Assembly (NCBI GenBank): GCA_016715065.1
Contig: JADKBN010000002.1
Coordinates: 212,286-276,285 of the forward strand
Direction: 5' to 3'
From: Fibrobacterota bacterium
Lineage (GTDB): Bacteria > Fibrobacterota > Fibrobacteria > UBA5070
Length of the DNA: 64,000 nucleotides
Shown here: positions 1-64,000 of the stretch, one piece after another
Layout of the letters: each line of letters starts with the position of its first letter
How positions within the stretch are numbered: the stretch's first letter is position 1
The notes under the pieces: generated by a model
Told to the model about the DNA's origin: nothing
The model's database searches: none
Seen by the model: the letters and a program-made list of their open reading frames with translations, nothing else
Program-made: the position numbers and the translations under genes

Positions 1-522
1 CACCATCAATCATCCAAACATTTGCGGAGACCTTCGCGATTGGGGACATCGGGGCGCCAGATTCGAGTTGACTACACGTTGAACGGCCCAGACTGGGCCC
101 ACGCCTTTATCGGAACAGCATTGCCATTCAATTCGATCGCAGGATTTAGCTCTCATGATTTCAACCGGTTGAGTTCGATATCGTTCGTGCTTCGCGATAC
201 GGTTCGCAGTACCGCGCTGCAACCACTTGCGGTTTCCATACTTGCCTCGGAAATTGACACGCTTTCATATCGACTTGGAGCCGATCCTGGGACGAGGTAC
301 AGATGGATGGTGCCGGTCGCGAGCGGAATTCGTCGCATCAACCTGCCAATTTCCTCTGCTGCCATTCCCGAGTGGGCGTCAGATCGGGAACAGCCATCTC
401 CCCTTGGTTTCCAGTTGCAAAACCTCCTCGGGATCGAATTCCTCAAACAGTGCGTCACGGAGACCTGCACCGACGTCCAGGGCCGCTTCGAGATCGACCA
501 CCTGGTCTACCACTTCCGGTAG
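1..522 (+). CDS. Hypothetical protein, possibly the 3' part of a gene that begins upstream of the window
   Basis: Frame 1 is open from base 1 to the TAG at 520-522; no recognisable motifs; local GC is lower than the rest of the window. Confidence 0.25.
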   Translation, partial: HHQSSKHLRRPSRLGTSGRQIRVDYTLNGPDWAHAFIGTALPFNSIAGFSSHDFNRLSSISFVLRDTVRSTALQPLAVSILASEIDTLSYRLGADPGTRYRWMVPVASGIRRINLPISSAAIPEWASDREQPSPLGFQLQNLLGIEFLKQCVTETCTDVQGRFEIDHLVYHFR

Positions 523-560
523 GCCTGCTTACCTTTCCTCCTCCGCGAGGCTCGCTTCCA

Positions 561-1571
561 ATGGGGCCGCGGTCATTTTCGGAGGGAAAACGCGTGGGAC
601 AGAGCTGCCGCAATTGCGGATCCGACCGGGCCAAAGTGTCGCACGACGGCTTGGTCGCGCCGTTCTTCCTCAAGCGGGTCCACGGGATCGAGGTGGACTC
701 GGTGGGACAGAAACTGGACACCTTTCTCGCGACCTCCCGCAGCCGGATCAAGAAGACGATCGTGCGATGGTTCCGTGATTGGGTCCGCAAGGTGGAAGGC
801 CCCCAATCGGGAATCCTGGCGACCCCCGATGTGCGCACGGATCTTCGCGTGTGCCCGGACTGCCAGTTCGTGGGGCCCCATCGCGACTACCCCTTCGAGC
901 AGCTGCGCGGACTCTACCAGGATTACCGCTCCGAGGCCTACGACGCCGAGCGTTGCCGGTTCGAGCCTTGGTATCGCGAGCTGAGGGAGAGAGTCGGAAA
1001 GGCTTCCGAGGAAGAGAGCGTCCGGTTGCGCCTGATCGAGGAGAGGTTGGCTCGCCATGCCGACCACTCCAAGATCCATCGGGTGATGGATTGGGGAGGA
1101 GGGGAAGGTCGGTTCGTTCCGCCTTCCCTGCGGGACAAGGAGGTCTGGATCCTGGACGTGTCCGACGAGCCGTTGGTGAATCCCGCCTTCCGGAGGGTGG
1201 ACGAGCCTCCCTCCGGTGTGACGTATCAATTCGTGCAGATCTGCCACGTCTTGGAACACGTGTGCTCGCCCAAAGCGTTCGTCGCCGGCATCCTCCCCTT
1301 GTTGGATCCCGGCGCGCTCGTCTACGTTGAGCTGCCCCAGGATCGCACGGATGCCCAGATCCAGGCCTTGGTGGACGGCGCTGCCGATTTCCGTCACGCG
1401 CTGCACGAACACCTGAACCTCTACTCGGCGCGCTCCCTGCGGTCGTTGGCCGAAAGTCTCGGCTTGGAGGTCCTGGAGATCGAATCGCGCGCCATGGATT
1501 TCGGATGGACCCGCGCCCAGGTGATCTGCGGGTTGTTCAGGGTGCCGGCCCTCTCGCAAGGTGTGATTTGA
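561..1571 (+). CDS. Class I SAM-dependent methyltransferase with an N-terminal Cys-rich (zinc-ribbon-like) segment
   Basis: ATG at 561 inside ORF 303-1571; CxxC...Cys N-terminus (CRNCGSDRAKVSH); methyltransferase-fold-like core (VWILDVSDEP...VQICHVLEHV). Confidence 0.5.
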   Translation: MGPRSFSEGKRVGQSCRNCGSDRAKVSHDGLVAPFFLKRVHGIEVDSVGQKLDTFLATSRSRIKKTIVRWFRDWVRKVEGPQSGILATPDVRTDLRVCPDCQFVGPHRDYPFEQLRGLYQDYRSEAYDAERCRFEPWYRELRERVGKASEEESVRLRLIEERLARHADHSKIHRVMDWGGGEGRFVPPSLRDKEVWILDVSDEPLVNPAFRRVDEPPSGVTYQFVQICHVLEHVCSPKAFVAGILPLLDPGALVYVELPQDRTDAQIQALVDGAADFRHALHEHLNLYSARSLRSLAESLGLEVLEIESRAMDFGWTRAQVICGLFRVPALSQGVI

Positions 1572-1647
1572 ACGATCCGCGTTGAATAGGTAACGTCCGC
1601 ACGATTCCGCAATGACGCGGACGATGATCCAATGATTGGAATAGAAG

Positions 1648-2163
1648 ATGAGTTATGTGATGGTCGACGTGGAATCGGATGGTCCGATTCCCGGCAAGTT
1701 TTCGATGATCTGTTTCGGGGCCGTGATCGTGGAGCCCGGGCTGGAACGAACGTTCTACGCGGAGCTTCGCCCGATGTGGGAAGACTGGATTCCCGATGCC
1801 TTGCAGGTGTCCGGATTCTCCAGGGAGCAGACCCTCGCGTTTCCCGCACCTGAAAAGGCGATGGCGGACTTCGATGCGTGGCTGCGCCAGAACTGCCAGG
1901 GAAAACCGATGTTCGTCTCCGACAACAACGGGTTCGACTGGCAGTTCATCAACTGGTACTTCCACTGGTTTCTGGGGAAGAATCCGTTCGGATTCTCCTC
2001 CACCAACCTCGGGAGCCTGTACAAAGGACGTGTGGGGGATGTGACAAAAAACTTCAAGCATCTGCGGCGCACGCGCCACACGCACAACCCCGTGGACGAT
2101 GCCAAGGGCAACGCCGAGGCGATGTTGACCCTGCGTGAACAGGGACTGAAGTTTCCGATGTAG
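1648..2163 (+). CDS. DnaQ-like 3'-5' exonuclease (DEDDh family)
   Basis: 171-aa ORF; Exo I motif MVDVESDG, FVSDNNGFDWQFINWYF, C-terminal H..NPVDDA motif. Confidence 0.65.
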   Translation: MSYVMVDVESDGPIPGKFSMICFGAVIVEPGLERTFYAELRPMWEDWIPDALQVSGFSREQTLAFPAPEKAMADFDAWLRQNCQGKPMFVSDNNGFDWQFINWYFHWFLGKNPFGFSSTNLGSLYKGRVGDVTKNFKHLRRTRHTHNPVDDAKGNAEAMLTLREQGLKFPM

Positions 2164-2188
2164 GGATCAGGCATGCCTGCATCCCTAC
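2160..2188. terminator. Perfect palindrome GTAGGGATCAGGCATGCCTGCATCCCTAC between the convergent exonuclease and recD genes
   Basis: 8-bp stem GTAGGGAT/ATCCCTAC with a GCATGC-containing loop; overlaps the recD stop codon. Confidence 0.4.
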
Positions 2189-4074
2189 AACGGCTCCCGC
2201 ACCCTCGATGGCCGCTCGTCCGTGCGTGCGCAGGCCGTGCGCACCAGGGAAAGGTCGCCGGTCAGCCAGAGTGATTTCTTCGATCGCGAGGCGGCAGTGT
2301 ACACGATCTGTCGCGTGAGCACGGGGGCGTCCCGGTCGGGGAAGATGCACAGGACGTGATCGAACTCCGAACCTTGGGATTTGTGGGTCGTGATCGCCCA
2401 GGCGCTCTCCAAGCCGGACAATCGATCGACAGGAATCGTCAGGTGGCCGTCTTCGCGCGGGAAGAGTGCAACCGGACGCCCTTCCTGCTCCAGGATCAGC
2501 CCCAGGTCGCCGTTCCACAAGTCCAGTTCGGGGTGGTTGCGGCCCAGGATCACCTGCTGGAGAGGAGCCCACGGAGCCGCCCACGAGATTCCCAAGCGTT
2601 GGCGCAACCACGCGTCGCAAGCGCGGTTGACCGCGATGGCGCCGAACGGCCCGTCGTGGACCATGCACAGGATGCGGCTTCGCGGGATGGCGGAGAACAA
2701 TTCGGGGGAAGAGACTCCCTGTGCCAGGTCGTGCAAGCTGTCCAGGTGCGATCCCACCCACAGCTCCATCCACTCTTCCAAGCGCGCCGAGAGCTCTTGC
2801 GAGGGAATCCTGAGTACGGATCCGGATTCCATACCGGTCCACAGCGAAGGTGCGCCGGGGGCAAGTGGGATGGAGTCCGGCGAGGGAGGACTGCCCTGGT
2901 TGGCGAGCTGACAGAAATTGGCGATATCGCCGGCGTTGCGATGGCTGTGGGTGAGGGGGCGACGGAAACGCGAAAGATCGGGGTTGGCCAGCAGATCCGC
3001 CAGGACGGCTCCGGGGTCCACCGAACTCAACTGATCGGGGTCTCCCACGACCACCAGCCGGGCATCGGGGCGCAGCGCGTTGGCCAGGGCCGCGAACAAG
3101 GGGAGATCCACCATGGAGGCTTCGTCCAGCACCACCACGCGATGGGGGAGAGGGTTGTCGCGATGGTGTCGGGGGCGTTTGCCCGCGCGGACCCCAATCA
3201 GGGTATGCAAGGTGTTGGAGGGAATACGTGAAAGCTCCAGGGCGACGGGATCCTCCCCGGCCAGCGGCGACAAGCTGGAGCGCAGGCTTTCCTGGAGGCG
3301 CGCCTTCGCGCGACCGGTGGGGGCGCACAAGGCGACGGATTCCGACGTGATGCCGGAGTCCCCCCAGGCCATCGCCAACAGGGCGCGTGCCACGACGGTG
3401 GTCTTTCCCGTGCCGGGGCCGCCGGTCACCATGCATAGGGAATGTCTCAGAACGCCTTCCACCGCATCGCGTTGCCTGTCGTGGAGCCGCATTCCCGGCA
3501 AGTGGTCCAGGCGTTCCAGGATCGACGATTCCACGACGGAATCCGACGCATTCCTGAATCGCAGGAGGGCCTGACGCAGATCGTCTTCCGCGGCGGCATG
3601 GCGCGCGAAGGCGAGGGATAGCGAGTCCGGCTCGATGCGGACGATCGGCGCGGGATCGGCTTGTGCTGGGCCGAACTGGGGGAGGCCGACGCTTGGATCC
3701 GATTGCAAACGCTCGAAGACGGTGGTGACCAGGCCGACGATCGCCACCGTGTGGAGCGAAAGTTCTTCCCGATGCTGGGCGAAGGCGGGATCCGGATCCG
3801 ATCCGGCGCCCTGGCGCAGGGCGGATTCCAGGTCATGGACCAGATCCGTTCTGGAAACGCGTGGATGCCCGCGGCGCAAGCGCGCGGCCAACAGCAGGAA
3901 CACAAGACGGAATCCGTCTTCCAGGTTCGCGCACAGCATCCGCTCGCGGCGGAGTTCGGCCAGATCCAACCTTTGGGTCAGTGCCAAGTGGAGTGCCGCT
4001 CTGGACAGGGGCGTGGGCGGCACCTCGGCATGGCCAGGTCCGCGATGGGCATCAATGAATTCTTCGTGTGTCAT
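2185..4074 (-). CDS. recD: Exodeoxyribonuclease V alpha subunit RecD
   Basis: Walker A GGPGTGKTT; VVLDEASMVD; C-terminal THKSQGSEFDHV and YTAASRSK motifs; 4-bp overlap with recB. Confidence 0.85.
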   Translation of the reverse strand: MTHEEFIDAHRGPGHAEVPPTPLSRAALHLALTQRLDLAELRRERMLCANLEDGFRLVFLLLAARLRRGHPRVSRTDLVHDLESALRQGAGSDPDPAFAQHREELSLHTVAIVGLVTTVFERLQSDPSVGLPQFGPAQADPAPIVRIEPDSLSLAFARHAAAEDDLRQALLRFRNASDSVVESSILERLDHLPGMRLHDRQRDAVEGVLRHSLCMVTGGPGTGKTTVVARALLAMAWGDSGITSESVALCAPTGRAKARLQESLRSSLSPLAGEDPVALELSRIPSNTLHTLIGVRAGKRPRHHRDNPLPHRVVVLDEASMVDLPLFAALANALRPDARLVVVGDPDQLSSVDPGAVLADLLANPDLSRFRRPLTHSHRNAGDIANFCQLANQGSPPSPDSIPLAPGAPSLWTGMESGSVLRIPSQELSARLEEWMELWVGSHLDSLHDLAQGVSSPELFSAIPRSRILCMVHDGPFGAIAVNRACDAWLRQRLGISWAAPWAPLQQVILGRNHPELDLWNGDLGLILEQEGRPVALFPREDGHLTIPVDRLSGLESAWAITTHKSQGSEFDHVLCIFPDRDAPVLTRQIVYTAASRSKKSLWLTGDLSLVRTACARTDERPSRVREPL

Positions 4075-7000
4075 GGGGATCGCCTCGATTCCATCCAGGT
4101 GCGCACACGGCGATCCAAATCCGACGAATCGGCGTGGGCACCACAGGTCCAGATGCCGTGATCGGCCGTGGCGGGATCGGCGAAGGCCCGCAGATAAACC
4201 ACCACCCCGCCACCCCAGGATTCATGGGGCTTCAATGCGCGCGCGACGGATTGCCCATAGAGTTTGCCTTGGAGGTCGTAGCCGTGCGAACGCACCGATT
4301 CGTCCAAGGCTTCGGCGTTCCAAAGCGCCATGCTGGTGGTCTTCCAATCCAGGACATACCACTTGGATTCGTGGCGGAAGAGAAGGTCGATGTACCCCAC
4401 CATCCAACCGCGCGGTGCCTCGTGCGGCTTGGATGGGCCGCCAGCGGCGCCCACCGGCCAATGGAATTCCACCTCGGGCAGGCGGTCGGAGGCCGGCAGG
4501 TCGCAGAGGCGAACGCATGCCCCGCCGGGAAGTTCCATGGGTTGGAGCAGGACCGAGCGCAACAAGGTGACAATTTTTGGGGACATGGACGCATCCATTC
4601 CATGGGCGGACAAGGTGCCGGCGACCTCCCGTTCCCGCATCGGAAGGGTGGCGTCGTCGTGCACCCAGGCCAGACTCGAACCCGGAGACATCCAATCTTC
4701 CAGGATCTCGTGCAGGCAGTCGCCCGTGCGCGCGCCGCGCGGAAGCCACTCGTCGGCCGGCGCCGCCGTTGGCAGGGATGGATTTTCCGTCTCCGTCTCT
4801 TCGGAACGTTCCAGGCGCTCCCCCAAGGCATGGCTCTCCGGAACGGGAGCGTGGATGTCCGCCGTGACCTGGGTGAAGGACGTCTGCAACCGCGTCCGCG
4901 AAAGCAAGCGCAGGTCGGACAGATCCTGCCATCCGTGTGCCGTTGCCGGCGGTTCTTCCGTCCGCCGCGTTCCCGTCGGGGCTTCCAGAGGCTCCGGGGC
5001 CTGGTCCAAAAGGGCGATCCGGCTGCTCGCGTCCAGGCAGGGCCGGGCGAGATCGGATAGGGGGTCCAATGGCTTTTCCCTGTCGTTGAGGTGGCAAGGA
5101 ATCGCCAAGAGCAGTTTGGGGCGCGTGGCCGCGACATACACGAGTCGTCGCGTCTCCTGGTCCTTCTGCCGTTTGGCGATGGCCTTCACTTCTTCCACCG
5201 CATCGCGCAACGGGGTCTTGTCCGCCTTGCGTCCGGGAGCCGGGATGCAACCGGGCATCGCCTTGCGGCGGGAGCTTTCGGGATCGATCCAGGTGTACAC
5301 CGGGTGGCTGTTGCTTCCCCGCGAAGCACCCAGGAACACCACCGGGAACTCCAGCCCCTTGGAAACGTGCATGGTCAAAATCTGTACGCGGCCGCGGTCG
5401 GTGGCGCGGGCCATCAGGTTGCGATCGTCCGGGGCGTCTTCCAGTCCGTTGTCGATCCTGTCCAGGTGTTCGGCCAGCTCCTCCATCCCGCCACCGCCAG
5501 TCACCAGGAATTCCAATGCGTGTTGGCAGACCTGGCGCAGGTCCATCCACTCCCGGTCGCCCATCGGTCCTGACAAGATCCGTGCGCTCGCCGGGCCCTC
5601 CTGCGACAGGAGCCGGAACAGGCGTGCCCACCGCGCTTTGCGGGACAGGAATCGCGCTTCTTCCAGCAAGTCGTCCCGTCCGTCCAACAAGCGCGTGGCC
5701 AGAGCCATGGAGCGCCTCGATGCATCGGTGGGTGATCCGCAGAGGGCCAACAAGACGGTTCGTACTTCGAGCGCGGCGCGCGAGCGGAACACGCCTTCCT
5801 GCTTGTACAGCGCCCAGGGGATGGCGGCGCGATCGAAGGCGCGACGGAACGGGTTGGCCATGGACTTCGCGCTGACCACCACGGCGAAGTCGCTCCAATC
5901 CAGCACACGATCCTTCCACTGGTCTCCTTCCGGAACGGAAACAAGACGCCCCTTCAGGCCGAGGATCCATTCGGCGCATTGCCTGGCGTATTCCGCCCTG
6001 GCCGGAGCGGTCTTCCCTTGGAAGGGATGGATCCGCACGGGAGCGCGGCCCAGGTCTCCCGGTGGGGGATGCGGTGCCGGGGAGCGCGGGGGCGATGCCG
6101 CCCGGTTGGCGTGTTCGTACCGGATCCCCCCGTCCTGGAACCAGTCCTGGTGGTCCGCGTGGAGGATCAGGTCGTTGATGCCTTCGATGAGATCCGGCGA
6201 CGTGCGCCAATTGGTCTCCAGCGGCTGGCACACCGCGCCATGCGCTGACAATTCCTGACATGCATCCAGGTAGGTGTGGACATCGGCTCCCTGGAAGGAG
6301 TAGATGGACTGCTTCGGGTCGCCCACCAGATAGAGGTTCCCCGGCGGGGTCGTTCCCTTTTCCAGAAACAGGCTGCGGAAGATCTTCCATTGCAGAGGCG
6401 ATGTGTCCTGGAACTCGTCCACGATTCCGACCTTGAGCGTTCCTCGCAACAACGTGCGGAACTCGTCGCGCTCCAAGGCGCCCACCATGAAGGCGAGCAT
6501 GTCCTGGTAGGAAAGCCTTCCGCGGACGGCTTTGCGGGTGCGATGGAGGGAGGTGGCCTGGATCGCCCAGGCGACTTGGAACCGGGCGCACAGAACCACA
6601 TCCTGCTCGCTTCGCGGATCCGGCACGGGGTCCAGGAGGGAAGCCGGGTGGATGTCGGCATCCTGCAGCAGGGCCAGGGAAAGGTCCAAGGCGCCTTTGA
6701 TCTGGGCATCCGGCGATCTGCAATTCCAGGCCCGCGCGAACAGATCGGGATGCCGGAAATCGCCTTTCCACGAATCGTCGCGCAGCGCTTCGCGCAGCGC
6801 CTGTTCCAGCCCTTCCTCGTCGTCGGAAAGCTCGGGTGAAAACGAAATCCCCGACTCGAATGGAAATTGTCGCAGGATGCGCAGGCAAGCCGAATGGATG
6901 GTCCCGATCCACGCCTCGTGCATTTCGCGCAGGTTGGCTTCCAGATGGGCCTTGACGGGGCCTTGCGCCTTGGCGGCGGCCTCGGTCAGGCGTTTGCGCA

Positions 7001-7202
7001 CACGGGTGGCGAGTTCCTGGGCGGCCTTTTCCGTGTAGGTCACCAGCAGGATTTCTCGGATGTGCAGGCCGCGCACGGACACCAGATCCAACACCAGATT
7101 GGTGATGGCGTAGGTCTTGCCCGTTCCCGCATGGGCCTCCAGGATGCCGTGGCGATGAAGGTCCAGCTCAGGCATCGTCGGCCTCCGCTGCTGCCGGGCC
7201 AT
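4071..7202 (-). CDS. recB: Exodeoxyribonuclease V beta subunit RecB (UvrD-like helicase plus PD-(D/E)XK nuclease)
   Basis: 1043 aa; N-terminal AHAGTGKTYAI and TYTEKAA helicase motifs; C-terminal nuclease region GYIDLLF...YVLDWKT...YDLQGKLY. Confidence 0.85.
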   Translation of the reverse strand: MARQQRRPTMPELDLHRHGILEAHAGTGKTYAITNLVLDLVSVRGLHIREILLVTYTEKAAQELATRVRKRLTEAAAKAQGPVKAHLEANLREMHEAWIGTIHSACLRILRQFPFESGISFSPELSDDEEGLEQALREALRDDSWKGDFRHPDLFARAWNCRSPDAQIKGALDLSLALLQDADIHPASLLDPVPDPRSEQDVVLCARFQVAWAIQATSLHRTRKAVRGRLSYQDMLAFMVGALERDEFRTLLRGTLKVGIVDEFQDTSPLQWKIFRSLFLEKGTTPPGNLYLVGDPKQSIYSFQGADVHTYLDACQELSAHGAVCQPLETNWRTSPDLIEGINDLILHADHQDWFQDGGIRYEHANRAASPPRSPAPHPPPGDLGRAPVRIHPFQGKTAPARAEYARQCAEWILGLKGRLVSVPEGDQWKDRVLDWSDFAVVVSAKSMANPFRRAFDRAAIPWALYKQEGVFRSRAALEVRTVLLALCGSPTDASRRSMALATRLLDGRDDLLEEARFLSRKARWARLFRLLSQEGPASARILSGPMGDREWMDLRQVCQHALEFLVTGGGGMEELAEHLDRIDNGLEDAPDDRNLMARATDRGRVQILTMHVSKGLEFPVVFLGASRGSNSHPVYTWIDPESSRRKAMPGCIPAPGRKADKTPLRDAVEEVKAIAKRQKDQETRRLVYVAATRPKLLLAIPCHLNDREKPLDPLSDLARPCLDASSRIALLDQAPEPLEAPTGTRRTEEPPATAHGWQDLSDLRLLSRTRLQTSFTQVTADIHAPVPESHALGERLERSEETETENPSLPTAAPADEWLPRGARTGDCLHEILEDWMSPGSSLAWVHDDATLPMREREVAGTLSAHGMDASMSPKIVTLLRSVLLQPMELPGGACVRLCDLPASDRLPEVEFHWPVGAAGGPSKPHEAPRGWMVGYIDLLFRHESKWYVLDWKTTSMALWNAEALDESVRSHGYDLQGKLYGQSVARALKPHESWGGGVVVYLRAFADPATADHGIWTCGAHADSSDLDRRVRTWMESRRSP

Positions 7203-10200
7203 CCAGCGCCAACAGGGGGCCCAGCCGGCGATTCACCAGCGCGGTGAAATCCGTGGGGTCGTCGGCGGACTCGCCGGGAAGATCGGGACGCAGCAGTCGG
7301 TTCCATGTTTCGGGAAACGCGCTCTCTTCCAGCTTTTCGCGCAATGCCCAGGGGGAGGAGGGACGATGCTCCAGGATCGCCCGCGCGGGCAGATATTCGC
7401 TGGCGCCACGCGACAGGTCCCAGACAAGATCCGACAGCCAATGCTTCCAGCCGCCGCTCGCGACGGTCTTTCGCACCCAATCGAGTCCGCTTTCCCGTGG
7501 CGCGAAACGGATCTCGATGCGGCTCCATCCGGAAAAATCCAAGACCGCCGCCGACATCCAGGCGTTCATGGTGTTGTGGGTCCGGACTTCGGGCCCGCGC
7601 TTGGCGGATTTCAGTTCCACCTTGACGCAATCGAGGACCACCACATGACCTCTCGACGCGTCCACCAGCGCCAAGGGGATGCGGCCGGAAACGATGAACT
7701 CCCGTTGATCCTTCGTCCAGAGGCAGCGATCCGGCCTTCCCGCCGCACCCAACGACAGATTCTGGTTCTTGGCCAACGCGTGCTGCGGGAATTCGGCGCG
7801 CAGAGCCGCCATTCCCTTCCAGATCCACCTCGCCCAGTCTTCGAAAGAGGCAAGTTCGGTGCGGGCCAGCATCGATTCGGGAAAGGTGGCTTCCCACAGG
7901 CGCTCGTCCAGGATTCGATGGATTCGCTCCACGGGATCCGAGGTGGGATCCGACCAGGCGAGGCTCGCCAGCTCTCCGAAGAGCTCCGAGAGAAGGATCG
8001 CGCTTTGCAGGGAATCGGTGCCCAGCACCTCGTGGGACGCTTCCAGGGTGGCGGGAAGCTCCTCCTCCCGCCAGCCCAGCCGGCGGGCCAAGTCGTGGGA
8101 ATGGGGGTTTTTCAGGAAGCGACGGATTTCGGCAAGTTCCACCTGCACGGGACCTTCGAGGGGCGTGTCCGTCGGAGCGGGATCCGTTATTTGTCGGTCA
8201 TCGGCCTTCGGCCGATCCAGGGGATCCCACGAGATCGTATCGGAGCCGCCCTCGCGAGCCAGTAGCGGGACGGTCTCGCGGAAGTTCCCCTGGGCGATGT
8301 CGGCCAGAGCCTCTTCCAGTTCCAGCACCACGCTGGAGGGCTCCTTCTGCACGTCCTTCTGGAGGTCCTGGGAAAGCCAGGAAACCACCAGCCTTTCGCG
8401 TGCGGAAAGGATCGTCTGCAAGAACAGGGACCGGTTGTCGCGCACCGGGTGGAGATCGCCCACCAGCGGCGTTTTCGCCACCAGATCGATTCCCGACACG
8501 TCCTGCGATCCGGGGAAGGAATCCGCGTCCAGTCCCGCCACCGCCACGAATGCGTGGGGAAGGATGTGACCCGCGCGCAATGGCGCGAAGGTCAATGCCC
8601 CCGCGAAGGCCCGCGCGGGCGCGGGATTCTCGGATTCCAAGGCGCTGCGGACGATTTCGGACAGTTCGGCCAGATCGAGCCTCCGCTCGGGAGCCGTGTC
8701 CTGGAGGGATGTCCAATCCAGGGTTTCCAAAAATTGTCTGCGCATGCGCGATTCCGGCCCGGTGCCGGGATCCAGCCAGCGATCGCAAAGCTCTCCCAAT
8801 CCGCGGGCCGATGCCGATGGGGCGAGATCCGCGCAGCGGGAAACCAAGTCTCGCGTCTGGTGGAACAGCCTTTCCAGTGCCGTCGCGAAGCGGTCCACGG
8901 AGGAGAGGTCGCTTTCGAAATCCCCGACCGGCGAGATCCGTTCCCGAAACCCTTCCGGAACGGTCAAGCCGATGGAAGTGGCGCCGTGGGCCAGGGGTTC
9001 CAGGAAGAGTCGGGCCAACCCCGCTTTGAAGGTGTGCGGATCGTGGGCCACGGAAACCGCATCACCCGCTTCGCGCCGATGCGGGCCATCCCATGCGCGC
9101 AGCATCCCGGACTCTTCCGCCCACGATTCCCAGGTGGCCACGATTTCGGGATCGATGCCCAATTTCGCTTGGCACAGGGGATTGCGAAACAGCGCGAACA
9201 CGCCGGGGCGATCGGCCGGTTCTTCGCACAAACGCAACAGCGATTCCACACCGCGCGCCCAAAGGCTTTCGGATCCGGAAGAACCCAGCACGGTGTGCGG
9301 AATGAACCCGGGATCGCCGGGAGCGCGGCTTCCGAACACGGCCTCGATGGCCGCGCGATGCCGTGAGGGGTCGGGAAGGAGGACCACCGCGTCGGAAACC
9401 ATGCGGGAGGGATCTTCCGAGAGCCAATCCAGGAGCTGATCGCGCACGGCTTCCATCTCGCGGGTTCGCTCCGGAGAGGCCAACAGGCGGACGCTGCGAT
9501 CGGAATGGATCTTCTCAGACAAAATCCGACCATCCTCCAGTTCCAGCGGCGAGATGCCCGGGCCGGGATGGCGCCGTGCCAGGCAGTGCTGCAGGGTGGA
9601 AAGCGCCGTGGGATCCGCGTTCGCGGCGACGGGAGGCTCGACGGACATGGAGAAGTCGTAGTCGGTGGCCTGGCACCAAAGCGAGGTGTTTTCGCGCGAC
9701 GACCTTCCCCAACGCTCCAGGAGTTTCGGGTCGGCCAGGGCTCCTGCTGTCTGGGCTGGGTAAAAGCGATCAGCCAGGGATTGGGCTTGGTAGTCGTCGG
9801 GAGAAAATTTCGGGATCTTGGTTCCGTGGCGTTTGCGTGCGCGCCGGGATGTGTCCACATCTTCCCAGAATTCGGAGCAGGGGTTCTGCAGGAACAGGTG
9901 CACCTCGCGACCCTCGGACAGCTCCAACACGAGATTGCGGTGGAAATGGCTCACTTTTTCCAGTCCGAACAGGATCAGGGTGCCGCCTTGCGGGCGCCAT
10001 CCGGCTTCGCGGCGCAGCCGGTGCAAGCGCGGGAGGCCCAGCAATCCCGTTCCGGCCAAAGGGCCGGTGGTGGAAAACACCTCGCCGTGCAGTTCCCTCT
10101 GCCAGATTTCGTCATCGGATTCCGCGCTCGATGCGCGGGAGAAGTATCCACGCCGGGGCCAGCGGTGGTCCAGCCCTTCCACCGCCCATCGCCCTTCCCT

Positions 10201-10635
10201 CCAGACGCTGGGTCGATTGTATTCGTATTCCAAGAACAACTTGGCCACCGCCTGGGCCAGCTGCCAACGTCGCCGGGGATCGATTCCCGCGGCCGTTTCC
10301 AGGTAGCGCCGCACGGATCGGAAGGAATCCTTGGCAAGGAGGTTCGTGTCAAGAAGTGGCGCAATGGCTTGGGCGAGGGCCTCCACGCGAAGAATGCGCT
10401 GTCCCGGTTCGGGATCCAACGCCCCCCAAAGAACAGACTCCAGCGTGGGAGTGGGCAGGTTCACCAAAATTCCACGCACCTCGCACAAGCGCAGCTTCAG
10501 CCACTTGGCCACGGCGGGTGAAGGCACCACCACGGAGGGTGGTTGGGCGAGGTCGGTCCACAGCCCATCCAGAAGTTCGGAGAGCTCGGCGACCAGGGGT
10601 TCCAACCGATTGGCGAAGTGGAGGTGGAGGGCCAT
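7168..10635 (-). CDS. recC: Exodeoxyribonuclease V gamma subunit RecC
   Basis: 1155 aa; the N-terminus resembles E. coli RecC (SNRLE..L, VPSP.VA.WL); lies immediately upstream of and overlapping recB, as in canonical recCBD. Confidence 0.8.
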   Translation of the reverse strand: MALHLHFANRLEPLVAELSELLDGLWTDLAQPPSVVVPSPAVAKWLKLRLCEVRGILVNLPTPTLESVLWGALDPEPGQRILRVEALAQAIAPLLDTNLLAKDSFRSVRRYLETAAGIDPRRRWQLAQAVAKLFLEYEYNRPSVWREGRWAVEGLDHRWPRRGYFSRASSAESDDEIWQRELHGEVFSTTGPLAGTGLLGLPRLHRLRREAGWRPQGGTLILFGLEKVSHFHRNLVLELSEGREVHLFLQNPCSEFWEDVDTSRRARKRHGTKIPKFSPDDYQAQSLADRFYPAQTAGALADPKLLERWGRSSRENTSLWCQATDYDFSMSVEPPVAANADPTALSTLQHCLARRHPGPGISPLELEDGRILSEKIHSDRSVRLLASPERTREMEAVRDQLLDWLSEDPSRMVSDAVVLLPDPSRHRAAIEAVFGSRAPGDPGFIPHTVLGSSGSESLWARGVESLLRLCEEPADRPGVFALFRNPLCQAKLGIDPEIVATWESWAEESGMLRAWDGPHRREAGDAVSVAHDPHTFKAGLARLFLEPLAHGATSIGLTVPEGFRERISPVGDFESDLSSVDRFATALERLFHQTRDLVSRCADLAPSASARGLGELCDRWLDPGTGPESRMRRQFLETLDWTSLQDTAPERRLDLAELSEIVRSALESENPAPARAFAGALTFAPLRAGHILPHAFVAVAGLDADSFPGSQDVSGIDLVAKTPLVGDLHPVRDNRSLFLQTILSARERLVVSWLSQDLQKDVQKEPSSVVLELEEALADIAQGNFRETVPLLAREGGSDTISWDPLDRPKADDRQITDPAPTDTPLEGPVQVELAEIRRFLKNPHSHDLARRLGWREEELPATLEASHEVLGTDSLQSAILLSELFGELASLAWSDPTSDPVERIHRILDERLWEATFPESMLARTELASFEDWARWIWKGMAALRAEFPQHALAKNQNLSLGAAGRPDRCLWTKDQREFIVSGRIPLALVDASRGHVVVLDCVKVELKSAKRGPEVRTHNTMNAWMSAAVLDFSGWSRIEIRFAPRESGLDWVRKTVASGGWKHWLSDLVWDLSRGASEYLPARAILEHRPSSPWALREKLEESAFPETWNRLLRPDLPGESADDPTDFTALVNRRLGPLLALDGPAAAEADDA

Positions 10636-10698
10636 CGCGAACCAATGTAGGTTTGGGTGATTGCGCCTGGACGGCAGACGGTCAGGATGGCCGTCGCG

Positions 10699-18831: not shown

Positions 18832-20157
18832 TTACCGCAACACCTTCAGCAGGTGTTCCACGTCGTTTCGCAGGGTCACGGAGTCCTTCATTTCCTTGCC
18901 GACCTTGTCGCAAGCGTGGATGACGGTGGAGTGGTCGCGGTCGCCGAAGTGTCCGCCAATGGACTTGTAGGGCAGTTGGGTGAGCTGTTTGGCCAGGTAC
19001 ATGGCCACTTGGCGGGCGTGGCTCACATCCTTGGTGCCGCGGTTTTCGGCAAACAGGCTCGGGGATTCCACACGGTAGTAGTCGGCCACCACCTGGGCGA
19101 TTTCCTGCGGCGAAAACCGACGCGTGGATCCGCGCGGTGCTTGGGCCTCCACCACATCCTGCGCCAGGCGCAAGGTGACGTTGCCGCCCTGGATGCTGGC
19201 CTCCAGGATCAGGCGGCGCACGATGCCTTCCAGGTGGCGGATGTTGGTGTCGATGTTCTCTGCGATGTAGGAGATGATCTCTTCGGAGAGATCCAGGTTT
19301 TCTTCCTGGGCTTTGTTGCGCAAAATGGCTTCGCGGGTGTCTCGGTCGGGCGGCTGGATGTCCACCGAAAGACCCCACTGGAAGCGGCTCACGAGCCGTT
19401 CTTCCAGGCCCTGCAATTCGCCGGGCGAGCAGTCGGAGGTCAGTACGATCTGGCGGTTTGACTGGTGGAAGGCGTTGAACAGATGGAAAAATTCCTGTTG
19501 CAGCGCGTCGCGTCCCACCAAAAACTGGATGTCGTCCATCAACAGCACGTCCACCTGGTTTCGATAGTAGCTGGAGAAATCGTTGACCAGGTTTTTTTGG
19601 ACGTGGTAGATGTACTGGTTCTTGAAGTCGTCGGTGGGAACGTACCGCACCCGGATTTCCGGGAATCGGGTTTCGATCTGGTTGCCGATCGCTTGCAGAA
19701 GGTGGGTCTTGCCCAGTCCGGATCCACCGTAGATCATGAGCGGATTGAAGCGCGTCCGTCCGGGAGCGTCGGCCACCGCTTTGGCAGCCGAATGCGCGAA
19801 CTGCGAGTTGCCACCCACGACGAAGGTATCGAACGTGAAGCGCGGGTTCATCAGCACCGGCGCGATTTCGCCGCCGCGTGGCTCGGGGCTGGCTTGCAGC
19901 ACCGGACGGCTCTGCTGCAGAGATAGCCTAGGTGTGGAGCCCACGGTTTGTTCGGCGGCCATTTCCACCAGGCCCTGGAAACTTTTGCGGAAGGCTTCCA
20001 GAGGGAAGTCGGCGGGAGCCTCCAAAATCAATGAGGTCTGGGAAAATTCCAGGCATCGCAACGGAGCGATTTGGCGCGCATGGACTTCCGGAGCCAACAT
20101 GCGCTGCAGGACTCCCGCGGCCTTCGCCCAGAGGATGGAAGATTCGGACCCGATCAT
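18832..20157 (-). CDS. dnaA: Chromosomal replication initiator protein DnaA
   Basis: Start at MIGSESSILW (ATG 20157); AAA+ motifs GGSGLGKTHLL and LLMDDIQFL; C-terminal DNA-binding helix-turn-helix ...VSHARQVAMYLAKQLT...HSTVIHA. Confidence 0.9.
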   Translation of the reverse strand: MIGSESSILWAKAAGVLQRMLAPEVHARQIAPLRCLEFSQTSLILEAPADFPLEAFRKSFQGLVEMAAEQTVGSTPRLSLQQSRPVLQASPEPRGGEIAPVLMNPRFTFDTFVVGGNSQFAHSAAKAVADAPGRTRFNPLMIYGGSGLGKTHLLQAIGNQIETRFPEIRVRYVPTDDFKNQYIYHVQKNLVNDFSSYYRNQVDVLLMDDIQFLVGRDALQQEFFHLFNAFHQSNRQIVLTSDCSPGELQGLEERLVSRFQWGLSVDIQPPDRDTREAILRNKAQEENLDLSEEIISYIAENIDTNIRHLEGIVRRLILEASIQGGNVTLRLAQDVVEAQAPRGSTRRFSPQEIAQVVADYYRVESPSLFAENRGTKDVSHARQVAMYLAKQLTQLPYKSIGGHFGDRDHSTVIHACDKVGKEMKDSVTLRNDVEHLLKVLR

Positions 20158-20180
20158 GAGATGGAGCGAAACGTAGCCAT

Positions 20181-21785
20181 TTGGAGGATGGGCCAACGGA
20201 AGCGGGTTTGTCTGGGGTGATTGACTCGCGGGATTCCAGGTTGGATACTCAGGGCATTCACCACCCAATCCGGAGAGACCTACGTGAAAAAAACCTTCTG
20301 CTTGCCTCGCTTTTGGGGCTGACTTTCGCAACTTCGGTGCAGTCCGCCAAGCCCTTGGAGCTGTGGATCATGCCCAACGGGGCCAATCCCCAGGCGATCG
20401 TGGAGGAGCGCTTGGCGGCCTTCACCAAAGAAACCGGTTTGCCTGCCAAGGTGGTGGTGCTCGATTGGGGGAGCGCCTGGAACAAGATCGACGAGGGCTT
20501 GAAGACCGGCAAGGGACCGGACGTGGTGCAGTTGGGAACCACTTGGGTTTCCTATTTCGCCTCCCAAGGGTATCTGGCATCGTTGGATGGCCAGGCTCAA
20601 GAGTTGAAATTCGACCGGTTTTTGGGCACCAGCCGAAAAACCACAAAAATCGATGGAAGCGACACAACCTGGGCCGTCCCGTGGTTCATGGATGTGCGCG
20701 TGCTCCTGGCCAACCAGCGGATCCTGGATTCGCTCAAAATCACCGCTGCCGAAGTGGCCACCTGGGATGGCTATCGCAAAGCCTTGCGGAAGATCCGTGA
20801 CGCGAAGTTGCTGAAGGAAGGGGTCACGCCCATCCACGCCTACGGGTTTCCCGGCAAGAGCGACTGGAACATTCCTCACAATTTCGCACCCTGGGTCTGG
20901 TCCGAGGGCGGAGATTTCGTGAAGAAAGGCGCCGATGGCAAATGGTCCTCGGCGCTCATGGACAAGGCCACCGTGCAGGGAATCTACCGCTACATCTCCT
21001 TCGTGAAGGATTCCCTGGTCAACCCCAAGGCGCTTTCGCAGAACACCTCCGACATTTCCAAGCTCTTCAGCGTGGGAGAGCTCGTGTTCATCCTCGGGAC
21101 TTCCGAGCTGGTCACGCAGGTGCGGATTTCCACCGATTCCGGCGGCATGCGCAGTTCCGCCATCGGGAAGGCGGGCATCCGCGTGATCCCCGTTCCGGCG
21201 GGCCCGTCTGGTTCGGTCGCCTTCGTGGGCGGATCCGACCTGGCCCTGCCCAAGGCCAAGGCCAAGGACGCCAACGCCCTCAAACTCCTGCAATTTTTGA
21301 CACGTTCCGACAACCTCGACATCTACACCCGCAAGATCGGGTTCATTCCTGCAGACCAGACCGTGCTCCAGGATTGGGCCAAGGATTCGTCCTACAAGGT
21401 GATCGTCGAGGCCGCCGCCAAGGGCAAGGCATATCCAGGCATCCCCCAGTGGGGTGGCATCGAACAGCAGCTTTCCAGTCTGTTCGCCAACGTATGGGGA
21501 ATGCTGGGTGAAGGCGGCTACTACTCCGACGAAGAGCTCTACAAAGCCTTGGTCCAGTACGATGCCCGCATCGATTCTTCGCTGGGCGCCAAATCGCAAC
21601 CGATGTCGTTGGATTCCTTCAAGGTCGTCGTCGGTCAGATCAAGGAATCCTCCGGCGAGGCGAAGGTGGAAGGTGCCGCTTCCGAAAATTCCGCCGGGGG
21701 CGTTCCCTGGGCGGTGGTGGCGGTCGCAGGAGTGATCGTGCTGGCTGGCGTCGGATTCGCTCTCAGTCGTCGCAAGTCCGCCTAA
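20181..21785 (+). CDS. ABC transporter extracellular solute-binding protein (family 1, sugar/oligosaccharide type)
   Basis: Signal peptide KNLLLASLLGLTFATSVQSA; periplasmic-binding-protein fold motifs; the true start is probably an internal TTG/GTG (20208-20241) because the ORF start at 20181 gives a 38-aa pre-signal extension. Confidence 0.65.
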   Translation: MEDGPTEAGLSGVIDSRDSRLDTQGIHHPIRRDLREKNLLLASLLGLTFATSVQSAKPLELWIMPNGANPQAIVEERLAAFTKETGLPAKVVVLDWGSAWNKIDEGLKTGKGPDVVQLGTTWVSYFASQGYLASLDGQAQELKFDRFLGTSRKTTKIDGSDTTWAVPWFMDVRVLLANQRILDSLKITAAEVATWDGYRKALRKIRDAKLLKEGVTPIHAYGFPGKSDWNIPHNFAPWVWSEGGDFVKKGADGKWSSALMDKATVQGIYRYISFVKDSLVNPKALSQNTSDISKLFSVGELVFILGTSELVTQVRISTDSGGMRSSAIGKAGIRVIPVPAGPSGSVAFVGGSDLALPKAKAKDANALKLLQFLTRSDNLDIYTRKIGFIPADQTVLQDWAKDSSYKVIVEAAAKGKAYPGIPQWGGIEQQLSSLFANVWGMLGEGGYYSDEELYKALVQYDARIDSSLGAKSQPMSLDSFKVVVGQIKESSGEAKVEGAASENSAGGVPWAVVAVAGVIVLAGVGFALSRRKSA

Positions 21786-21807
21786 GCAGTTCGCAAGGAG
21801 TCCCTCG

Positions 21808-24435
21808 ATGGTTCGCAAGATCCCGTTCAAAAGTCGCTTCGTCGTTCGTTTCCTGGCCGCTCTCGTGGCGGTGCAGGTCGCCGCCATGGGGGTTTCCGGC
21901 TGGTACTTCTCCAACCGAGCGGGGAAGGCGGCGGTGGAGAAGGCCTACTCGGCCGACGAATCCACCGTCAAGTCGGTGGCTTCCTACCTGGAGGCGAGCT
22001 TCCGCGGATTTGGACAGGATCTGACGCTCCTTGCGGCGACCCCGGCCATGACCTCGTTCGAGAAGCTCCAAGCGGGCGATTTCATGAAAAACTACACGGT
22101 ATCCTCGCTGTTCGTGTCCGGCGAGGACCTGATCCTCTACGACAAGGACCGAAGGCGCGTCGCCGACAATCGCATGACCGGCGATGCTTCCGACACCTCC
22201 CGCTTCGCCTGGGCCGAACGGGTCGAGGCCATCCGGCCCTTCGTGGGGCCCGTGATCTGGAACGGCGATTCCCCATCAAGGTTGTTCGCCGTGGTGGTCC
22301 AGAACCTCGCCACGGGATCCGGTTACCTGCAGGCCCAGTACTCCATGCGACGCGTGTTCCAATACCTGACCGACACCAGAGTGGGCCAAAAGGGATTCGT
22401 GCTTGTGGTGGACGAAAAGGGGCAGGTTCTGTACCATCCGCAACCCAAGTTCCTGCATGACCGTGCGACCCTGGAAAGCCTGGGGATCAAGGGAGTGCAG
22501 CCGGCCATCTGGAAGATCTCGGCGCCCACCGAATTCGAGCTCGTCGATGGCGAGCGCTACATGGTCAACTACGCATGGATCGCCGACCATCATGTCGGCG
22601 TGGTTTCGCTTCACCCCATGTCAGAAATTGACACAGTTGTCGCCGATACCCGAAACGGCGTGATGGCCCTGATGGGGTTGGTGCTTCTGGCGACGATCCT
22701 CGTTTCGGCCGTGCTGGGGGTCCGCATGGTGGCGCCGCTCAATCTGCTGGCGGGAAAGATGCAGGCGGTGCGCGACGGCGACATGACCGTCGAATCGGGC
22801 ATCAAGAGGCCGGACGAGATCGGATTGCTCGCGGAGGTGTTCGATCTCATGCGCGAGCGGATCCGCCAGTACACCGAGCACCTGGAAGAGCTCGTGGACG
22901 AGAAGATGCGCCAAGTCAGGGACATCCTGGACTCGATCGACCAGGGACTCCTGACGGTGAACCTCGACGGCACCGTGAACCCGGAGCACTCGCGCAAGGC
23001 CAGCTCCATCCTTCATGTGGAGGATCTCGCCAAGTCCGGAGTGCACCAGGCTCTCCACCTATCCGAGGAGGGCCTGACGGATTGGAAGGCCTGGGTGGAT
23101 CTGGTGGTGCAAAAACACATGAGCATGCGGTGGGACAAGCTCGCCAAGGTCGCACCGGTGCGCGAGCTTCAGCTGGGCGATCCAGACGACCCCAAATACG
23201 TCCAGGTGGCATATCAAAAAATGCTCGACAAGCAGGACAAGCTCACCAAGATCATGATCCTCGCTCAGGACGTGACGGAAACGCGCCGCATCGAGCGGAT
23301 CGTGATGGAAGAGAAAGCCCGCCACGAAAACGAGGTCAAGACCATCCTGGGGCTGGTGAACACGTTGCCGGAAGTCCTCCAGGATTATTTCGAGGATCTC
23401 GAACGGCGGATGGTCACCTTGCGCTCCGGGCTGGTGGAATTGCTCGAGGAAGCTCGCCGCGCCCGGGCCGAATTTCCCGAAGGAAGGCCACTTTCGATCG
23501 ACCAGGATCTGGTGGCCTCGGTGTTTCGCGATTTGCACACCATCAAGGGGAACTCCGCCACCTACGGATTCGAAAAACTCACCCACATCGCCCACGAAGC
23601 GGAGGAATTGGTGGAGGCGCTGCGTCCACCCATCGAGGTGCGGTCGGAGGCCACCATCGAGGGTGCTCGCGCCAAACTCGACGAAATGGCCGAGGCGATC
23701 GAGGATATCCGCGCGGTGGGGCGGAAATTGTCAGGCGGCGACGAGTTGGTCCTGCGCATCCCGGAGTCGCGCTTGGAGTCCATCCGCGATCTGGCGCTGG
23801 GTTTGTCGCGGGAGGGAGGCCTTTCCCCGCAGGCCGCGCGCCTGGTCGAGGCTTGCCGGGAAGTCCGCAACATCCCTTTGGCGAGGCTGACCGAAAAATA
23901 CGCGAGCGTGGTGCGCCGCCTGGCCGAGCGGCTGGACAAGCAGGTCCGGTTCCAGACCGTGCCCGCCGATCTGGAGGTGGATCCCCATTTCCTGGGTCGC
24001 TTCGACGAGGCCTTGGTGCACTTGGTGCGCAACGGGGTCGATCACGCCATCGAGCTGCCGGAGGAGCGCGAGGACGCGGGCAAGCCGGCGGAAGGGAGCC
24101 TTCGCTTGAGCGCCAGGATTTCCGCGAGGGAAGTCGAGCTGGTGCTGGAGGACGACGGCAAAGGCATCGATGGCGATCGACTGGTGGCCAAGGCCATCGA
24201 AGCGGGAACGATCCGGGCTCAGGAAGCCGACATGATGTCGTGGCAGCAGAAGATCGAATTGGTTTTCCAGTCTGGTATTTCGACGGCCGCCGAAGTCACC
24301 GAGCTCTCCGGTCGAGGGGTGGGAATGGACGCGGTGATGAGCGGAATCCTCACCATGGGAGGCCGGGTCGAGTTGTGGTCGGAGTTGGGCAAGGGCACGC
24401 GAGTGACCCTTGCGCTGCCCCGAGAGGGGCTCTGA
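21808..24435 (+). CDS. Membrane-bound hybrid sensor kinase with a periplasmic Cache-like sensor, HAMP, an HPt (CheA P1-like) domain and a CheA-type HATPase, lacking a CheW-like P5 domain
   Basis: TM1 FVVRFLAALVAVQVAAMGV, TM2 VMALMGLVLLATILVSAVLGV; HPt motif DLHTIKGNSATYGF; HATPase HLVRNGVDHAIE...GKGID...GRGVGMDAV. Confidence 0.7.
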   Translation: MVRKIPFKSRFVVRFLAALVAVQVAAMGVSGWYFSNRAGKAAVEKAYSADESTVKSVASYLEASFRGFGQDLTLLAATPAMTSFEKLQAGDFMKNYTVSSLFVSGEDLILYDKDRRRVADNRMTGDASDTSRFAWAERVEAIRPFVGPVIWNGDSPSRLFAVVVQNLATGSGYLQAQYSMRRVFQYLTDTRVGQKGFVLVVDEKGQVLYHPQPKFLHDRATLESLGIKGVQPAIWKISAPTEFELVDGERYMVNYAWIADHHVGVVSLHPMSEIDTVVADTRNGVMALMGLVLLATILVSAVLGVRMVAPLNLLAGKMQAVRDGDMTVESGIKRPDEIGLLAEVFDLMRERIRQYTEHLEELVDEKMRQVRDILDSIDQGLLTVNLDGTVNPEHSRKASSILHVEDLAKSGVHQALHLSEEGLTDWKAWVDLVVQKHMSMRWDKLAKVAPVRELQLGDPDDPKYVQVAYQKMLDKQDKLTKIMILAQDVTETRRIERIVMEEKARHENEVKTILGLVNTLPEVLQDYFEDLERRMVTLRSGLVELLEEARRARAEFPEGRPLSIDQDLVASVFRDLHTIKGNSATYGFEKLTHIAHEAEELVEALRPPIEVRSEATIEGARAKLDEMAEAIEDIRAVGRKLSGGDELVLRIPESRLESIRDLALGLSREGGLSPQAARLVEACREVRNIPLARLTEKYASVVRRLAERLDKQVRFQTVPADLEVDPHFLGRFDEALVHLVRNGVDHAIELPEEREDAGKPAEGSLRLSARISAREVELVLEDDGKGIDGDRLVAKAIEAGTIRAQEADMMSWQQKIELVFQSGISTAAEVTELSGRGVGMDAVMSGILTMGGRVELWSELGKGTRVTLALPREGL

Positions 24436-24436
24436 G

Positions 24437-24796
24437 TTACTCGGGCCGCACGCCCATCCGTACGCCCATTTCGATCGATCCGGATGCCTTCAGCGCATGG
24501 GCCGCGAACCCTTGCGCGAGAATTTGCCGGAAGATGTCCTCCACGTCCAACCCCAAGGCGGAGGTTCCGCGGGTGAGAGTGACGCCCGCCTTGTAGGGAC
24601 GCACGGAATGCAGATCTTCGTCCAGCGTGGAGGGAAACTGAAGAGTGGAAAGGTCCGTGCCGGCGATCACCGACATCAGCTTGGAACGGTCCGTACTTGC
24701 GCGGTAGATGTCGATTTCCATGACCTCCGCGGAGGAATCCGCGGGAGGCGCCGAAGAAGCGGGGGCTTCGTTGGATGGCTGAGAATGGATTTTCAT
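24437..24796 (-). CDS. Hypothetical small protein (119 aa)
   Basis: ATG 24796 preceded by an AAGGAA ribosome-binding site; no recognised domain; convergent with and abutting the kinase stop codon. Confidence 0.4.
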   Translation of the reverse strand: MKIHSQPSNEAPASSAPPADSSAEVMEIDIYRASTDRSKLMSVIAGTDLSTLQFPSTLDEDLHSVRPYKAGVTLTRGTSALGLDVEDIFRQILAQGFAAHALKASGSIEMGVRMGVRPE

Positions 24797-24965
24797 GCGG
24801 AAGTTCCTTGGAGAAGGTTCAAGTTGAGGAGTCAGGTGGTTTCGATGGTAGCAACCAGGTCGCAGCTTGGGAGGATTCCTTTGCCACCAAAGGTGGCGGA
24901 ACTCTGCGAGCATTTCAGTGCGAGTCTCCTGAAGGGTCGCTCTGGGGTCAGATCTTCGTGAGCGA

Positions 24966-25997
24966 TCAGCCTTGGGAAAGGCGCAGGGCGATGTAATCCA
25001 CGGCGGCGATCAATTTCGGATAATGCATCCGCGTGGGGCCAAGCACGCCAACGCTCCCCTTGGCATTGCCCAAATGGTAGTTGCGGGTGACCAGGGAAAG
25101 GCTTCGCAGGTGCTCCACCCGGTTTTCCGAACCGATGGTGATGCAAGCGGCACCTTCGTGGCCGATCCGGTCCTGCAGGAGCTGGGCGAGGATGGAGCGG
25201 TCCTCCATGAGCTGGACCAAATTCACCATAGAGCGTCTTTCGCCCATCTCTGGTTGGCTCAGCACGTTCCCCACGCCTTGGAGGTAGGCGTCGTGTGAAC
25301 GGACGGGATGGGAGACCTCCAGCAGGGATCGCAGGATGAGGCCGGTGAGCTTGTCGTGGAGCGGGTCTTCCGCCGGGCGGATTTCGCCGGATTCGATGCT
25401 TTGGAGGTTCCGCTGGAGTTCCTGGGGCGTTCGTCCCAAGGCGGTGAGATGGACCTTCCGGACCAGGTCCGAGAGGTCTTCCCGCGAAAGAGCCGTCCCG
25501 GTGTCAACGGAAATCGAGCGGACCAATCCGGATCCGAAGCTGGCCACCAACAAAAGAGTGGTGTCGGCGACCGGCACCAATTCCAGCCGATCCAACCGGC
25601 TTTGGTCCAACACGGGTGCGATCGCCACGCCCAAGAGTCGTGTGATTTCCGCCAAGGCCAGCGCGGCGGCGGCGAGCAATTGGTCTTCCGATCGAGCGGC
25701 GGAGAGCGTGGCGTCCACCACCATGCGCTCCTGTTCCGAAAGGGATGTGGAAGGCATCATCTGGTCCACCCAGATGCGGAATCCACGTTCCGTAGGTTGT
25801 CTGCCCGCCGAGGTGTGCGGTTGGTCGATCAGCCCCATTTCTTCCATGTCGCTCATCACGTTGCGGATGGTCGCAGGAGAAAGGGCGTCCTCGATGTCCT
25901 TGCTCACCTGCCGGGACCCGACGGGCTCGGCGTTGCCGATGTAGCGGCGCACGATGGACGAGAGAACAGTCCGCTGGCGCTCCGTTAGATGTGGCAT
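24966..25997 (-). CDS. hrcA: Heat-inducible transcription repressor HrcA
   Basis: N-terminal winged helix LTERQRTVLSSIVRRYIGNAEPVGSRQVS; HrcA length and C-terminal domain. Confidence 0.85.
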   Translation of the reverse strand: MPHLTERQRTVLSSIVRRYIGNAEPVGSRQVSKDIEDALSPATIRNVMSDMEEMGLIDQPHTSAGRQPTERGFRIWVDQMMPSTSLSEQERMVVDATLSAARSEDQLLAAAALALAEITRLLGVAIAPVLDQSRLDRLELVPVADTTLLLVASFGSGLVRSISVDTGTALSREDLSDLVRKVHLTALGRTPQELQRNLQSIESGEIRPAEDPLHDKLTGLILRSLLEVSHPVRSHDAYLQGVGNVLSQPEMGERRSMVNLVQLMEDRSILAQLLQDRIGHEGAACITIGSENRVEHLRSLSLVTRNYHLGNAKGSVGVLGPTRMHYPKLIAAVDYIALRLSQG

Positions 25998-26157
25998 GGG
26001 ATCCATGGATCCCTTCGGCAAGGACTCGGACATGGCTCCAATCTACCCTCTTGATCGCCCCAGGCGGTCGTTGTCCGTGCAGGGCTTCGGGAAGTCATGG
26101 CCAAGTCGGGAGACAGTTTGTTTCATTCCTGGCACACTGCCCGTTCAGGAGGTCGAC

Positions 26158-27810
26158 GTGCGTTCGTTCATGACCCTGCTTTTGCCGCTTGCGGCCGCGC
26201 CATACGCTTCGGATATCGTCTATCCGCAGTCGTTTCACTGGAACGGGACCCGGGGCCTCACCCAGACGCGATCCGGAGAGGCGCTGGGAGAAGGAACGAT
26301 GGCGATTTCCGTCCAGGGAAGTTACCACCAGGTGGAGCGGCCGGGTGCACTCCTGAACGGGGCGGATTTCCACGCAAGCACCGTCGGGTTGGGGCTTGGG
26401 GTGTCTGACTGGGCCGATGTTTCCGGCTGGACGAGCTTCTACAACGTCCCGGCCGATTTGGGGGTTTCGACCAACGTGGGATGGGGGGCGTCGGGTGGGC
26501 AGTTGCAATTGACCGCGCCATGGGATACCTCATATTCATTCCGCCTGGCCATCCAGGGGGGATTGGTCACTGGAACCTCCGCGGGCGCGCCGGAAGTTCC
26601 AGTGAGAAAGAATGGACAGATTCTGGCAGACGGGTGGAACTATTTCGAGACTCGCACGGGTTACGATTTCCAGGTCCGTTTGATCCAGACCTTCCGGTGG
26701 GGTTCGGTGAGTTTTCCCGTGCGGATCCATTTGAACGAGGGCATGAACCATTCCATCCAACCCGGCACGGAGGATCTCGCGCTGTTGGATGCGGCGTTGG
26801 AGTTGGATCCCCACCCCATCCTGAGCATCGGCTTCGAAGGCCATTCCAGGACGCGACTCGATGCCATGGATCTGGGCGAGCGCACCTGGGCGACCGGATC
26901 GCTCACGTTCCATCTTCCCGCCGAAGTCCAGTTGTTCGCCGGGGTGGATGTCCGCGCCTGGGGCGAGCGCAAGGAAGCGGCGGTCGCCGTTCCTGGAGAG
27001 CCACAGCCGGTCGCTTTCCGAAACACGATGGATCCTTGGAGGGCCTTCTACGGCTTGTCGGTCCCCTTCGATCTGGCTGCTTCCGTCAAGCGAGATCGTG
27101 CCGACATCCGGCGCAACGATTCCCTGGAACGGCTGGCGCTGCGGGGGAAGGTGGTCGACTGCGAAGCCCAGGGGGTGAAGCTCGGACAGCGCATCGACAG
27201 CTTGCGCGGCGCCGTGCGCGAAGCGCAATTGGCCAAGGACTCGCTGATGTACAAGTCCAAGCTCGATTCGATCGCGGTGGACAATTGCCGTCACAACGCG
27301 AAAAACCAGGTGGCCCGCATGAACGACAGCCTCGCCCGCCGGTCCAGCCAGGACTCCTTGGCGCTGGCCGATGCGCGTCGCCAGATCGAGGAGGAACGTC
27401 TCAAGCGCGGAGACCTGGAGGCATCCTTCCTCAAAACAGGCATGATGAACCTGGATGCGGTCTATTTCGAGCTGGGCAAGGCGACCATCACCGCATCCTC
27501 CCGCCCCTACCTGAACCTGATCGGAGCGATCCTGGTCAAGTACCCCAAACTTCGCTTCGAGGTGGGTGGGCACACCGACAACCAGGGCAAGCCCGGCACC
27601 AACCTCAAGCTTTCCCAATCCCGCGCCCAGGCGGTCAAGAAATACCTCGCGGGTCTCCACCCGGAACTCGGATCGACGGTCTCGGCCAAAGGCTACGGTG
27701 ACACCAAGCCCAAGGCGACCAACAAGTCTGCCGAAGGACGCGAGATGAATCGACGGGTGGAGATCGTGGTGACCAACCTCGAAGCCCTGAAGGAATACGC
27801 CAAGCCGTAA
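26158..27810 (+). CDS. OmpA-family outer-membrane protein with a central coiled coil
   Basis: AGGAGG ribosome-binding site then GTG 26158 (VRSFMTLLLPLAAA signal peptide); C-terminal OmpA domain LDAVYFELGKATI...GHTDNQG...NRRVEI. Confidence 0.75.
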   Translation: MRSFMTLLLPLAAAPYASDIVYPQSFHWNGTRGLTQTRSGEALGEGTMAISVQGSYHQVERPGALLNGADFHASTVGLGLGVSDWADVSGWTSFYNVPADLGVSTNVGWGASGGQLQLTAPWDTSYSFRLAIQGGLVTGTSAGAPEVPVRKNGQILADGWNYFETRTGYDFQVRLIQTFRWGSVSFPVRIHLNEGMNHSIQPGTEDLALLDAALELDPHPILSIGFEGHSRTRLDAMDLGERTWATGSLTFHLPAEVQLFAGVDVRAWGERKEAAVAVPGEPQPVAFRNTMDPWRAFYGLSVPFDLAASVKRDRADIRRNDSLERLALRGKVVDCEAQGVKLGQRIDSLRGAVREAQLAKDSLMYKSKLDSIAVDNCRHNAKNQVARMNDSLARRSSQDSLALADARRQIEEERLKRGDLEASFLKTGMMNLDAVYFELGKATITASSRPYLNLIGAILVKYPKLRFEVGGHTDNQGKPGTNLKLSQSRAQAVKKYLAGLHPELGSTVSAKGYGDTKPKATNKSAEGREMNRRVEIVVTNLEALKEYAKP

Positions 27811-27842
27811 TCCTTGCTCCCGCGCGAAGGTGTTCCAAGGCT

Positions 27843-27880
27843 GGAGGACGTGATCGTCCGCCAGCCTTTTTTCGATTCCT
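27843..27880 (+). terminator. Rho-independent terminator after the OmpA-family gene
   Basis: GGCTGGAGGACGTGATCGTCCGCCAGCC followed by TTTTTT. Confidence 0.55.
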
Positions 27881-28089
27881 CGGAGGGAATGGAAAGGCAG
27901 GGGTCCCGGGCGGGTCTGACATTTTGTCAGGGCAATTTTTGGAAAGCAGCCAGAATGGGAATGGTCGAAACCTTACACTCGGAAGGAACGTCGGACCTGG
28001 AGCCACCCTAGAGATCGCATCCCTTCAATTGGACCATCGTGGTTAGGGAGGTGCCCGCCTGGACCGATGTTCGTTCGAGGGATGGCCCG

Positions 28090-37838: not shown

Positions 37839-38665
37839 GGGGAGGTCTCCTCTTCGCGAAGGGCCAGAGGAAACGCCTGCAGGTTGACCTGCACCACGCG
37901 GTCGGCCTGGTCGTCCGAGCGAGACAATTCGAGGATCTCGCGACGAAGATGTCGCAACCGGTCGCGAACGCGTTCGAAGGATGCCTTCGAGAGCGTGACC
38001 GTGATGGTGGAAATGGAGCGATCTTCGCGATCGAACCGGTCCAGCGCTTCTCCGGCAAGGCGGATGGTCTCCTTGCGGAACACATTGACCGCCTCGGCGT
38101 CTGCTTCGTCGGTGGTCAAGAACCTGTCCGTTTTTCGCCAAATTCCGTCCGGGTCGCGACGGATCAGGTCCAAGGTGGAAAGCAGCTCGAGGGTTTCTTC
38201 CACCGTCTTGGCATCCAGTGGTGGGCGCAGCATCGAGCCCAAAAGTTCGTGGTTGTCGGAATGCTCCACCAGCTCGAGTGTTTCCAGGATGGCCACGGCG
38301 CGCCAATCGCGACAGAAGGCGATCTTGGACCTTTCCAGCTGCGCCAGCGGAATGCGCCGCCAACTGGCGATGCGGTCGGCGAAGTGCATCTTCTCTTCGT
38401 GGCTCTTGGCCTGATCCAAGAGCACCAGCAGCTCGAAGTACCGGGTTTCCTGGGCGCCCAAATGGAAAATCTCCGCCAACCGCAACGAGCCGGAGGGCGT
38501 GAGGTTCACTTCGCCAGTCAGGATCCGTCCGAAGAAGGCGGAACTTGTGAAGCCAGCCTTCTGCGCGATGAACCGATGGGAAAACCGAGGGTCTTCCGCT
38601 TTCCTTTCCGACCAGGCGTCGGAGAGGAATTTTCTGTATTCGGTGTAGGTGAATAGATCTGGCAT
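37835..38665 (-). CDS. TIGR02147-family protein (Fibrobacter-type paralogous putative regulator)
   Basis: N-terminus TEYRKFLSDAWSERKAEDPRFSHRFIAQKAGFTSSAFFGRIL matches the family signature YR.FL......K......S.R....K.GF.S...........G; 276 aa. Confidence 0.6.
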   Translation of the reverse strand: MPDLFTYTEYRKFLSDAWSERKAEDPRFSHRFIAQKAGFTSSAFFGRILTGEVNLTPSGSLRLAEIFHLGAQETRYFELLVLLDQAKSHEEKMHFADRIASWRRIPLAQLERSKIAFCRDWRAVAILETLELVEHSDNHELLGSMLRPPLDAKTVEETLELLSTLDLIRRDPDGIWRKTDRFLTTDEADAEAVNVFRKETIRLAGEALDRFDREDRSISTITVTLSKASFERVRDRLRHLRREILELSRSDDQADRVVQVNLQAFPLALREEETSP

Positions 38666-38761
38666 CGTGGATTCCTTGGAAGAGAATCTAGCCGGTGCCC
38701 GATCGTTTCCAGGGAGGTGTTGCCAGGAAAGTGTTCCGACATTCGAAACACCCGCAAAGCG

Positions 38762-39772
38762 TCAGTGATCGTCCTGGTAGGGAGACACTTCCACGTTCAT
38801 GCCAAACGACTCCAGCATGGCCATGTCCTTGTCCTGCCCCGGATTGGCGGCGGTCAGGAGCTTTTCGCCAGCGAACATGGAGTTGGCGCCCGCCACAAAA
38901 CACAGCGCCTGCATGGCCGGAGTCATTTCCACGCGACCGGCCGACAACCGCACCCGCGCCTTGGGCATGATGATGCGCGCCACAGCCACGGTGCGCACGA
39001 ATTCGATGTCATCGATCGGTTCGGCATCGGCCATGGGGGTGCCGGGCATGCGCATCAGCTTGTTGATGGGCACCGAGTGGGGAGGTTCAGGGAGATTGGC
39101 GAGTTCATGCAGCAAGCCCACGCGGTCTTCGCGGTTCTCGCCCATGCCCAAAATGCCGCCCGAGCACACGTGGATGCCCGCCTTGCGCACCGCTTCCAGC
39201 GTGTCCAAGCGATCTTGGAAGGTGCGGGTGGTGATCACATTGCAATAGTTTTCCGGCGAGGTGTCCAGGTTGTGGTTGTAATAATCCAGCCCAACCTCGG
39301 CCAAGCGCGCGGCCTGGTGCTCCTTCAGCATCCCCAGCGTGACACAGGCTTCCATGCCCAGGCTCTTCACCCCTTTGACCATTTCCAGGACGGCGTCGAA
39401 CTGAGGGCCATCCTTCACTTCACGCCAGGCGGCGCCCATGCAGAGGCGGTTGGAGCCGGCGGCCTTGGCCTCGTGGGCCTGCTTCATCACTTCTTGCACC
39501 GCCATGAGGGGCTCGTACTTGAGGCCGGTCTCGTAGCGGGAGCTTTGGGTGCAGTAGGAGCAGTCCTCCGGACAGGCCCCGGTCTTGATGCTCACCAGCG
39601 TGCTCATCTGGATGTCGTTGGGGTTCCAGTGCTCGCGATGGATGCTCGCGGCGCGATAGACCAGGTCCATCAGGGGAAGGTCGTAGAGGCGGCGAATCTC
39701 CTCGCGGGAGATGCGCTCGTCGCGCTTGACCTTCGAGGGGTGTTCGTCCATGCAAGCCTTGGCGTAATCCAT
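38762..39772 (-). CDS. bioB: Biotin synthase BioB
   Basis: Radical SAM cluster [13 protein letters not shown]; BioB length and YNHNLDTS motif. Confidence 0.9.
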
Positions 39773-39813
39773 AGGCGGGTAAATTTAGACATCCAGGTAC
39801 AGAATGACCACAC

Positions 39814-39876
39814 GGGGCCCCTACGATCCTTCGTAGAGACGCCCCACGGGACGTCCCTACAGGGATCGTAGGGGCC
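39814..39876. repeat. Nested GC-rich hairpin (outer GGGGCCCCTACGATCC/GGATCGTAGGGGCC, inner GTAGAGACGCCCC...GGGACGTCCCTAC), REP-like
   Basis: Shares the GTAGAGACGCCCC core with 15746-15774; lies between the small basic-protein gene and bioB. Confidence 0.45.
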
Positions 39877-39885
39877 AGAGGCGAT

Positions 39886-39990
39886 TTATTTCGACGCCTT
39901 CTTGGCGGCCTTGTCGGCGCGCTTTTCCTTCAGGGTCTTTTCCGGCTTCTTCTTGGTTTCCTTCTTCGTCGCATCTTGATACTTGGCCAT
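39886..39990 (-). CDS. Small Lys-rich basic protein (34 aa)
   Basis: ATG 39990 with an AAGGA ribosome-binding site 8 nt upstream; MAKYQDATKKETKKKPEKTLKEKRADKAAKKASK. Confidence 0.4.
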   Translation of the reverse strand: MAKYQDATKKETKKKPEKTLKEKRADKAAKKASK

Positions 39991-40127
39991 CGTGGGAATC
40001 CTTTGCGGTTGGGTTTTGCGCGGATATCTGTCAGAATTTGACAGATCGGCCGTCGTTTGGGCGGCCCGCGCATGAAAATAGGCATTTCCTCGGCGTCCAG
40101 CTCGGTCCGTTTGACACCCCCGCCAGG

Positions 40128-40310
40128 CTTGGTTATCCTTTGCCCGCCTTCGGGTCTGCATGAATGCAGGTGCGCAAGCACCGGGAATGCCGTGAAAGAC
40201 GGCAGCGGACCAGCCACTGTGAAGGGAGAAACCCATTCGCCACGAGCCACTGGAGAGATCCGGGAAGGCGGCGAGAATCGGGGCCCTGAGCCAGGAGACC
40301 TACCCAGAGG
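40128..40310 (+). promoter_or_regulatory. Cobalamin (adenosylcobalamin) riboswitch
   Basis: AGGTGCGCAAGCACCGGGAA...GTGAAAGACGGC...GCCACTGTGAAGGGAGAAACC...GCCACTGG...CCGGGAAGG...AGCCAGGAGACCTACCC (B12 box) directly upstream of the TonB-dependent receptor gene. Confidence 0.7.
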
Positions 40311-40361
40311 CGCCGTTCCAAAAGGAGCGGCTTTCTTCCATGCCTCTGGAAACAGGCGGGG

Positions 40362-42341
40362 ATGTTCCGAATCGCAACTTCCATTTTCGTGATGGCTCCG
40401 TCCCTGGCACTGGCCCAGGTGGACTCCGCCAATCCGCCAGTGGACTCCCTTCCCGCACCTCGGGAAGCACGGCTGCAGGAGCGCGTGGTCGCCTCCTCCG
40501 TGCACCGAAATGGTGTGCGCACCATCGGCCGCGAGGAATTGGCCGGAGCAGCGAACCTCGCCCGATTGCTGTCTCGCGAGAGTGGGGTACAGATCCGCCA
40601 AGCGGGGGGATTGGGCAGCTACACCACGGCCTCGCTGCACGCCTCGCCGGTCCAACAGGTGGAAGTGTGGATGGATGGTGTGCCCATGGGGGGATCGACC
40701 GGATCGGTGGTGGACCTGGGGCCGGTGCCGCTGGACGGGCTGGAAAAGGTGGAAATTCGCCAAGCCGGTAGCGCGGGAGCGTTCGGAGCACCACGGATCG
40801 ATCTGCAATCGCGCTCGGGGTGGGCGCAACGAGGCGCCAGCTTGCGCATGGCTTCCTATGGGGAAAAAGGCGCCAGTGGCTGGTGGGGGGATGAACAGGG
40901 CATCGCCACCGTTTCCGCGTGGTGGGAGGCTTCCCAAAACGACTATCCGTTTCCGTGGGACAACGGGACCCGGTACAACAGGTCCGATGACCACATGGTG
41001 AGGCTCTCCAACAACGATTACGAAGGGCGCGGTGCGGCGTTTCGGTGGCGCCCCGCCGCCTCGTGGGATGTCCTGGCGCGGCTGGATGATTCTCGTCGCG
41101 GGATCAGCGCGCCCGGATGGGTCGATCCGCTGGCGAGGCTGGATGGAACCTCCGCGCTGGGGTTCGCCCGATGGGTGGGCGAGTCGGAAACCAAGCCCTC
41201 CGTGGAGGCGTCGGCGCGATGGTTCAAATCCTCCTGGAACGACCCCAACCGCACGGCGGGGTGGGATGTCGATCGCGCCGCCAGCGAACAGGCGTGGGAC
41301 GCGAAGGCCAAGGCGTCCCTGGCGCGCGAGCGCGGTGGCTGGCTGGATGGCGAGGTGACAGGAAATGTCCGACTTGAAACCAGCGAGCGCGAAAGCACCG
41401 GCAGCGCCGACGTGGCCGTGACTCCGTCCGGAACCAGAGCCACATGGGGTGGCCAGATGGTCTGGAACGGTCAATCCGAATCCGCTCGCTGGGGATCCCA
41501 ACTGGGGGCGAGCAAGGACTGGATCCTGGATACGCGCGACTGGACGGAATCCTTGGGGGATGTGTCGCAAATCGACGAAATGGAAACCTCCTGGGAGTCC
41601 TATCGTGTGCATGGCCGGTTGTGGGGACGGCCCTGGCCGGGCCTGGAGGGCTGGGTGGCCTCCAGTTACCGCGAGCGCGCACCGGATTTTCGCGAGTGGA
41701 TGGGCGACAACGGCTACACGCTCCAGACGCCTGACCTTCTGGCGGAACGATCCATGTCCCTGGAGCTCGGGGCCAAGACGCAGCGCGGCGATTGGAGCGC
41801 GAATATTTCCGGTTGGGCGCAACGGTACATGGATCCGATCGAAACTTTCCACAAAGGGGCAAGCCCTCTGGTCGCCCACCGAAATGCGGCTGGATACGAT
41901 GCATTCGGGTTGGACGGGCGTGCTGGATGGTCCACCTCATGGATCCGAGCCACCGCGCAGGGGTCCCTGCAATCGGCGCGGGTCTCCGACGACAATCCCG
42001 CTTTGGACGGAAAACGTCCACAACGGTTTCCGCTTTGGAAATCCGGCATGGATGCTTCCATCGGGCCATGGAGGGGATGGCGCCTCGGAGGGGACCTGTC
42101 CTTGGCCGGCTCCACCTACGCCTCGGCGCTCAATCGCCCGACCGACCTTCGCGAAGGGAAGCTGGACCTGGGAGCTTGGCTTCGCTGGAAGCGAGGCGTG
42201 ATCGGGGCCAGCGCGCAGGTGGACAACATCCTGGATGAACATGCCCAGGATTGGGAGGACCTGCCCCAACCGGGTAGGCGCTTTTCCATCCGACTGGATT
42301 TCGAATTTTCCAAACCGACCAACACGAGGAACGAAAGATGA
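40362..42341 (+). CDS. TonB-dependent outer-membrane receptor (BtuB-like, B12/corrinoid uptake)
   Basis: Signal peptide MFRIATSIFVMAPSLALA; plug domain; C-terminal beta-barrel ending in an aromatic residue; controlled by the B12 riboswitch. Confidence 0.8.
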   Translation: MFRIATSIFVMAPSLALAQVDSANPPVDSLPAPREARLQERVVASSVHRNGVRTIGREELAGAANLARLLSRESGVQIRQAGGLGSYTTASLHASPVQQVEVWMDGVPMGGSTGSVVDLGPVPLDGLEKVEIRQAGSAGAFGAPRIDLQSRSGWAQRGASLRMASYGEKGASGWWGDEQGIATVSAWWEASQNDYPFPWDNGTRYNRSDDHMVRLSNNDYEGRGAAFRWRPAASWDVLARLDDSRRGISAPGWVDPLARLDGTSALGFARWVGESETKPSVEASARWFKSSWNDPNRTAGWDVDRAASEQAWDAKAKASLARERGGWLDGEVTGNVRLETSERESTGSADVAVTPSGTRATWGGQMVWNGQSESARWGSQLGASKDWILDTRDWTESLGDVSQIDEMETSWESYRVHGRLWGRPWPGLEGWVASSYRERAPDFREWMGDNGYTLQTPDLLAERSMSLELGAKTQRGDWSANISGWAQRYMDPIETFHKGASPLVAHRNAAGYDAFGLDGRAGWSTSWIRATAQGSLQSARVSDDNPALDGKRPQRFPLWKSGMDASIGPWRGWRLGGDLSLAGSTYASALNRPTDLREGKLDLGAWLRWKRGVIGASAQVDNILDEHAQDWEDLPQPGRRFSIRLDFEFSKPTNTRNER

Positions 42342-43414
42342 ACGCGAAGATCGCATGGATGATGATGGCTGGCACGTTGCTGGTTTCGTGTGGAGAAGAC
42401 CCGGTGGAGGAAGCCACGTCCTGCACCGAGGGCACGCGGATACTGGCACTGGGTCAGAAATTCGGATCGGGAGCCGACGAAGGATCCAGTTCGCTGGACC
42501 TGATCGGTTGCGGCAAAGTCCAGGCCCACGATCCGTCGCTGGGCATGCCGGCGCGATCGGACGTGGCGATCGATCTGGCGGGCGGGAACGTGTATGTGCT
42601 CGATCGCGCCAAAGGGGTCGTGTCGGGATTCGTCGGATCCGATCTGAGCAAGAACTTCCTGGACCAGAACGTGGGAGGTGCGGCCAATCCCTATGGCGTG
42701 GCGCGTCTGGGCGACCATCTGTGGGTGGCTCGCTACGGTTCCTCGCACCTTCTTGGCATCCCGTTCGGGGACGCCAAGGCCGACTCCATCGATCTTTCCT
42801 CCTTCGCCGACACCAGCACAGTCGTTCCGCGCATGATGGCGGCCAAGGTCTGGAAGGGAAAACTGGTGGTGCCGGTGCAGCGTCTGGACAAAAATTGGAC
42901 AGCAACAGATTCCAGCCTCGTTCTGGTGATCGATGTCGCCACATCCAAAGTGGAGAAGCGGATCGCCCTGCCCTTCCGCAATCCCGAAGACGTGGATCTG
43001 CGTGGCGACCTGCTGGCCTTGGCGTGTCTGGGCGGCTACGGAGCCGCACCGGACGGCGGTTTGGCGGTGGTGGATCTGGCCAAAGGCGTGGTGAGCGCCG
43101 CCATCTCCGGCGACCTGCTCGGCGGCGATCCGGCGCGCGTGGCGTTCACGTCCAACGACCGCGTCTGGGCGGCGCTGTACGTGAAGTACCCCACATACAA
43201 GGCGCTGCCGATCGACCTTTCCACCAAGAAGGTCGGGTCGTTCTTCCCCCAATCCGATGCGGTCGGGGATCTCGCTTTCGATGGCGCGTCGCTTTGGATC
43301 GCAAACCACGACGACAAGTCCCCCAAGGTCTATCGCCTCGACCCTGCGACGGGCGACATGACCGGCGAATACGCCACTCGTCTGGCCCCCGGACAGCTTC
43401 TGGTGCTTCCGTGA
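42338..43414 (+). CDS. Beta-propeller surface lipoprotein associated with the B12 uptake cluster
   Basis: Lipobox LLVSCGE; repeated YVLD/LWVA strand motifs; overlaps the receptor stop codon. Confidence 0.55.
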   Translation: MNAKIAWMMMAGTLLVSCGEDPVEEATSCTEGTRILALGQKFGSGADEGSSSLDLIGCGKVQAHDPSLGMPARSDVAIDLAGGNVYVLDRAKGVVSGFVGSDLSKNFLDQNVGGAANPYGVARLGDHLWVARYGSSHLLGIPFGDAKADSIDLSSFADTSTVVPRMMAAKVWKGKLVVPVQRLDKNWTATDSSLVLVIDVATSKVEKRIALPFRNPEDVDLRGDLLALACLGGYGAAPDGGLAVVDLAKGVVSAAISGDLLGGDPARVAFTSNDRVWAALYVKYPTYKALPIDLSTKKVGSFFPQSDAVGDLAFDGASLWIANHDDKSPKVYRLDPATGDMTGEYATRLAPGQLLVLP

Positions 43415-43950
43415 ACCAGTCCCTGGAGCTGTGGTTGGTGCGCCACGGCGAATCCACCTACAACGCCGAAGGACGCTACGCGGGATGGTCGGATCCTCCG
43501 CTGACCGAAGCCGGAACGGCCATGGCCGCCGCCTTGGCGCCGCGGCTGGCCGACAACGTATTTGAGGGAATCTGGCGCTCCGACAAGGTCCGCACCGAAC
43601 ACACCGCCCGCCTTGCCGGATTCCCGGACGCGAATGTGGACATCCGCCTTCGCGAAGTGGACTTTGGACAGATGGAAGGCAAGACCTACTTCGAGGTTGG
43701 GGAAGAATTGCGACACCAATTGCGGTCCTTCGCCGACTTCCAGGCTCCGGGAGGCGAATCCACCGCGCAGGTGCGATCCAGGGTCCATGATTTCCTGGCG
43801 GGTCTCCCTTCCGGCAAGCATCTGGTGTTCTGCCACGGCGGCTGGATCCGCTGCGTGCTGGCCGAATGCGGCACGGATCGATTTCCCGACAAAGCCGAAA
43901 TTTGTCGAGTGAAGTGGCCCGAGCGCGTGCTTTTGGAAGACCCCGCATGA
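43411..43950 (+). CDS. cobC: Alpha-ribazole phosphatase (histidine phosphatase family) CobC
   Basis: GTG 43411; LWLVRHGESTYN phosphoglycerate-mutase-family catalytic motif; located within the cobalamin cluster. Confidence 0.7.
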   Translation: MNQSLELWLVRHGESTYNAEGRYAGWSDPPLTEAGTAMAAALAPRLADNVFEGIWRSDKVRTEHTARLAGFPDANVDIRLREVDFGQMEGKTYFEVGEELRHQLRSFADFQAPGGESTAQVRSRVHDFLAGLPSGKHLVFCHGGWIRCVLAECGTDRFPDKAEICRVKWPERVLLEDPA

Positions 43951-43975
43951 CCGCGCCGCGCGCGATGGAGCCGGA

Positions 43976-44024
43976 GCCGTTCGTCCTGAGGAGGCCCTTC
44001 GGGCCGTCTCGAAGGGCGAACGGG
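43976..44024 (+). repeat. REP-like palindromic repeat family B, copy A (CCGTTCGTCCTGAGGAG...CGTCTCGAAGGGCGAACGG)
   Basis: One of 6 copies, all within 43.9-48.3 kb. Confidence 0.6.
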
Positions 44025-44065
44025 AAGGGGGTGTTCGGATGGTTGGGCGATCTCGCCTGCGCCAA

Positions 44066-44110
44066 ACGTTCGCTCCGCCGCCCTTCGAGACGCCTCTCCG
44101 AGGCTCCTCA
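44066..44110 (-). repeat. REP-like repeat family B, copy B (inverted relative to copy A, ~40 bp away)
   Basis: CCGCCGCCCTTCGAGACG...CTCCTCAGGACGAACGG. Confidence 0.6.
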
Positions 44111-44161
44111 GGACGAACGGAGCGACTTGTTAAGACTCGGCGAATCGCCGGTGGTATCCGC

Positions 44162-46261
44162 ATGACCGCCCGCGCCTTGATGGTCTGGGGTTGCACCTCG
44201 GATGCCGGCAAGTCCTTTTTGGCCACCGCGCTTTGCCGCTGGTACGCCGACCAAGGCCTTCGCGTGGCCCCCTTCAAGGCGCAGAACATGTCCAACAACG
44301 CCCGCGTGGTGGACGAGGGCGAGATCGGGTGCGCCCAGTGGTTCCAAGCCATGGCCGCCCGCAAGCGCCCCGAGGTCAGACACAACCCGGTGCTCCTGAA
44401 GCCCGAATCCGACACCAGAAGCCAAGTGGTGGTGATGGGCCAGGTGGACCGGGAATTGTCCGCAATGGACTGGCGCGGACGTTCCGCGCTTTTGTGGGAG
44501 CGCGCTCGCGGTCCCTTGCGCGAATTGATGTCAGAAAACGACTTGGTGGTTCTGGAAGGGGCCGGGTCGCCCGCAGAAATCAATTTGGCGGGATGCGACT
44601 TCGCCAACCTCCACAGCGCGCGTGAATCCGCTGCGCGATGCCTGTTGGTTTCCGACATCGATCGCGGCGGATCGTTCGCGCATCTGCACGGCACCTGGGC
44701 GCTGTTGCCGGAAGATCTGCGCGGGAACCTGGACGGATTCATCCTCAACAAGTTCCGCGGCGACCCGAAACTGCTTGCGCCAGGTCCGGCGCATCTGGCC
44801 CGCCTGACCGGCGTGGACGTGGTGGGGGTGGTGCCTCGCGTGGCCCACCAGTTGCCAGACGAAGACGCCGTGGCCTTGGATCAATTCAGTGCATCATCAT
44901 CCGGCCCGATCCGCCACCGGGTGGGGATCGTGGCCTGGCCGCGCATCTCCAACTTTGACGAATTCCGTCGGCTGGCGGCGTGGCCGGGGGTGGAAGTGGT
45001 CCTGGTGCGCGGGAGCGGCCAGTGCGCCGGATTGGACCTGGTGATCCTGCCCGGCTCCAAGAACGCCCCTTCGGATCTTGCCTGGCTTCGCGAACGGGGA
45101 TTGGATCGCGCCCTGGGAGAACACGCCCGGGCGGGACGTGCGGTGCTGGGGGTTTGCGGCGGACTGCAGGCGTTGGGAAGGGAAATCCTGGATCCGGCGG
45201 GAACCGAAGGCGAAGGGACAGGACTGGGGCTTCTGGATCTGGCCACCGTCCACGGCGCGGATAAAAGAGTGGGCGCTCTGCGTGCGCGCATCCCCCGGAT
45301 GGACGGATTCTGGCAAACCATTTCCGGACTCGATGTGTCGGGATACCAGATCCGCACCGGCGCCACGGCGGGATGCGATCCGTTGTCCCAGGCGGGATTG
45401 TTTCGCCAAAGCGGGAATGTCCTGGGCACCTATCTGCACGGGATGCTGGAAGATGCCGCGGTCCTCGGTGCGCTGTTCGGGCAAGGGGGGGCGACGGAAG
45501 ACCCCTTGGAGGCCACGTTCCGGGAAATGGGGGAGCTGGTGGACAATCATCTGGACCGCAAGGTGCTCGAGGCCATCGCTTCGGGATCGAAAACGTCCAA
45601 GGGAAAAGGGGCTTCGCCAAGGCTTGCCGTTCTCACCGGAGGCGTGCGCGCAGGCAAATCCACGGCAGCGCAGGAATTGTCCTTGCGGTGGGGTGGAGCG
45701 GACGTCACGGTGATCGCCACGGCCCAAGGGCTTGACGAAGAAATGCTCCTGCGCATCCGCACGCACCAAGCGGATCGCCCATCGGACTGGGAAACCATCG
45801 AGGAGCCTCTCGACGTTGGGGGCGCCATCCGCCGCGCCAAAGGCCGGGTGGTGCTGCTGGATTGCATGAACCTGTGGATCACCAACCTCCTCCTTTTTGG
45901 TTGCGATCCGGCTGCTCCAGGCCAACTCGATTCCGTTCGTCCTGAGGAGGAGGCGACCTGCAACGAGATGGGTCGAAGCGAGCCTCCGTCTCGAAGGGCG
46001 GACGGAGCAATCACACCAGATCAGAAGCCGAAAGCTGATTTCCGTCAGCCGGTCGAAGACATGCTTGCAGCCTTGCGCGAAACGGGCAAGGACCTGGTGG
46101 TGGTCACCAACGAAGTCGGCTGGGGGATCGTCCCCGACAACGCATTGTCCCGCGAATTCCGCGACCAGCTGGGATGGGCCAACCAGCGGCTGGTCGCCTC
46201 GTCCACGGAAGCCTGGCTCTATGTGGCCGGAGCTCGCCTTTCTCTGAAAGACCCATCATGA
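44162..46261 (+). CDS. cobQ: Cobyric acid synthase CobQ fused to adenosylcobinamide kinase / adenosylcobinamide-phosphate guanylyltransferase CobU
   Basis: N-terminus MTARALMVWGCTSDAGKS (CobQ P-loop) and glutamine-amidotransferase domain; C-terminal CobU P-loop LTGGVRAGKST...VTNEVGWGIVP; the ORF start at 44039 is a repeat-derived extension. Confidence 0.8.
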   Translation: MTARALMVWGCTSDAGKSFLATALCRWYADQGLRVAPFKAQNMSNNARVVDEGEIGCAQWFQAMAARKRPEVRHNPVLLKPESDTRSQVVVMGQVDRELSAMDWRGRSALLWERARGPLRELMSENDLVVLEGAGSPAEINLAGCDFANLHSARESAARCLLVSDIDRGGSFAHLHGTWALLPEDLRGNLDGFILNKFRGDPKLLAPGPAHLARLTGVDVVGVVPRVAHQLPDEDAVALDQFSASSSGPIRHRVGIVAWPRISNFDEFRRLAAWPGVEVVLVRGSGQCAGLDLVILPGSKNAPSDLAWLRERGLDRALGEHARAGRAVLGVCGGLQALGREILDPAGTEGEGTGLGLLDLATVHGADKRVGALRARIPRMDGFWQTISGLDVSGYQIRTGATAGCDPLSQAGLFRQSGNVLGTYLHGMLEDAAVLGALFGQGGATEDPLEATFREMGELVDNHLDRKVLEAIASGSKTSKGKGASPRLAVLTGGVRAGKSTAAQELSLRWGGADVTVIATAQGLDEEMLLRIRTHQADRPSDWETIEEPLDVGGAIRRAKGRVVLLDCMNLWITNLLLFGCDPAAPGQLDSVRPEEEATCNEMGRSEPPSRRADGAITPDQKPKADFRQPVEDMLAALRETGKDLVVVTNEVGWGIVPDNALSREFRDQLGWANQRLVASSTEAWLYVAGARLSLKDPS
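45932..46004 (+). repeat. REP-like repeat family B, copy C, inserted in-frame inside the CobU domain
   Basis: TCCGTTCGTCCTGAGGAGGAGG...CGTCTCGAAGGGCGGACGG encodes ...SVRPEEEATCNEMGRSEPPSRRADG... between the NLLLF and VVVTNEVG motifs. Confidence 0.6.
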
Positions 46262-47292
46262 TTCTTGACATCGAACCAAAACATGTTGATGCCGCGCTCG
46301 CGCGGCAGAACCAACTCCTCAAGATTCCCGGATCGCTGGGGATGCTGGAAGAAATCGGAAACCGGATCGCGGCCATCCAGCGCACGGACCGTCCATCGCT
46401 GGGCAAAGGGGCCGTGGTGGTCTGTTGCGCCGACCACGGCGTGACGTCGGAATCCGTCGCGGCCTTCCCCGATTCCATCACCCGCATCCAAACGTTGAAT
46501 TTCCTGGAAGGGGGAGCGGCGATCAACCAGATCGCGCTCACCAGCGGCGCCGACCTCTGGGTGGTGGACGCGGGCGTCAAAGGGGAGGAAATCCCGACGC
46601 ATCCGCGATTGGTGGGGCCGCGCGTGCGGGCCGGTACGGGAAACATCGCCCGTGAGTCGGCCATGACCCGCGAGGAGGCCATGCAGGCTCTGGACCTGGG
46701 GCGCAAGGCGGCCCGCCGGGCGATCGACGCGGGGGCGCAGGTGCTGGCCGCAGGCGACATGGGGATCGGGAACACCACGCCCAGTTCGGCGCTCACCGCC
46801 GCGATCCTTGGACTGGATGCGGACCTGGTCACGGGCCGCGGATCGGGGATGGACGACGAGGGGAGGATCCGCAAGGCAAAAATTGTCGACATGTCCGTGG
46901 CCCGCGCGCGGATGGTCCTGGGCGACCTGGCGGCGGCCGATCCCATCGACCTCCTGGCGCACCTGGGGGGACTGGAGATCGCGGCCATCGCAGGTGTGTA
47001 CCTGGAAGGCGCCACCCGAGGCGTTCCGTTGGTGTGCGACGGCTTTCCCGTGACCACCGGCGTGCTGGTGGCCTCCCGCCTCGATCCGGCCGTCAAGCAG
47101 TACTTGTTCGCGGGCCATCAGTCCATGGAGCCGGGACACGCCTGGCAGCTGCGCGACCTGGGCCTGGAGCCCGTGTTCCGCCTGGGGCTGCGCCTGGGCG
47201 AAGGAACCGGAGCCGTGTTGGCCTTCCCCGTGATGCGGGCGGCATGTCAGATTCTGGCCGGAATGAAGACCTTCGCCGACATCGGGATGTAG
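46258..47292 (+). CDS. cobT: Nicotinate-nucleotide--dimethylbenzimidazole phosphoribosyltransferase CobT
   Basis: MILDIEPKHVD...; DMGIGNTTPSSAL motif; ATGA overlap with the cobQU stop. Confidence 0.85.
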   Translation: MILDIEPKHVDAALARQNQLLKIPGSLGMLEEIGNRIAAIQRTDRPSLGKGAVVVCCADHGVTSESVAAFPDSITRIQTLNFLEGGAAINQIALTSGADLWVVDAGVKGEEIPTHPRLVGPRVRAGTGNIARESAMTREEAMQALDLGRKAARRAIDAGAQVLAAGDMGIGNTTPSSALTAAILGLDADLVTGRGSGMDDEGRIRKAKIVDMSVARARMVLGDLAAADPIDLLAHLGGLEIAAIAGVYLEGATRGVPLVCDGFPVTTGVLVASRLDPAVKQYLFAGHQSMEPGHAWQLRDLGLEPVFRLGLRLGEGTGAVLAFPVMRAACQILAGMKTFADIGM

Positions 47293-47325
47293 AGACGTGA
47301 AGATTCCATCGGCGAAGCGGGAGAG

Positions 47326-47372
47326 TCCGTTCGTCCTGAGGAGGGGCGCAGCCTCGTCTCGAAGGGCGGAAG
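47326..47372 (+). repeat. REP-like repeat family B, copy D (between cobT and cobS; it ends at the cobS ribosome-binding site)
   Basis: TCCGTTCGTCCTGAGGAGGGGCGCAGCCTCGTCTCGAAGGGCGGA. Confidence 0.6.
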
Positions 47373-47376
47373 AGGA

Positions 47377-48102
47377 ATGAGTCCATTCTGGCTTGCCTGG
47401 TCGTTTTTGACGGTTTTTCCGGCGCCGGGCCAGAAGGTGGCCACCTCCGAGGAATTCGTGCGCTCGCGGGTCTGGTATCCGGCAGTGGGCCTTGCCTTGG
47501 GCTGCCTGTGGGGCGGTGCCGCCTGGTTGGTGGGGCATTGGAATCCGCCCGCCGGGTTGACCGGGGTGGTTTTGTTGGCGGTGGGGCTTCTGGCCACGGG
47601 GTTTCTCCACTTCGATGGCCTGCTGGACAGCGCCGACGCCTTGTTGGCGCCCCGCACTCCCCAACGGCGATTGGAGATCCTCAAGGACGTCCACATGGGA
47701 TCGTTCGCGTTGGGGGTTGGTGGTCTGTGGCTGATCGGGATGTGGCAAGTTTTGTCCATGGGTGTCGATTGGCGTTTTTTGGTGGCCTTGCCGGTCCTTT
47801 CGCGTGCGGCTCTGCTGGTGCCCATCCACTTGTTCCCGTACGCGCGCGCCGTGGACGCAAGCTCCTTGGACCGGTCCGCAAAGGGCCTGGCGTGGCGTTG
47901 GGTGTTTCCCGTATTGTCCTGCGCCCCGGCAGTCTGGCTCTTCCCCGCCCAAGCCCTCACCGTATTGGGCATACAGATCGCGGGCGCGTGGTGGGCCTCT
48001 CGCAAGCTCGGGGGCGGGATCACCGGCGACATCTACGGGGCCTTGCTGTGTTTGTCGGAATTTGGCGCCTTGACCCACCATGTTTTGGGAGTTCCCCGAT
48101 GA
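47377..48102 (+). CDS. cobS: Adenosylcobinamide-GDP ribazoletransferase (cobalamin synthase) CobS
   Basis: 241-aa polytopic membrane protein with CobS topology and conserved motifs (...GDIYGAL...). Confidence 0.85.
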   Translation: MSPFWLAWSFLTVFPAPGQKVATSEEFVRSRVWYPAVGLALGCLWGGAAWLVGHWNPPAGLTGVVLLAVGLLATGFLHFDGLLDSADALLAPRTPQRRLEILKDVHMGSFALGVGGLWLIGMWQVLSMGVDWRFLVALPVLSRAALLVPIHLFPYARAVDASSLDRSAKGLAWRWVFPVLSCAPAVWLFPAQALTVLGIQIAGAWWASRKLGGGITGDIYGALLCLSEFGALTHHVLGVPR

Positions 48103-48146
48103 ATTCGATTGGATGTCCACGAAGGGGGGCAATGAACCGGTGGAAA

Positions 48147-48198
48147 TCCGTTCGTCCTGAGGAGCGAGGCTTGCCCTCGCGTCTCGAAGGGCGGACGG
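48147..48198 (+). repeat. REP-like repeat family B, copy E
   Basis: TCCGTTCGTCCTGAGGAGCGAGGCTTGCCCTCGCGTCTCGAAGGGCGGACGG. Confidence 0.6.
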
Positions 48199-48250
48199 GA
48201 ATGAATTTCTCGAAAGATTTAAGATGAATCGTCTTCGCCAGTCTACTCCA

Positions 48251-48295
48251 CCGTCGCCCTTCGAGACGCGCCTGCGGCGCTCCTCAGGACGAACG
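48251..48295 (-). repeat. REP-like repeat family B, copy F (inverted relative to copy E)
   Basis: CCGTCGCCCTTCGAGACGCGCCTGCGGCGCTCCTCAGGACGAACGG. Confidence 0.6.
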
Positions 48296-48319
48296 GCGCG
48301 ATTTTTGTCCATCCAGAAC

Positions 48320-49159
48320 ATGCTTGCTCTGAGCGGACTGGTTTTGTCGGTTGGGTGCGGCAATCCGCCGGCGCCTGCCCGGACGGACCTTCCCCGTCGG
48401 ATCGTATCGGTGACCATCACCGGCGATGTGGTCTTGCAGGCCTTGGTGGATTCGTCGCGGGTGTTGGCGGTCTCGGCCTTGGCCGACGACTCGGGAATCC
48501 ACGAGGCCGCAGGGCTGTTTCCCGCCAAACCCCGCGTCGGTCCCGATCTGGAGCGCATCGTGTCGATGCGGCCGGACCTGGTGCTGTTGGGCTCTTTCCA
48601 CGACCCGGCGTTTCTGCACGCCATCCGCCAATCCGGTCTTCCGGTGGAAGTGTTGGAAAGTCCGCGATCGTTTGAAGATGTCCGTGGATTTTTGCGGAGG
48701 GTGTCAGGGCGATTGGGCTCTGGGGCGTCCGGAGACAGCTTGGTGGGCTGGATGGACTCCACCTTGAATGCGGCACGGGAGAAAACTCGTGGGTGTCCCG
48801 GAAAGCCAAGGGTGTTGTACTGGTCGGACGGCTACACGGCGGGGGATTCTTCCACGGTGGGAGAAATGTTGGAATGGATCGGGGCCAAGAACGCCGCTGC
48901 CGAGCTGGGACTTACCGGCTCCAAACCGATTTCGGTGGAAGATGCCCTGCGACTGGCCCCGGATTGGGTGCTGCGCAGCGGATGGGAAGGCATGGGAGGC
49001 ATGAAGGCTTTCCCGCAGGCGCTGCAAGATCTTCCCGCGGTGCGCGATGGGCGCGTGGTGGTGGTTCCCGGGAAATGGCTGTTGTCCACCTCGCATCGCA
49101 TGGCGTTTGGAGCCGATTCCCTGGCTCGATCCCTCGCCGGGGCTTGCAAAGGAAGGTGA
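48320..49159 (+). CDS. btuF: Periplasmic cobalamin/siderophore-type ABC substrate-binding lipoprotein (BtuF-like)
   Basis: ATG 48320 gives MLALSGLVLSVGCG (lipobox); RIVSVTITGDVVLQALV...IVSMRPDLVLL pattern of PBP type 8; the ORF start at 48224 is a repeat-derived extension. Confidence 0.7.
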   Translation: MLALSGLVLSVGCGNPPAPARTDLPRRIVSVTITGDVVLQALVDSSRVLAVSALADDSGIHEAAGLFPAKPRVGPDLERIVSMRPDLVLLGSFHDPAFLHAIRQSGLPVEVLESPRSFEDVRGFLRRVSGRLGSGASGDSLVGWMDSTLNAAREKTRGCPGKPRVLYWSDGYTAGDSSTVGEMLEWIGAKNAAAELGLTGSKPISVEDALRLAPDWVLRSGWEGMGGMKAFPQALQDLPAVRDGRVVVVPGKWLLSTSHRMAFGADSLARSLAGACKGR

Positions 49160-49200
49160 TCGCGCGGTTCGCGCTCGGAATCGCTTACCTTTCCAGTCTG

Positions 49201-49797
49201 ATGGAATTTTCTGCGGAAGAAGCATTGGCCAAGCTCCGGACCGGAGTGTTTTTGGTGGCCCGCCACGAAGTTCTCAAGGATCCGAACTTCCAGGGAACCA
49301 TCATCCTTTTGTGTGCCCACGAGAAGGATGGTGATTACGGCTTGGTACTCAATCGGGTTTCCCACATGCCGCTGGACGAGGTCTTCGAAAGCCTCCCTCC
49401 GGAGATGCGGGGGATCCGCACGGTCCACCTGGGAGGCCCGGTGGAGCAAGACAAGATCCAGATCCTGGATTGGAGCCAAGAGCCTGCACCGGAATCCCAA
49501 CAGATCGCCAAAGGGCTGACCATGGGCGGGCACTGGAACTTTACGTGGCAGCTGGAAGACGACCCTTTGGAGGAATCTCCCGGCAAGCGGTTCCATCAGG
49601 CCGAACCTGACTCCTACCGCATTTTTTTGGGGTATTCCGGTTGGGGCCAAGGGCAGTTGGAGAGCGAAATCGAGGTCGGCGCTTGGCAGGTTTTCGAGGC
49701 CGATGTCGTGCGCACCTTGGGGCTTGCTGCCAAGGAACTTCCCGCCAACGAAGAGGAGTTCGCCCGATGGACCTTGCAGCATCCCGCGCTCACGTGA
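49201..49797 (+). CDS. YqgE/AlgH family protein (UPF0301)
   Basis: MEFSAEEALAKLRTGVFLVARHEVLKDPNFQGTIILLCAHEKDGDYGLVLNR matches YqgE/AlgH. Confidence 0.75.
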   Translation: MEFSAEEALAKLRTGVFLVARHEVLKDPNFQGTIILLCAHEKDGDYGLVLNRVSHMPLDEVFESLPPEMRGIRTVHLGGPVEQDKIQILDWSQEPAPESQQIAKGLTMGGHWNFTWQLEDDPLEESPGKRFHQAEPDSYRIFLGYSGWGQGQLESEIEVGAWQVFEADVVRTLGLAAKELPANEEEFARWTLQHPALT

Positions 49798-50237
49798 TCC
49801 GATCGGCTTTCCTTCTCCTGTTGCTGGCCATGGGGGTGTCTGCCCGGCCACTTTTGCTGGAAGGATTCGTTCAATCCGGCTCGCATGTGGGAGAATGGAA
49901 CCCTCGGCTGTCGTGGTCGTTCCATGGCTTGGCCCAGCTGGACCAAATGGTCGCGGCCGGGGTCGGCTTTGGCTATGAAGCCGTGCCAGGTCGGCCAGCG
50001 GGTCTGATCGATGCTCGCATGCAAGTGCGGCTCCCGGTGGGGCGCCAAGCCCTGCCCTACCTGGACGTGGAATCCGGGATCGCGATTCGCCCCGTGCTGG
50101 AAGATTCCTATCTGATGTGGAAAATGGGCGGTGGATTTGACCTCAAGCTGGGCGACCATTCCAGCCTTCTGGCCGGAGTGGGTTTGGCTGCGGTCGGACG
50201 CATGTACGGTCGCCTGGGGTTGCTTTTGGAACTATGA
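49767..50237 (+). CDS. Hypothetical secreted small protein (possible small beta-barrel)
   Basis: GAGGAG ribosome-binding site then ATG 49767; signal peptide MDLAASRAHVIRSAFLLLLLAMGVSA; ends with an aromatic-rich C-terminus. Confidence 0.4.
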   Translation: MDLAASRAHVIRSAFLLLLLAMGVSARPLLLEGFVQSGSHVGEWNPRLSWSFHGLAQLDQMVAAGVGFGYEAVPGRPAGLIDARMQVRLPVGRQALPYLDVESGIAIRPVLEDSYLMWKMGGGFDLKLGDHSSLLAGVGLAAVGRMYGRLGLLLEL

Positions 50238-50267
50238 TGGTTCGAATTCCCTGAAAGGATTCCCTGT

Positions 50268-51536
50268 ATGCGCTTTTGTCTTCTTTTTGCGTTTTTCCAA
50301 GTGCCCGTCTTGGCCGCCGGCCTACCCGTCACCTTCGAGACCGGAAGCGGAGCGAAGGCTGCGCAAGTGAACCAGAACTTCAAGTACCTGGACAGCGCCG
50401 TAAACAACCACGCGAAGCAACTGGAAAACAAAGCGGATCAATCCGCCGTGCTGGGAATTGTCTCCATCGTGGGCGCCAAGGTGGACACCGCCGCCTTGAC
50501 CACACGATTGACCAAGTACGTCGCCACCACGGGATTGTCTTCCTACGCGACCAGTGCGACCCTGACCACCGGCTTGGGCGCCAAGGTGGATACGGCCAAA
50601 CTGGCCGCCGCATTGGGCAAAGAGGTGGATACCGCAGCGCTCACCACCCGATTGGGCGACTATGCGAAAACCTCCGCTCTGAGCGATTACGCGAAGACCT
50701 CGGCGCTTTCCGGCTACGCGACCTCTGCGGCGCTCACCACGGGCCTGGCGACCAAACCAGATCGCTCCGAGGTGATGGTCGTGGGCAAAACGGGCGCGGT
50801 GATCCCGACTTCCGTGGCGGTGAGTGGAACGGATCCGGAGATCAAAGCAGGGCTGTTCCACGCTGCTGAGTGGGCAATTGACTTTCCACACGGACACATC
50901 GCGACCTCCTACGGGTTTCCAGCCTGGTACGTGGAGGCGAACTCCGAGGATGGCTTCCGGATCGGCCGGTATGGCGGCGGTCCCACGAGCCCCATCTTTC
51001 ATCTCGAGATCCTGCAGGGTACGGGCATCACGCTGCGTGGCGCCGTCAAGACCACGGATTCTCTGGTGGTGGGCAAAAACTTGCGCGTAACGGGAAAGAT
51101 CACCGCCGTTGCGGCGGGATCTGTCATTCCGGATTATGTCTTCGAGCCGGAGTACAAGCTTGCAACCCTTCGCGAGGTGGAATCCTTCACCCAAGCCAAC
51201 AAGCATCTGCCGGATGTTCCAAGCGCGGCAGAAATCAAAGCCGGGGGACTGGACCTGACGGAGATGAACCTCACGCTTTTGCGCAAGGTGGAAGAACTGA
51301 CTCTCCACGCCATCGCCCAGGAAAAGCGCATCCAAAATCCTGGAAACCCTGCTGACAAAGTGACCATAGCCACCTGGAAGGGCCCCAGGAAACTAAGTGG
51401 GCATCCGGAGGCCGTCGCTCCCTCACGGCAGGGGATTGCCTCGGGGATCGCGGAGGTATTTACTTTCAGGGCGTCAATCAACCGCCATCTCCCGGAGCTT
51501 CCATGCACACCAACCTCTTGCTGCTTGCCTCACTGA
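50268..51536 (+). CDS. Secreted protein with a tail-fiber-like C-terminal domain (paralog 2), with a possible frameshift at its 3' end
   Basis: Signal peptide MRFCLLFAFFQVPVLAA; KVDTAALTTRL repeats; C-terminal IPDYVFEPEYKLATLREVESFTQANKHLPDVPSA...LTLHAIAQEKRI followed by an atypical 65-aa extension that overlaps the next gene. Confidence 0.55.
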   Translation: MRFCLLFAFFQVPVLAAGLPVTFETGSGAKAAQVNQNFKYLDSAVNNHAKQLENKADQSAVLGIVSIVGAKVDTAALTTRLTKYVATTGLSSYATSATLTTGLGAKVDTAKLAAALGKEVDTAALTTRLGDYAKTSALSDYAKTSALSGYATSAALTTGLATKPDRSEVMVVGKTGAVIPTSVAVSGTDPEIKAGLFHAAEWAIDFPHGHIATSYGFPAWYVEANSEDGFRIGRYGGGPTSPIFHLEILQGTGITLRGAVKTTDSLVVGKNLRVTGKITAVAAGSVIPDYVFEPEYKLATLREVESFTQANKHLPDVPSAAEIKAGGLDLTEMNLTLLRKVEELTLHAIAQEKRIQNPGNPADKVTIATWKGPRKLSGHPEAVAPSRQGIASGIAEVFTFRASINRHLPELPCTPTSCCLPH

Positions 51537-53038
51537 CCACCGTCTCGGTGGCGGGCGTACCCAACACATTCAAGATCAGCGACCCAGCCAAAGCCGAACT
51601 GGTCAACGCAAACTTCAAGTACTTGGATAGCGCGGTGGGCACCAAAGCAGACACTGCCGCCCTCAGCGCCCTGAAGGCAAGCATTCCTGCCAGTGTGAAC
51701 ATCGGTGGCAAGGTGGACACCGCCGCGCTCACCACCCGCTTGAATGGCTATGCCGCCGCGGGCACTGTTGCCGCTGCTTTGGGTGCCAAAGCCGACACCA
51801 CCGCGCTGAACGCGGTCAAGGCGAGCATTCCCGTGGGTGTGAACATCGGTGGCAAGGTGGACACCGCCGCACTCACCGTGCGGCTGGCCGGTTACGCTCC
51901 CGCCGGGGCTCTGGCAAATTTTGCCACGACCAGTTCCTTGGCGGCCTATGCGACCTCCGCTGCCCTGACCAATTGACTGGGCGCCAAAGCCGACACTACC
52001 GCATTGAACGCGGTGAAGGCGAGCATTCCTGCCGGCGTGAACATCGGCGGCAAAGTGGACACCGCCGCGCTCACCACGCGCCTGACCAGCTACGCCAAGT
52101 CCACCGATCTTGCCACCTACGCCAAGTCCACCGACCTGACTGGGTTCGCCAAGACAACGGATCTTTCTGGATATGCCACCGCCACCTCTCTAGCCAACTA
52201 TGCCCCGCTGACCACTCTTGCCAGTTACGCGAAGTCCACCGACCTCGCTGGCTATGCCACCACGACATCGCTGGCCACCTACGCGCCGCTCACCACTCTC
52301 GCCAGCTACGCCAAGACCACAGATTTGTCGGTCTATGCCAAGACTGCCGCCCTTGCTTCTTACGCCACCACCGCCGCCGTGGCCGGAAAAATGAACACCG
52401 CCGATTACGTGGCGAGCGGTCACCTCAAGGCATTGGGCGGGATCACTGGTGGGCGAGGGATGAGCGGGTCGTTCGTGGGGAGCAACCTCATCCTGGATAC
52501 AAACGAACTCCGGATGGAAAACGCGGGGAACTTCACCCTTCTCAACAACACCTCGCTCATTTGGCGCCAGGAGTACAGTGGATGGACGATCAAAACTGGC
52601 GATGACTTTAGGATTGTTAGAAACACCCGGTCATTCGACTTTACCGGTTTGATCCTCACAGACTTCAAGGCGGAATTTCCCAACAGCGTGGCGATCGGTG
52701 GAGAATTCACAGTCGCTGGTGCGACGCAATTTTCCGGTGACGTGAAGATCGACGGCGCCCTGACGGTCCAGGGTGTGAACGTTCCCGATTACGTGTTCGA
52801 GTCTGATTACAAGCTGGCCCCGTTGGCTGAAGTCGAAGCCTACACCCAGGCCAACAAGCACCTGCCGGAAGTGCCCAGCGCCAAGGAAATCGAGGCTGGC
52901 GGAATGGATCTGGCCAAGATGAACCTGACACTGCTTCGCAAGGTGGAGGAGCTCACCCTCCATGCCATCGCTCAGGAAAAGCAGATCAAGAGCCAGAGCG
53001 ACCGGCTCCAAGCCCTGGAATCCCGGCTGGCCAACTGA
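51503..53038 (+). pseudogene. Tail-fiber-like paralog 3, interrupted by an in-frame TGA at 51974-51976 (ORFs 51503-51976 and 52004-53038 are in the same frame)
   Basis: Signal peptide MHTNLLLLASLTTVSVAG; repeated ALNAVKASIP.GVNIGGKVDTAALT units on both sides of the stop; C-terminal VPDYVFESDYKLAPLAEVEAYTQANKHLPEVPSA...LTLHAIAQEKQI. Confidence 0.6.
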
Positions 53039-53071
53039 AGTAGACAAAAGCGCCCTGCCATCGCAGCGGGG

Positions 53072-53105
53072 CTGCCACGAGGGAAGGCAATGCGCCTTCC
53101 CTTTT
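53072..53105 (+). terminator. Rho-independent terminator after tail-fiber paralog 3
   Basis: GGGAAGGCAATGCGCCTTCCC followed by TTTTT. Confidence 0.55.
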
Positions 53106-54187
53106 TAGTTTGCTTTCTGTGCCAACTGCCCACACGCAGCCAGGATATCCTGGCCCTTGGGCTTTCGCAAATACACCTGCAATCCCGCGTCCACCAGCCG
53201 GCTCTCGAAGTCCAGGATTTCTTCCTGGGTCGGGGCACGCAAGGCGATGTCGTCGGCGGCGTTGAGCGGGATCAGGTTGATCTTGCAGTGGCGGCCACCC
53301 AGCAAACCCGCAAGCTCGCGCGCGGCTTGGCTGGTGCAGGTCACATCTCCAATCAAAACGTATTCGTAGGTGATCGGCCAGTTGGCCGCGATGCTCCACG
53401 AATCGCCAGCCAACAGAAGATCGTGGATCGGGTGGCGGCGGTTCACGGGCATCACCTTGTTGCGCATCTCGTCGTTGGAGCTGTTGAGGGAGATCGCCAG
53501 GTGGTATTGCGGGGCCTCTTCGGCCAAGCGATCGATACCGGCAATCAACCCTGATGTGCTGATGGTGATGCGACGCGGCGACATCCCCAGGCCTTTGGGA
53601 TGCGTGATGACTTCGCATGCTTGCAGCACATTGGAAAGATTGTTCAGCGGCTCGCCCATGCCCATGAACACGATGTTGGTGAGCTGAGGCTGTTGGGTGT
53701 CGCGTAGATAGCGCCGCACGTGAGCGACCTGTTGCAAAATCTCACCGTGCGAAAGATTGCGCTGAAAGCCCATCTGGGCGGTCCGGCAGAAGGTGCATCC
53801 CATGGCGCACCCCACTTGCGAACTCACACAGGCGGTCCGCCGATCCTCCTCCGGGATCATGACGGTCTCAAAACGCTTGCCGTCAGCGTCCTGGAAGGCC
53901 CACTTGGCGGTGCCATCGGAGGAAACCTGTTGATCTACCTGATCCAGCGCTCCGAGCTTCATCTGGCTTGCCAGCAAGGCACGGAGGTCTTTGGGGAGAT
54001 TGGTCATCTGGTCGTAAGAGGTGGCAAAATGTGTCCATAGCCACTCCTGGATCTGGGCGGCACGGAACTTGGGCTGCTTTTGGTCGGCAAGCCAGTTCTG
54101 GAGTTCGGCCGTGGTCAGTTCGGAAAGGGTCTTGGTTCGTCCGCGAGCGTCTGTTGGAGTGTGCACGCGGGCCAAGATACCTAACAA
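53105..54187 (-). CDS. rlmN: 23S rRNA (adenine2503-C2)-methyltransferase RlmN (radical SAM)
   Basis: CAMGCTFCRT cluster motif; MGMGEPL; RlmN length. Confidence 0.85.
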   Translation of the reverse strand: MLGILARVHTPTDARGRTKTLSELTTAELQNWLADQKQPKFRAAQIQEWLWTHFATSYDQMTNLPKDLRALLASQMKLGALDQVDQQVSSDGTAKWAFQDADGKRFETVMIPEEDRRTACVSSQVGCAMGCTFCRTAQMGFQRNLSHGEILQQVAHVRRYLRDTQQPQLTNIVFMGMGEPLNNLSNVLQACEVITHPKGLGMSPRRITISTSGLIAGIDRLAEEAPQYHLAISLNSSNDEMRNKVMPVNRRHPIHDLLLAGDSWSIAANWPITYEYVLIGDVTCTSQAARELAGLLGGRHCKINLIPLNAADDIALRAPTQEEILDFESRLVDAGLQVYLRKPKGQDILAACGQLAQKAN

Positions 54188-54188
54188 G

Positions 54189-54839
54189 TCAGGGACGTTT
54201 GGTTTTTAGACGCTTGCGGATGGCCGTGATGGCCAACGGGAGGACCGATACCCCCACGATCCCGAGGATCACGGTGGAAAAATTCTTCTGCACAAAGGCG
54301 ATGTTACCAAAGATCGCGCCTGCCCCGAGGCAGATGCTCACCCACAACAAGGTTCCGATCGCCGAGAACCCCACGTATTTGCCAAAGGGCATTTTCCCCA
54401 AGCCCGCCACGAACGGGGCAAACGTGCGCACGATCGGCACGAACCGCGCGGCGATCACGGTCCAGCCGCCAAACCGGTCGTAGAAGGCCTGGGTCTGGTC
54501 CAGATAGGATTGTTTCAGGAAGCGGGCCTTGGGCGAAAAGGGGATTTTCTGGCCAGCAAGACGCCCGATCCAATAGTTGGATTGATCGCCCAGAAGGGGG
54601 GCCGTGAGGAACACCAAAAACAAAATATCCAGTCGCAACGCGCCACCAGTGGAGGCGGAAAGGGCTCCGGCGGCAAAAATCAAGGAATCGCCGGGCAAAA
54701 AGGGTGTGACCACCAAGCCGGTTTCGCAGAACACCACCAAAAACAGCAAGGCATAGATCCAGGCGCCGTGGAGCGCGAAGAAATCCTTGAGGTAGATGTT
54801 GACATGGAGGATGAAATCGATGAGTTGAGCCGGATCCAT
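54189..54839 (-). CDS. DedA family (SNARE-associated/TVP38) membrane protein
   Basis: ATG 54839 gives MDPAQLIDFILHVNIYLKDFF...VTPFLPGDSLIFAAGAL (DedA signature). Confidence 0.75.
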   Translation of the reverse strand: MDPAQLIDFILHVNIYLKDFFALHGAWIYALLFLVVFCETGLVVTPFLPGDSLIFAAGALSASTGGALRLDILFLVFLTAPLLGDQSNYWIGRLAGQKIPFSPKARFLKQSYLDQTQAFYDRFGGWTVIAARFVPIVRTFAPFVAGLGKMPFGKYVGFSAIGTLLWVSICLGAGAIFGNIAFVQKNFSTVILGIVGVSVLPLAITAIRKRLKTKRP

Positions 54840-54950
54840 GGGGAGCCAAGATACACGAATGGGACACCGACACCAAAGGTGGATGGTGCAATCGGCGATG
54901 GAGGGAATTACATTGGCCCGGCTACACCAGTCCAGCAGGAGAGCGTCACC

Positions 54951-55517
54951 ATGGGTCAGATTCCTTCCAATCTGTGGAAGAAGCGCATGCGCGTCCAGAT
55001 CGAGGGCGTGCCGTACGTGTTCGTCGAAGTCGAGTTCGTCAAGCCGGGCAAGGGCCAGGCGTTTTTGCGCTGCCGCCTGAAGAGCCTCCTGGACGGCCGC
55101 CAGCTGGAGCGGACCTTCAAGTCCGGCGAGTCTCTGGAAGAGGCGATTGTGGAAGAATTCCCCATCCAGTTTTTGTACACGGACAACACCACCTGGCATT
55201 TCATGAACCAGGAGTCCTACGAGGAAGTGGACCTCACCAAAGACCAGATGGACGGTGCGGATCGGTTCATTTTGCCGGAAATGGTCTGCTCGGTGATGAT
55301 GTTCGAGGGCAAGCCCATTGGTGTGTCGCCGCCCACCTTCGTGGAACTGCTCATCACCTACTGTGAGCCCGGCCTCAAAGGGGACACCACCAACACCCCG
55401 TTCAAACCGGCCACTCTGGAGACCGGCGCGACCATCCAGGTGCCGCTATTTGTGGAAAACGGCGAGAAGATCAAGATCGATACCCGCGATGGTTCGTACG
55501 TAGAGCGGGTGAAGTGA
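54951..55517 (+). CDS. efp: Elongation factor P
   Basis: AGGAGA ribosome-binding site then ATG 54951; VKPGKGQAFLRCRLKSLLDGRQLERTFKSGE is the canonical EF-P KOW region; 188 aa. Confidence 0.9.
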   Translation: MGQIPSNLWKKRMRVQIEGVPYVFVEVEFVKPGKGQAFLRCRLKSLLDGRQLERTFKSGESLEEAIVEEFPIQFLYTDNTTWHFMNQESYEEVDLTKDQMDGADRFILPEMVCSVMMFEGKPIGVSPPTFVELLITYCEPGLKGDTTNTPFKPATLETGATIQVPLFVENGEKIKIDTRDGSYVERVK

Positions 55518-55670
55518 ACGGAAGGCAACGCGCCTTTGAACCCAATGCGGACAACTCGCAACCCAATATCCAGAAAGTGGTTGCGAGTTGTCGCGAGACT
55601 CTCTAAGTTCTGTCATCGTTTCGTCACGCACTCACCCTCCACGTCCATCGTCCACACAGGAGCACCCAAT

Positions 55671-64000: not shown

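Follow-up and report, generated by a model that had tools for sequence, protein, structure and literature searches.

The stretch of DNA analysed in the present study (64 kb, hereafter the window) belongs to a Fibrobacteria genome and contains a two-gene sensing cassette, which is composed of a gene for a membrane-tethered solute-binding protein (SBP) and a gene for a histidine kinase with a CheA-type core fused to a sensor (Table 1). The earlier note on this DNA treated the two genes as co-transcribed, and this is likely, given the width of the spacer between them and the AAGGAG motif that it carries. The cassette itself is a 4.27-kb indel within the hrcA-dnaA neighbourhood: a blastn comparison of positions 16000-28000 of the window with locus L049 indicated 80-82% identity in both flanks (OmpA-HrcA-119aa and dnaA-radical SAM), while the whole cassette corresponds to only 66 nt in L049. 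Loci L049-L051 share the same synteny, and the SBP-kinase cassette is missing from all of them. Among the sequences flanking the cassette, a search for repeats and mobile-element signatures revealed only short repeats at chance level.

Table 1. Features of the SBP-kinase cassette and adjoining sequences (window coordinates; residue numbers in brackets refer to the kinase)
Feature	Position	Strand	Evidence and remarks
Divergent intergenic region dnaA / SBP gene	20161..20240	.	Short
Two-gene cassette (SBP and kinase)	20182..24452	.	4.27 kb; absent from otherwise syntenic Fibrobacteria genomes
Family-1 SBP gene (from the likely start)	20241..21785	+	Pfam SBP_bac_1, SBP_bac_8; PDB matches 7c63, 7x0i
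Predicted SBP signal peptide	20241..20348	+	Ends ..LLLASLLGLTFATSVQSA before KP; orthologue alignment and DNA sequence
Predicted SBP C-terminal membrane anchor	21702..21782	+	VPWAVVAVAGVIVLAGVGFALS, then RRKSA tail; translation, kept in orthologues
SBP-kinase spacer	21786..21807	+	22 nt, AAGGAG before kinase ATG (sequence)
Sensor kinase gene, 875 aa	21808..24435	+	TM1, dCache, TM2, HAMP, PAS-like, P1, short P3, P4; without P2 and P5
TM1 (8-35), periplasmic dCache (~36-270), TM2 (271-299)	21829..22704	+	AlphaFold, Foldseek
HAMP (~300-356)	22705..22875	+	Pfam 306-354, E 2e-10; PDB HtrII HAMP matches
PAS-like domain (~375-490)	22930..23277	+	AlphaFold secondary structure, pLDDT 83-91
CheA-type P1 (Hpt) four-helix bundle	23365..23730	+	Pfam Hpt, hhalign to CheA P1
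P3-like helical segment, short (~646-690)	23743..23877	+	hhalign, Foldseek
CheA-type P4 ATP-binding domain	23878..24426	+	N, G1 and G2 boxes intact
119-aa conserved hypothetical gene, convergent	24437..24796	-	Member of hrcA-119aa-dnaA neighbourhood

Upstream, the cassette is adjoined by dnaA, whose true ATG lies at about 20160 on the minus strand, since the DnaA N-terminus aligns with its counterparts in L007, L049 and L051 from MIGSESS onwards. The promoters of both dnaA and the SBP gene must be located in the intergenic region between them. The single sigma-70-like match found there, at 20221-20249, is not above chance expectation, and promoter and terminator scans around the cassette revealed no excess over shuffled expectation. 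Downstream, the kinase stop codon (24433-24435) and the stop codon of the convergent 119-aa gene (24437-24439) are separated by 1 nt, so the two genes abut as previously described. The description of the 119-aa gene as an orphan did not hold, as seven homologue clusters were found, every one of them in Fibrobacteria, and the codon differences from the L007 counterpart comprise 44 synonymous and 28 non-synonymous changes. The 119-aa gene is unrelated to the sensing module, because in the cassette-free genomes L049-L051 it is placed between hrcA and dnaA as well. It was also considered as a CheX-like protein or another functional partner of the kinase; this candidate was rejected on account of its synteny with hrcA and dnaA, and Pfam and CheX comparisons revealed no match.

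Pfam searches clearly assigned the first open reading frame of the cassette (20181-21785, plus strand) to the family-1 SBPs (SBP_bac_8, E 1e-24; SBP_bac_1, E 5e-23). Its start codon is uncertain; the best candidate, and likely the true start, is the TTG at 20241, which is preferred because of the alignment with orthologues, while the public gene call (P0202) uses a later start that would truncate the signal peptide. Comparisons with solved structures indicated that the sugar SBP of Thermus thermophilus (7c63; E 1e-65, covering the whole fold, mature-protein residues 1-397) and CbpB of Clostridium thermocellum (7x0i; E 4e-50) are related to the protein, its closest solved relatives being beta-glucoside and cellodextrin binders. 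The ligands of CbpB and the Thermus protein are cellodextrins and beta-glucosides (PMC9601137). The ligand class can be predicted from the whole-fold similarity of about 40% to the Thermus SBP, together with the similarity to the cellodextrin-binding CbpB. The protein is likely a membrane-tethered binder of the beta-glucoside/cellodextrin type that acts as a co-sensor. Of about 90 members of the Fibrobacterota clade, about 88 share the C-terminal anchor, which is missing from ordinary SBPs that are less closely related and about 430-460 aa long.

The genomic contexts of the SBP bear on its role. The SBP-kinase pair is kept in the relatives L001, L007, L008 and L057, in agreement with the co-occurrence anticipated for the two genes, and in all four of the sampled loci encoding SBP homologues with 44-57% identity, a dCache-HAMP-GGDEF gene follows within 3-18 nt. 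In every context examined, the anchored SBP is paired with a dCache-HAMP transducer, the output of which is either a CheA-like core or GGDEF; homologous dCache-HAMP sensors are also fused to SpoIIE (PP2C) outputs. The GGDEF-type pairs (L052-L056) resemble the present cassette in the SBP clade, in the anchor, in gene order and spacing and in the sensor (29-40% identity over residues 1-359), and they differ in the output, which is a diguanylate cyclase instead of a PAS-P1-P3-P4 kinase core.

It is improbable that the SBP is part of an ABC importer whose transport activity is reported by the kinase, which is how the earlier note, speaking of a transporter-coupled system, had understood the pair. 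By sequence, the protein is a bona fide family-1 ABC-type SBP, and its nearest solved relatives do serve ABC importers; however, neither in the window nor in about ten related contexts does a permease or ABC ATPase gene adjoin the SBP gene, a motif scan of the 64-kb window revealed no open reading frame with both Walker A and LSGGQ, and the anchor that characterises this clade is missing from the transporter-type relatives. The SBP is better read as a dedicated co-sensor because it has its own anchor, is constantly paired with dCache-HAMP proteins and has no adjoining ABC genes.

The kinase begins with a membrane sensor. Pfam dCache_1 matches residues 51-258 with 37 bits (E 3e-9), which is below the 45-bit cut-off, and the same family scores 57 bits in the homologue P0046, over the cut-off. 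In the full-length AlphaFold model, the periplasmic domain had a pLDDT below 50, so residues 1-300 were re-modelled separately with a deeper alignment (model mfda79ca984f8, pLDDT 87.8). A Foldseek search with this model found solved dCache domains (Mlp24, Mlp37, PscC, PctA and DctB) with TM-scores of 0.6-0.75, and the predicted structure has the dCache layout, where a long N-terminal helix and then two PAS-like alpha/beta modules lie between the TM helices. The sensor is homologous to those of the GGDEF-type pairs: residues 1-359 align without gaps to the N-terminus of the L054 dCache-HAMP-GGDEF protein (40% identity, E 2e-82), and the identity to the L052 sensor is 29% (E 7e-51).

Solved dCache domains matching that of the kinase (Mlp24, PctA, DctB, Tlp3) bind ligands themselves, and small molecules are the usual direct ligands of dCache domains. 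It is accordingly conceivable, albeit unlikely, that the kinase recognises a small ligand with its own dCache domain, and that the SBP serves for capture at the membrane, feeds a distant importer or only modulates the sensor. Against such direct sensing stand the anchor, which holds the SBP at the membrane, and the pairing of anchored SBP and dCache-HAMP protein, which persists over an identity range of about 30% to 93% and with at least two output types, the paired genes being 3-40 nt apart or divergently adjoining. In the LuxP-LuxQ system, which recognises AI-2 in Vibrio, the gene for a periplasmic binding protein adjoins that for a membrane kinase, the periplasmic part of which is tandem PAS/dCache-like; LuxP, a soluble type-I binding protein, is a ligand-presenting co-sensor and not part of a transporter, and LuxQ belongs to the classical HisKA hybrid kinases. 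An adjacency of the LuxPQ/TorTS type is co-conserved in the window, in L001, L007, L008 and L057 and in four GGDEF-output pairs. Unlike in LuxP-LuxQ, the kinase core of the present system is of the CheA type, and the SBP belongs to family 1 (MalE-like) and has a membrane anchor of its own.

The sensor and HAMP domain are followed by a PAS-like domain and, closer to the C-terminus, by a P3-like segment, both of which are absent from the earlier domain description. A Pfam PAS_4 match was found at the homologous position in L032. According to the model, the PAS-like domain ends with a D488-x-T490 'DIT' junction motif, from which a continuous helix (residues 490-518) leads into P1. D488 occurs in 136 and T490 in 131 of the 137 family members over which, here and below, residue conservation was counted.

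The catalytic part of the kinase is clearly related to CheA. Pfam assigned residues 522-631 to Hpt and residues 735-873 to HATPase_c. The HTIKGN motif comprises residues 577-582 (DNA 23536-23553), and the predicted phospho-acceptor is His577 (codon 23536-23538); this histidine, K580 and E599 are equivalents of H48, K51 and E70 of Escherichia coli CheA and are found in 136, 135 and 137 of the 137 relatives, respectively, Gly581 being another conserved partner. An alignment made with hhalign placed LVLRIPESRLESIRDLA on the CheA P3 start motif, and 246 columns were aligned by Foldseek to the P3P4 structure of Thermotoga maritima CheA (4xiv). In the model, the P3-like segment contains two helices (residues 653-669 and 674-684) and is shorter than canonical P3. 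P4 matches the CheA P4 structures of E. coli and T. maritima with E 1e-40 (Foldseek TM-score up to 0.88, 38-41% identity), and H738, N742, H746, D782, G784, G786, G835, G837 and G839 are each present in 134-137 of the 137 relatives. The conservation of catalytic residues in relatives suggests an intact kinase core. With canonical CheAs as a whole, hhalign found one collinear match (probability 100%, E 1e-59), which covers P1, the start of P3 and P4 and stops where P5 begins; the kinase ends 4 residues past P4, as do 24 close homologues, and the Pfam search revealed neither CheW nor HisKA. The architecture proposed earlier, i.e., a membrane sensor and HAMP joined to P1 and ATPase domains of the CheA type in a protein that ends right after the ATPase and lacks a CheW-like domain, was thus recovered. 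Among the domains named in that proposal, HAMP, Hpt and HATPase_c were annotated by Pfam, the dCache domain, being below the cut-off, is backed by the structural match, and H-kinase_dim was not detected.

It was also considered whether Hpt might be a relay intermediate or sink rather than the autophosphorylation site, or whether a cryptic DHp-like histidine, His506 of the RHENEVK helix, might be used in its place. H506 is the sole candidate for a HisKA/DHp H-box; it is invariant in the 25 closest members and is located on the helix leading from PAS to the bundle. In the wider family, however, it is kept in only 58/137 members, far from the near-invariance of H577 and E599, and His506 was rejected as a cryptic H-box for this reason. 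The ATPase is of the CheA type and not of class I, the ATP-binding boxes are all intact, and, instead of the HisKA domain that would have spoken for a conventional kinase, Pfam finds Hpt. Phosphorylation elsewhere than at the Hpt histidine is therefore very improbable.

A search that covered 1.84 billion representatives indicated that kinases of this kind are not confined to the cassette. The best 150 clusters were classified, and about 130 of them have the form 2TM-HAMP-PAS-P1-P3P4-end, so that about 130 or more clusters of proteins (50% identity) possess the P5-less, sensor-fused core; they come from Fibrobacterota, Myxococcota and other groups, and the family includes members from Planctomycetota. 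P5 occurs in only six hits of the family search, all low-ranking; an HMM of P5 derived from canonical CheA sequences, which was positive in six control CheAs, detected no P5 in about 160 family members. The kinase gene looks like a domain chimera of two lineages, where, judging from the alignments, residues 1-359 look derived from the lineage of SBP-coupled dCache-HAMP sensors, which in Fibrobacterota usually have GGDEF as their output, and residues ~300-875 from the widespread HAMP-PAS-P1-P3-P4 kinase family. The Fibrobacter-type HAMP-PAS-Hpt-P4 kinases (about 800 aa, P0006-P0024) share 41-48% identity with it from HAMP to the C-terminus and the same P5-less end; they differ in having a shorter, unrelated periplasmic domain and an operon with other signal-peptide proteins, a receiver-only regulator and a CheX-like protein.

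In textbooks, CheA is the exception among histidine kinases that has no sensor and is always coupled to receptors. A 2023 survey by Berry, Andrianova and Zhulin, where the CheA core was defined as P1+P3+P4+P5, found P5 in 100% of 13,673 CheAs and describes CheA as a kinase without a sensor domain (PMC10782961). The sequences in that survey were gathered via the MiST database classification (PMC10782961), which may rely on the CheW-like domain; if so, P5-less kinases would not have been gathered. Queries of the full-text literature, part of which were poorly targeted, turned up no account of a CheA-like kinase that lacks P5 and is fused to a sensor. Compared with the class II CheAs of E. coli and T. 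maritima, the kinase has homologous and collinear HxxKG with Glu at +22, P3 start and whole P4, and it likewise probably acts on a single-domain regulator of the CheY type that is accompanied by a CheX phosphatase; in contrast to them, it has no P5 and no P2, possesses its own transmembrane dCache-HAMP-PAS input, and a continuous helix, not a flexible tether, connects its P1 with the sensor.

Since P1 and P4 are clearly CheA-derived and the P3-like segment probably is as well, one may ask whether the protein is a conventional chemotaxis CheA that joins a chemoreceptor array via a CheW or P5-like protein from a separate gene, and one Fibrobacter-type locus (L003) does adjoin a che-like cluster. 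Such a role is nevertheless most improbable, because P5 is missing both from the kinase and from about 130 related clusters, the kinase has its own TM sensor, HAMP and PAS, and in the surroundings of most related loci neither CheW nor MCP is encoded. Queries with CheW, CheR, MCP, STAS and Hpt over the 64-kb window found only the kinase itself, and no receiver gene was detected there either, which bears out the earlier statement that chemotaxis genes are not found nearby and supports the view that the kinase works without a chemoreceptor/CheW array.

Relatives of the kinase are adjoined by a stand-alone CheY-like response regulator, usually together with a CheX phosphatase. At least 14 Fibrobacterota loci contain a CheX-like gene, a receiver-only regulator, two genes for signal-peptide proteins (about 235 and about 322 aa) and the kinase, and in Myxococcota a receiver-only regulator is encoded directly downstream of the kinase. 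Neither of the two signal-peptide proteins has Pfam matches; PDB searches found nothing for the 235-aa family profile and only a weak match of the 322-aa family profile to an 'ABC-type periplasmic component-like' domain (E 0.06). CheX is encoded downstream of the 64% orthologue of the kinase, and L057, a distant relative of the dCache type, combines an anchored SBP, a kinase and a receiver-only regulator, the latter with 50-56% identity to the regulators of the Fibrobacter operons. Searches of the 64-kb window with proteins of the related loci (phmmer, jackhmmer) revealed neither a response regulator nor CheX, and the cognate regulator is for this reason inferred only from relatives and paralogues. 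The term phosphorelay, used in the earlier note, is probably too strong, as the evidence favours a simple transfer from His577 to an aspartate of a stand-alone CheY-like regulator.

Taken together, the preferred reading, to which we assign a probability of roughly 60%, is that the two genes of the cassette form a sensing module that depends on the SBP and has as its basis a histidine kinase derived from CheA but independent of receptors. The periplasmic SBP, which its own anchor keeps at the inner membrane, would bind a beta-glucan oligosaccharide (such as a cellodextrin or laminari-oligosaccharide), and the loaded SBP would dock onto the periplasmic dCache domain of the kinase. The signal would then travel through TM2 and HAMP to PAS and, across the DIT junction, along the continuous helix to P1, where it would set the efficiency of His577 phosphorylation by P4. 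The phosphoryl group would pass to a stand-alone CheY-like regulator, which is encoded beside the kinase in relatives and would here be encoded elsewhere in the genome, and a CheX-type phosphatase would reset the signal.

Parts of such a scheme are familiar from other bacteria. In the MalE-Tar-CheW-CheA pathway, a sugar-loaded binding protein reports to a membrane transducer that ultimately controls CheA, and in Vibrio, ChiS and the chitin-oligosaccharide binding protein connect the products of polysaccharide breakdown to signalling. The binding proteins of E. coli and Vibrio in these pathways also serve ABC importers, unlike the present SBP, with which no importer is associated. While four proteins (SBP, MCP, CheW and CheA) take part in E. 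coli maltose taxis, apparently two would suffice here.

The anchored SBP and dCache-HAMP input has been reused with kinase and cyclase outputs, which represents a natural case of modular rewiring. The kinase family keeps the phosphotransfer chemistry of CheA and replaces the layer of receptor, CheW and P5 with a fused sensor, thus offering a simple system for P1-P4 gating, and it bears on the evolution of the chemotaxis array kinase. A broader and tentative suggestion, for which we would claim somewhat less than even odds, is that the fused-sensor kinases are an unrecognised, widespread class of histidine kinases, in which a CheA core (P1-P3-P4) is under direct control of a transmembrane sensor via a rigid PAS-helix-P1 connection without chemoreceptor, CheW or P5, and that in this Fibrobacteria lineage a tethered SBP of the cellodextrin type drives a CheY/CheX circuit. 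This class could be a missing link between ordinary kinases and the array kinase, or the result of repeated escape from the array. Should a cellodextrin prove to be the ligand, the module would hint at the way in which cellulolytic Fibrobacterota sense their substrate and, if the suggested class is real, the detection of cellulose breakdown products would be coupled to a behavioural or adhesive response that is both fast and resettable.

Pfam searches match the first ORF of the cassette to SBP_bac_1 and SBP_bac_8, and the second, encoding the 875-aa kinase, to HAMP, Hpt and HATPase_c; dCache_1 scores 37 bits (E 3e-9), under the 45-bit cut-off, and neither CheW nor HisKA, the mark of a conventional kinase, is matched. 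The CheA models of NCBIfam match the P4 (ATPase) part only, and comparison with solved structures identifies residues 666–871 as CheA P4 (E 1e-40), with a weak match of residues 561–610 to CheA P1 (Hpt). In the full-length AlphaFold model, the confident region begins near residue 380 and runs to the C-terminus; Foldseek matched P4 structures at TM-scores up to 0.88 and aligned 246 columns with the P3P4 structure of T. maritima. The periplasmic part, re-modelled with a deeper alignment (pLDDT 87.8), matches ligand-binding dCache domains of known structure from chemoreceptors and kinases. When the profile of 25 family members was compared with that of 19 canonical CheAs, the result was one collinear match (probability 100%, E 1e-59), comprising P1, a gap at the position of CheA P2, the P3 start motif and then P4, and stopping exactly at the start of P5, the CheW-like domain. 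The order of the kinase is TM1, dCache, TM2, HAMP, PAS, P1, short P3, P4.

Residue conservation was assessed in an alignment of 137 P5-less relatives. His506, considered as a cryptic H-box, is invariant in the 25 closest members but poorly kept across the wider family, far less than His577, which argues against such a role. The near-invariance of Asp488-x-Thr490 suggests that the sensor would be rigidly coupled to P1 via the following helix.

Features of the locus and of the kinase (gene positions in the window; kinase positions in residues; conservation among 137 P5-less relatives)
Feature	Position	Strand	Role or basis	Conservation
Radical SAM/SPASM gene	first in local gene order, beside dnaA	-		
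dnaA	18832 to about 20160	-		
SBP gene	20241-21785, between dnaA and kinase gene	+		
Kinase gene	21808-24435, between SBP gene and 119-aa gene	+		
119-aa gene	between kinase gene and hrcA	-		
hrcA	24966-26033	-		
OmpA-family gene	last in local order, beyond hrcA			
PAS-like alpha/beta domain	381-488		AlphaFold model	
Helix after PAS	490-518		AlphaFold model	
Four-helix Hpt bundle, His577 on helix two	after helix 490-518		AlphaFold model	
Two short helices	653-684		AlphaFold model	
P4 fold	after helices 653-684		AlphaFold model	
Asp488 (DIT motif)	488		PAS-to-helix junction	136/137
Thr490 (DIT motif)	490		PAS-to-helix junction	131/137
His506	506		rival site candidate	58/137
His577	577		phospho-acceptor, equivalent of E. 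coli CheA His48	136/137
Lys580	580		equivalent of CheA Lys51	135/137
Glu599	599		22 residues past His577, as Glu70 past His48	137/137
N, G1, G2 box residues			ATP binding	134-137/137

The window kinase is a class II CheA-type kinase, which shares the P1/P4 chemistry of CheA at the phosphotransfer step but differs in two defining features, the lack of P5 and the possession of its own sensor. In a 2023 survey of 13,673 CheAs, taken from MiST genomes and identified and classified with MiST, 100% carried the CheW-like domain, and CheA was described as having no input domain (PMC10782961). If identification by MiST requires a CheW-like domain, which is our reading and a point on which the survey is silent, P5-less kinases would escape such a collection.

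A word-indexed search found 24 clusters sharing the P5-less ending; when 1.84 billion representatives were searched exhaustively with HMMER, there were 43,246 matches, most of them ordinary P4 domains of CheA. Of the 150 best clusters, about 130 align as a single stretch that begins in HAMP or PAS and finishes at the end of P4; in most of them, a local domain-HMM scan bore out the order 2TM-HAMP-PAS-P1-P3P4-end, and the P5 model finds P5 in six canonical CheAs alone, at the bottom of that list. Members occur in Chitinispirillum, Planctomycetota, many Fibrobacterota genomes and Myxococcota (for example Polyangiaceae and Archangium), and their input modules differ (dCache, sCache-like and other periplasmic domains). 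Public databases annotate them as 'HAMP domain-containing protein', 'Hpt domain-containing protein' or 'CheA'; full-text literature searches yielded no published description of a P5-less sensor-fused family, although absence there is not proof. A 1001-aa variant in a related locus (L016:6588-9590) has an N-terminal LacI-type periplasmic-binding domain (Peripla_BP_1/3/4) joined to the Hpt-P4 core, combining binding protein and kinase in a single chain. Soluble paralogues carry an N-terminal CheX-like domain followed by PAS-Hpt-P4 (L017:2017-4134, L012:3651-5780, L015:3080-5635, L019:7500-9524), the CheX assignment coming from Pfam for L017 (33 bits, above cut-off) and from jackhmmer for the other three. 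The 4858-aa protein P0085 contains 2 TM, HAMP, PAS, about 22 tandem Hpt-like repeats and a single P3P4 core.

At least 14 Fibrobacterota loci combine a gene for a kinase of about 800 aa with four others in varying order, which encode a CheX-like protein, two proteins with signal peptides (about 235 and 322 aa) and a response regulator made up of a receiver only; immediately downstream of the kinase gene in Myxococcota lies a receiver-only regulator gene. In locus L001, where the window kinase has its 64% orthologue, a convergent gene scores as CheX over the Pfam cut-off. In L057, a divergent anchored SBP, the distant dCache-type kinase relative P0068 (28% identical to the window kinase over full length) and a receiver-only regulator 59 nt downstream are linked, a case of SBP-kinase co-occurrence in a relative; this regulator is 50–56% identical to Fibrobacter operon regulators and 31% to che-cluster CheY. 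These adjacent regulators and CheX genes point to one specific family of CheY-like regulators as the likely substrate, with CheX to reset it. Searches of the 64-kb window with proteins of the related loci found no gene for a receiver-only regulator or CheX; with receiver-only regulators beside the kinases of relatives, the term 'phosphorelay' probably overstates a plain His-to-Asp step. The 875-aa (L010) and 800-aa (L013) types occur in one metagenome-assembled genome and are therefore paralogues, which may share one regulator. In the Fibrobacter-type locus L003 (1-7276), the kinase module adjoins a che-like cluster (CheR, receiver, HDOD, lone Hpt, receiver-SpoIIE, STAS, CheA-CheW-receiver hybrid, CheW) that resembles a pathway of 'alternative cellular function' leading to a partner-switching module.

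The GC content of the window is about 62%, and close homologues of the studied genes all come from Fibrobacteria/Fibrobacterota metagenome-assembled genomes. Between the SBP stop codon and the kinase ATG lie 22 nt that include AAGGAG, and one base separates the kinase stop from that of the convergent 119-aa ORF. Together with the domain matches, these distances confirm the observation of the earlier note, namely an SBP gene beside that of a CheA-like kinase with CheA-type P1 and ATPase and without a CheW-like domain. The 119-aa gene does abut the kinase gene, but it is not an orphan, having seven homologue clusters, exclusively in Fibrobacteria; it is a neighbour of the cassette, not its partner. 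Related genomes contain, in this order, OmpA, HrcA, a 121-aa gene, DnaA and radical SAM, with SBP and kinase missing. In blastn, the cassette flanks are 80–82% identical to the relative L049, where just 66 nt (8350-8416) stand opposite window positions 20182-24452, so the pair forms a separate indel of 4.27 kb; a search for repeats flanking it found none. On the left its edge lies upstream of dnaA, about 22 nt from the start codon, so the dnaA upstream region is wholly different with and without the cassette. A membrane protein gene at 16810-18420 (-), adjoining 17804-19378 (-) and coding for a protein whose length, as in L007 and L049, is probably about 320 aa, lies directly downstream of the radical SAM/SPASM gene and dnaA, an order kept in L007 and L049-L051; its product has a Cys/Gly-rich C-terminal tail (...SGCGGGSSDSGCGGGSSGGDSGCGGGGGGCGGCGGGGD) and is a possible substrate for the SPASM maturase. 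At 31260-34563 (-), a fused BioD-BioA gene (AAA_26 + Aminotran_3, 668 aa) beside a BioF-like aminotransferase gene represents ordinary biotin synthesis, retained in syntenic relatives.

SBP orthologues begin with a signal peptide and end, at the C-terminus, in a hydrophobic helix plus basic tail; among 103 homologue clusters, about 90 Fibrobacterota members of about 500 aa are almost all anchored, and more distant ordinary SBPs (430–460 aa) have no C-terminal anchor. At the orthologues' start position, the window (20181-20348) has no ATG, GTG or TTG; TTG 20241 yields a plausible long signal peptide, and in the public gene call, P0202 (471 aa, an identical protein) begins at TTG 20310, which would cost it most of that peptide. 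The mature SBP aligns along its whole fold with the T. thermophilus sugar-binding protein 7c63 (E 1e-65), which is probably the Thermus beta-glucosides-binding protein, and with C. thermocellum CbpB (E 4e-50). CbpB binds cellodextrins (cellotetraose best) and laminaribiose, and that Thermus protein binds beta-linked gluco-oligosaccharides of 2–5 units (PMC9601137). Given these alignments and the cellulolytic nature of the phylum, a beta-glucan oligosaccharide is a plausible predicted ligand.

The earlier note was right in part: the unusual architecture is real and, with P5 absent and a sensor of its own, the kinase is independent of chemotaxis arrays, but transporter coupling is unsupported, as no permease or ATPase gene adjoins the SBP gene in the window or in any of about 10 related contexts and a motif scan detected no ABC ATPase in the 64 kb. 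In all four sampled cases, genes of SBP homologues (44–57% identity) are followed after 3–18 nt by a dCache-HAMP-GGDEF gene. Residues 1–359 of the window kinase align without gaps with the N-terminus of one such cyclase (40% identity, E 2e-82) and are 29% identical to a second, and from HAMP onward the kinase is 41–48% identical to the 800-aa family; the gene looks like a fusion of this sensor with the PAS-P1-P3-P4 core of that family. Other representatives with the sensor bear GGDEF or SpoIIE outputs, the SpoIIE/PP2C phosphatase of P0122 and P0161 (about 29–32% identical, residues 1–370) being a third output besides GGDEF and the CheA-like core. Such varied outputs indicate that the anchored SBP and the dCache-HAMP sensor constitute a conserved unit with interchangeable outputs, which supports a putative role of the SBP as a co-sensor, comparable to LuxP-LuxQ.

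Follow-up and report, generated by a model that had tools for sequence, protein, structure and literature searches.

Six copies of an imperfect palindromic repeat lie in and between the cob genes of a Fibrobacterota bacterium, at positions 43977 to 48296 of the 64-kb stretch of DNA that was analyzed (the window). We propose, at a probability of roughly 0.6, that they are copies of a non-autonomous REP/REPIN-like DNA element that inserted there, and that the survivors are those that kept the chain of reading frames intact. In this lineage four sites of a single cobalamin salvage operon, itself under riboswitch control, would have received the element: three gene junctions (cobC/cobQ, cobT/cobS and cobS/btuF) and a loop on the surface of CobU. 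A close relative joins the same genes by overlapping stop and start codons. Only insertions that left the reading-frame chain unbroken would have persisted, with short bridging ORFs running across the junction copies and the copy in cobU probably being read as a disordered loop. We infer that a trans-acting enzyme could recognize the element by its core and copy or move it as single-stranded DNA. The bridging ORFs would matter because ribosomes have to traverse the hairpins to keep translational coupling and to avoid polarity.

The preliminary description had counted six copies and none elsewhere in the window, a count on which pattern searches and a covariance model agree. The 5' arm, CCGTTCGTCCTGAGGAG, has 6 matches at 0 mismatches against 0.38 expected, a number reached in 0 of 100 shuffles. 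The 3' arm, CGTCTCGAAGGGCGGACGG, has 5 matches at up to 3 mismatches against 0.07 expected; these are all copies except F, the sixth, whose tail has diverged. A covariance model built from 85 copies and run over the whole window with filters off scored the six at 43-64 bits, and since its next-best match, on the antisense strand of copy A, reached only 17.8 bits, the 64 kb hold no further copy. Strands and positions also bear out that four of the copies form two inverted doublets. Copies A (43977-44023, plus strand, sense to the operon, 64.5 bits) and B (44074-44120, minus strand, antisense, 60.5 bits) stand between cobC and cobQ, and copies E (48148-48198, plus strand, sense, 61.3 bits) and F (48246-48296, minus strand, antisense, 59.4 bits) between cobS and a btuF-like gene. 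Copy C (45933-46005, plus strand, 43.2 bits) is an in-frame part of the cobQ-cobU fusion (ORF 44162-46261), within its CobU domain, and copy D (47327-47373, plus strand, 57.5 bits) is a single sense copy between cobT and cobS. As previously noted, copy D reaches the cobS ribosome-binding site: it ends 3 nt 5' of the cobS ATG at 47377, and its decayed 3' tail, GGAAGAGGA, is the Shine-Dalgarno sequence of that gene. All six copies sit within open reading frames.

Each copy is a strand-specific imperfect hairpin with a variable outer stem, a near-invariant core and a variable apical stem. The core, 5'-UGAGGAG / CGUCUCGAA-3', is asymmetric: it contains a single G·U pair, a single A·G mismatch and a bulge of two bases, GA. 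The hairpins fold at z from -2.1 to -6.0, the lowest value being that of copy A (-33.8 kcal/mol), and the doublets fold as wholes at -98.4 kcal/mol (A/B, 43977-44120, z -7.8) and -88.8 kcal/mol (E/F, 48148-48296, z -8.9). Covariation of the stems around the conserved core upholds the earlier identification of a REP-like palindrome: pairing is present in 89.7% of cells, against 44-54% when the partner is slid, and at the four apical pairs about 45% of cells are double changes. The inner pairs of the outer stem covary among copies found by the model rather than by pattern (AU 33 and GC 12 at one, CG 32 and GC 15 at the other), and the core G·U is kept as G·U in 47 of 48 model-found copies. At the outer ends, CGTC pairs with GGGCG in the window and is replaced in sister copies by CATC, CATG or CGTG, with compensating changes opposite.

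Two known kinds of structured element come to mind here, and we regard either as extremely improbable. Imperfect palindromes with conserved ends and a variable center, placed at gene boundaries, resemble integron attC sites, in which case the cob genes would be cassettes; CUGAGGA in the 5' arm and GAA in the 3' arm recall the CUGANGA ... GAA of hammerhead-type self-cleaving ribozymes. The attC consensus is RYYYAAC / GTTRRRY, which the repeat does not keep: its outer ends covary freely, so the conserved R''/R' core sites found at the 3' ends of mobile cassettes are missing, and relatives that lack the repeat have the same gene order. A hammerhead is a three-way junction, whereas each copy is a single unbranched hairpin, and no ribozyme family in Rfam matched even at E up to 10. 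Both were therefore rejected on structure, synteny and lack of Rfam matches.

It is possible, though not likely, that the hairpins are maintained chiefly because they act at the RNA level within the polycistronic cob mRNA, as stabilizers against 3'-to-5' exonucleases, as processing sites or as coupling modulators, with a core that binds a widely conserved RNA-binding factor and with mobility only as the route of arrival; this explanation overlaps in part with insertion of a mobile element. Support comes from the better folding of the element strand than of its complement, with its invariant G·U, from one outer-stem position that is U·G 30 times and A·C never, from the great stability of the doublets at two junctions (-98 and -89 kcal/mol), and from the core AGGAG, which is Shine-Dalgarno-like and held in the helix. 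Copies C and D, together with the first copy of each doublet in the window and in its relatives L108 and L109, are sense to the operon. Across the family, the single copies that follow a gene end within 150 nt number 38 in sense and 18 in antisense orientation (p = 0.01, with a crude gene caller), a bias that could reflect selection at the RNA level. Bradyrhizobium 3'-UTR REPs are transcribed (PMC5082802), and REPs have been discussed as RNA elements (PMC3733652). Close relatives nevertheless run the same operon with zero copies, each doublet has an antisense half, the copies are inside translated frames, where ribosomes would melt hairpins, and no Rfam family matches. The apical stems, moreover, pair almost wholly by Watson-Crick rules, with 3 G·U and 4 A·C, and their triloops, GCA, GAA, GGA or GTA in 44 of 85 copies, are of the GNA type, whereas RNA hairpins under selection usually have GNRA or UNCG loops. 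As a DNA mini-hairpin C-GNA-G is exceptionally stable, and the triloops thus point to structure at the DNA level.

Unexpectedly, a short ORF runs across each intergenic insertion in the window and keeps up the chain of ATGA stops and starts. At the cobC/cobQ junction, a 72-codon ORF (43947-44165, plus strand) runs through A and B, its ATG overlapping the cobC TGA and its TGA the cobQ ATG. Copy D is crossed by a 27-codon ORF (47297-47380, plus strand) that starts with GTG 5 nt past the cobT stop and whose TGA overlaps the cobS ATG. A 42-codon ORF (48099-48227, plus strand) begins with an ATG overlapping the cobS TGA, runs through E and ends with a TGA that overlaps an ATG at 48224. From there the open reading frame continues as an in-frame extension (48224-48319, plus strand) through F into the btuF-like gene, whose lipoprotein signal peptide, MLALSGLVLSVGC, starts at the ATG at 48320. 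In shuffles, the chance of an intact ORF chain was 0.058 for A/B, 0.125 for D and 0.035 for E/F; L108 and L109 have one bridging ORF each, at the cobC/cobQ junction. The N-terminal extensions that had been dismissed as spurious belong to a chain of overlapping ORFs across every intergenic insertion; they may well be translated. These observations suggest a simple rule for the survival of insertions between coupled genes. The repeats also affect annotation. In the public record the 72-residue ORF is listed as a gene and the btuF-like lipoprotein, started at 48224 with 311 aa (the L107 orthologue has 282 aa), acquires a false N-terminus of 32 residues; the repeats additionally produce spurious peptide similarities among unrelated proteins.

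Copy C is accommodated in a different manner. Its in-frame position inside the cobQ-cobU ORF, as first described, is confirmed by alignment to orthologues that lack the insert. The alignment shows an insert of 42 residues, missing from nearly all orthologues, rather than the approximately 22 extra residues originally estimated; about 24 of the 42 are encoded by the hairpin. In the AlphaFold model, residues 581-623 (45902-46030, plus strand), which span this insert, comprising copy C and its non-repeat flanks, have pLDDT <50 and lie between helices 569-579 and 628-641. The placement in a loop of the CobU domain thus agrees with the model, in which the CobU fold is otherwise confident and the insert forms a disordered loop joining two of its helices, where it would be tolerated. 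The solved homologue 8yep_A aligns in two stretches, one on each side of the insert. As a side observation that is suggestive only, the flanks on both sides of site C align to the same 8yep_A residues, 108-112.

Relatives of the window show both filled and empty sites, the behavior of inserted DNA. The syntenic relative L107, with a CobQ-CobU that is 80% identical by BLASTP and 85% identical over gap-free columns, has no copy in 14 kb and thus lacks all six; its cob genes overlap directly, and the empty site for copy D can be seen. The sister proteins P0010 and P0006 lack inserts and are 90-91% identical to the insert-bearing P0004 and P0012; at their loci, L110 and L111, the sites filled in L109 and L108 are empty, and gene order is identical in the relatives without copies. 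A rather unlikely alternative is that the copies are old and have been repeatedly lost by precise deletion, or that operon segments were exchanged by homologous recombination, with no recent transposition. Copy C and the copy at the CobU site of L108 invite this explanation: both have GAGGC-GCA-GCCTC as apical stem and GCCAACTCGAYT as left flank, yet their host proteins are only 70% identical. Compared with the L108 copy, copy C has about 24 extra nt nested in the loop of its apical stem. Each host of a CobU insert also has an 85-91% identical sister without it, and the cobC/cobQ junction is occupied in three lineages. Against this explanation, the window and L108 have A/B doublets that share neither apical stem and whose spacers measure 50 and about 100 nt, and the pair at that junction in L109 is from a different, related family. 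Of the six cob operons compared, moreover, only the window has sites D and E/F filled, and the element plainly spreads elsewhere.

A flanking duplication at one site also supports insertion. The cobC-stop/cobQ-start junction is duplicated around A/B, with a left copy at 43943-43961 (plus strand, CCGCATGACCGCGCCGCGC) and a right copy at 44158-44175 (plus strand, CCGCATGACCGCCCGCGC) that holds the working cobQ ATG at 44162. The two align locally with a score of 15.5 (p ~0.001 from shuffles), the duplication is at least 18 nt long, and the junction sequence is present once in L107. Direct repeats of this sort would also favor precise loss, as the deletion of old copies requires. A/B is the only significant case among the window sites in shuffle tests. 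We rejected the idea that long target duplications mark the family in general: apparent duplications at C, D and E/F, noted by eye, were not borne out by shuffles, which support only A/B. Flanking repeats are missing from most units of the family, those scoring at least 10 being found in 5 of 103 units compared with 0.5% of controls. Doublet spacers as target copies were likewise rejected, all spacer-to-flank comparisons being non-significant.

The repeat had been described as restricted to this cluster, which holds within the 64-kb window and fails for the family as a whole. An exact-core scan of genomes found at least 104 loci, in Alphaproteobacteria, Fibrobacterota, Gemmatimonadota, Actinomycetota and Coxiellaceae, and a scan of viral contigs found at least 120. 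Among the matches listed, 96 of 113 copies are intergenic, usually just downstream of genes, inverted doublets make up 69 of 114 units, and from several genomes there are 3-5 element-bearing contigs each. Cultivable carriers include Bradyrhizobium, Rhodoplanes and Sphingomonas. The apical-stem types of E/F recur in loci L021, L070 and L071, and four Rhodovulum contigs have identical apical stems; such subfamilies, common within and between genomes, fit a copy-and-paste mode of spread. A link to cobalamin genes was considered and rejected, as tblastn of nine cob-cluster proteins gave no match at the 104 other element loci; the association with cob genes is local to this clade. At gathering threshold no Rfam family overlaps any copy, and what passes in the window (a cobalamin riboswitch, tRNA and ffh sRNA only) does not overlap the elements; the best sub-threshold overlaps were TLS-PK1 (24.5 bits against 80) and RAGATH-10 (21.4 bits against 41.2). 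A full-text literature search for the core sequences gave unrelated primer matches only, and this hairpin repeat family is apparently not yet catalogued. As a widely distributed family that has a conserved core and is missing from Rfam, it is a candidate both for curation and for a partner-protein search.

The 16-base core is near-identical over several phyla, which is unusual for REPs, normally lineage-specific, and counts against a mobile element; a functional RNA or a site for a host factor would explain the near-identity just as well. A more speculative idea, which we advance with considerable reserve, is that the core between covarying stems is the recognition site of a widely distributed putative factor, that the repeats form a distinct class spread by non-RAYT means, and that persistence follows the bridging-ORF rule. 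If true, an uncatalogued class of structured single-strand elements would be common to five bacterial groups and phage-like contigs, and copies in translationally coupled operons would persist only where short bridging ORFs allow ribosome read-through. To our knowledge, such a persistence rule has not been described for REPs.

With respect to the enzyme that a mobile element would use, no transposase was matched by Pfam in 40 window ORFs, and the RAYT or IS200-like transposase that the preliminary description proposed to look for was found neither there nor near the 104 other copies. All-against-all clustering of ORFs beside the 104 genome copies gave only syntenic or spurious clusters and no recurrent protein family, and the neighbors of the 120 viral-contig copies are ordinary phage structural proteins, as judged by sequence without a family search. 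For the window we used ORF and Pfam scans because the GC3-based gene caller, good for high-GC loci, missed many of its genes. Separately, the element is directly adjoined by a gene for a small GIY-YIG nuclease in L098 and L002, and in L067 such a gene is about 1.4 kb distant; at 3 of 104 loci, this is too few for a conclusion, and it was set aside as mobilizer. The proposal of a mobile MITE/REP-type element accordingly stands in that the copies are REP-like inserted DNA, while its filing as a MITE or RAYT-type REP is unproven, given no transposase and a clear target duplication at one site only.

Measured against known systems, the copies are short imperfect palindromes forming stem-loops, as in the REP class generally. 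REPs and REPINs with their RAYTs (E. coli, Pseudomonas; PMC3116915, PMC2817692) are likewise mostly extragenic, near gene ends and within operons, and often occur as two inverted copies with a short spacer able to fold as one long hairpin, as A/B and E/F do. In contrast to these, the present repeats have no GTAG head, their doublet spacers are unrelated between copies, no cognate RAYT (Y1/IS200-like) was seen in the window, the 104 genome loci or the 120 viral loci, and the near-identity of the core across phyla differs from the lineage-specific, vertically inherited REPIN-RAYT systems. No IS-derived terminal inverted repeats with a related IS and a fixed short duplication, the marks of a MITE, were found. 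In the CGTC-tagged REP superfamily (PMC3733652), the CGTC head is unpaired, the stem measures 8-9 bp and starts AT, the loop has 4-5 nt and the tail is CCA. This superfamily resembles our family in occurring in several phyla while mainly alphaproteobacterial, often as dimers and with some copies inside genes, in having no dedicated transposase known, and in the CGTC with which the window copies also begin. Here, however, CGTC is base-paired, and replaced by CATC or CATG in sister copies, so that neither end carries an unpaired tetranucleotide of the GTAG or CGTC kind. CGTC-REP families 1-4 were rejected on the stem of about 20 pairs with its GA bulge and A·G mismatch, the mostly 3-nt loops and the lack of a CCA tail, and the element sequence is missing from the supplementary files of Di Nocera et al. 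2013 (PMC3733652). Br-REP1 and Br-REP2 of Bradyrhizobium and Rhodopseudomonas, palindromes in 3' UTRs shown to be transcribed (Hahn et al. 2016, PMC5082802), have hosts that overlap those of this family; they were rejected since their consensus, CCGGAATCTCGAGATTCCGG; ...GATTCCGGGTTCGGCTCTTCGAGCCGCCCCGGAATGA, is unrelated to UGAGGAG...CGUCUCGAA.

A parallel in behavior is with the RPEs of Rickettsia, which, as cited in PMC3733652, are inserted in frame in protein genes. As far as that citation describes them, RPEs are palindromes translated as an extra peptide in an intact conserved protein, outside its folded core, as copy C is read at a permissive site of CobU; they are apparently of another sequence family, have another host, and RPE-1 is longer. 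This family differs further in also filling gene junctions bridged by short ORFs. It provides a clear example, in bacteria other than Rickettsia, of a conserved enzyme with a palindromic repeat read as part of it, with filled and empty sites in close relatives, and of one small operon that took four separate insertions yet stays intact. Our verdict is that the family is a new member of the REP/REPIN-like class that behaves like the Rickettsia RPEs.

Six copies of a hairpin-forming palindromic repeat lie in the cobalamin (cob) operon of the window, on the + strand at 43977-44023 (copy A), 45933-46005 (C), 47327-47373 (D) and 48148-48198 (E), and on the - strand at 44074-44120 (B) and 48246-48296 (F). 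Across the 64 kb there are six mismatch-free matches to the 17-base 5' arm, CCGTTCGTCCTGAGGAG, against 0.38 by chance, and the 3' arm has five matches with at most three mismatches, against 0.07 by chance. When a covariance model of the repeat family built from 85 copies (R1) was run on the entire window with filters off, copies A-F scored 43-64 bits and the best other score was 17.8 bits. The preliminary description of the six copies is correct, as are its coordinates. A different, GC-rich palindrome, GAGACGCCCCG-CGGGGCGTCTC, is present at two distant window sites (15729-15804 and 30456-30482); the arms at one site are 93% complementary to those at the other, and R1 scores just 13-14 bits there. 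The window also holds a proline-rich 9-nt periodic repeat tract (15791-16957) and, in ORFs without Pfam matches, nine head-to-tail 27-nt coding repeats (YAKSTDL-like) and related 40-150-nt repeats (52059-52374 and 50472-52130).

RNA folding gave one shared unbranched hairpin for all six copies, at -22.7 to -39.6 kcal/mol (z -2.1 to -6.0), and the named strand out-folds its complement in every copy. The central part differs in sequence from copy to copy while its pairing is always kept. Each inverted pair can alternatively form one long structure, of -98.4 kcal/mol for A/B and -88.8 kcal/mol for E/F. In an alignment of 85 copies from the family (A3), 89.7% of cells are paired, compared with 44-54% in a slid-partner control, and double changes account for about 45% of cells at the four apical pairs. 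Apical stems are almost wholly Watson-Crick, and GNA triloops close 44 of the 85. Because the search pattern had fixed the core in A3, the count was repeated on copies found by R1 alone (A4). There too, the outer stem covaries in its inner pairs (CGUCC/GGGCG, CAUCC/GGAUG, CAUGG/CCAUG, CAUGC/GCAUG) and the core UGAGGAG / CGUCUCGAA is nearly invariant, including an A·G mismatch, a GA bulge and a G·U pair that 47 of the 48 copies retain.

The nearest named relative is a Fibrobacterota MAG, and the window matches contig DIAU01000065.1 (GCA_002414805.1). All six copies are held by one operon, which starts with a promoter-like site and a cobalamin riboswitch (40135-40321, 90.9 bits) and continues with genes for a TonB-dependent receptor, a hypothetical protein, a cobC-type phosphatase (43411-43950), a cobQ-cobU fusion (44162-46261), cobT (46258-47292), cobS (47377-48102) and a btuF-like binding protein (48224-49159 as publicly annotated, 311 aa). 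Elsewhere in the window, an ORF at 31260-33266 on the - strand carries AAA_26 (dethiobiotin synthetase-like) and class-III aminotransferase domains and is an apparent BioD-BioA fusion; it adjoins a class I/II aminotransferase gene (33259-34563) and lies upstream of a radical-SAM BioB-like gene.

Comparison with related cob operons identifies the copies as insertions. A syntenic relative (L107), whose CobQ-CobU is 80% identical to that of the window by BLASTP and 85% over gap-free columns, has no repeat copies in the 14 kb scanned, and nucleotide alignments reveal clean empty sites at all four insertion positions. In L107, cobC/cobQ, cobU/cobT and cobS/btuF overlap, and cobT and cobS are 2 nt apart. 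The cobC-stop/cobQ-start junction is duplicated on the flanks of the A/B pair (CCGCATGACCGCGCCGCGC vs CCGCATGACCGCCCGCGC, p ~0.001). Flanking duplications at C, D and E/F were apparent by eye and failed shuffle tests; flanking repeats are only weakly enriched across 103 units elsewhere, among the matches listed. Two further cob operons carry insertions. L108, which encodes the CobQ-CobU orthologue P0004, has five copies: cobC/cobQ and the CobQ-CobU linker each hold a pair, and the fifth stands alone in the CobU loop where copy C lies in the window. L109, which encodes P0012, has a repeat pair in the linker and, at its cobC/cobQ junction (5712-6000), two inverted copies from a related family of shorter repeats, CCGTTCGCCCTGAGCCTGTCGA ... 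GTCGACAAGCTCAGCACGAACGG. The CTGAGC...GTCGAAG module of this shorter family is also nested in the apical stem of Sphingomonadales copies of the main family (L010, L017, L044). Close orthologues (P0005 and P0006, 90-91% identical to P0004; P0010, 91% identical to P0012) lack the inserts of P0004 and P0012 in the protein alignment, and for P0010 and P0006 the empty sites were located at the nucleotide level, in operons L110 and L111. Four other orthologues (P0015, P0018, P0021, P0022) have differing low-complexity linker inserts, such as GSVVELVETPDP...LVSTGSTTG and ...MDSPVKPGNDDE (columns 480-620 of alignment A2), which resemble translated palindromic repeats of other families; insertions thus appear to have landed in the linker repeatedly.

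Copy C lies within the cobU coding sequence. Alignment of 24 CobQ-CobU fusions places 42 extra residues in the window protein between NLLL and the helix preceding VVVTNEVG, and the hairpin itself encodes just ~24 of them. The AlphaFold model is confident overall (mean pLDDT 83.7); residues 581-623, between helices 569-579 and 628-641, have pLDDT <50 and no secondary structure, and the solved homologue 8yep_A aligns in two blocks flanking the insert. Taken together, the extra residues relative to orthologues, the low-confidence loop and the split alignment indicate that the cobU copy is an in-frame loop insert. This upholds the in-frame position in a loop proposed in the preliminary description and revises the length from ~22 to 42 residues. 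In the CobU loop, the window copy and the L108 copy have the apical stem and a 12-base left flank in common, although their host proteins are only 70% identical. This points either to transfer by recombination or to a single old insertion that was later lost, precisely and more than once. When window 45952-45988 is compared with L108 2792-2806, copy C contains ~24 more bases, GACCTGCAACGAGATGGGTCGAAG..., nested in the loop, which preserve the reading frame; the apical stem is otherwise identical.

In the window, every intergenic insertion has a short bridging ORF, which re-establishes the overlapping stop/start chain. A 72-codon ORF (43947-44165) runs through A and B, its ATG overlapping the cobC TGA and its TGA the cobQ ATG (both ATGA). 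A 27-codon ORF (47297-47380) runs through D from a GTG 5 nt past the cobT TAG to a TGA overlapping the cobS ATG, and a 42-codon ORF (48099-48227) runs through E from an ATG overlapping the cobS TGA to a TGA overlapping the ATG at 48224; the frame from that ATG reads through copy F in frame into btuF. The same arrangement is found in L108 (510-803, 97 codons, TAATG to ATGA) and, across the different repeat family, in L109 (5708-6004, 98 codons, ATGA to ATGA), so that ATGA/TAATG-linked bridging ORFs occur at every intergenic insertion in three cob-operon lineages. Per site, the chain stays intact in 3.5-12.5% of composition-preserving shuffles. Collectively, the bridging ORFs, the btuF extension and the cobU frame place all six copies inside sense-strand reading frames. 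We infer that, with the genes of this operon so tightly coupled, only insertions that allowed ribosomes to read on through the hairpins have survived. With its public start at 48224, the btuF-like gene includes a peptide derived from copy F. The likely true start, judged from sequence, is ATG 48320, where a lipoprotein signal peptide, MLALSGLVLSVGC, begins; this start agrees better with the 282-aa orthologue.

The preliminary description of the repeat as cluster-restricted holds in the window, where all copies fall within 4.3 kb, but not for the family. Scanning one genome from each species for the exact core gave at least 104 loci, many of them in Alphaproteobacteria (Bradyrhizobium, Rhodoplanes, Sphingomonas, Methylosinus, Bosea, Afipia) and others in several Fibrobacterota MAGs, Gemmatimonadota, Actinomycetota, Coxiellaceae and further groups; none of the 104 listed genome loci encodes cob proteins. 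A slightly looser pattern gave at least 120 viral-contig loci, with up to seven copies per contig among the matches listed. From recurrent neighbour ORF sequences, these loci resemble the structural regions of alphaproteobacterial prophages or gene-transfer agents. One (L183, IMG/VR 3300012358_000010) has seven copies in ~9 kb (720-9836), and several further viral contigs have 3-4; dense local clusters therefore also exist outside the cob operon. Among the matches listed, a crude gene caller placed 96 of 113 copies between genes and, for single copies at most 150 nt downstream of a gene end (n=56), 38 in sense and 18 in antisense orientation (p = 0.01). By R1, most pattern matches have a diverged, opposite-orientation partner adjacent, and doublets make up 69 of the 114 units among the matches listed. 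Apical stems are often common to copies within one genome and in related genomes, as copy-and-paste spread would give. The ffh sRNA motif (RF01793) was detected at most ~10 nt from a repeat doublet in L005 (3430-3481, 55.7 bits) and in L012 (7586-7637, 58.2 bits), where the nearest copies are ~1.5 kb off.

The search for a transposase came back empty in the window, where none of 40 ORFs encodes a transposase domain, and no protein family recurs beside copies elsewhere among the listed genome loci, the viral neighbours being phage-structural-like. The gene for a small GIY-YIG nuclease abuts the repeat at two loci (L098 3525-3860, L002 4486-4818) and lies ~1.4 kb away at a third (L067 3926-4126), too few loci to serve as evidence for a partner. 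No Rfam family reached threshold on any copy in the window or 15 other loci. Membership of the CGTC- or GTAG-tagged REP superfamilies requires an unpaired tag, a short stem that begins with AT, and a CCA tail (PMC3733652); the window element lacks all three, and its sequence is not in the supplements of that study. Br-REP1 and Br-REP2 of Bradyrhizobium also differ from it in sequence (PMC5082802). The repeat is a real feature, and the best description of it is a REP/REPIN-like palindromic element whose family is widespread and appears so far uncatalogued. What is unusual is the density of copies in one operon and the conservation of the core across phyla. In its behaviour on entering coding sequence, the repeat resembles the Rickettsia palindromic elements.

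Follow-up and report, generated by a model that had tools for sequence, protein, structure and literature searches.

Natural premature-stop alleles of a surface-protein gene are known from inlA, for which the phenotype, the anchoring of the protein and the selective context have all been described. Contingency loci such as opa of Neisseria and lic of Haemophilus instead vary in phase by slippage of simple sequence repeats. Programmed read-through of stop codons, as found in alphaviruses and in viruses of the MuLV type, allows translation to continue past a stop, and under genetic code 25 UGA reportedly encodes glycine in Absconditabacteria and Gracilibacteria. Fibrous surface proteins such as phage tail fibres and the collagen-like BclA of Bacillus are trimeric and have variable stalk repeats. 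The premature-stop alleles of inlA, the internalin A gene of Listeria monocytogenes, have been surveyed (PMC12583724).

Here we describe a GGA>TGA nonsense allele that is genuine and segregates naturally; it affects one fibre-like paralogue of a wastewater Fibrobacterota and was identified in a 64,000-nt stretch of a metagenome-assembled genome (MAG) to which we refer as the window. By analogy, the inlA premature-stop alleles are the closest known parallel, and the allele would add one more case to an already familiar type of event. As in inlA, a single-nucleotide nonsense change truncates a secreted repeat surface protein, the change segregates at appreciable frequency, and several inactivating alleles appear to occur within one species. 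Unlike inlA, the organism is uncultured and the protein family uncharacterised. Current understanding is not challenged by the finding; its more immediate bearing is on quality control, since the stop inside this gene of a long-read MAG is real biology, and the 344-aa protein MBK8800676.1 (locus tag IPN71_01190), which NCBI annotation places at 52004-53038 with a TTG start and which is identical to the downstream product listed here, represents the tail of a gene of 511 codons that is interrupted by the stop.

The interrupted gene is one of three paralogues in the window, and its features are listed in Table 1. The open reading frame (ORF) list breaks it into a 157-aa and a 344-aa ORF whose starts lie 501 nt (167 x 3) apart and are thus in the same frame. 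Translated in one frame, the gene reads ...AAYATSAALTN*LGAKADTTALNAVKASIPAGVNIGG..., with a sole internal stop in the codon series ACC AAT TGA CTG GGC, 2 nt ahead of the third copy of the ~150-nt repeat. An earlier note on this DNA had described two same-frame ORFs split by one TGA with homologous repeats on both sides, and this description is borne out by the one-frame translation and by the intact homologue discussed below. A GGAG sequence at 51494-51497 precedes the ATG start codon by 5 nt. The same 157-aa truncation is present among the gene calls of the ENA assemblies (P0122, P0125), while other gene calls begin downstream of the stop, at the TTG (P0121) or the GTG (P0001). Look-ups of the exact 157-aa ORF, the 422-aa paralogue 2 product and P0121 returned no match. 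On the + strand, no terminator-like site was found in the part of the gene that follows the premature stop; the strong terminator-like hairpin with its T-rich tail lies past the gene end.

Table 1. Coordinates of the interrupted gene, its component features and its paralogues within the window.
Feature	Position	Strand	Remarks
Whole interrupted gene (paralogue 3)	51503..53038	+	511 codons, one internal TGA
Upstream ORF, 157 aa, predicted truncated product	51503..51976	+	signal peptide, N-domain, two repeat units
Premature stop TGA	51974..51976	+	base 51974: T in the window, G in the intact allele (GGA, Gly)
In-frame remainder past the premature stop	51977..53038	+	353 codons plus terminal TGA
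Candidate restart codons TTG (52004) and GTG (52013)	52004..52015	+	starts chosen by gene callers
~150-nt repeat, three copies (51636, 51780, 51978)	51636..52130	+	family D2, GxKADTxALxAxKASIPxxVNIGGKVDTAALTxRLxGY
27-nt (9-aa) repeat array, YAKSTDLAT-like	52059..52374	+	family D1; stalk of the fibre-like protein
Terminator-like hairpin with T-rich tail	53079..53113	+	past gene end; 10-bp stem, hairpin 53079-53103
Distant paralogue 1	14417..15934	-	same N-terminal motif and C-terminal domain; start likely Met87 of the listed ORF
Adjacent paralogue 2	50268..51536	+	extra C at ~51340, ORF runs into the start of paralogue 3

The origin of the stop is evident from an intact allele of equal length. 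A 550-aa protein (P0124, from contig L005 of Logan run ERR14653841), which clusters with the downstream ORF at 90% identity, is near-identical across its full length and reads ...SAALTNGLGAKADT..., so that both sides of the stop are collinear with an intact homologue (TNGLGAK in P0124 versus TN*LGAK in the window). Because P0124 spans both halves, the homology of the two flanks is not due to chance. The L005 gene is 98% identical to that of the window and has AAT GGA CTG where the window has AAT TGA CTG; the site reads CTGACCAAT GGA CTGGGCGCC in L005, and CTGACCAAT TGA CTGGGCGCC in the window and in contigs L004, L006, L007, L008, L009 and L010. From the premature stop to the terminal TGA, all five haplotypes that span this interval measure 1062 nt. 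The stop thus originated through a G>T transversion at 51974 that turned GGA (Gly) into TGA without a change in length. The earlier note had instead proposed a 3-bp insertion of GAC; this is ruled out, as the interrupted allele is no longer than the intact one and the two differ here only by G versus T at 51974. Its supporting comparison with the upstream repeat fares no better, since aligning VAAALGAK with LTN*LGAK places the stop opposite a residue (A) rather than a gap.

Homologous copies of the motif point to the same ancestral codon. When the paralogues are aligned (YATSATLTTGLGAK versus YATSAALTN*LGAK) the stop falls opposite Gly, and the motif [AS][AT]L-T-x-G-L-[GA]-x-K (ALTxGLGxK) has Gly in all eight other copies, taken from the window and from L001, L005, L006 and L011. 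The orthologue P0002 (62% identity) has SGLGGK, NGLGGK and GGLGGK at the equivalent positions. As every homologous motif copy carries a Gly codon, there is no donor from which the stop could have been copied. The suggestion that the interruption reflects on/off variation within a repeat array is therefore not supported, the more so as no simple-sequence tract is present at 51960-51990. Like the opa and lic loci, this gene encodes a surface-exposed repeat protein that would be on in some close relatives and off in others; unlike them, it has neither a homopolymer nor a short tandem tract at the site, a transversion such as this one does not revert rapidly, and a stop-bearing donor is lacking. 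What we observe is an in-frame stop within a collinear ORF, derived from a sense codon by substitution and present in DNA, and the gene is accordingly a nonsense allele.

Alleles were read at the contig level in five data sets, of which four have TGA and one GGA at the site. TGA is found in the NCBI MAG, in one Logan contig (L004, run SRR11674008) that matches the window at 1197 of 1198 nt, in three contigs of ENA assembly ERZ965215 (L006, L008 and L010; run ERR712368), and in two contigs of ENA assembly ERZ27280341 (L007 and L009). SRR11674008 possibly stems from the same project as the MAG, and the samples can be taken as independent only in part; PRJNA629478 is known from the literature as a Danish wastewater treatment plant (WWTP) long-read MAG project. 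We reject a sequencing error because contigs from three data sets besides the MAG have the stop as well: the premature TGA is real DNA and no artefact of sequencing or assembly, and GGA and TGA alleles segregate in natural populations. When JGI metagenomes were scanned for the exact DNA sequence surrounding the stop, there were no matches, and a protein-based scan of the same resource returned only relatives of at most 62% identity, and hence no additional alleles.

Of the options raised in the earlier note, a nonsense pseudogene is the one that survives, as a nonsense allele or incipient pseudogene, and it is the best explanation. We consider it likely, judging from the predicted architecture, that the gene yields a truncated product of 157 aa and has lost its function. 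The G>T change at 51974 converts a conserved Gly codon of a secreted fibre-like gene into TGA, and translation would end after residue 157, leaving the signal peptide, the N-terminal domain and two repeat units. As this fragment would be devoid of the stalk, the beta-rich domain and the conserved C-terminal helical domain, a null or strongly hypomorphic allele is the most likely outcome. Its loss may be tolerated or even favoured, given the neighbouring paralogues and given that diversifying or loss-of-function selection typically acts on surface fibres. The clean reading frame downstream of the stop would then reflect a young mutation, together with short-tract recombination between haplotypes, rather than ongoing translation.

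The haplotypes themselves are mosaic. TGA occurs on at least two flanking haplotypes: flanks of the window type accompany it in the window, L004, L006 and L007 (upstream) and L009 (downstream), and flanks of the L005 type in L008 (upstream) and L010 (downstream). From ~51690 to ~52710, L008 and L010 equal L005 except for the one stop base. Across the remainder at 51977-53038, none of the five haplotypes has an indel or a further stop, and the ratios of synonymous to non-synonymous differences over the 353 downstream codons are 17:4 for the window versus L005, 9:2 for the window versus L009, 9:2 for the window versus L010, and 6:4 for L009 versus L010. Downstream SNPs lie in blocks that are reshuffled among haplotypes. 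This pattern indicates that the gene was under purifying selection and that it recombines in short tracts. If the TGA were older than the downstream variation, the downstream frame would still be under purifying selection; continued selection after the stop arose is not demonstrated by these ratios, since a conversion tract shorter than ~320 nt (measured from 51852 to downstream codon 65) can move a young TGA onto old haplotypes.

Two features of the sample sit less comfortably with a null allele. TGA in four of five data sets is unusually frequent for a plain deleterious null, and the four TGA haplotypes have acquired neither a downstream indel nor a second stop, their differences being mostly synonymous.

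A broader reading of the cluster would treat it as a system of natural on/low/off surface variation that operates through point mutation and recombination between paralogues, with the TGA kept by trickle translation or with knock-outs selected as escape from phages or predators. We regard this reading as rather doubtful.

The first of these possibilities, taken by itself, is that the TGA allele is not null, and that leaky read-through of UGA-C or reinitiation at the TTG or GTG makes it an expression-attenuating allele whose downstream frame is selected. Beyond the intact frame with its mostly synonymous differences, the presence of TGA on at least two flanking haplotypes and its majority among the sampled data sets speak for such an allele. 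The base after the stop (+4) is C, and UGA followed by C is reportedly the weakest termination context in E. coli; low basal read-through is thus possible, with no sign of programming. As in leaky or programmed read-through, the UGA-C is followed by an open in-frame continuation of 353 codons, and the candidate restart codons follow the stop at distances of 28 and 37 nt. Unlike programmed read-through, there is no stimulatory structure at this site: an Rfam search of 51400-52400 gave no SECIS or other RNA family match even at E<=10, and the fold of the 106 nt from the premature stop is no better than that of shuffled sequences (z = 0.15). TGAC is moreover a normal terminator, ending 5 of the 19 TGA-terminated ORF proxies in the window, and a close allele has a sense codon in its place. 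No GGAG-like ribosome-binding site was found upstream of the TTG or GTG, so reinitiation would proceed without a Shine-Dalgarno sequence, and a product restarted at either codon would be without the signal peptide. Through short-tract recombination, a young TGA can come to lie on old haplotypes even where no selection acts, and the near identity of L008 and L010 to L005 over ~1 kb argues for a recent change. On balance, a leaky or reinitiating allele seems unlikely.

Programmed read-through in the strict sense is rejected, as no structure is present and the stop is not conserved (GGA in L005, Gly in the orthologues). Read-through that would fuse an upstream paralogue to paralogue 3 was likewise discarded: the open intergenic frame of 43-49 codons is what chance would give at 60% G+C, and a further in-frame stop is present in L008 (TGA CCA TAG) at the intergenic position between paralogues 2 and 3.

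Loss of the fibre may also have been positively selected, for example as an escape from its use as a receptor by phages or predators, in which case the molecular mechanism would be that of the null allele and only its evolutionary meaning would differ. The sole GGA haplotype, L005, is of particular relevance in this regard, as its start codon is changed from ATG to AAG behind the same GGAG, which is consistent with a gene that is dispensable or counter-selected in the population. Each sampled haplotype thus bears either the TGA or the start-codon change, both putatively inactivating, and the latter comes from one contig. That two putative lesions occur on different haplotypes (TGA in seven contigs, namely the window, L004 and L006-L010, and ATG>AAG in L005), that the TGA allele is at high frequency, and that a neighbouring paralogue is deleted in some strains all speak for selected loss. 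However, the sample comprises five data sets only, the start-codon change was seen once, in a Logan contig, and the L005 ORF is open upstream as far as a GTG that has no ribosome-binding site, such that this allele may still be translated. We consider selected loss to be quite unlikely.

That the MAG itself is in error and the true sequence has no stop is very improbable. The local assembly is imperfect, in that the adjacent paralogue 2 differs from the short-read assemblies by three indels, which may be residual long-read errors. One is the extra C at ~51340, which is missing from L005, L006 and L008 and throws the last nine codons out of frame; the others form a +1/-1 pair at ~50856 and ~50901 that sets the window apart from all relatives and puts 15 codons out of register. 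However, the identical TGA recurs in MEGAHIT-style k127 and k141 contigs as well as in a Logan contig. The earlier note, which had left a sequencing error open, had named reads with TTG or another sequence lacking a stop at this position as the evidence that would count against the interruption; the contigs of SRR11674008, ERZ965215 and ERZ27280341 have the stop.

Because several short-read contigs end close to the TGA, an assembly problem at the stop was considered as the cause, and was rejected. The k127 contigs L006 and L008 end 3 nt past the TGA, which is exactly 127 nt after a G/A SNP at 51852 (51852+127 = 51979), and the k141 contig L007 ends exactly 141 nt after the same SNP (51852+141 = 51993). 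L009 and L010 begin directly past it. As these ends lie k nucleotides beyond 51852, we attribute the breaks to de Bruijn graph branches arising from the SNP and from the divergent upstream haplotypes, rather than to the TGA site.

Recoding of UGA as glycine (genetic code 25) or selenocysteine is hardly conceivable: although the TGA aligns with a conserved Gly and thus superficially resembles the UGA = Gly of Gracilibacteria and Absconditabacteria, TGA ends this gene (AAC TGA) and is the main terminator in the window (of 34 long non-overlapping ORF proxies, 19 end in TGA, 9 in TAG and 6 in TAA), translation with table 11 leaves long ORFs intact in DNA of ~60% G+C, this is the single such case in the window, and homologues have Gly rather than Cys at a site with neither a SECIS match nor a fold exceeding shuffles. 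The L001 orthologues also end in TGA (AAG TGA and AAC TGA), and a tRNA search of the whole window found none.

The name 'tail-fiber' given to the family in the earlier note could not be sustained, as no family or fold match is significant; 'fibre-like secreted repeat protein' is a fair label. The N-terminus, MHTNLLLLASLTTVSVAG|VP..., resembles a Sec signal peptide by eye, and is followed throughout the family by the motif VPxTFxxxDPAKAxxVNxNFxxLDSAV. The order of domains is a signal-like N-terminus, a conserved N-domain, three repeats of ~48-66 aa, the 9-aa repeats, a beta-rich domain and a helical C-domain. This last domain, of ~80 residues, has 18 invariant columns in 80 homologues (DYVF...HLP..PSA...LL.K.EELTL) and a long terminal helix. 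Homologues occur in Fibrobacterota and Bacteroidota and are nearly all annotated as 'hypothetical'; some have collagen repeats (PF01391) at the position of the stalk, and one bears the source name 'tail fiber protein'.

Like tail fibres and BclA, the protein combines an N-terminal anchor motif with a stalk of variable repeat number and a C-terminal globular and helical domain. Unlike them, it has no significant Pfam, NCBIfam, PDB-sequence or Foldseek match: Pfam gave no match above its cut-off, NCBIfam and a PDB profile search gave none, and an AlphaFold2 model of the last 217 residues (pLDDT 72.6) searched against the PDB with Foldseek reached a best E of 0.28, which is not significant. Among PHROGs, paralogue 1 has a weak match to phrog_5342 'tail fiber' (E = 1.3e-4), the remaining matches being to PHROGs of unknown function. 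With chromosomal housekeeping neighbours and no prophage context, identity with a phage tail fibre is not supported.

The paralogue cluster differs between strains. An additional 340-aa paralogue lies between paralogues 2 and 3 in L005 and L006 and is absent from the window and L008, and the 3' tail of paralogue 2 in the window (…LETLLTK*) matches the tail of this missing paralogue and is thus chimeric. As judged from these comparisons, the cluster varies in gene number and the locus is generally unstable. It may be viewed as a small, strain-variable cluster of fibre-like paralogues within one wastewater Fibrobacterota species, varying in gene number, in chimeric ends and in two putative kinds of knock-out; at such loci, phage-host or predator-prey selection is often seen.

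The surroundings of the cluster are more uniform. In L001, a contig from another Fibrobacteria MAG at 62% identity, the region is syntenic, with a periplasmic binding protein, DUF179, two fibre-like paralogues and rlmN. This distant relative came from a scan of genome contigs, and its orthologue is without the repeat that bears the site. The related contigs have CobT, CobS, Peripla_BP_2 (btuF-like) and DUF179 upstream, and RlmN, a VTT/DedA-domain protein and EF-P downstream. Judging by these neighbours, the context is chromosomal, with no prophage, and the synteny is conserved in L001, L006, L009 and L010.

In related strains (Logan contig L005 and ENA contig L006), a further paralogue of 340 aa sits between the interrupted gene and paralogue 2, its upstream neighbour. 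It is missing from the window and from a second ENA contig (L008), and the 3' tail of paralogue 2 in the window is that of the missing gene. Together, these observations point to a change in paralogue copy number through recombination between the conserved regions encoding the C-terminal domain.

Paralogue 2 itself carries one C more in the window (AATCCTGG) than in L008 (AATCTGG), with gaps at the same site in the L005 and L006 alignments. The extra base shifts the last 9 codons and makes the ORF 58 codons longer, such that it overlaps the start of the next gene; with the C deleted, the protein ends ...KRIQNLETLLTK before the stop. This could be a genuine frameshift at a recombination junction, or else a residual long-read error. 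Further upstream, a mutually compensating indel pair places ~15 codons out of register, giving GLFHAAEWAIDFPHGHIATSYG in the window and GxSSLxSGQLxxHTDTSATSYG in L005 and L008.

The sole haplotype that lacks the premature TGA, L005, has lost the ATG start of the interrupted gene, and the gene caller therefore moved the ORF start 39 codons upstream, to a GTG. In the intergenic region ahead of the interrupted gene (L005, L006 and L007, a third ENA contig; in the window, 51356-51502), the gene's frame is open for the 43-49 codons before the start, as far as the stop codon that ends the paralogue in front of it. We put this open frame down to chance in 60% G+C DNA; L008 has a second in-frame stop (TGA CCA TAG) at the preceding paralogue's stop position.

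Coordinates of features in the window and in related contigs
Feature	Position	Strand	Remark
AAG start-codon variant (for ATG)	L005 4281-4283		same GGAG in front
Additional 340-aa paralogue	L005 3129-4151; L006 4849-5871		counterpart region window 51349-51500
Extra C, paralogue 2 (50268-51536)	window 51333-51345		compared with L005, L006, L008
+1/-1 indel pair, paralogue 2	window ~50856 and ~50901		versus L005, L006, L008 and L001 (syntenic, another Fibrobacteria MAG)
~42-nt element, four copies	window 43977-44018, 44079-44120, 47327-47368, 48255-48296		both orientations
Cobalamin riboswitch RF00174	window 40135-40321	+	90.9 bits
128-nt direct repeat	window 16676-16803 and 17687-17814		copies 81% identical

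Elsewhere in the window, the REP- or MITE-like ~42-nt element (CCGTTCGTCCTGAGGAGG...GTCTCGAAGGGCG) lies at gene boundaries of the TonB-receptor/btuF-like cobalamin-uptake cluster; ORFs 44039 and 48224 have predicted N-termini that some of its copies overlap. The riboswitch lies upstream of the 40362-42341 ORF, and the direct repeat copies are spaced 1011 nt apart.
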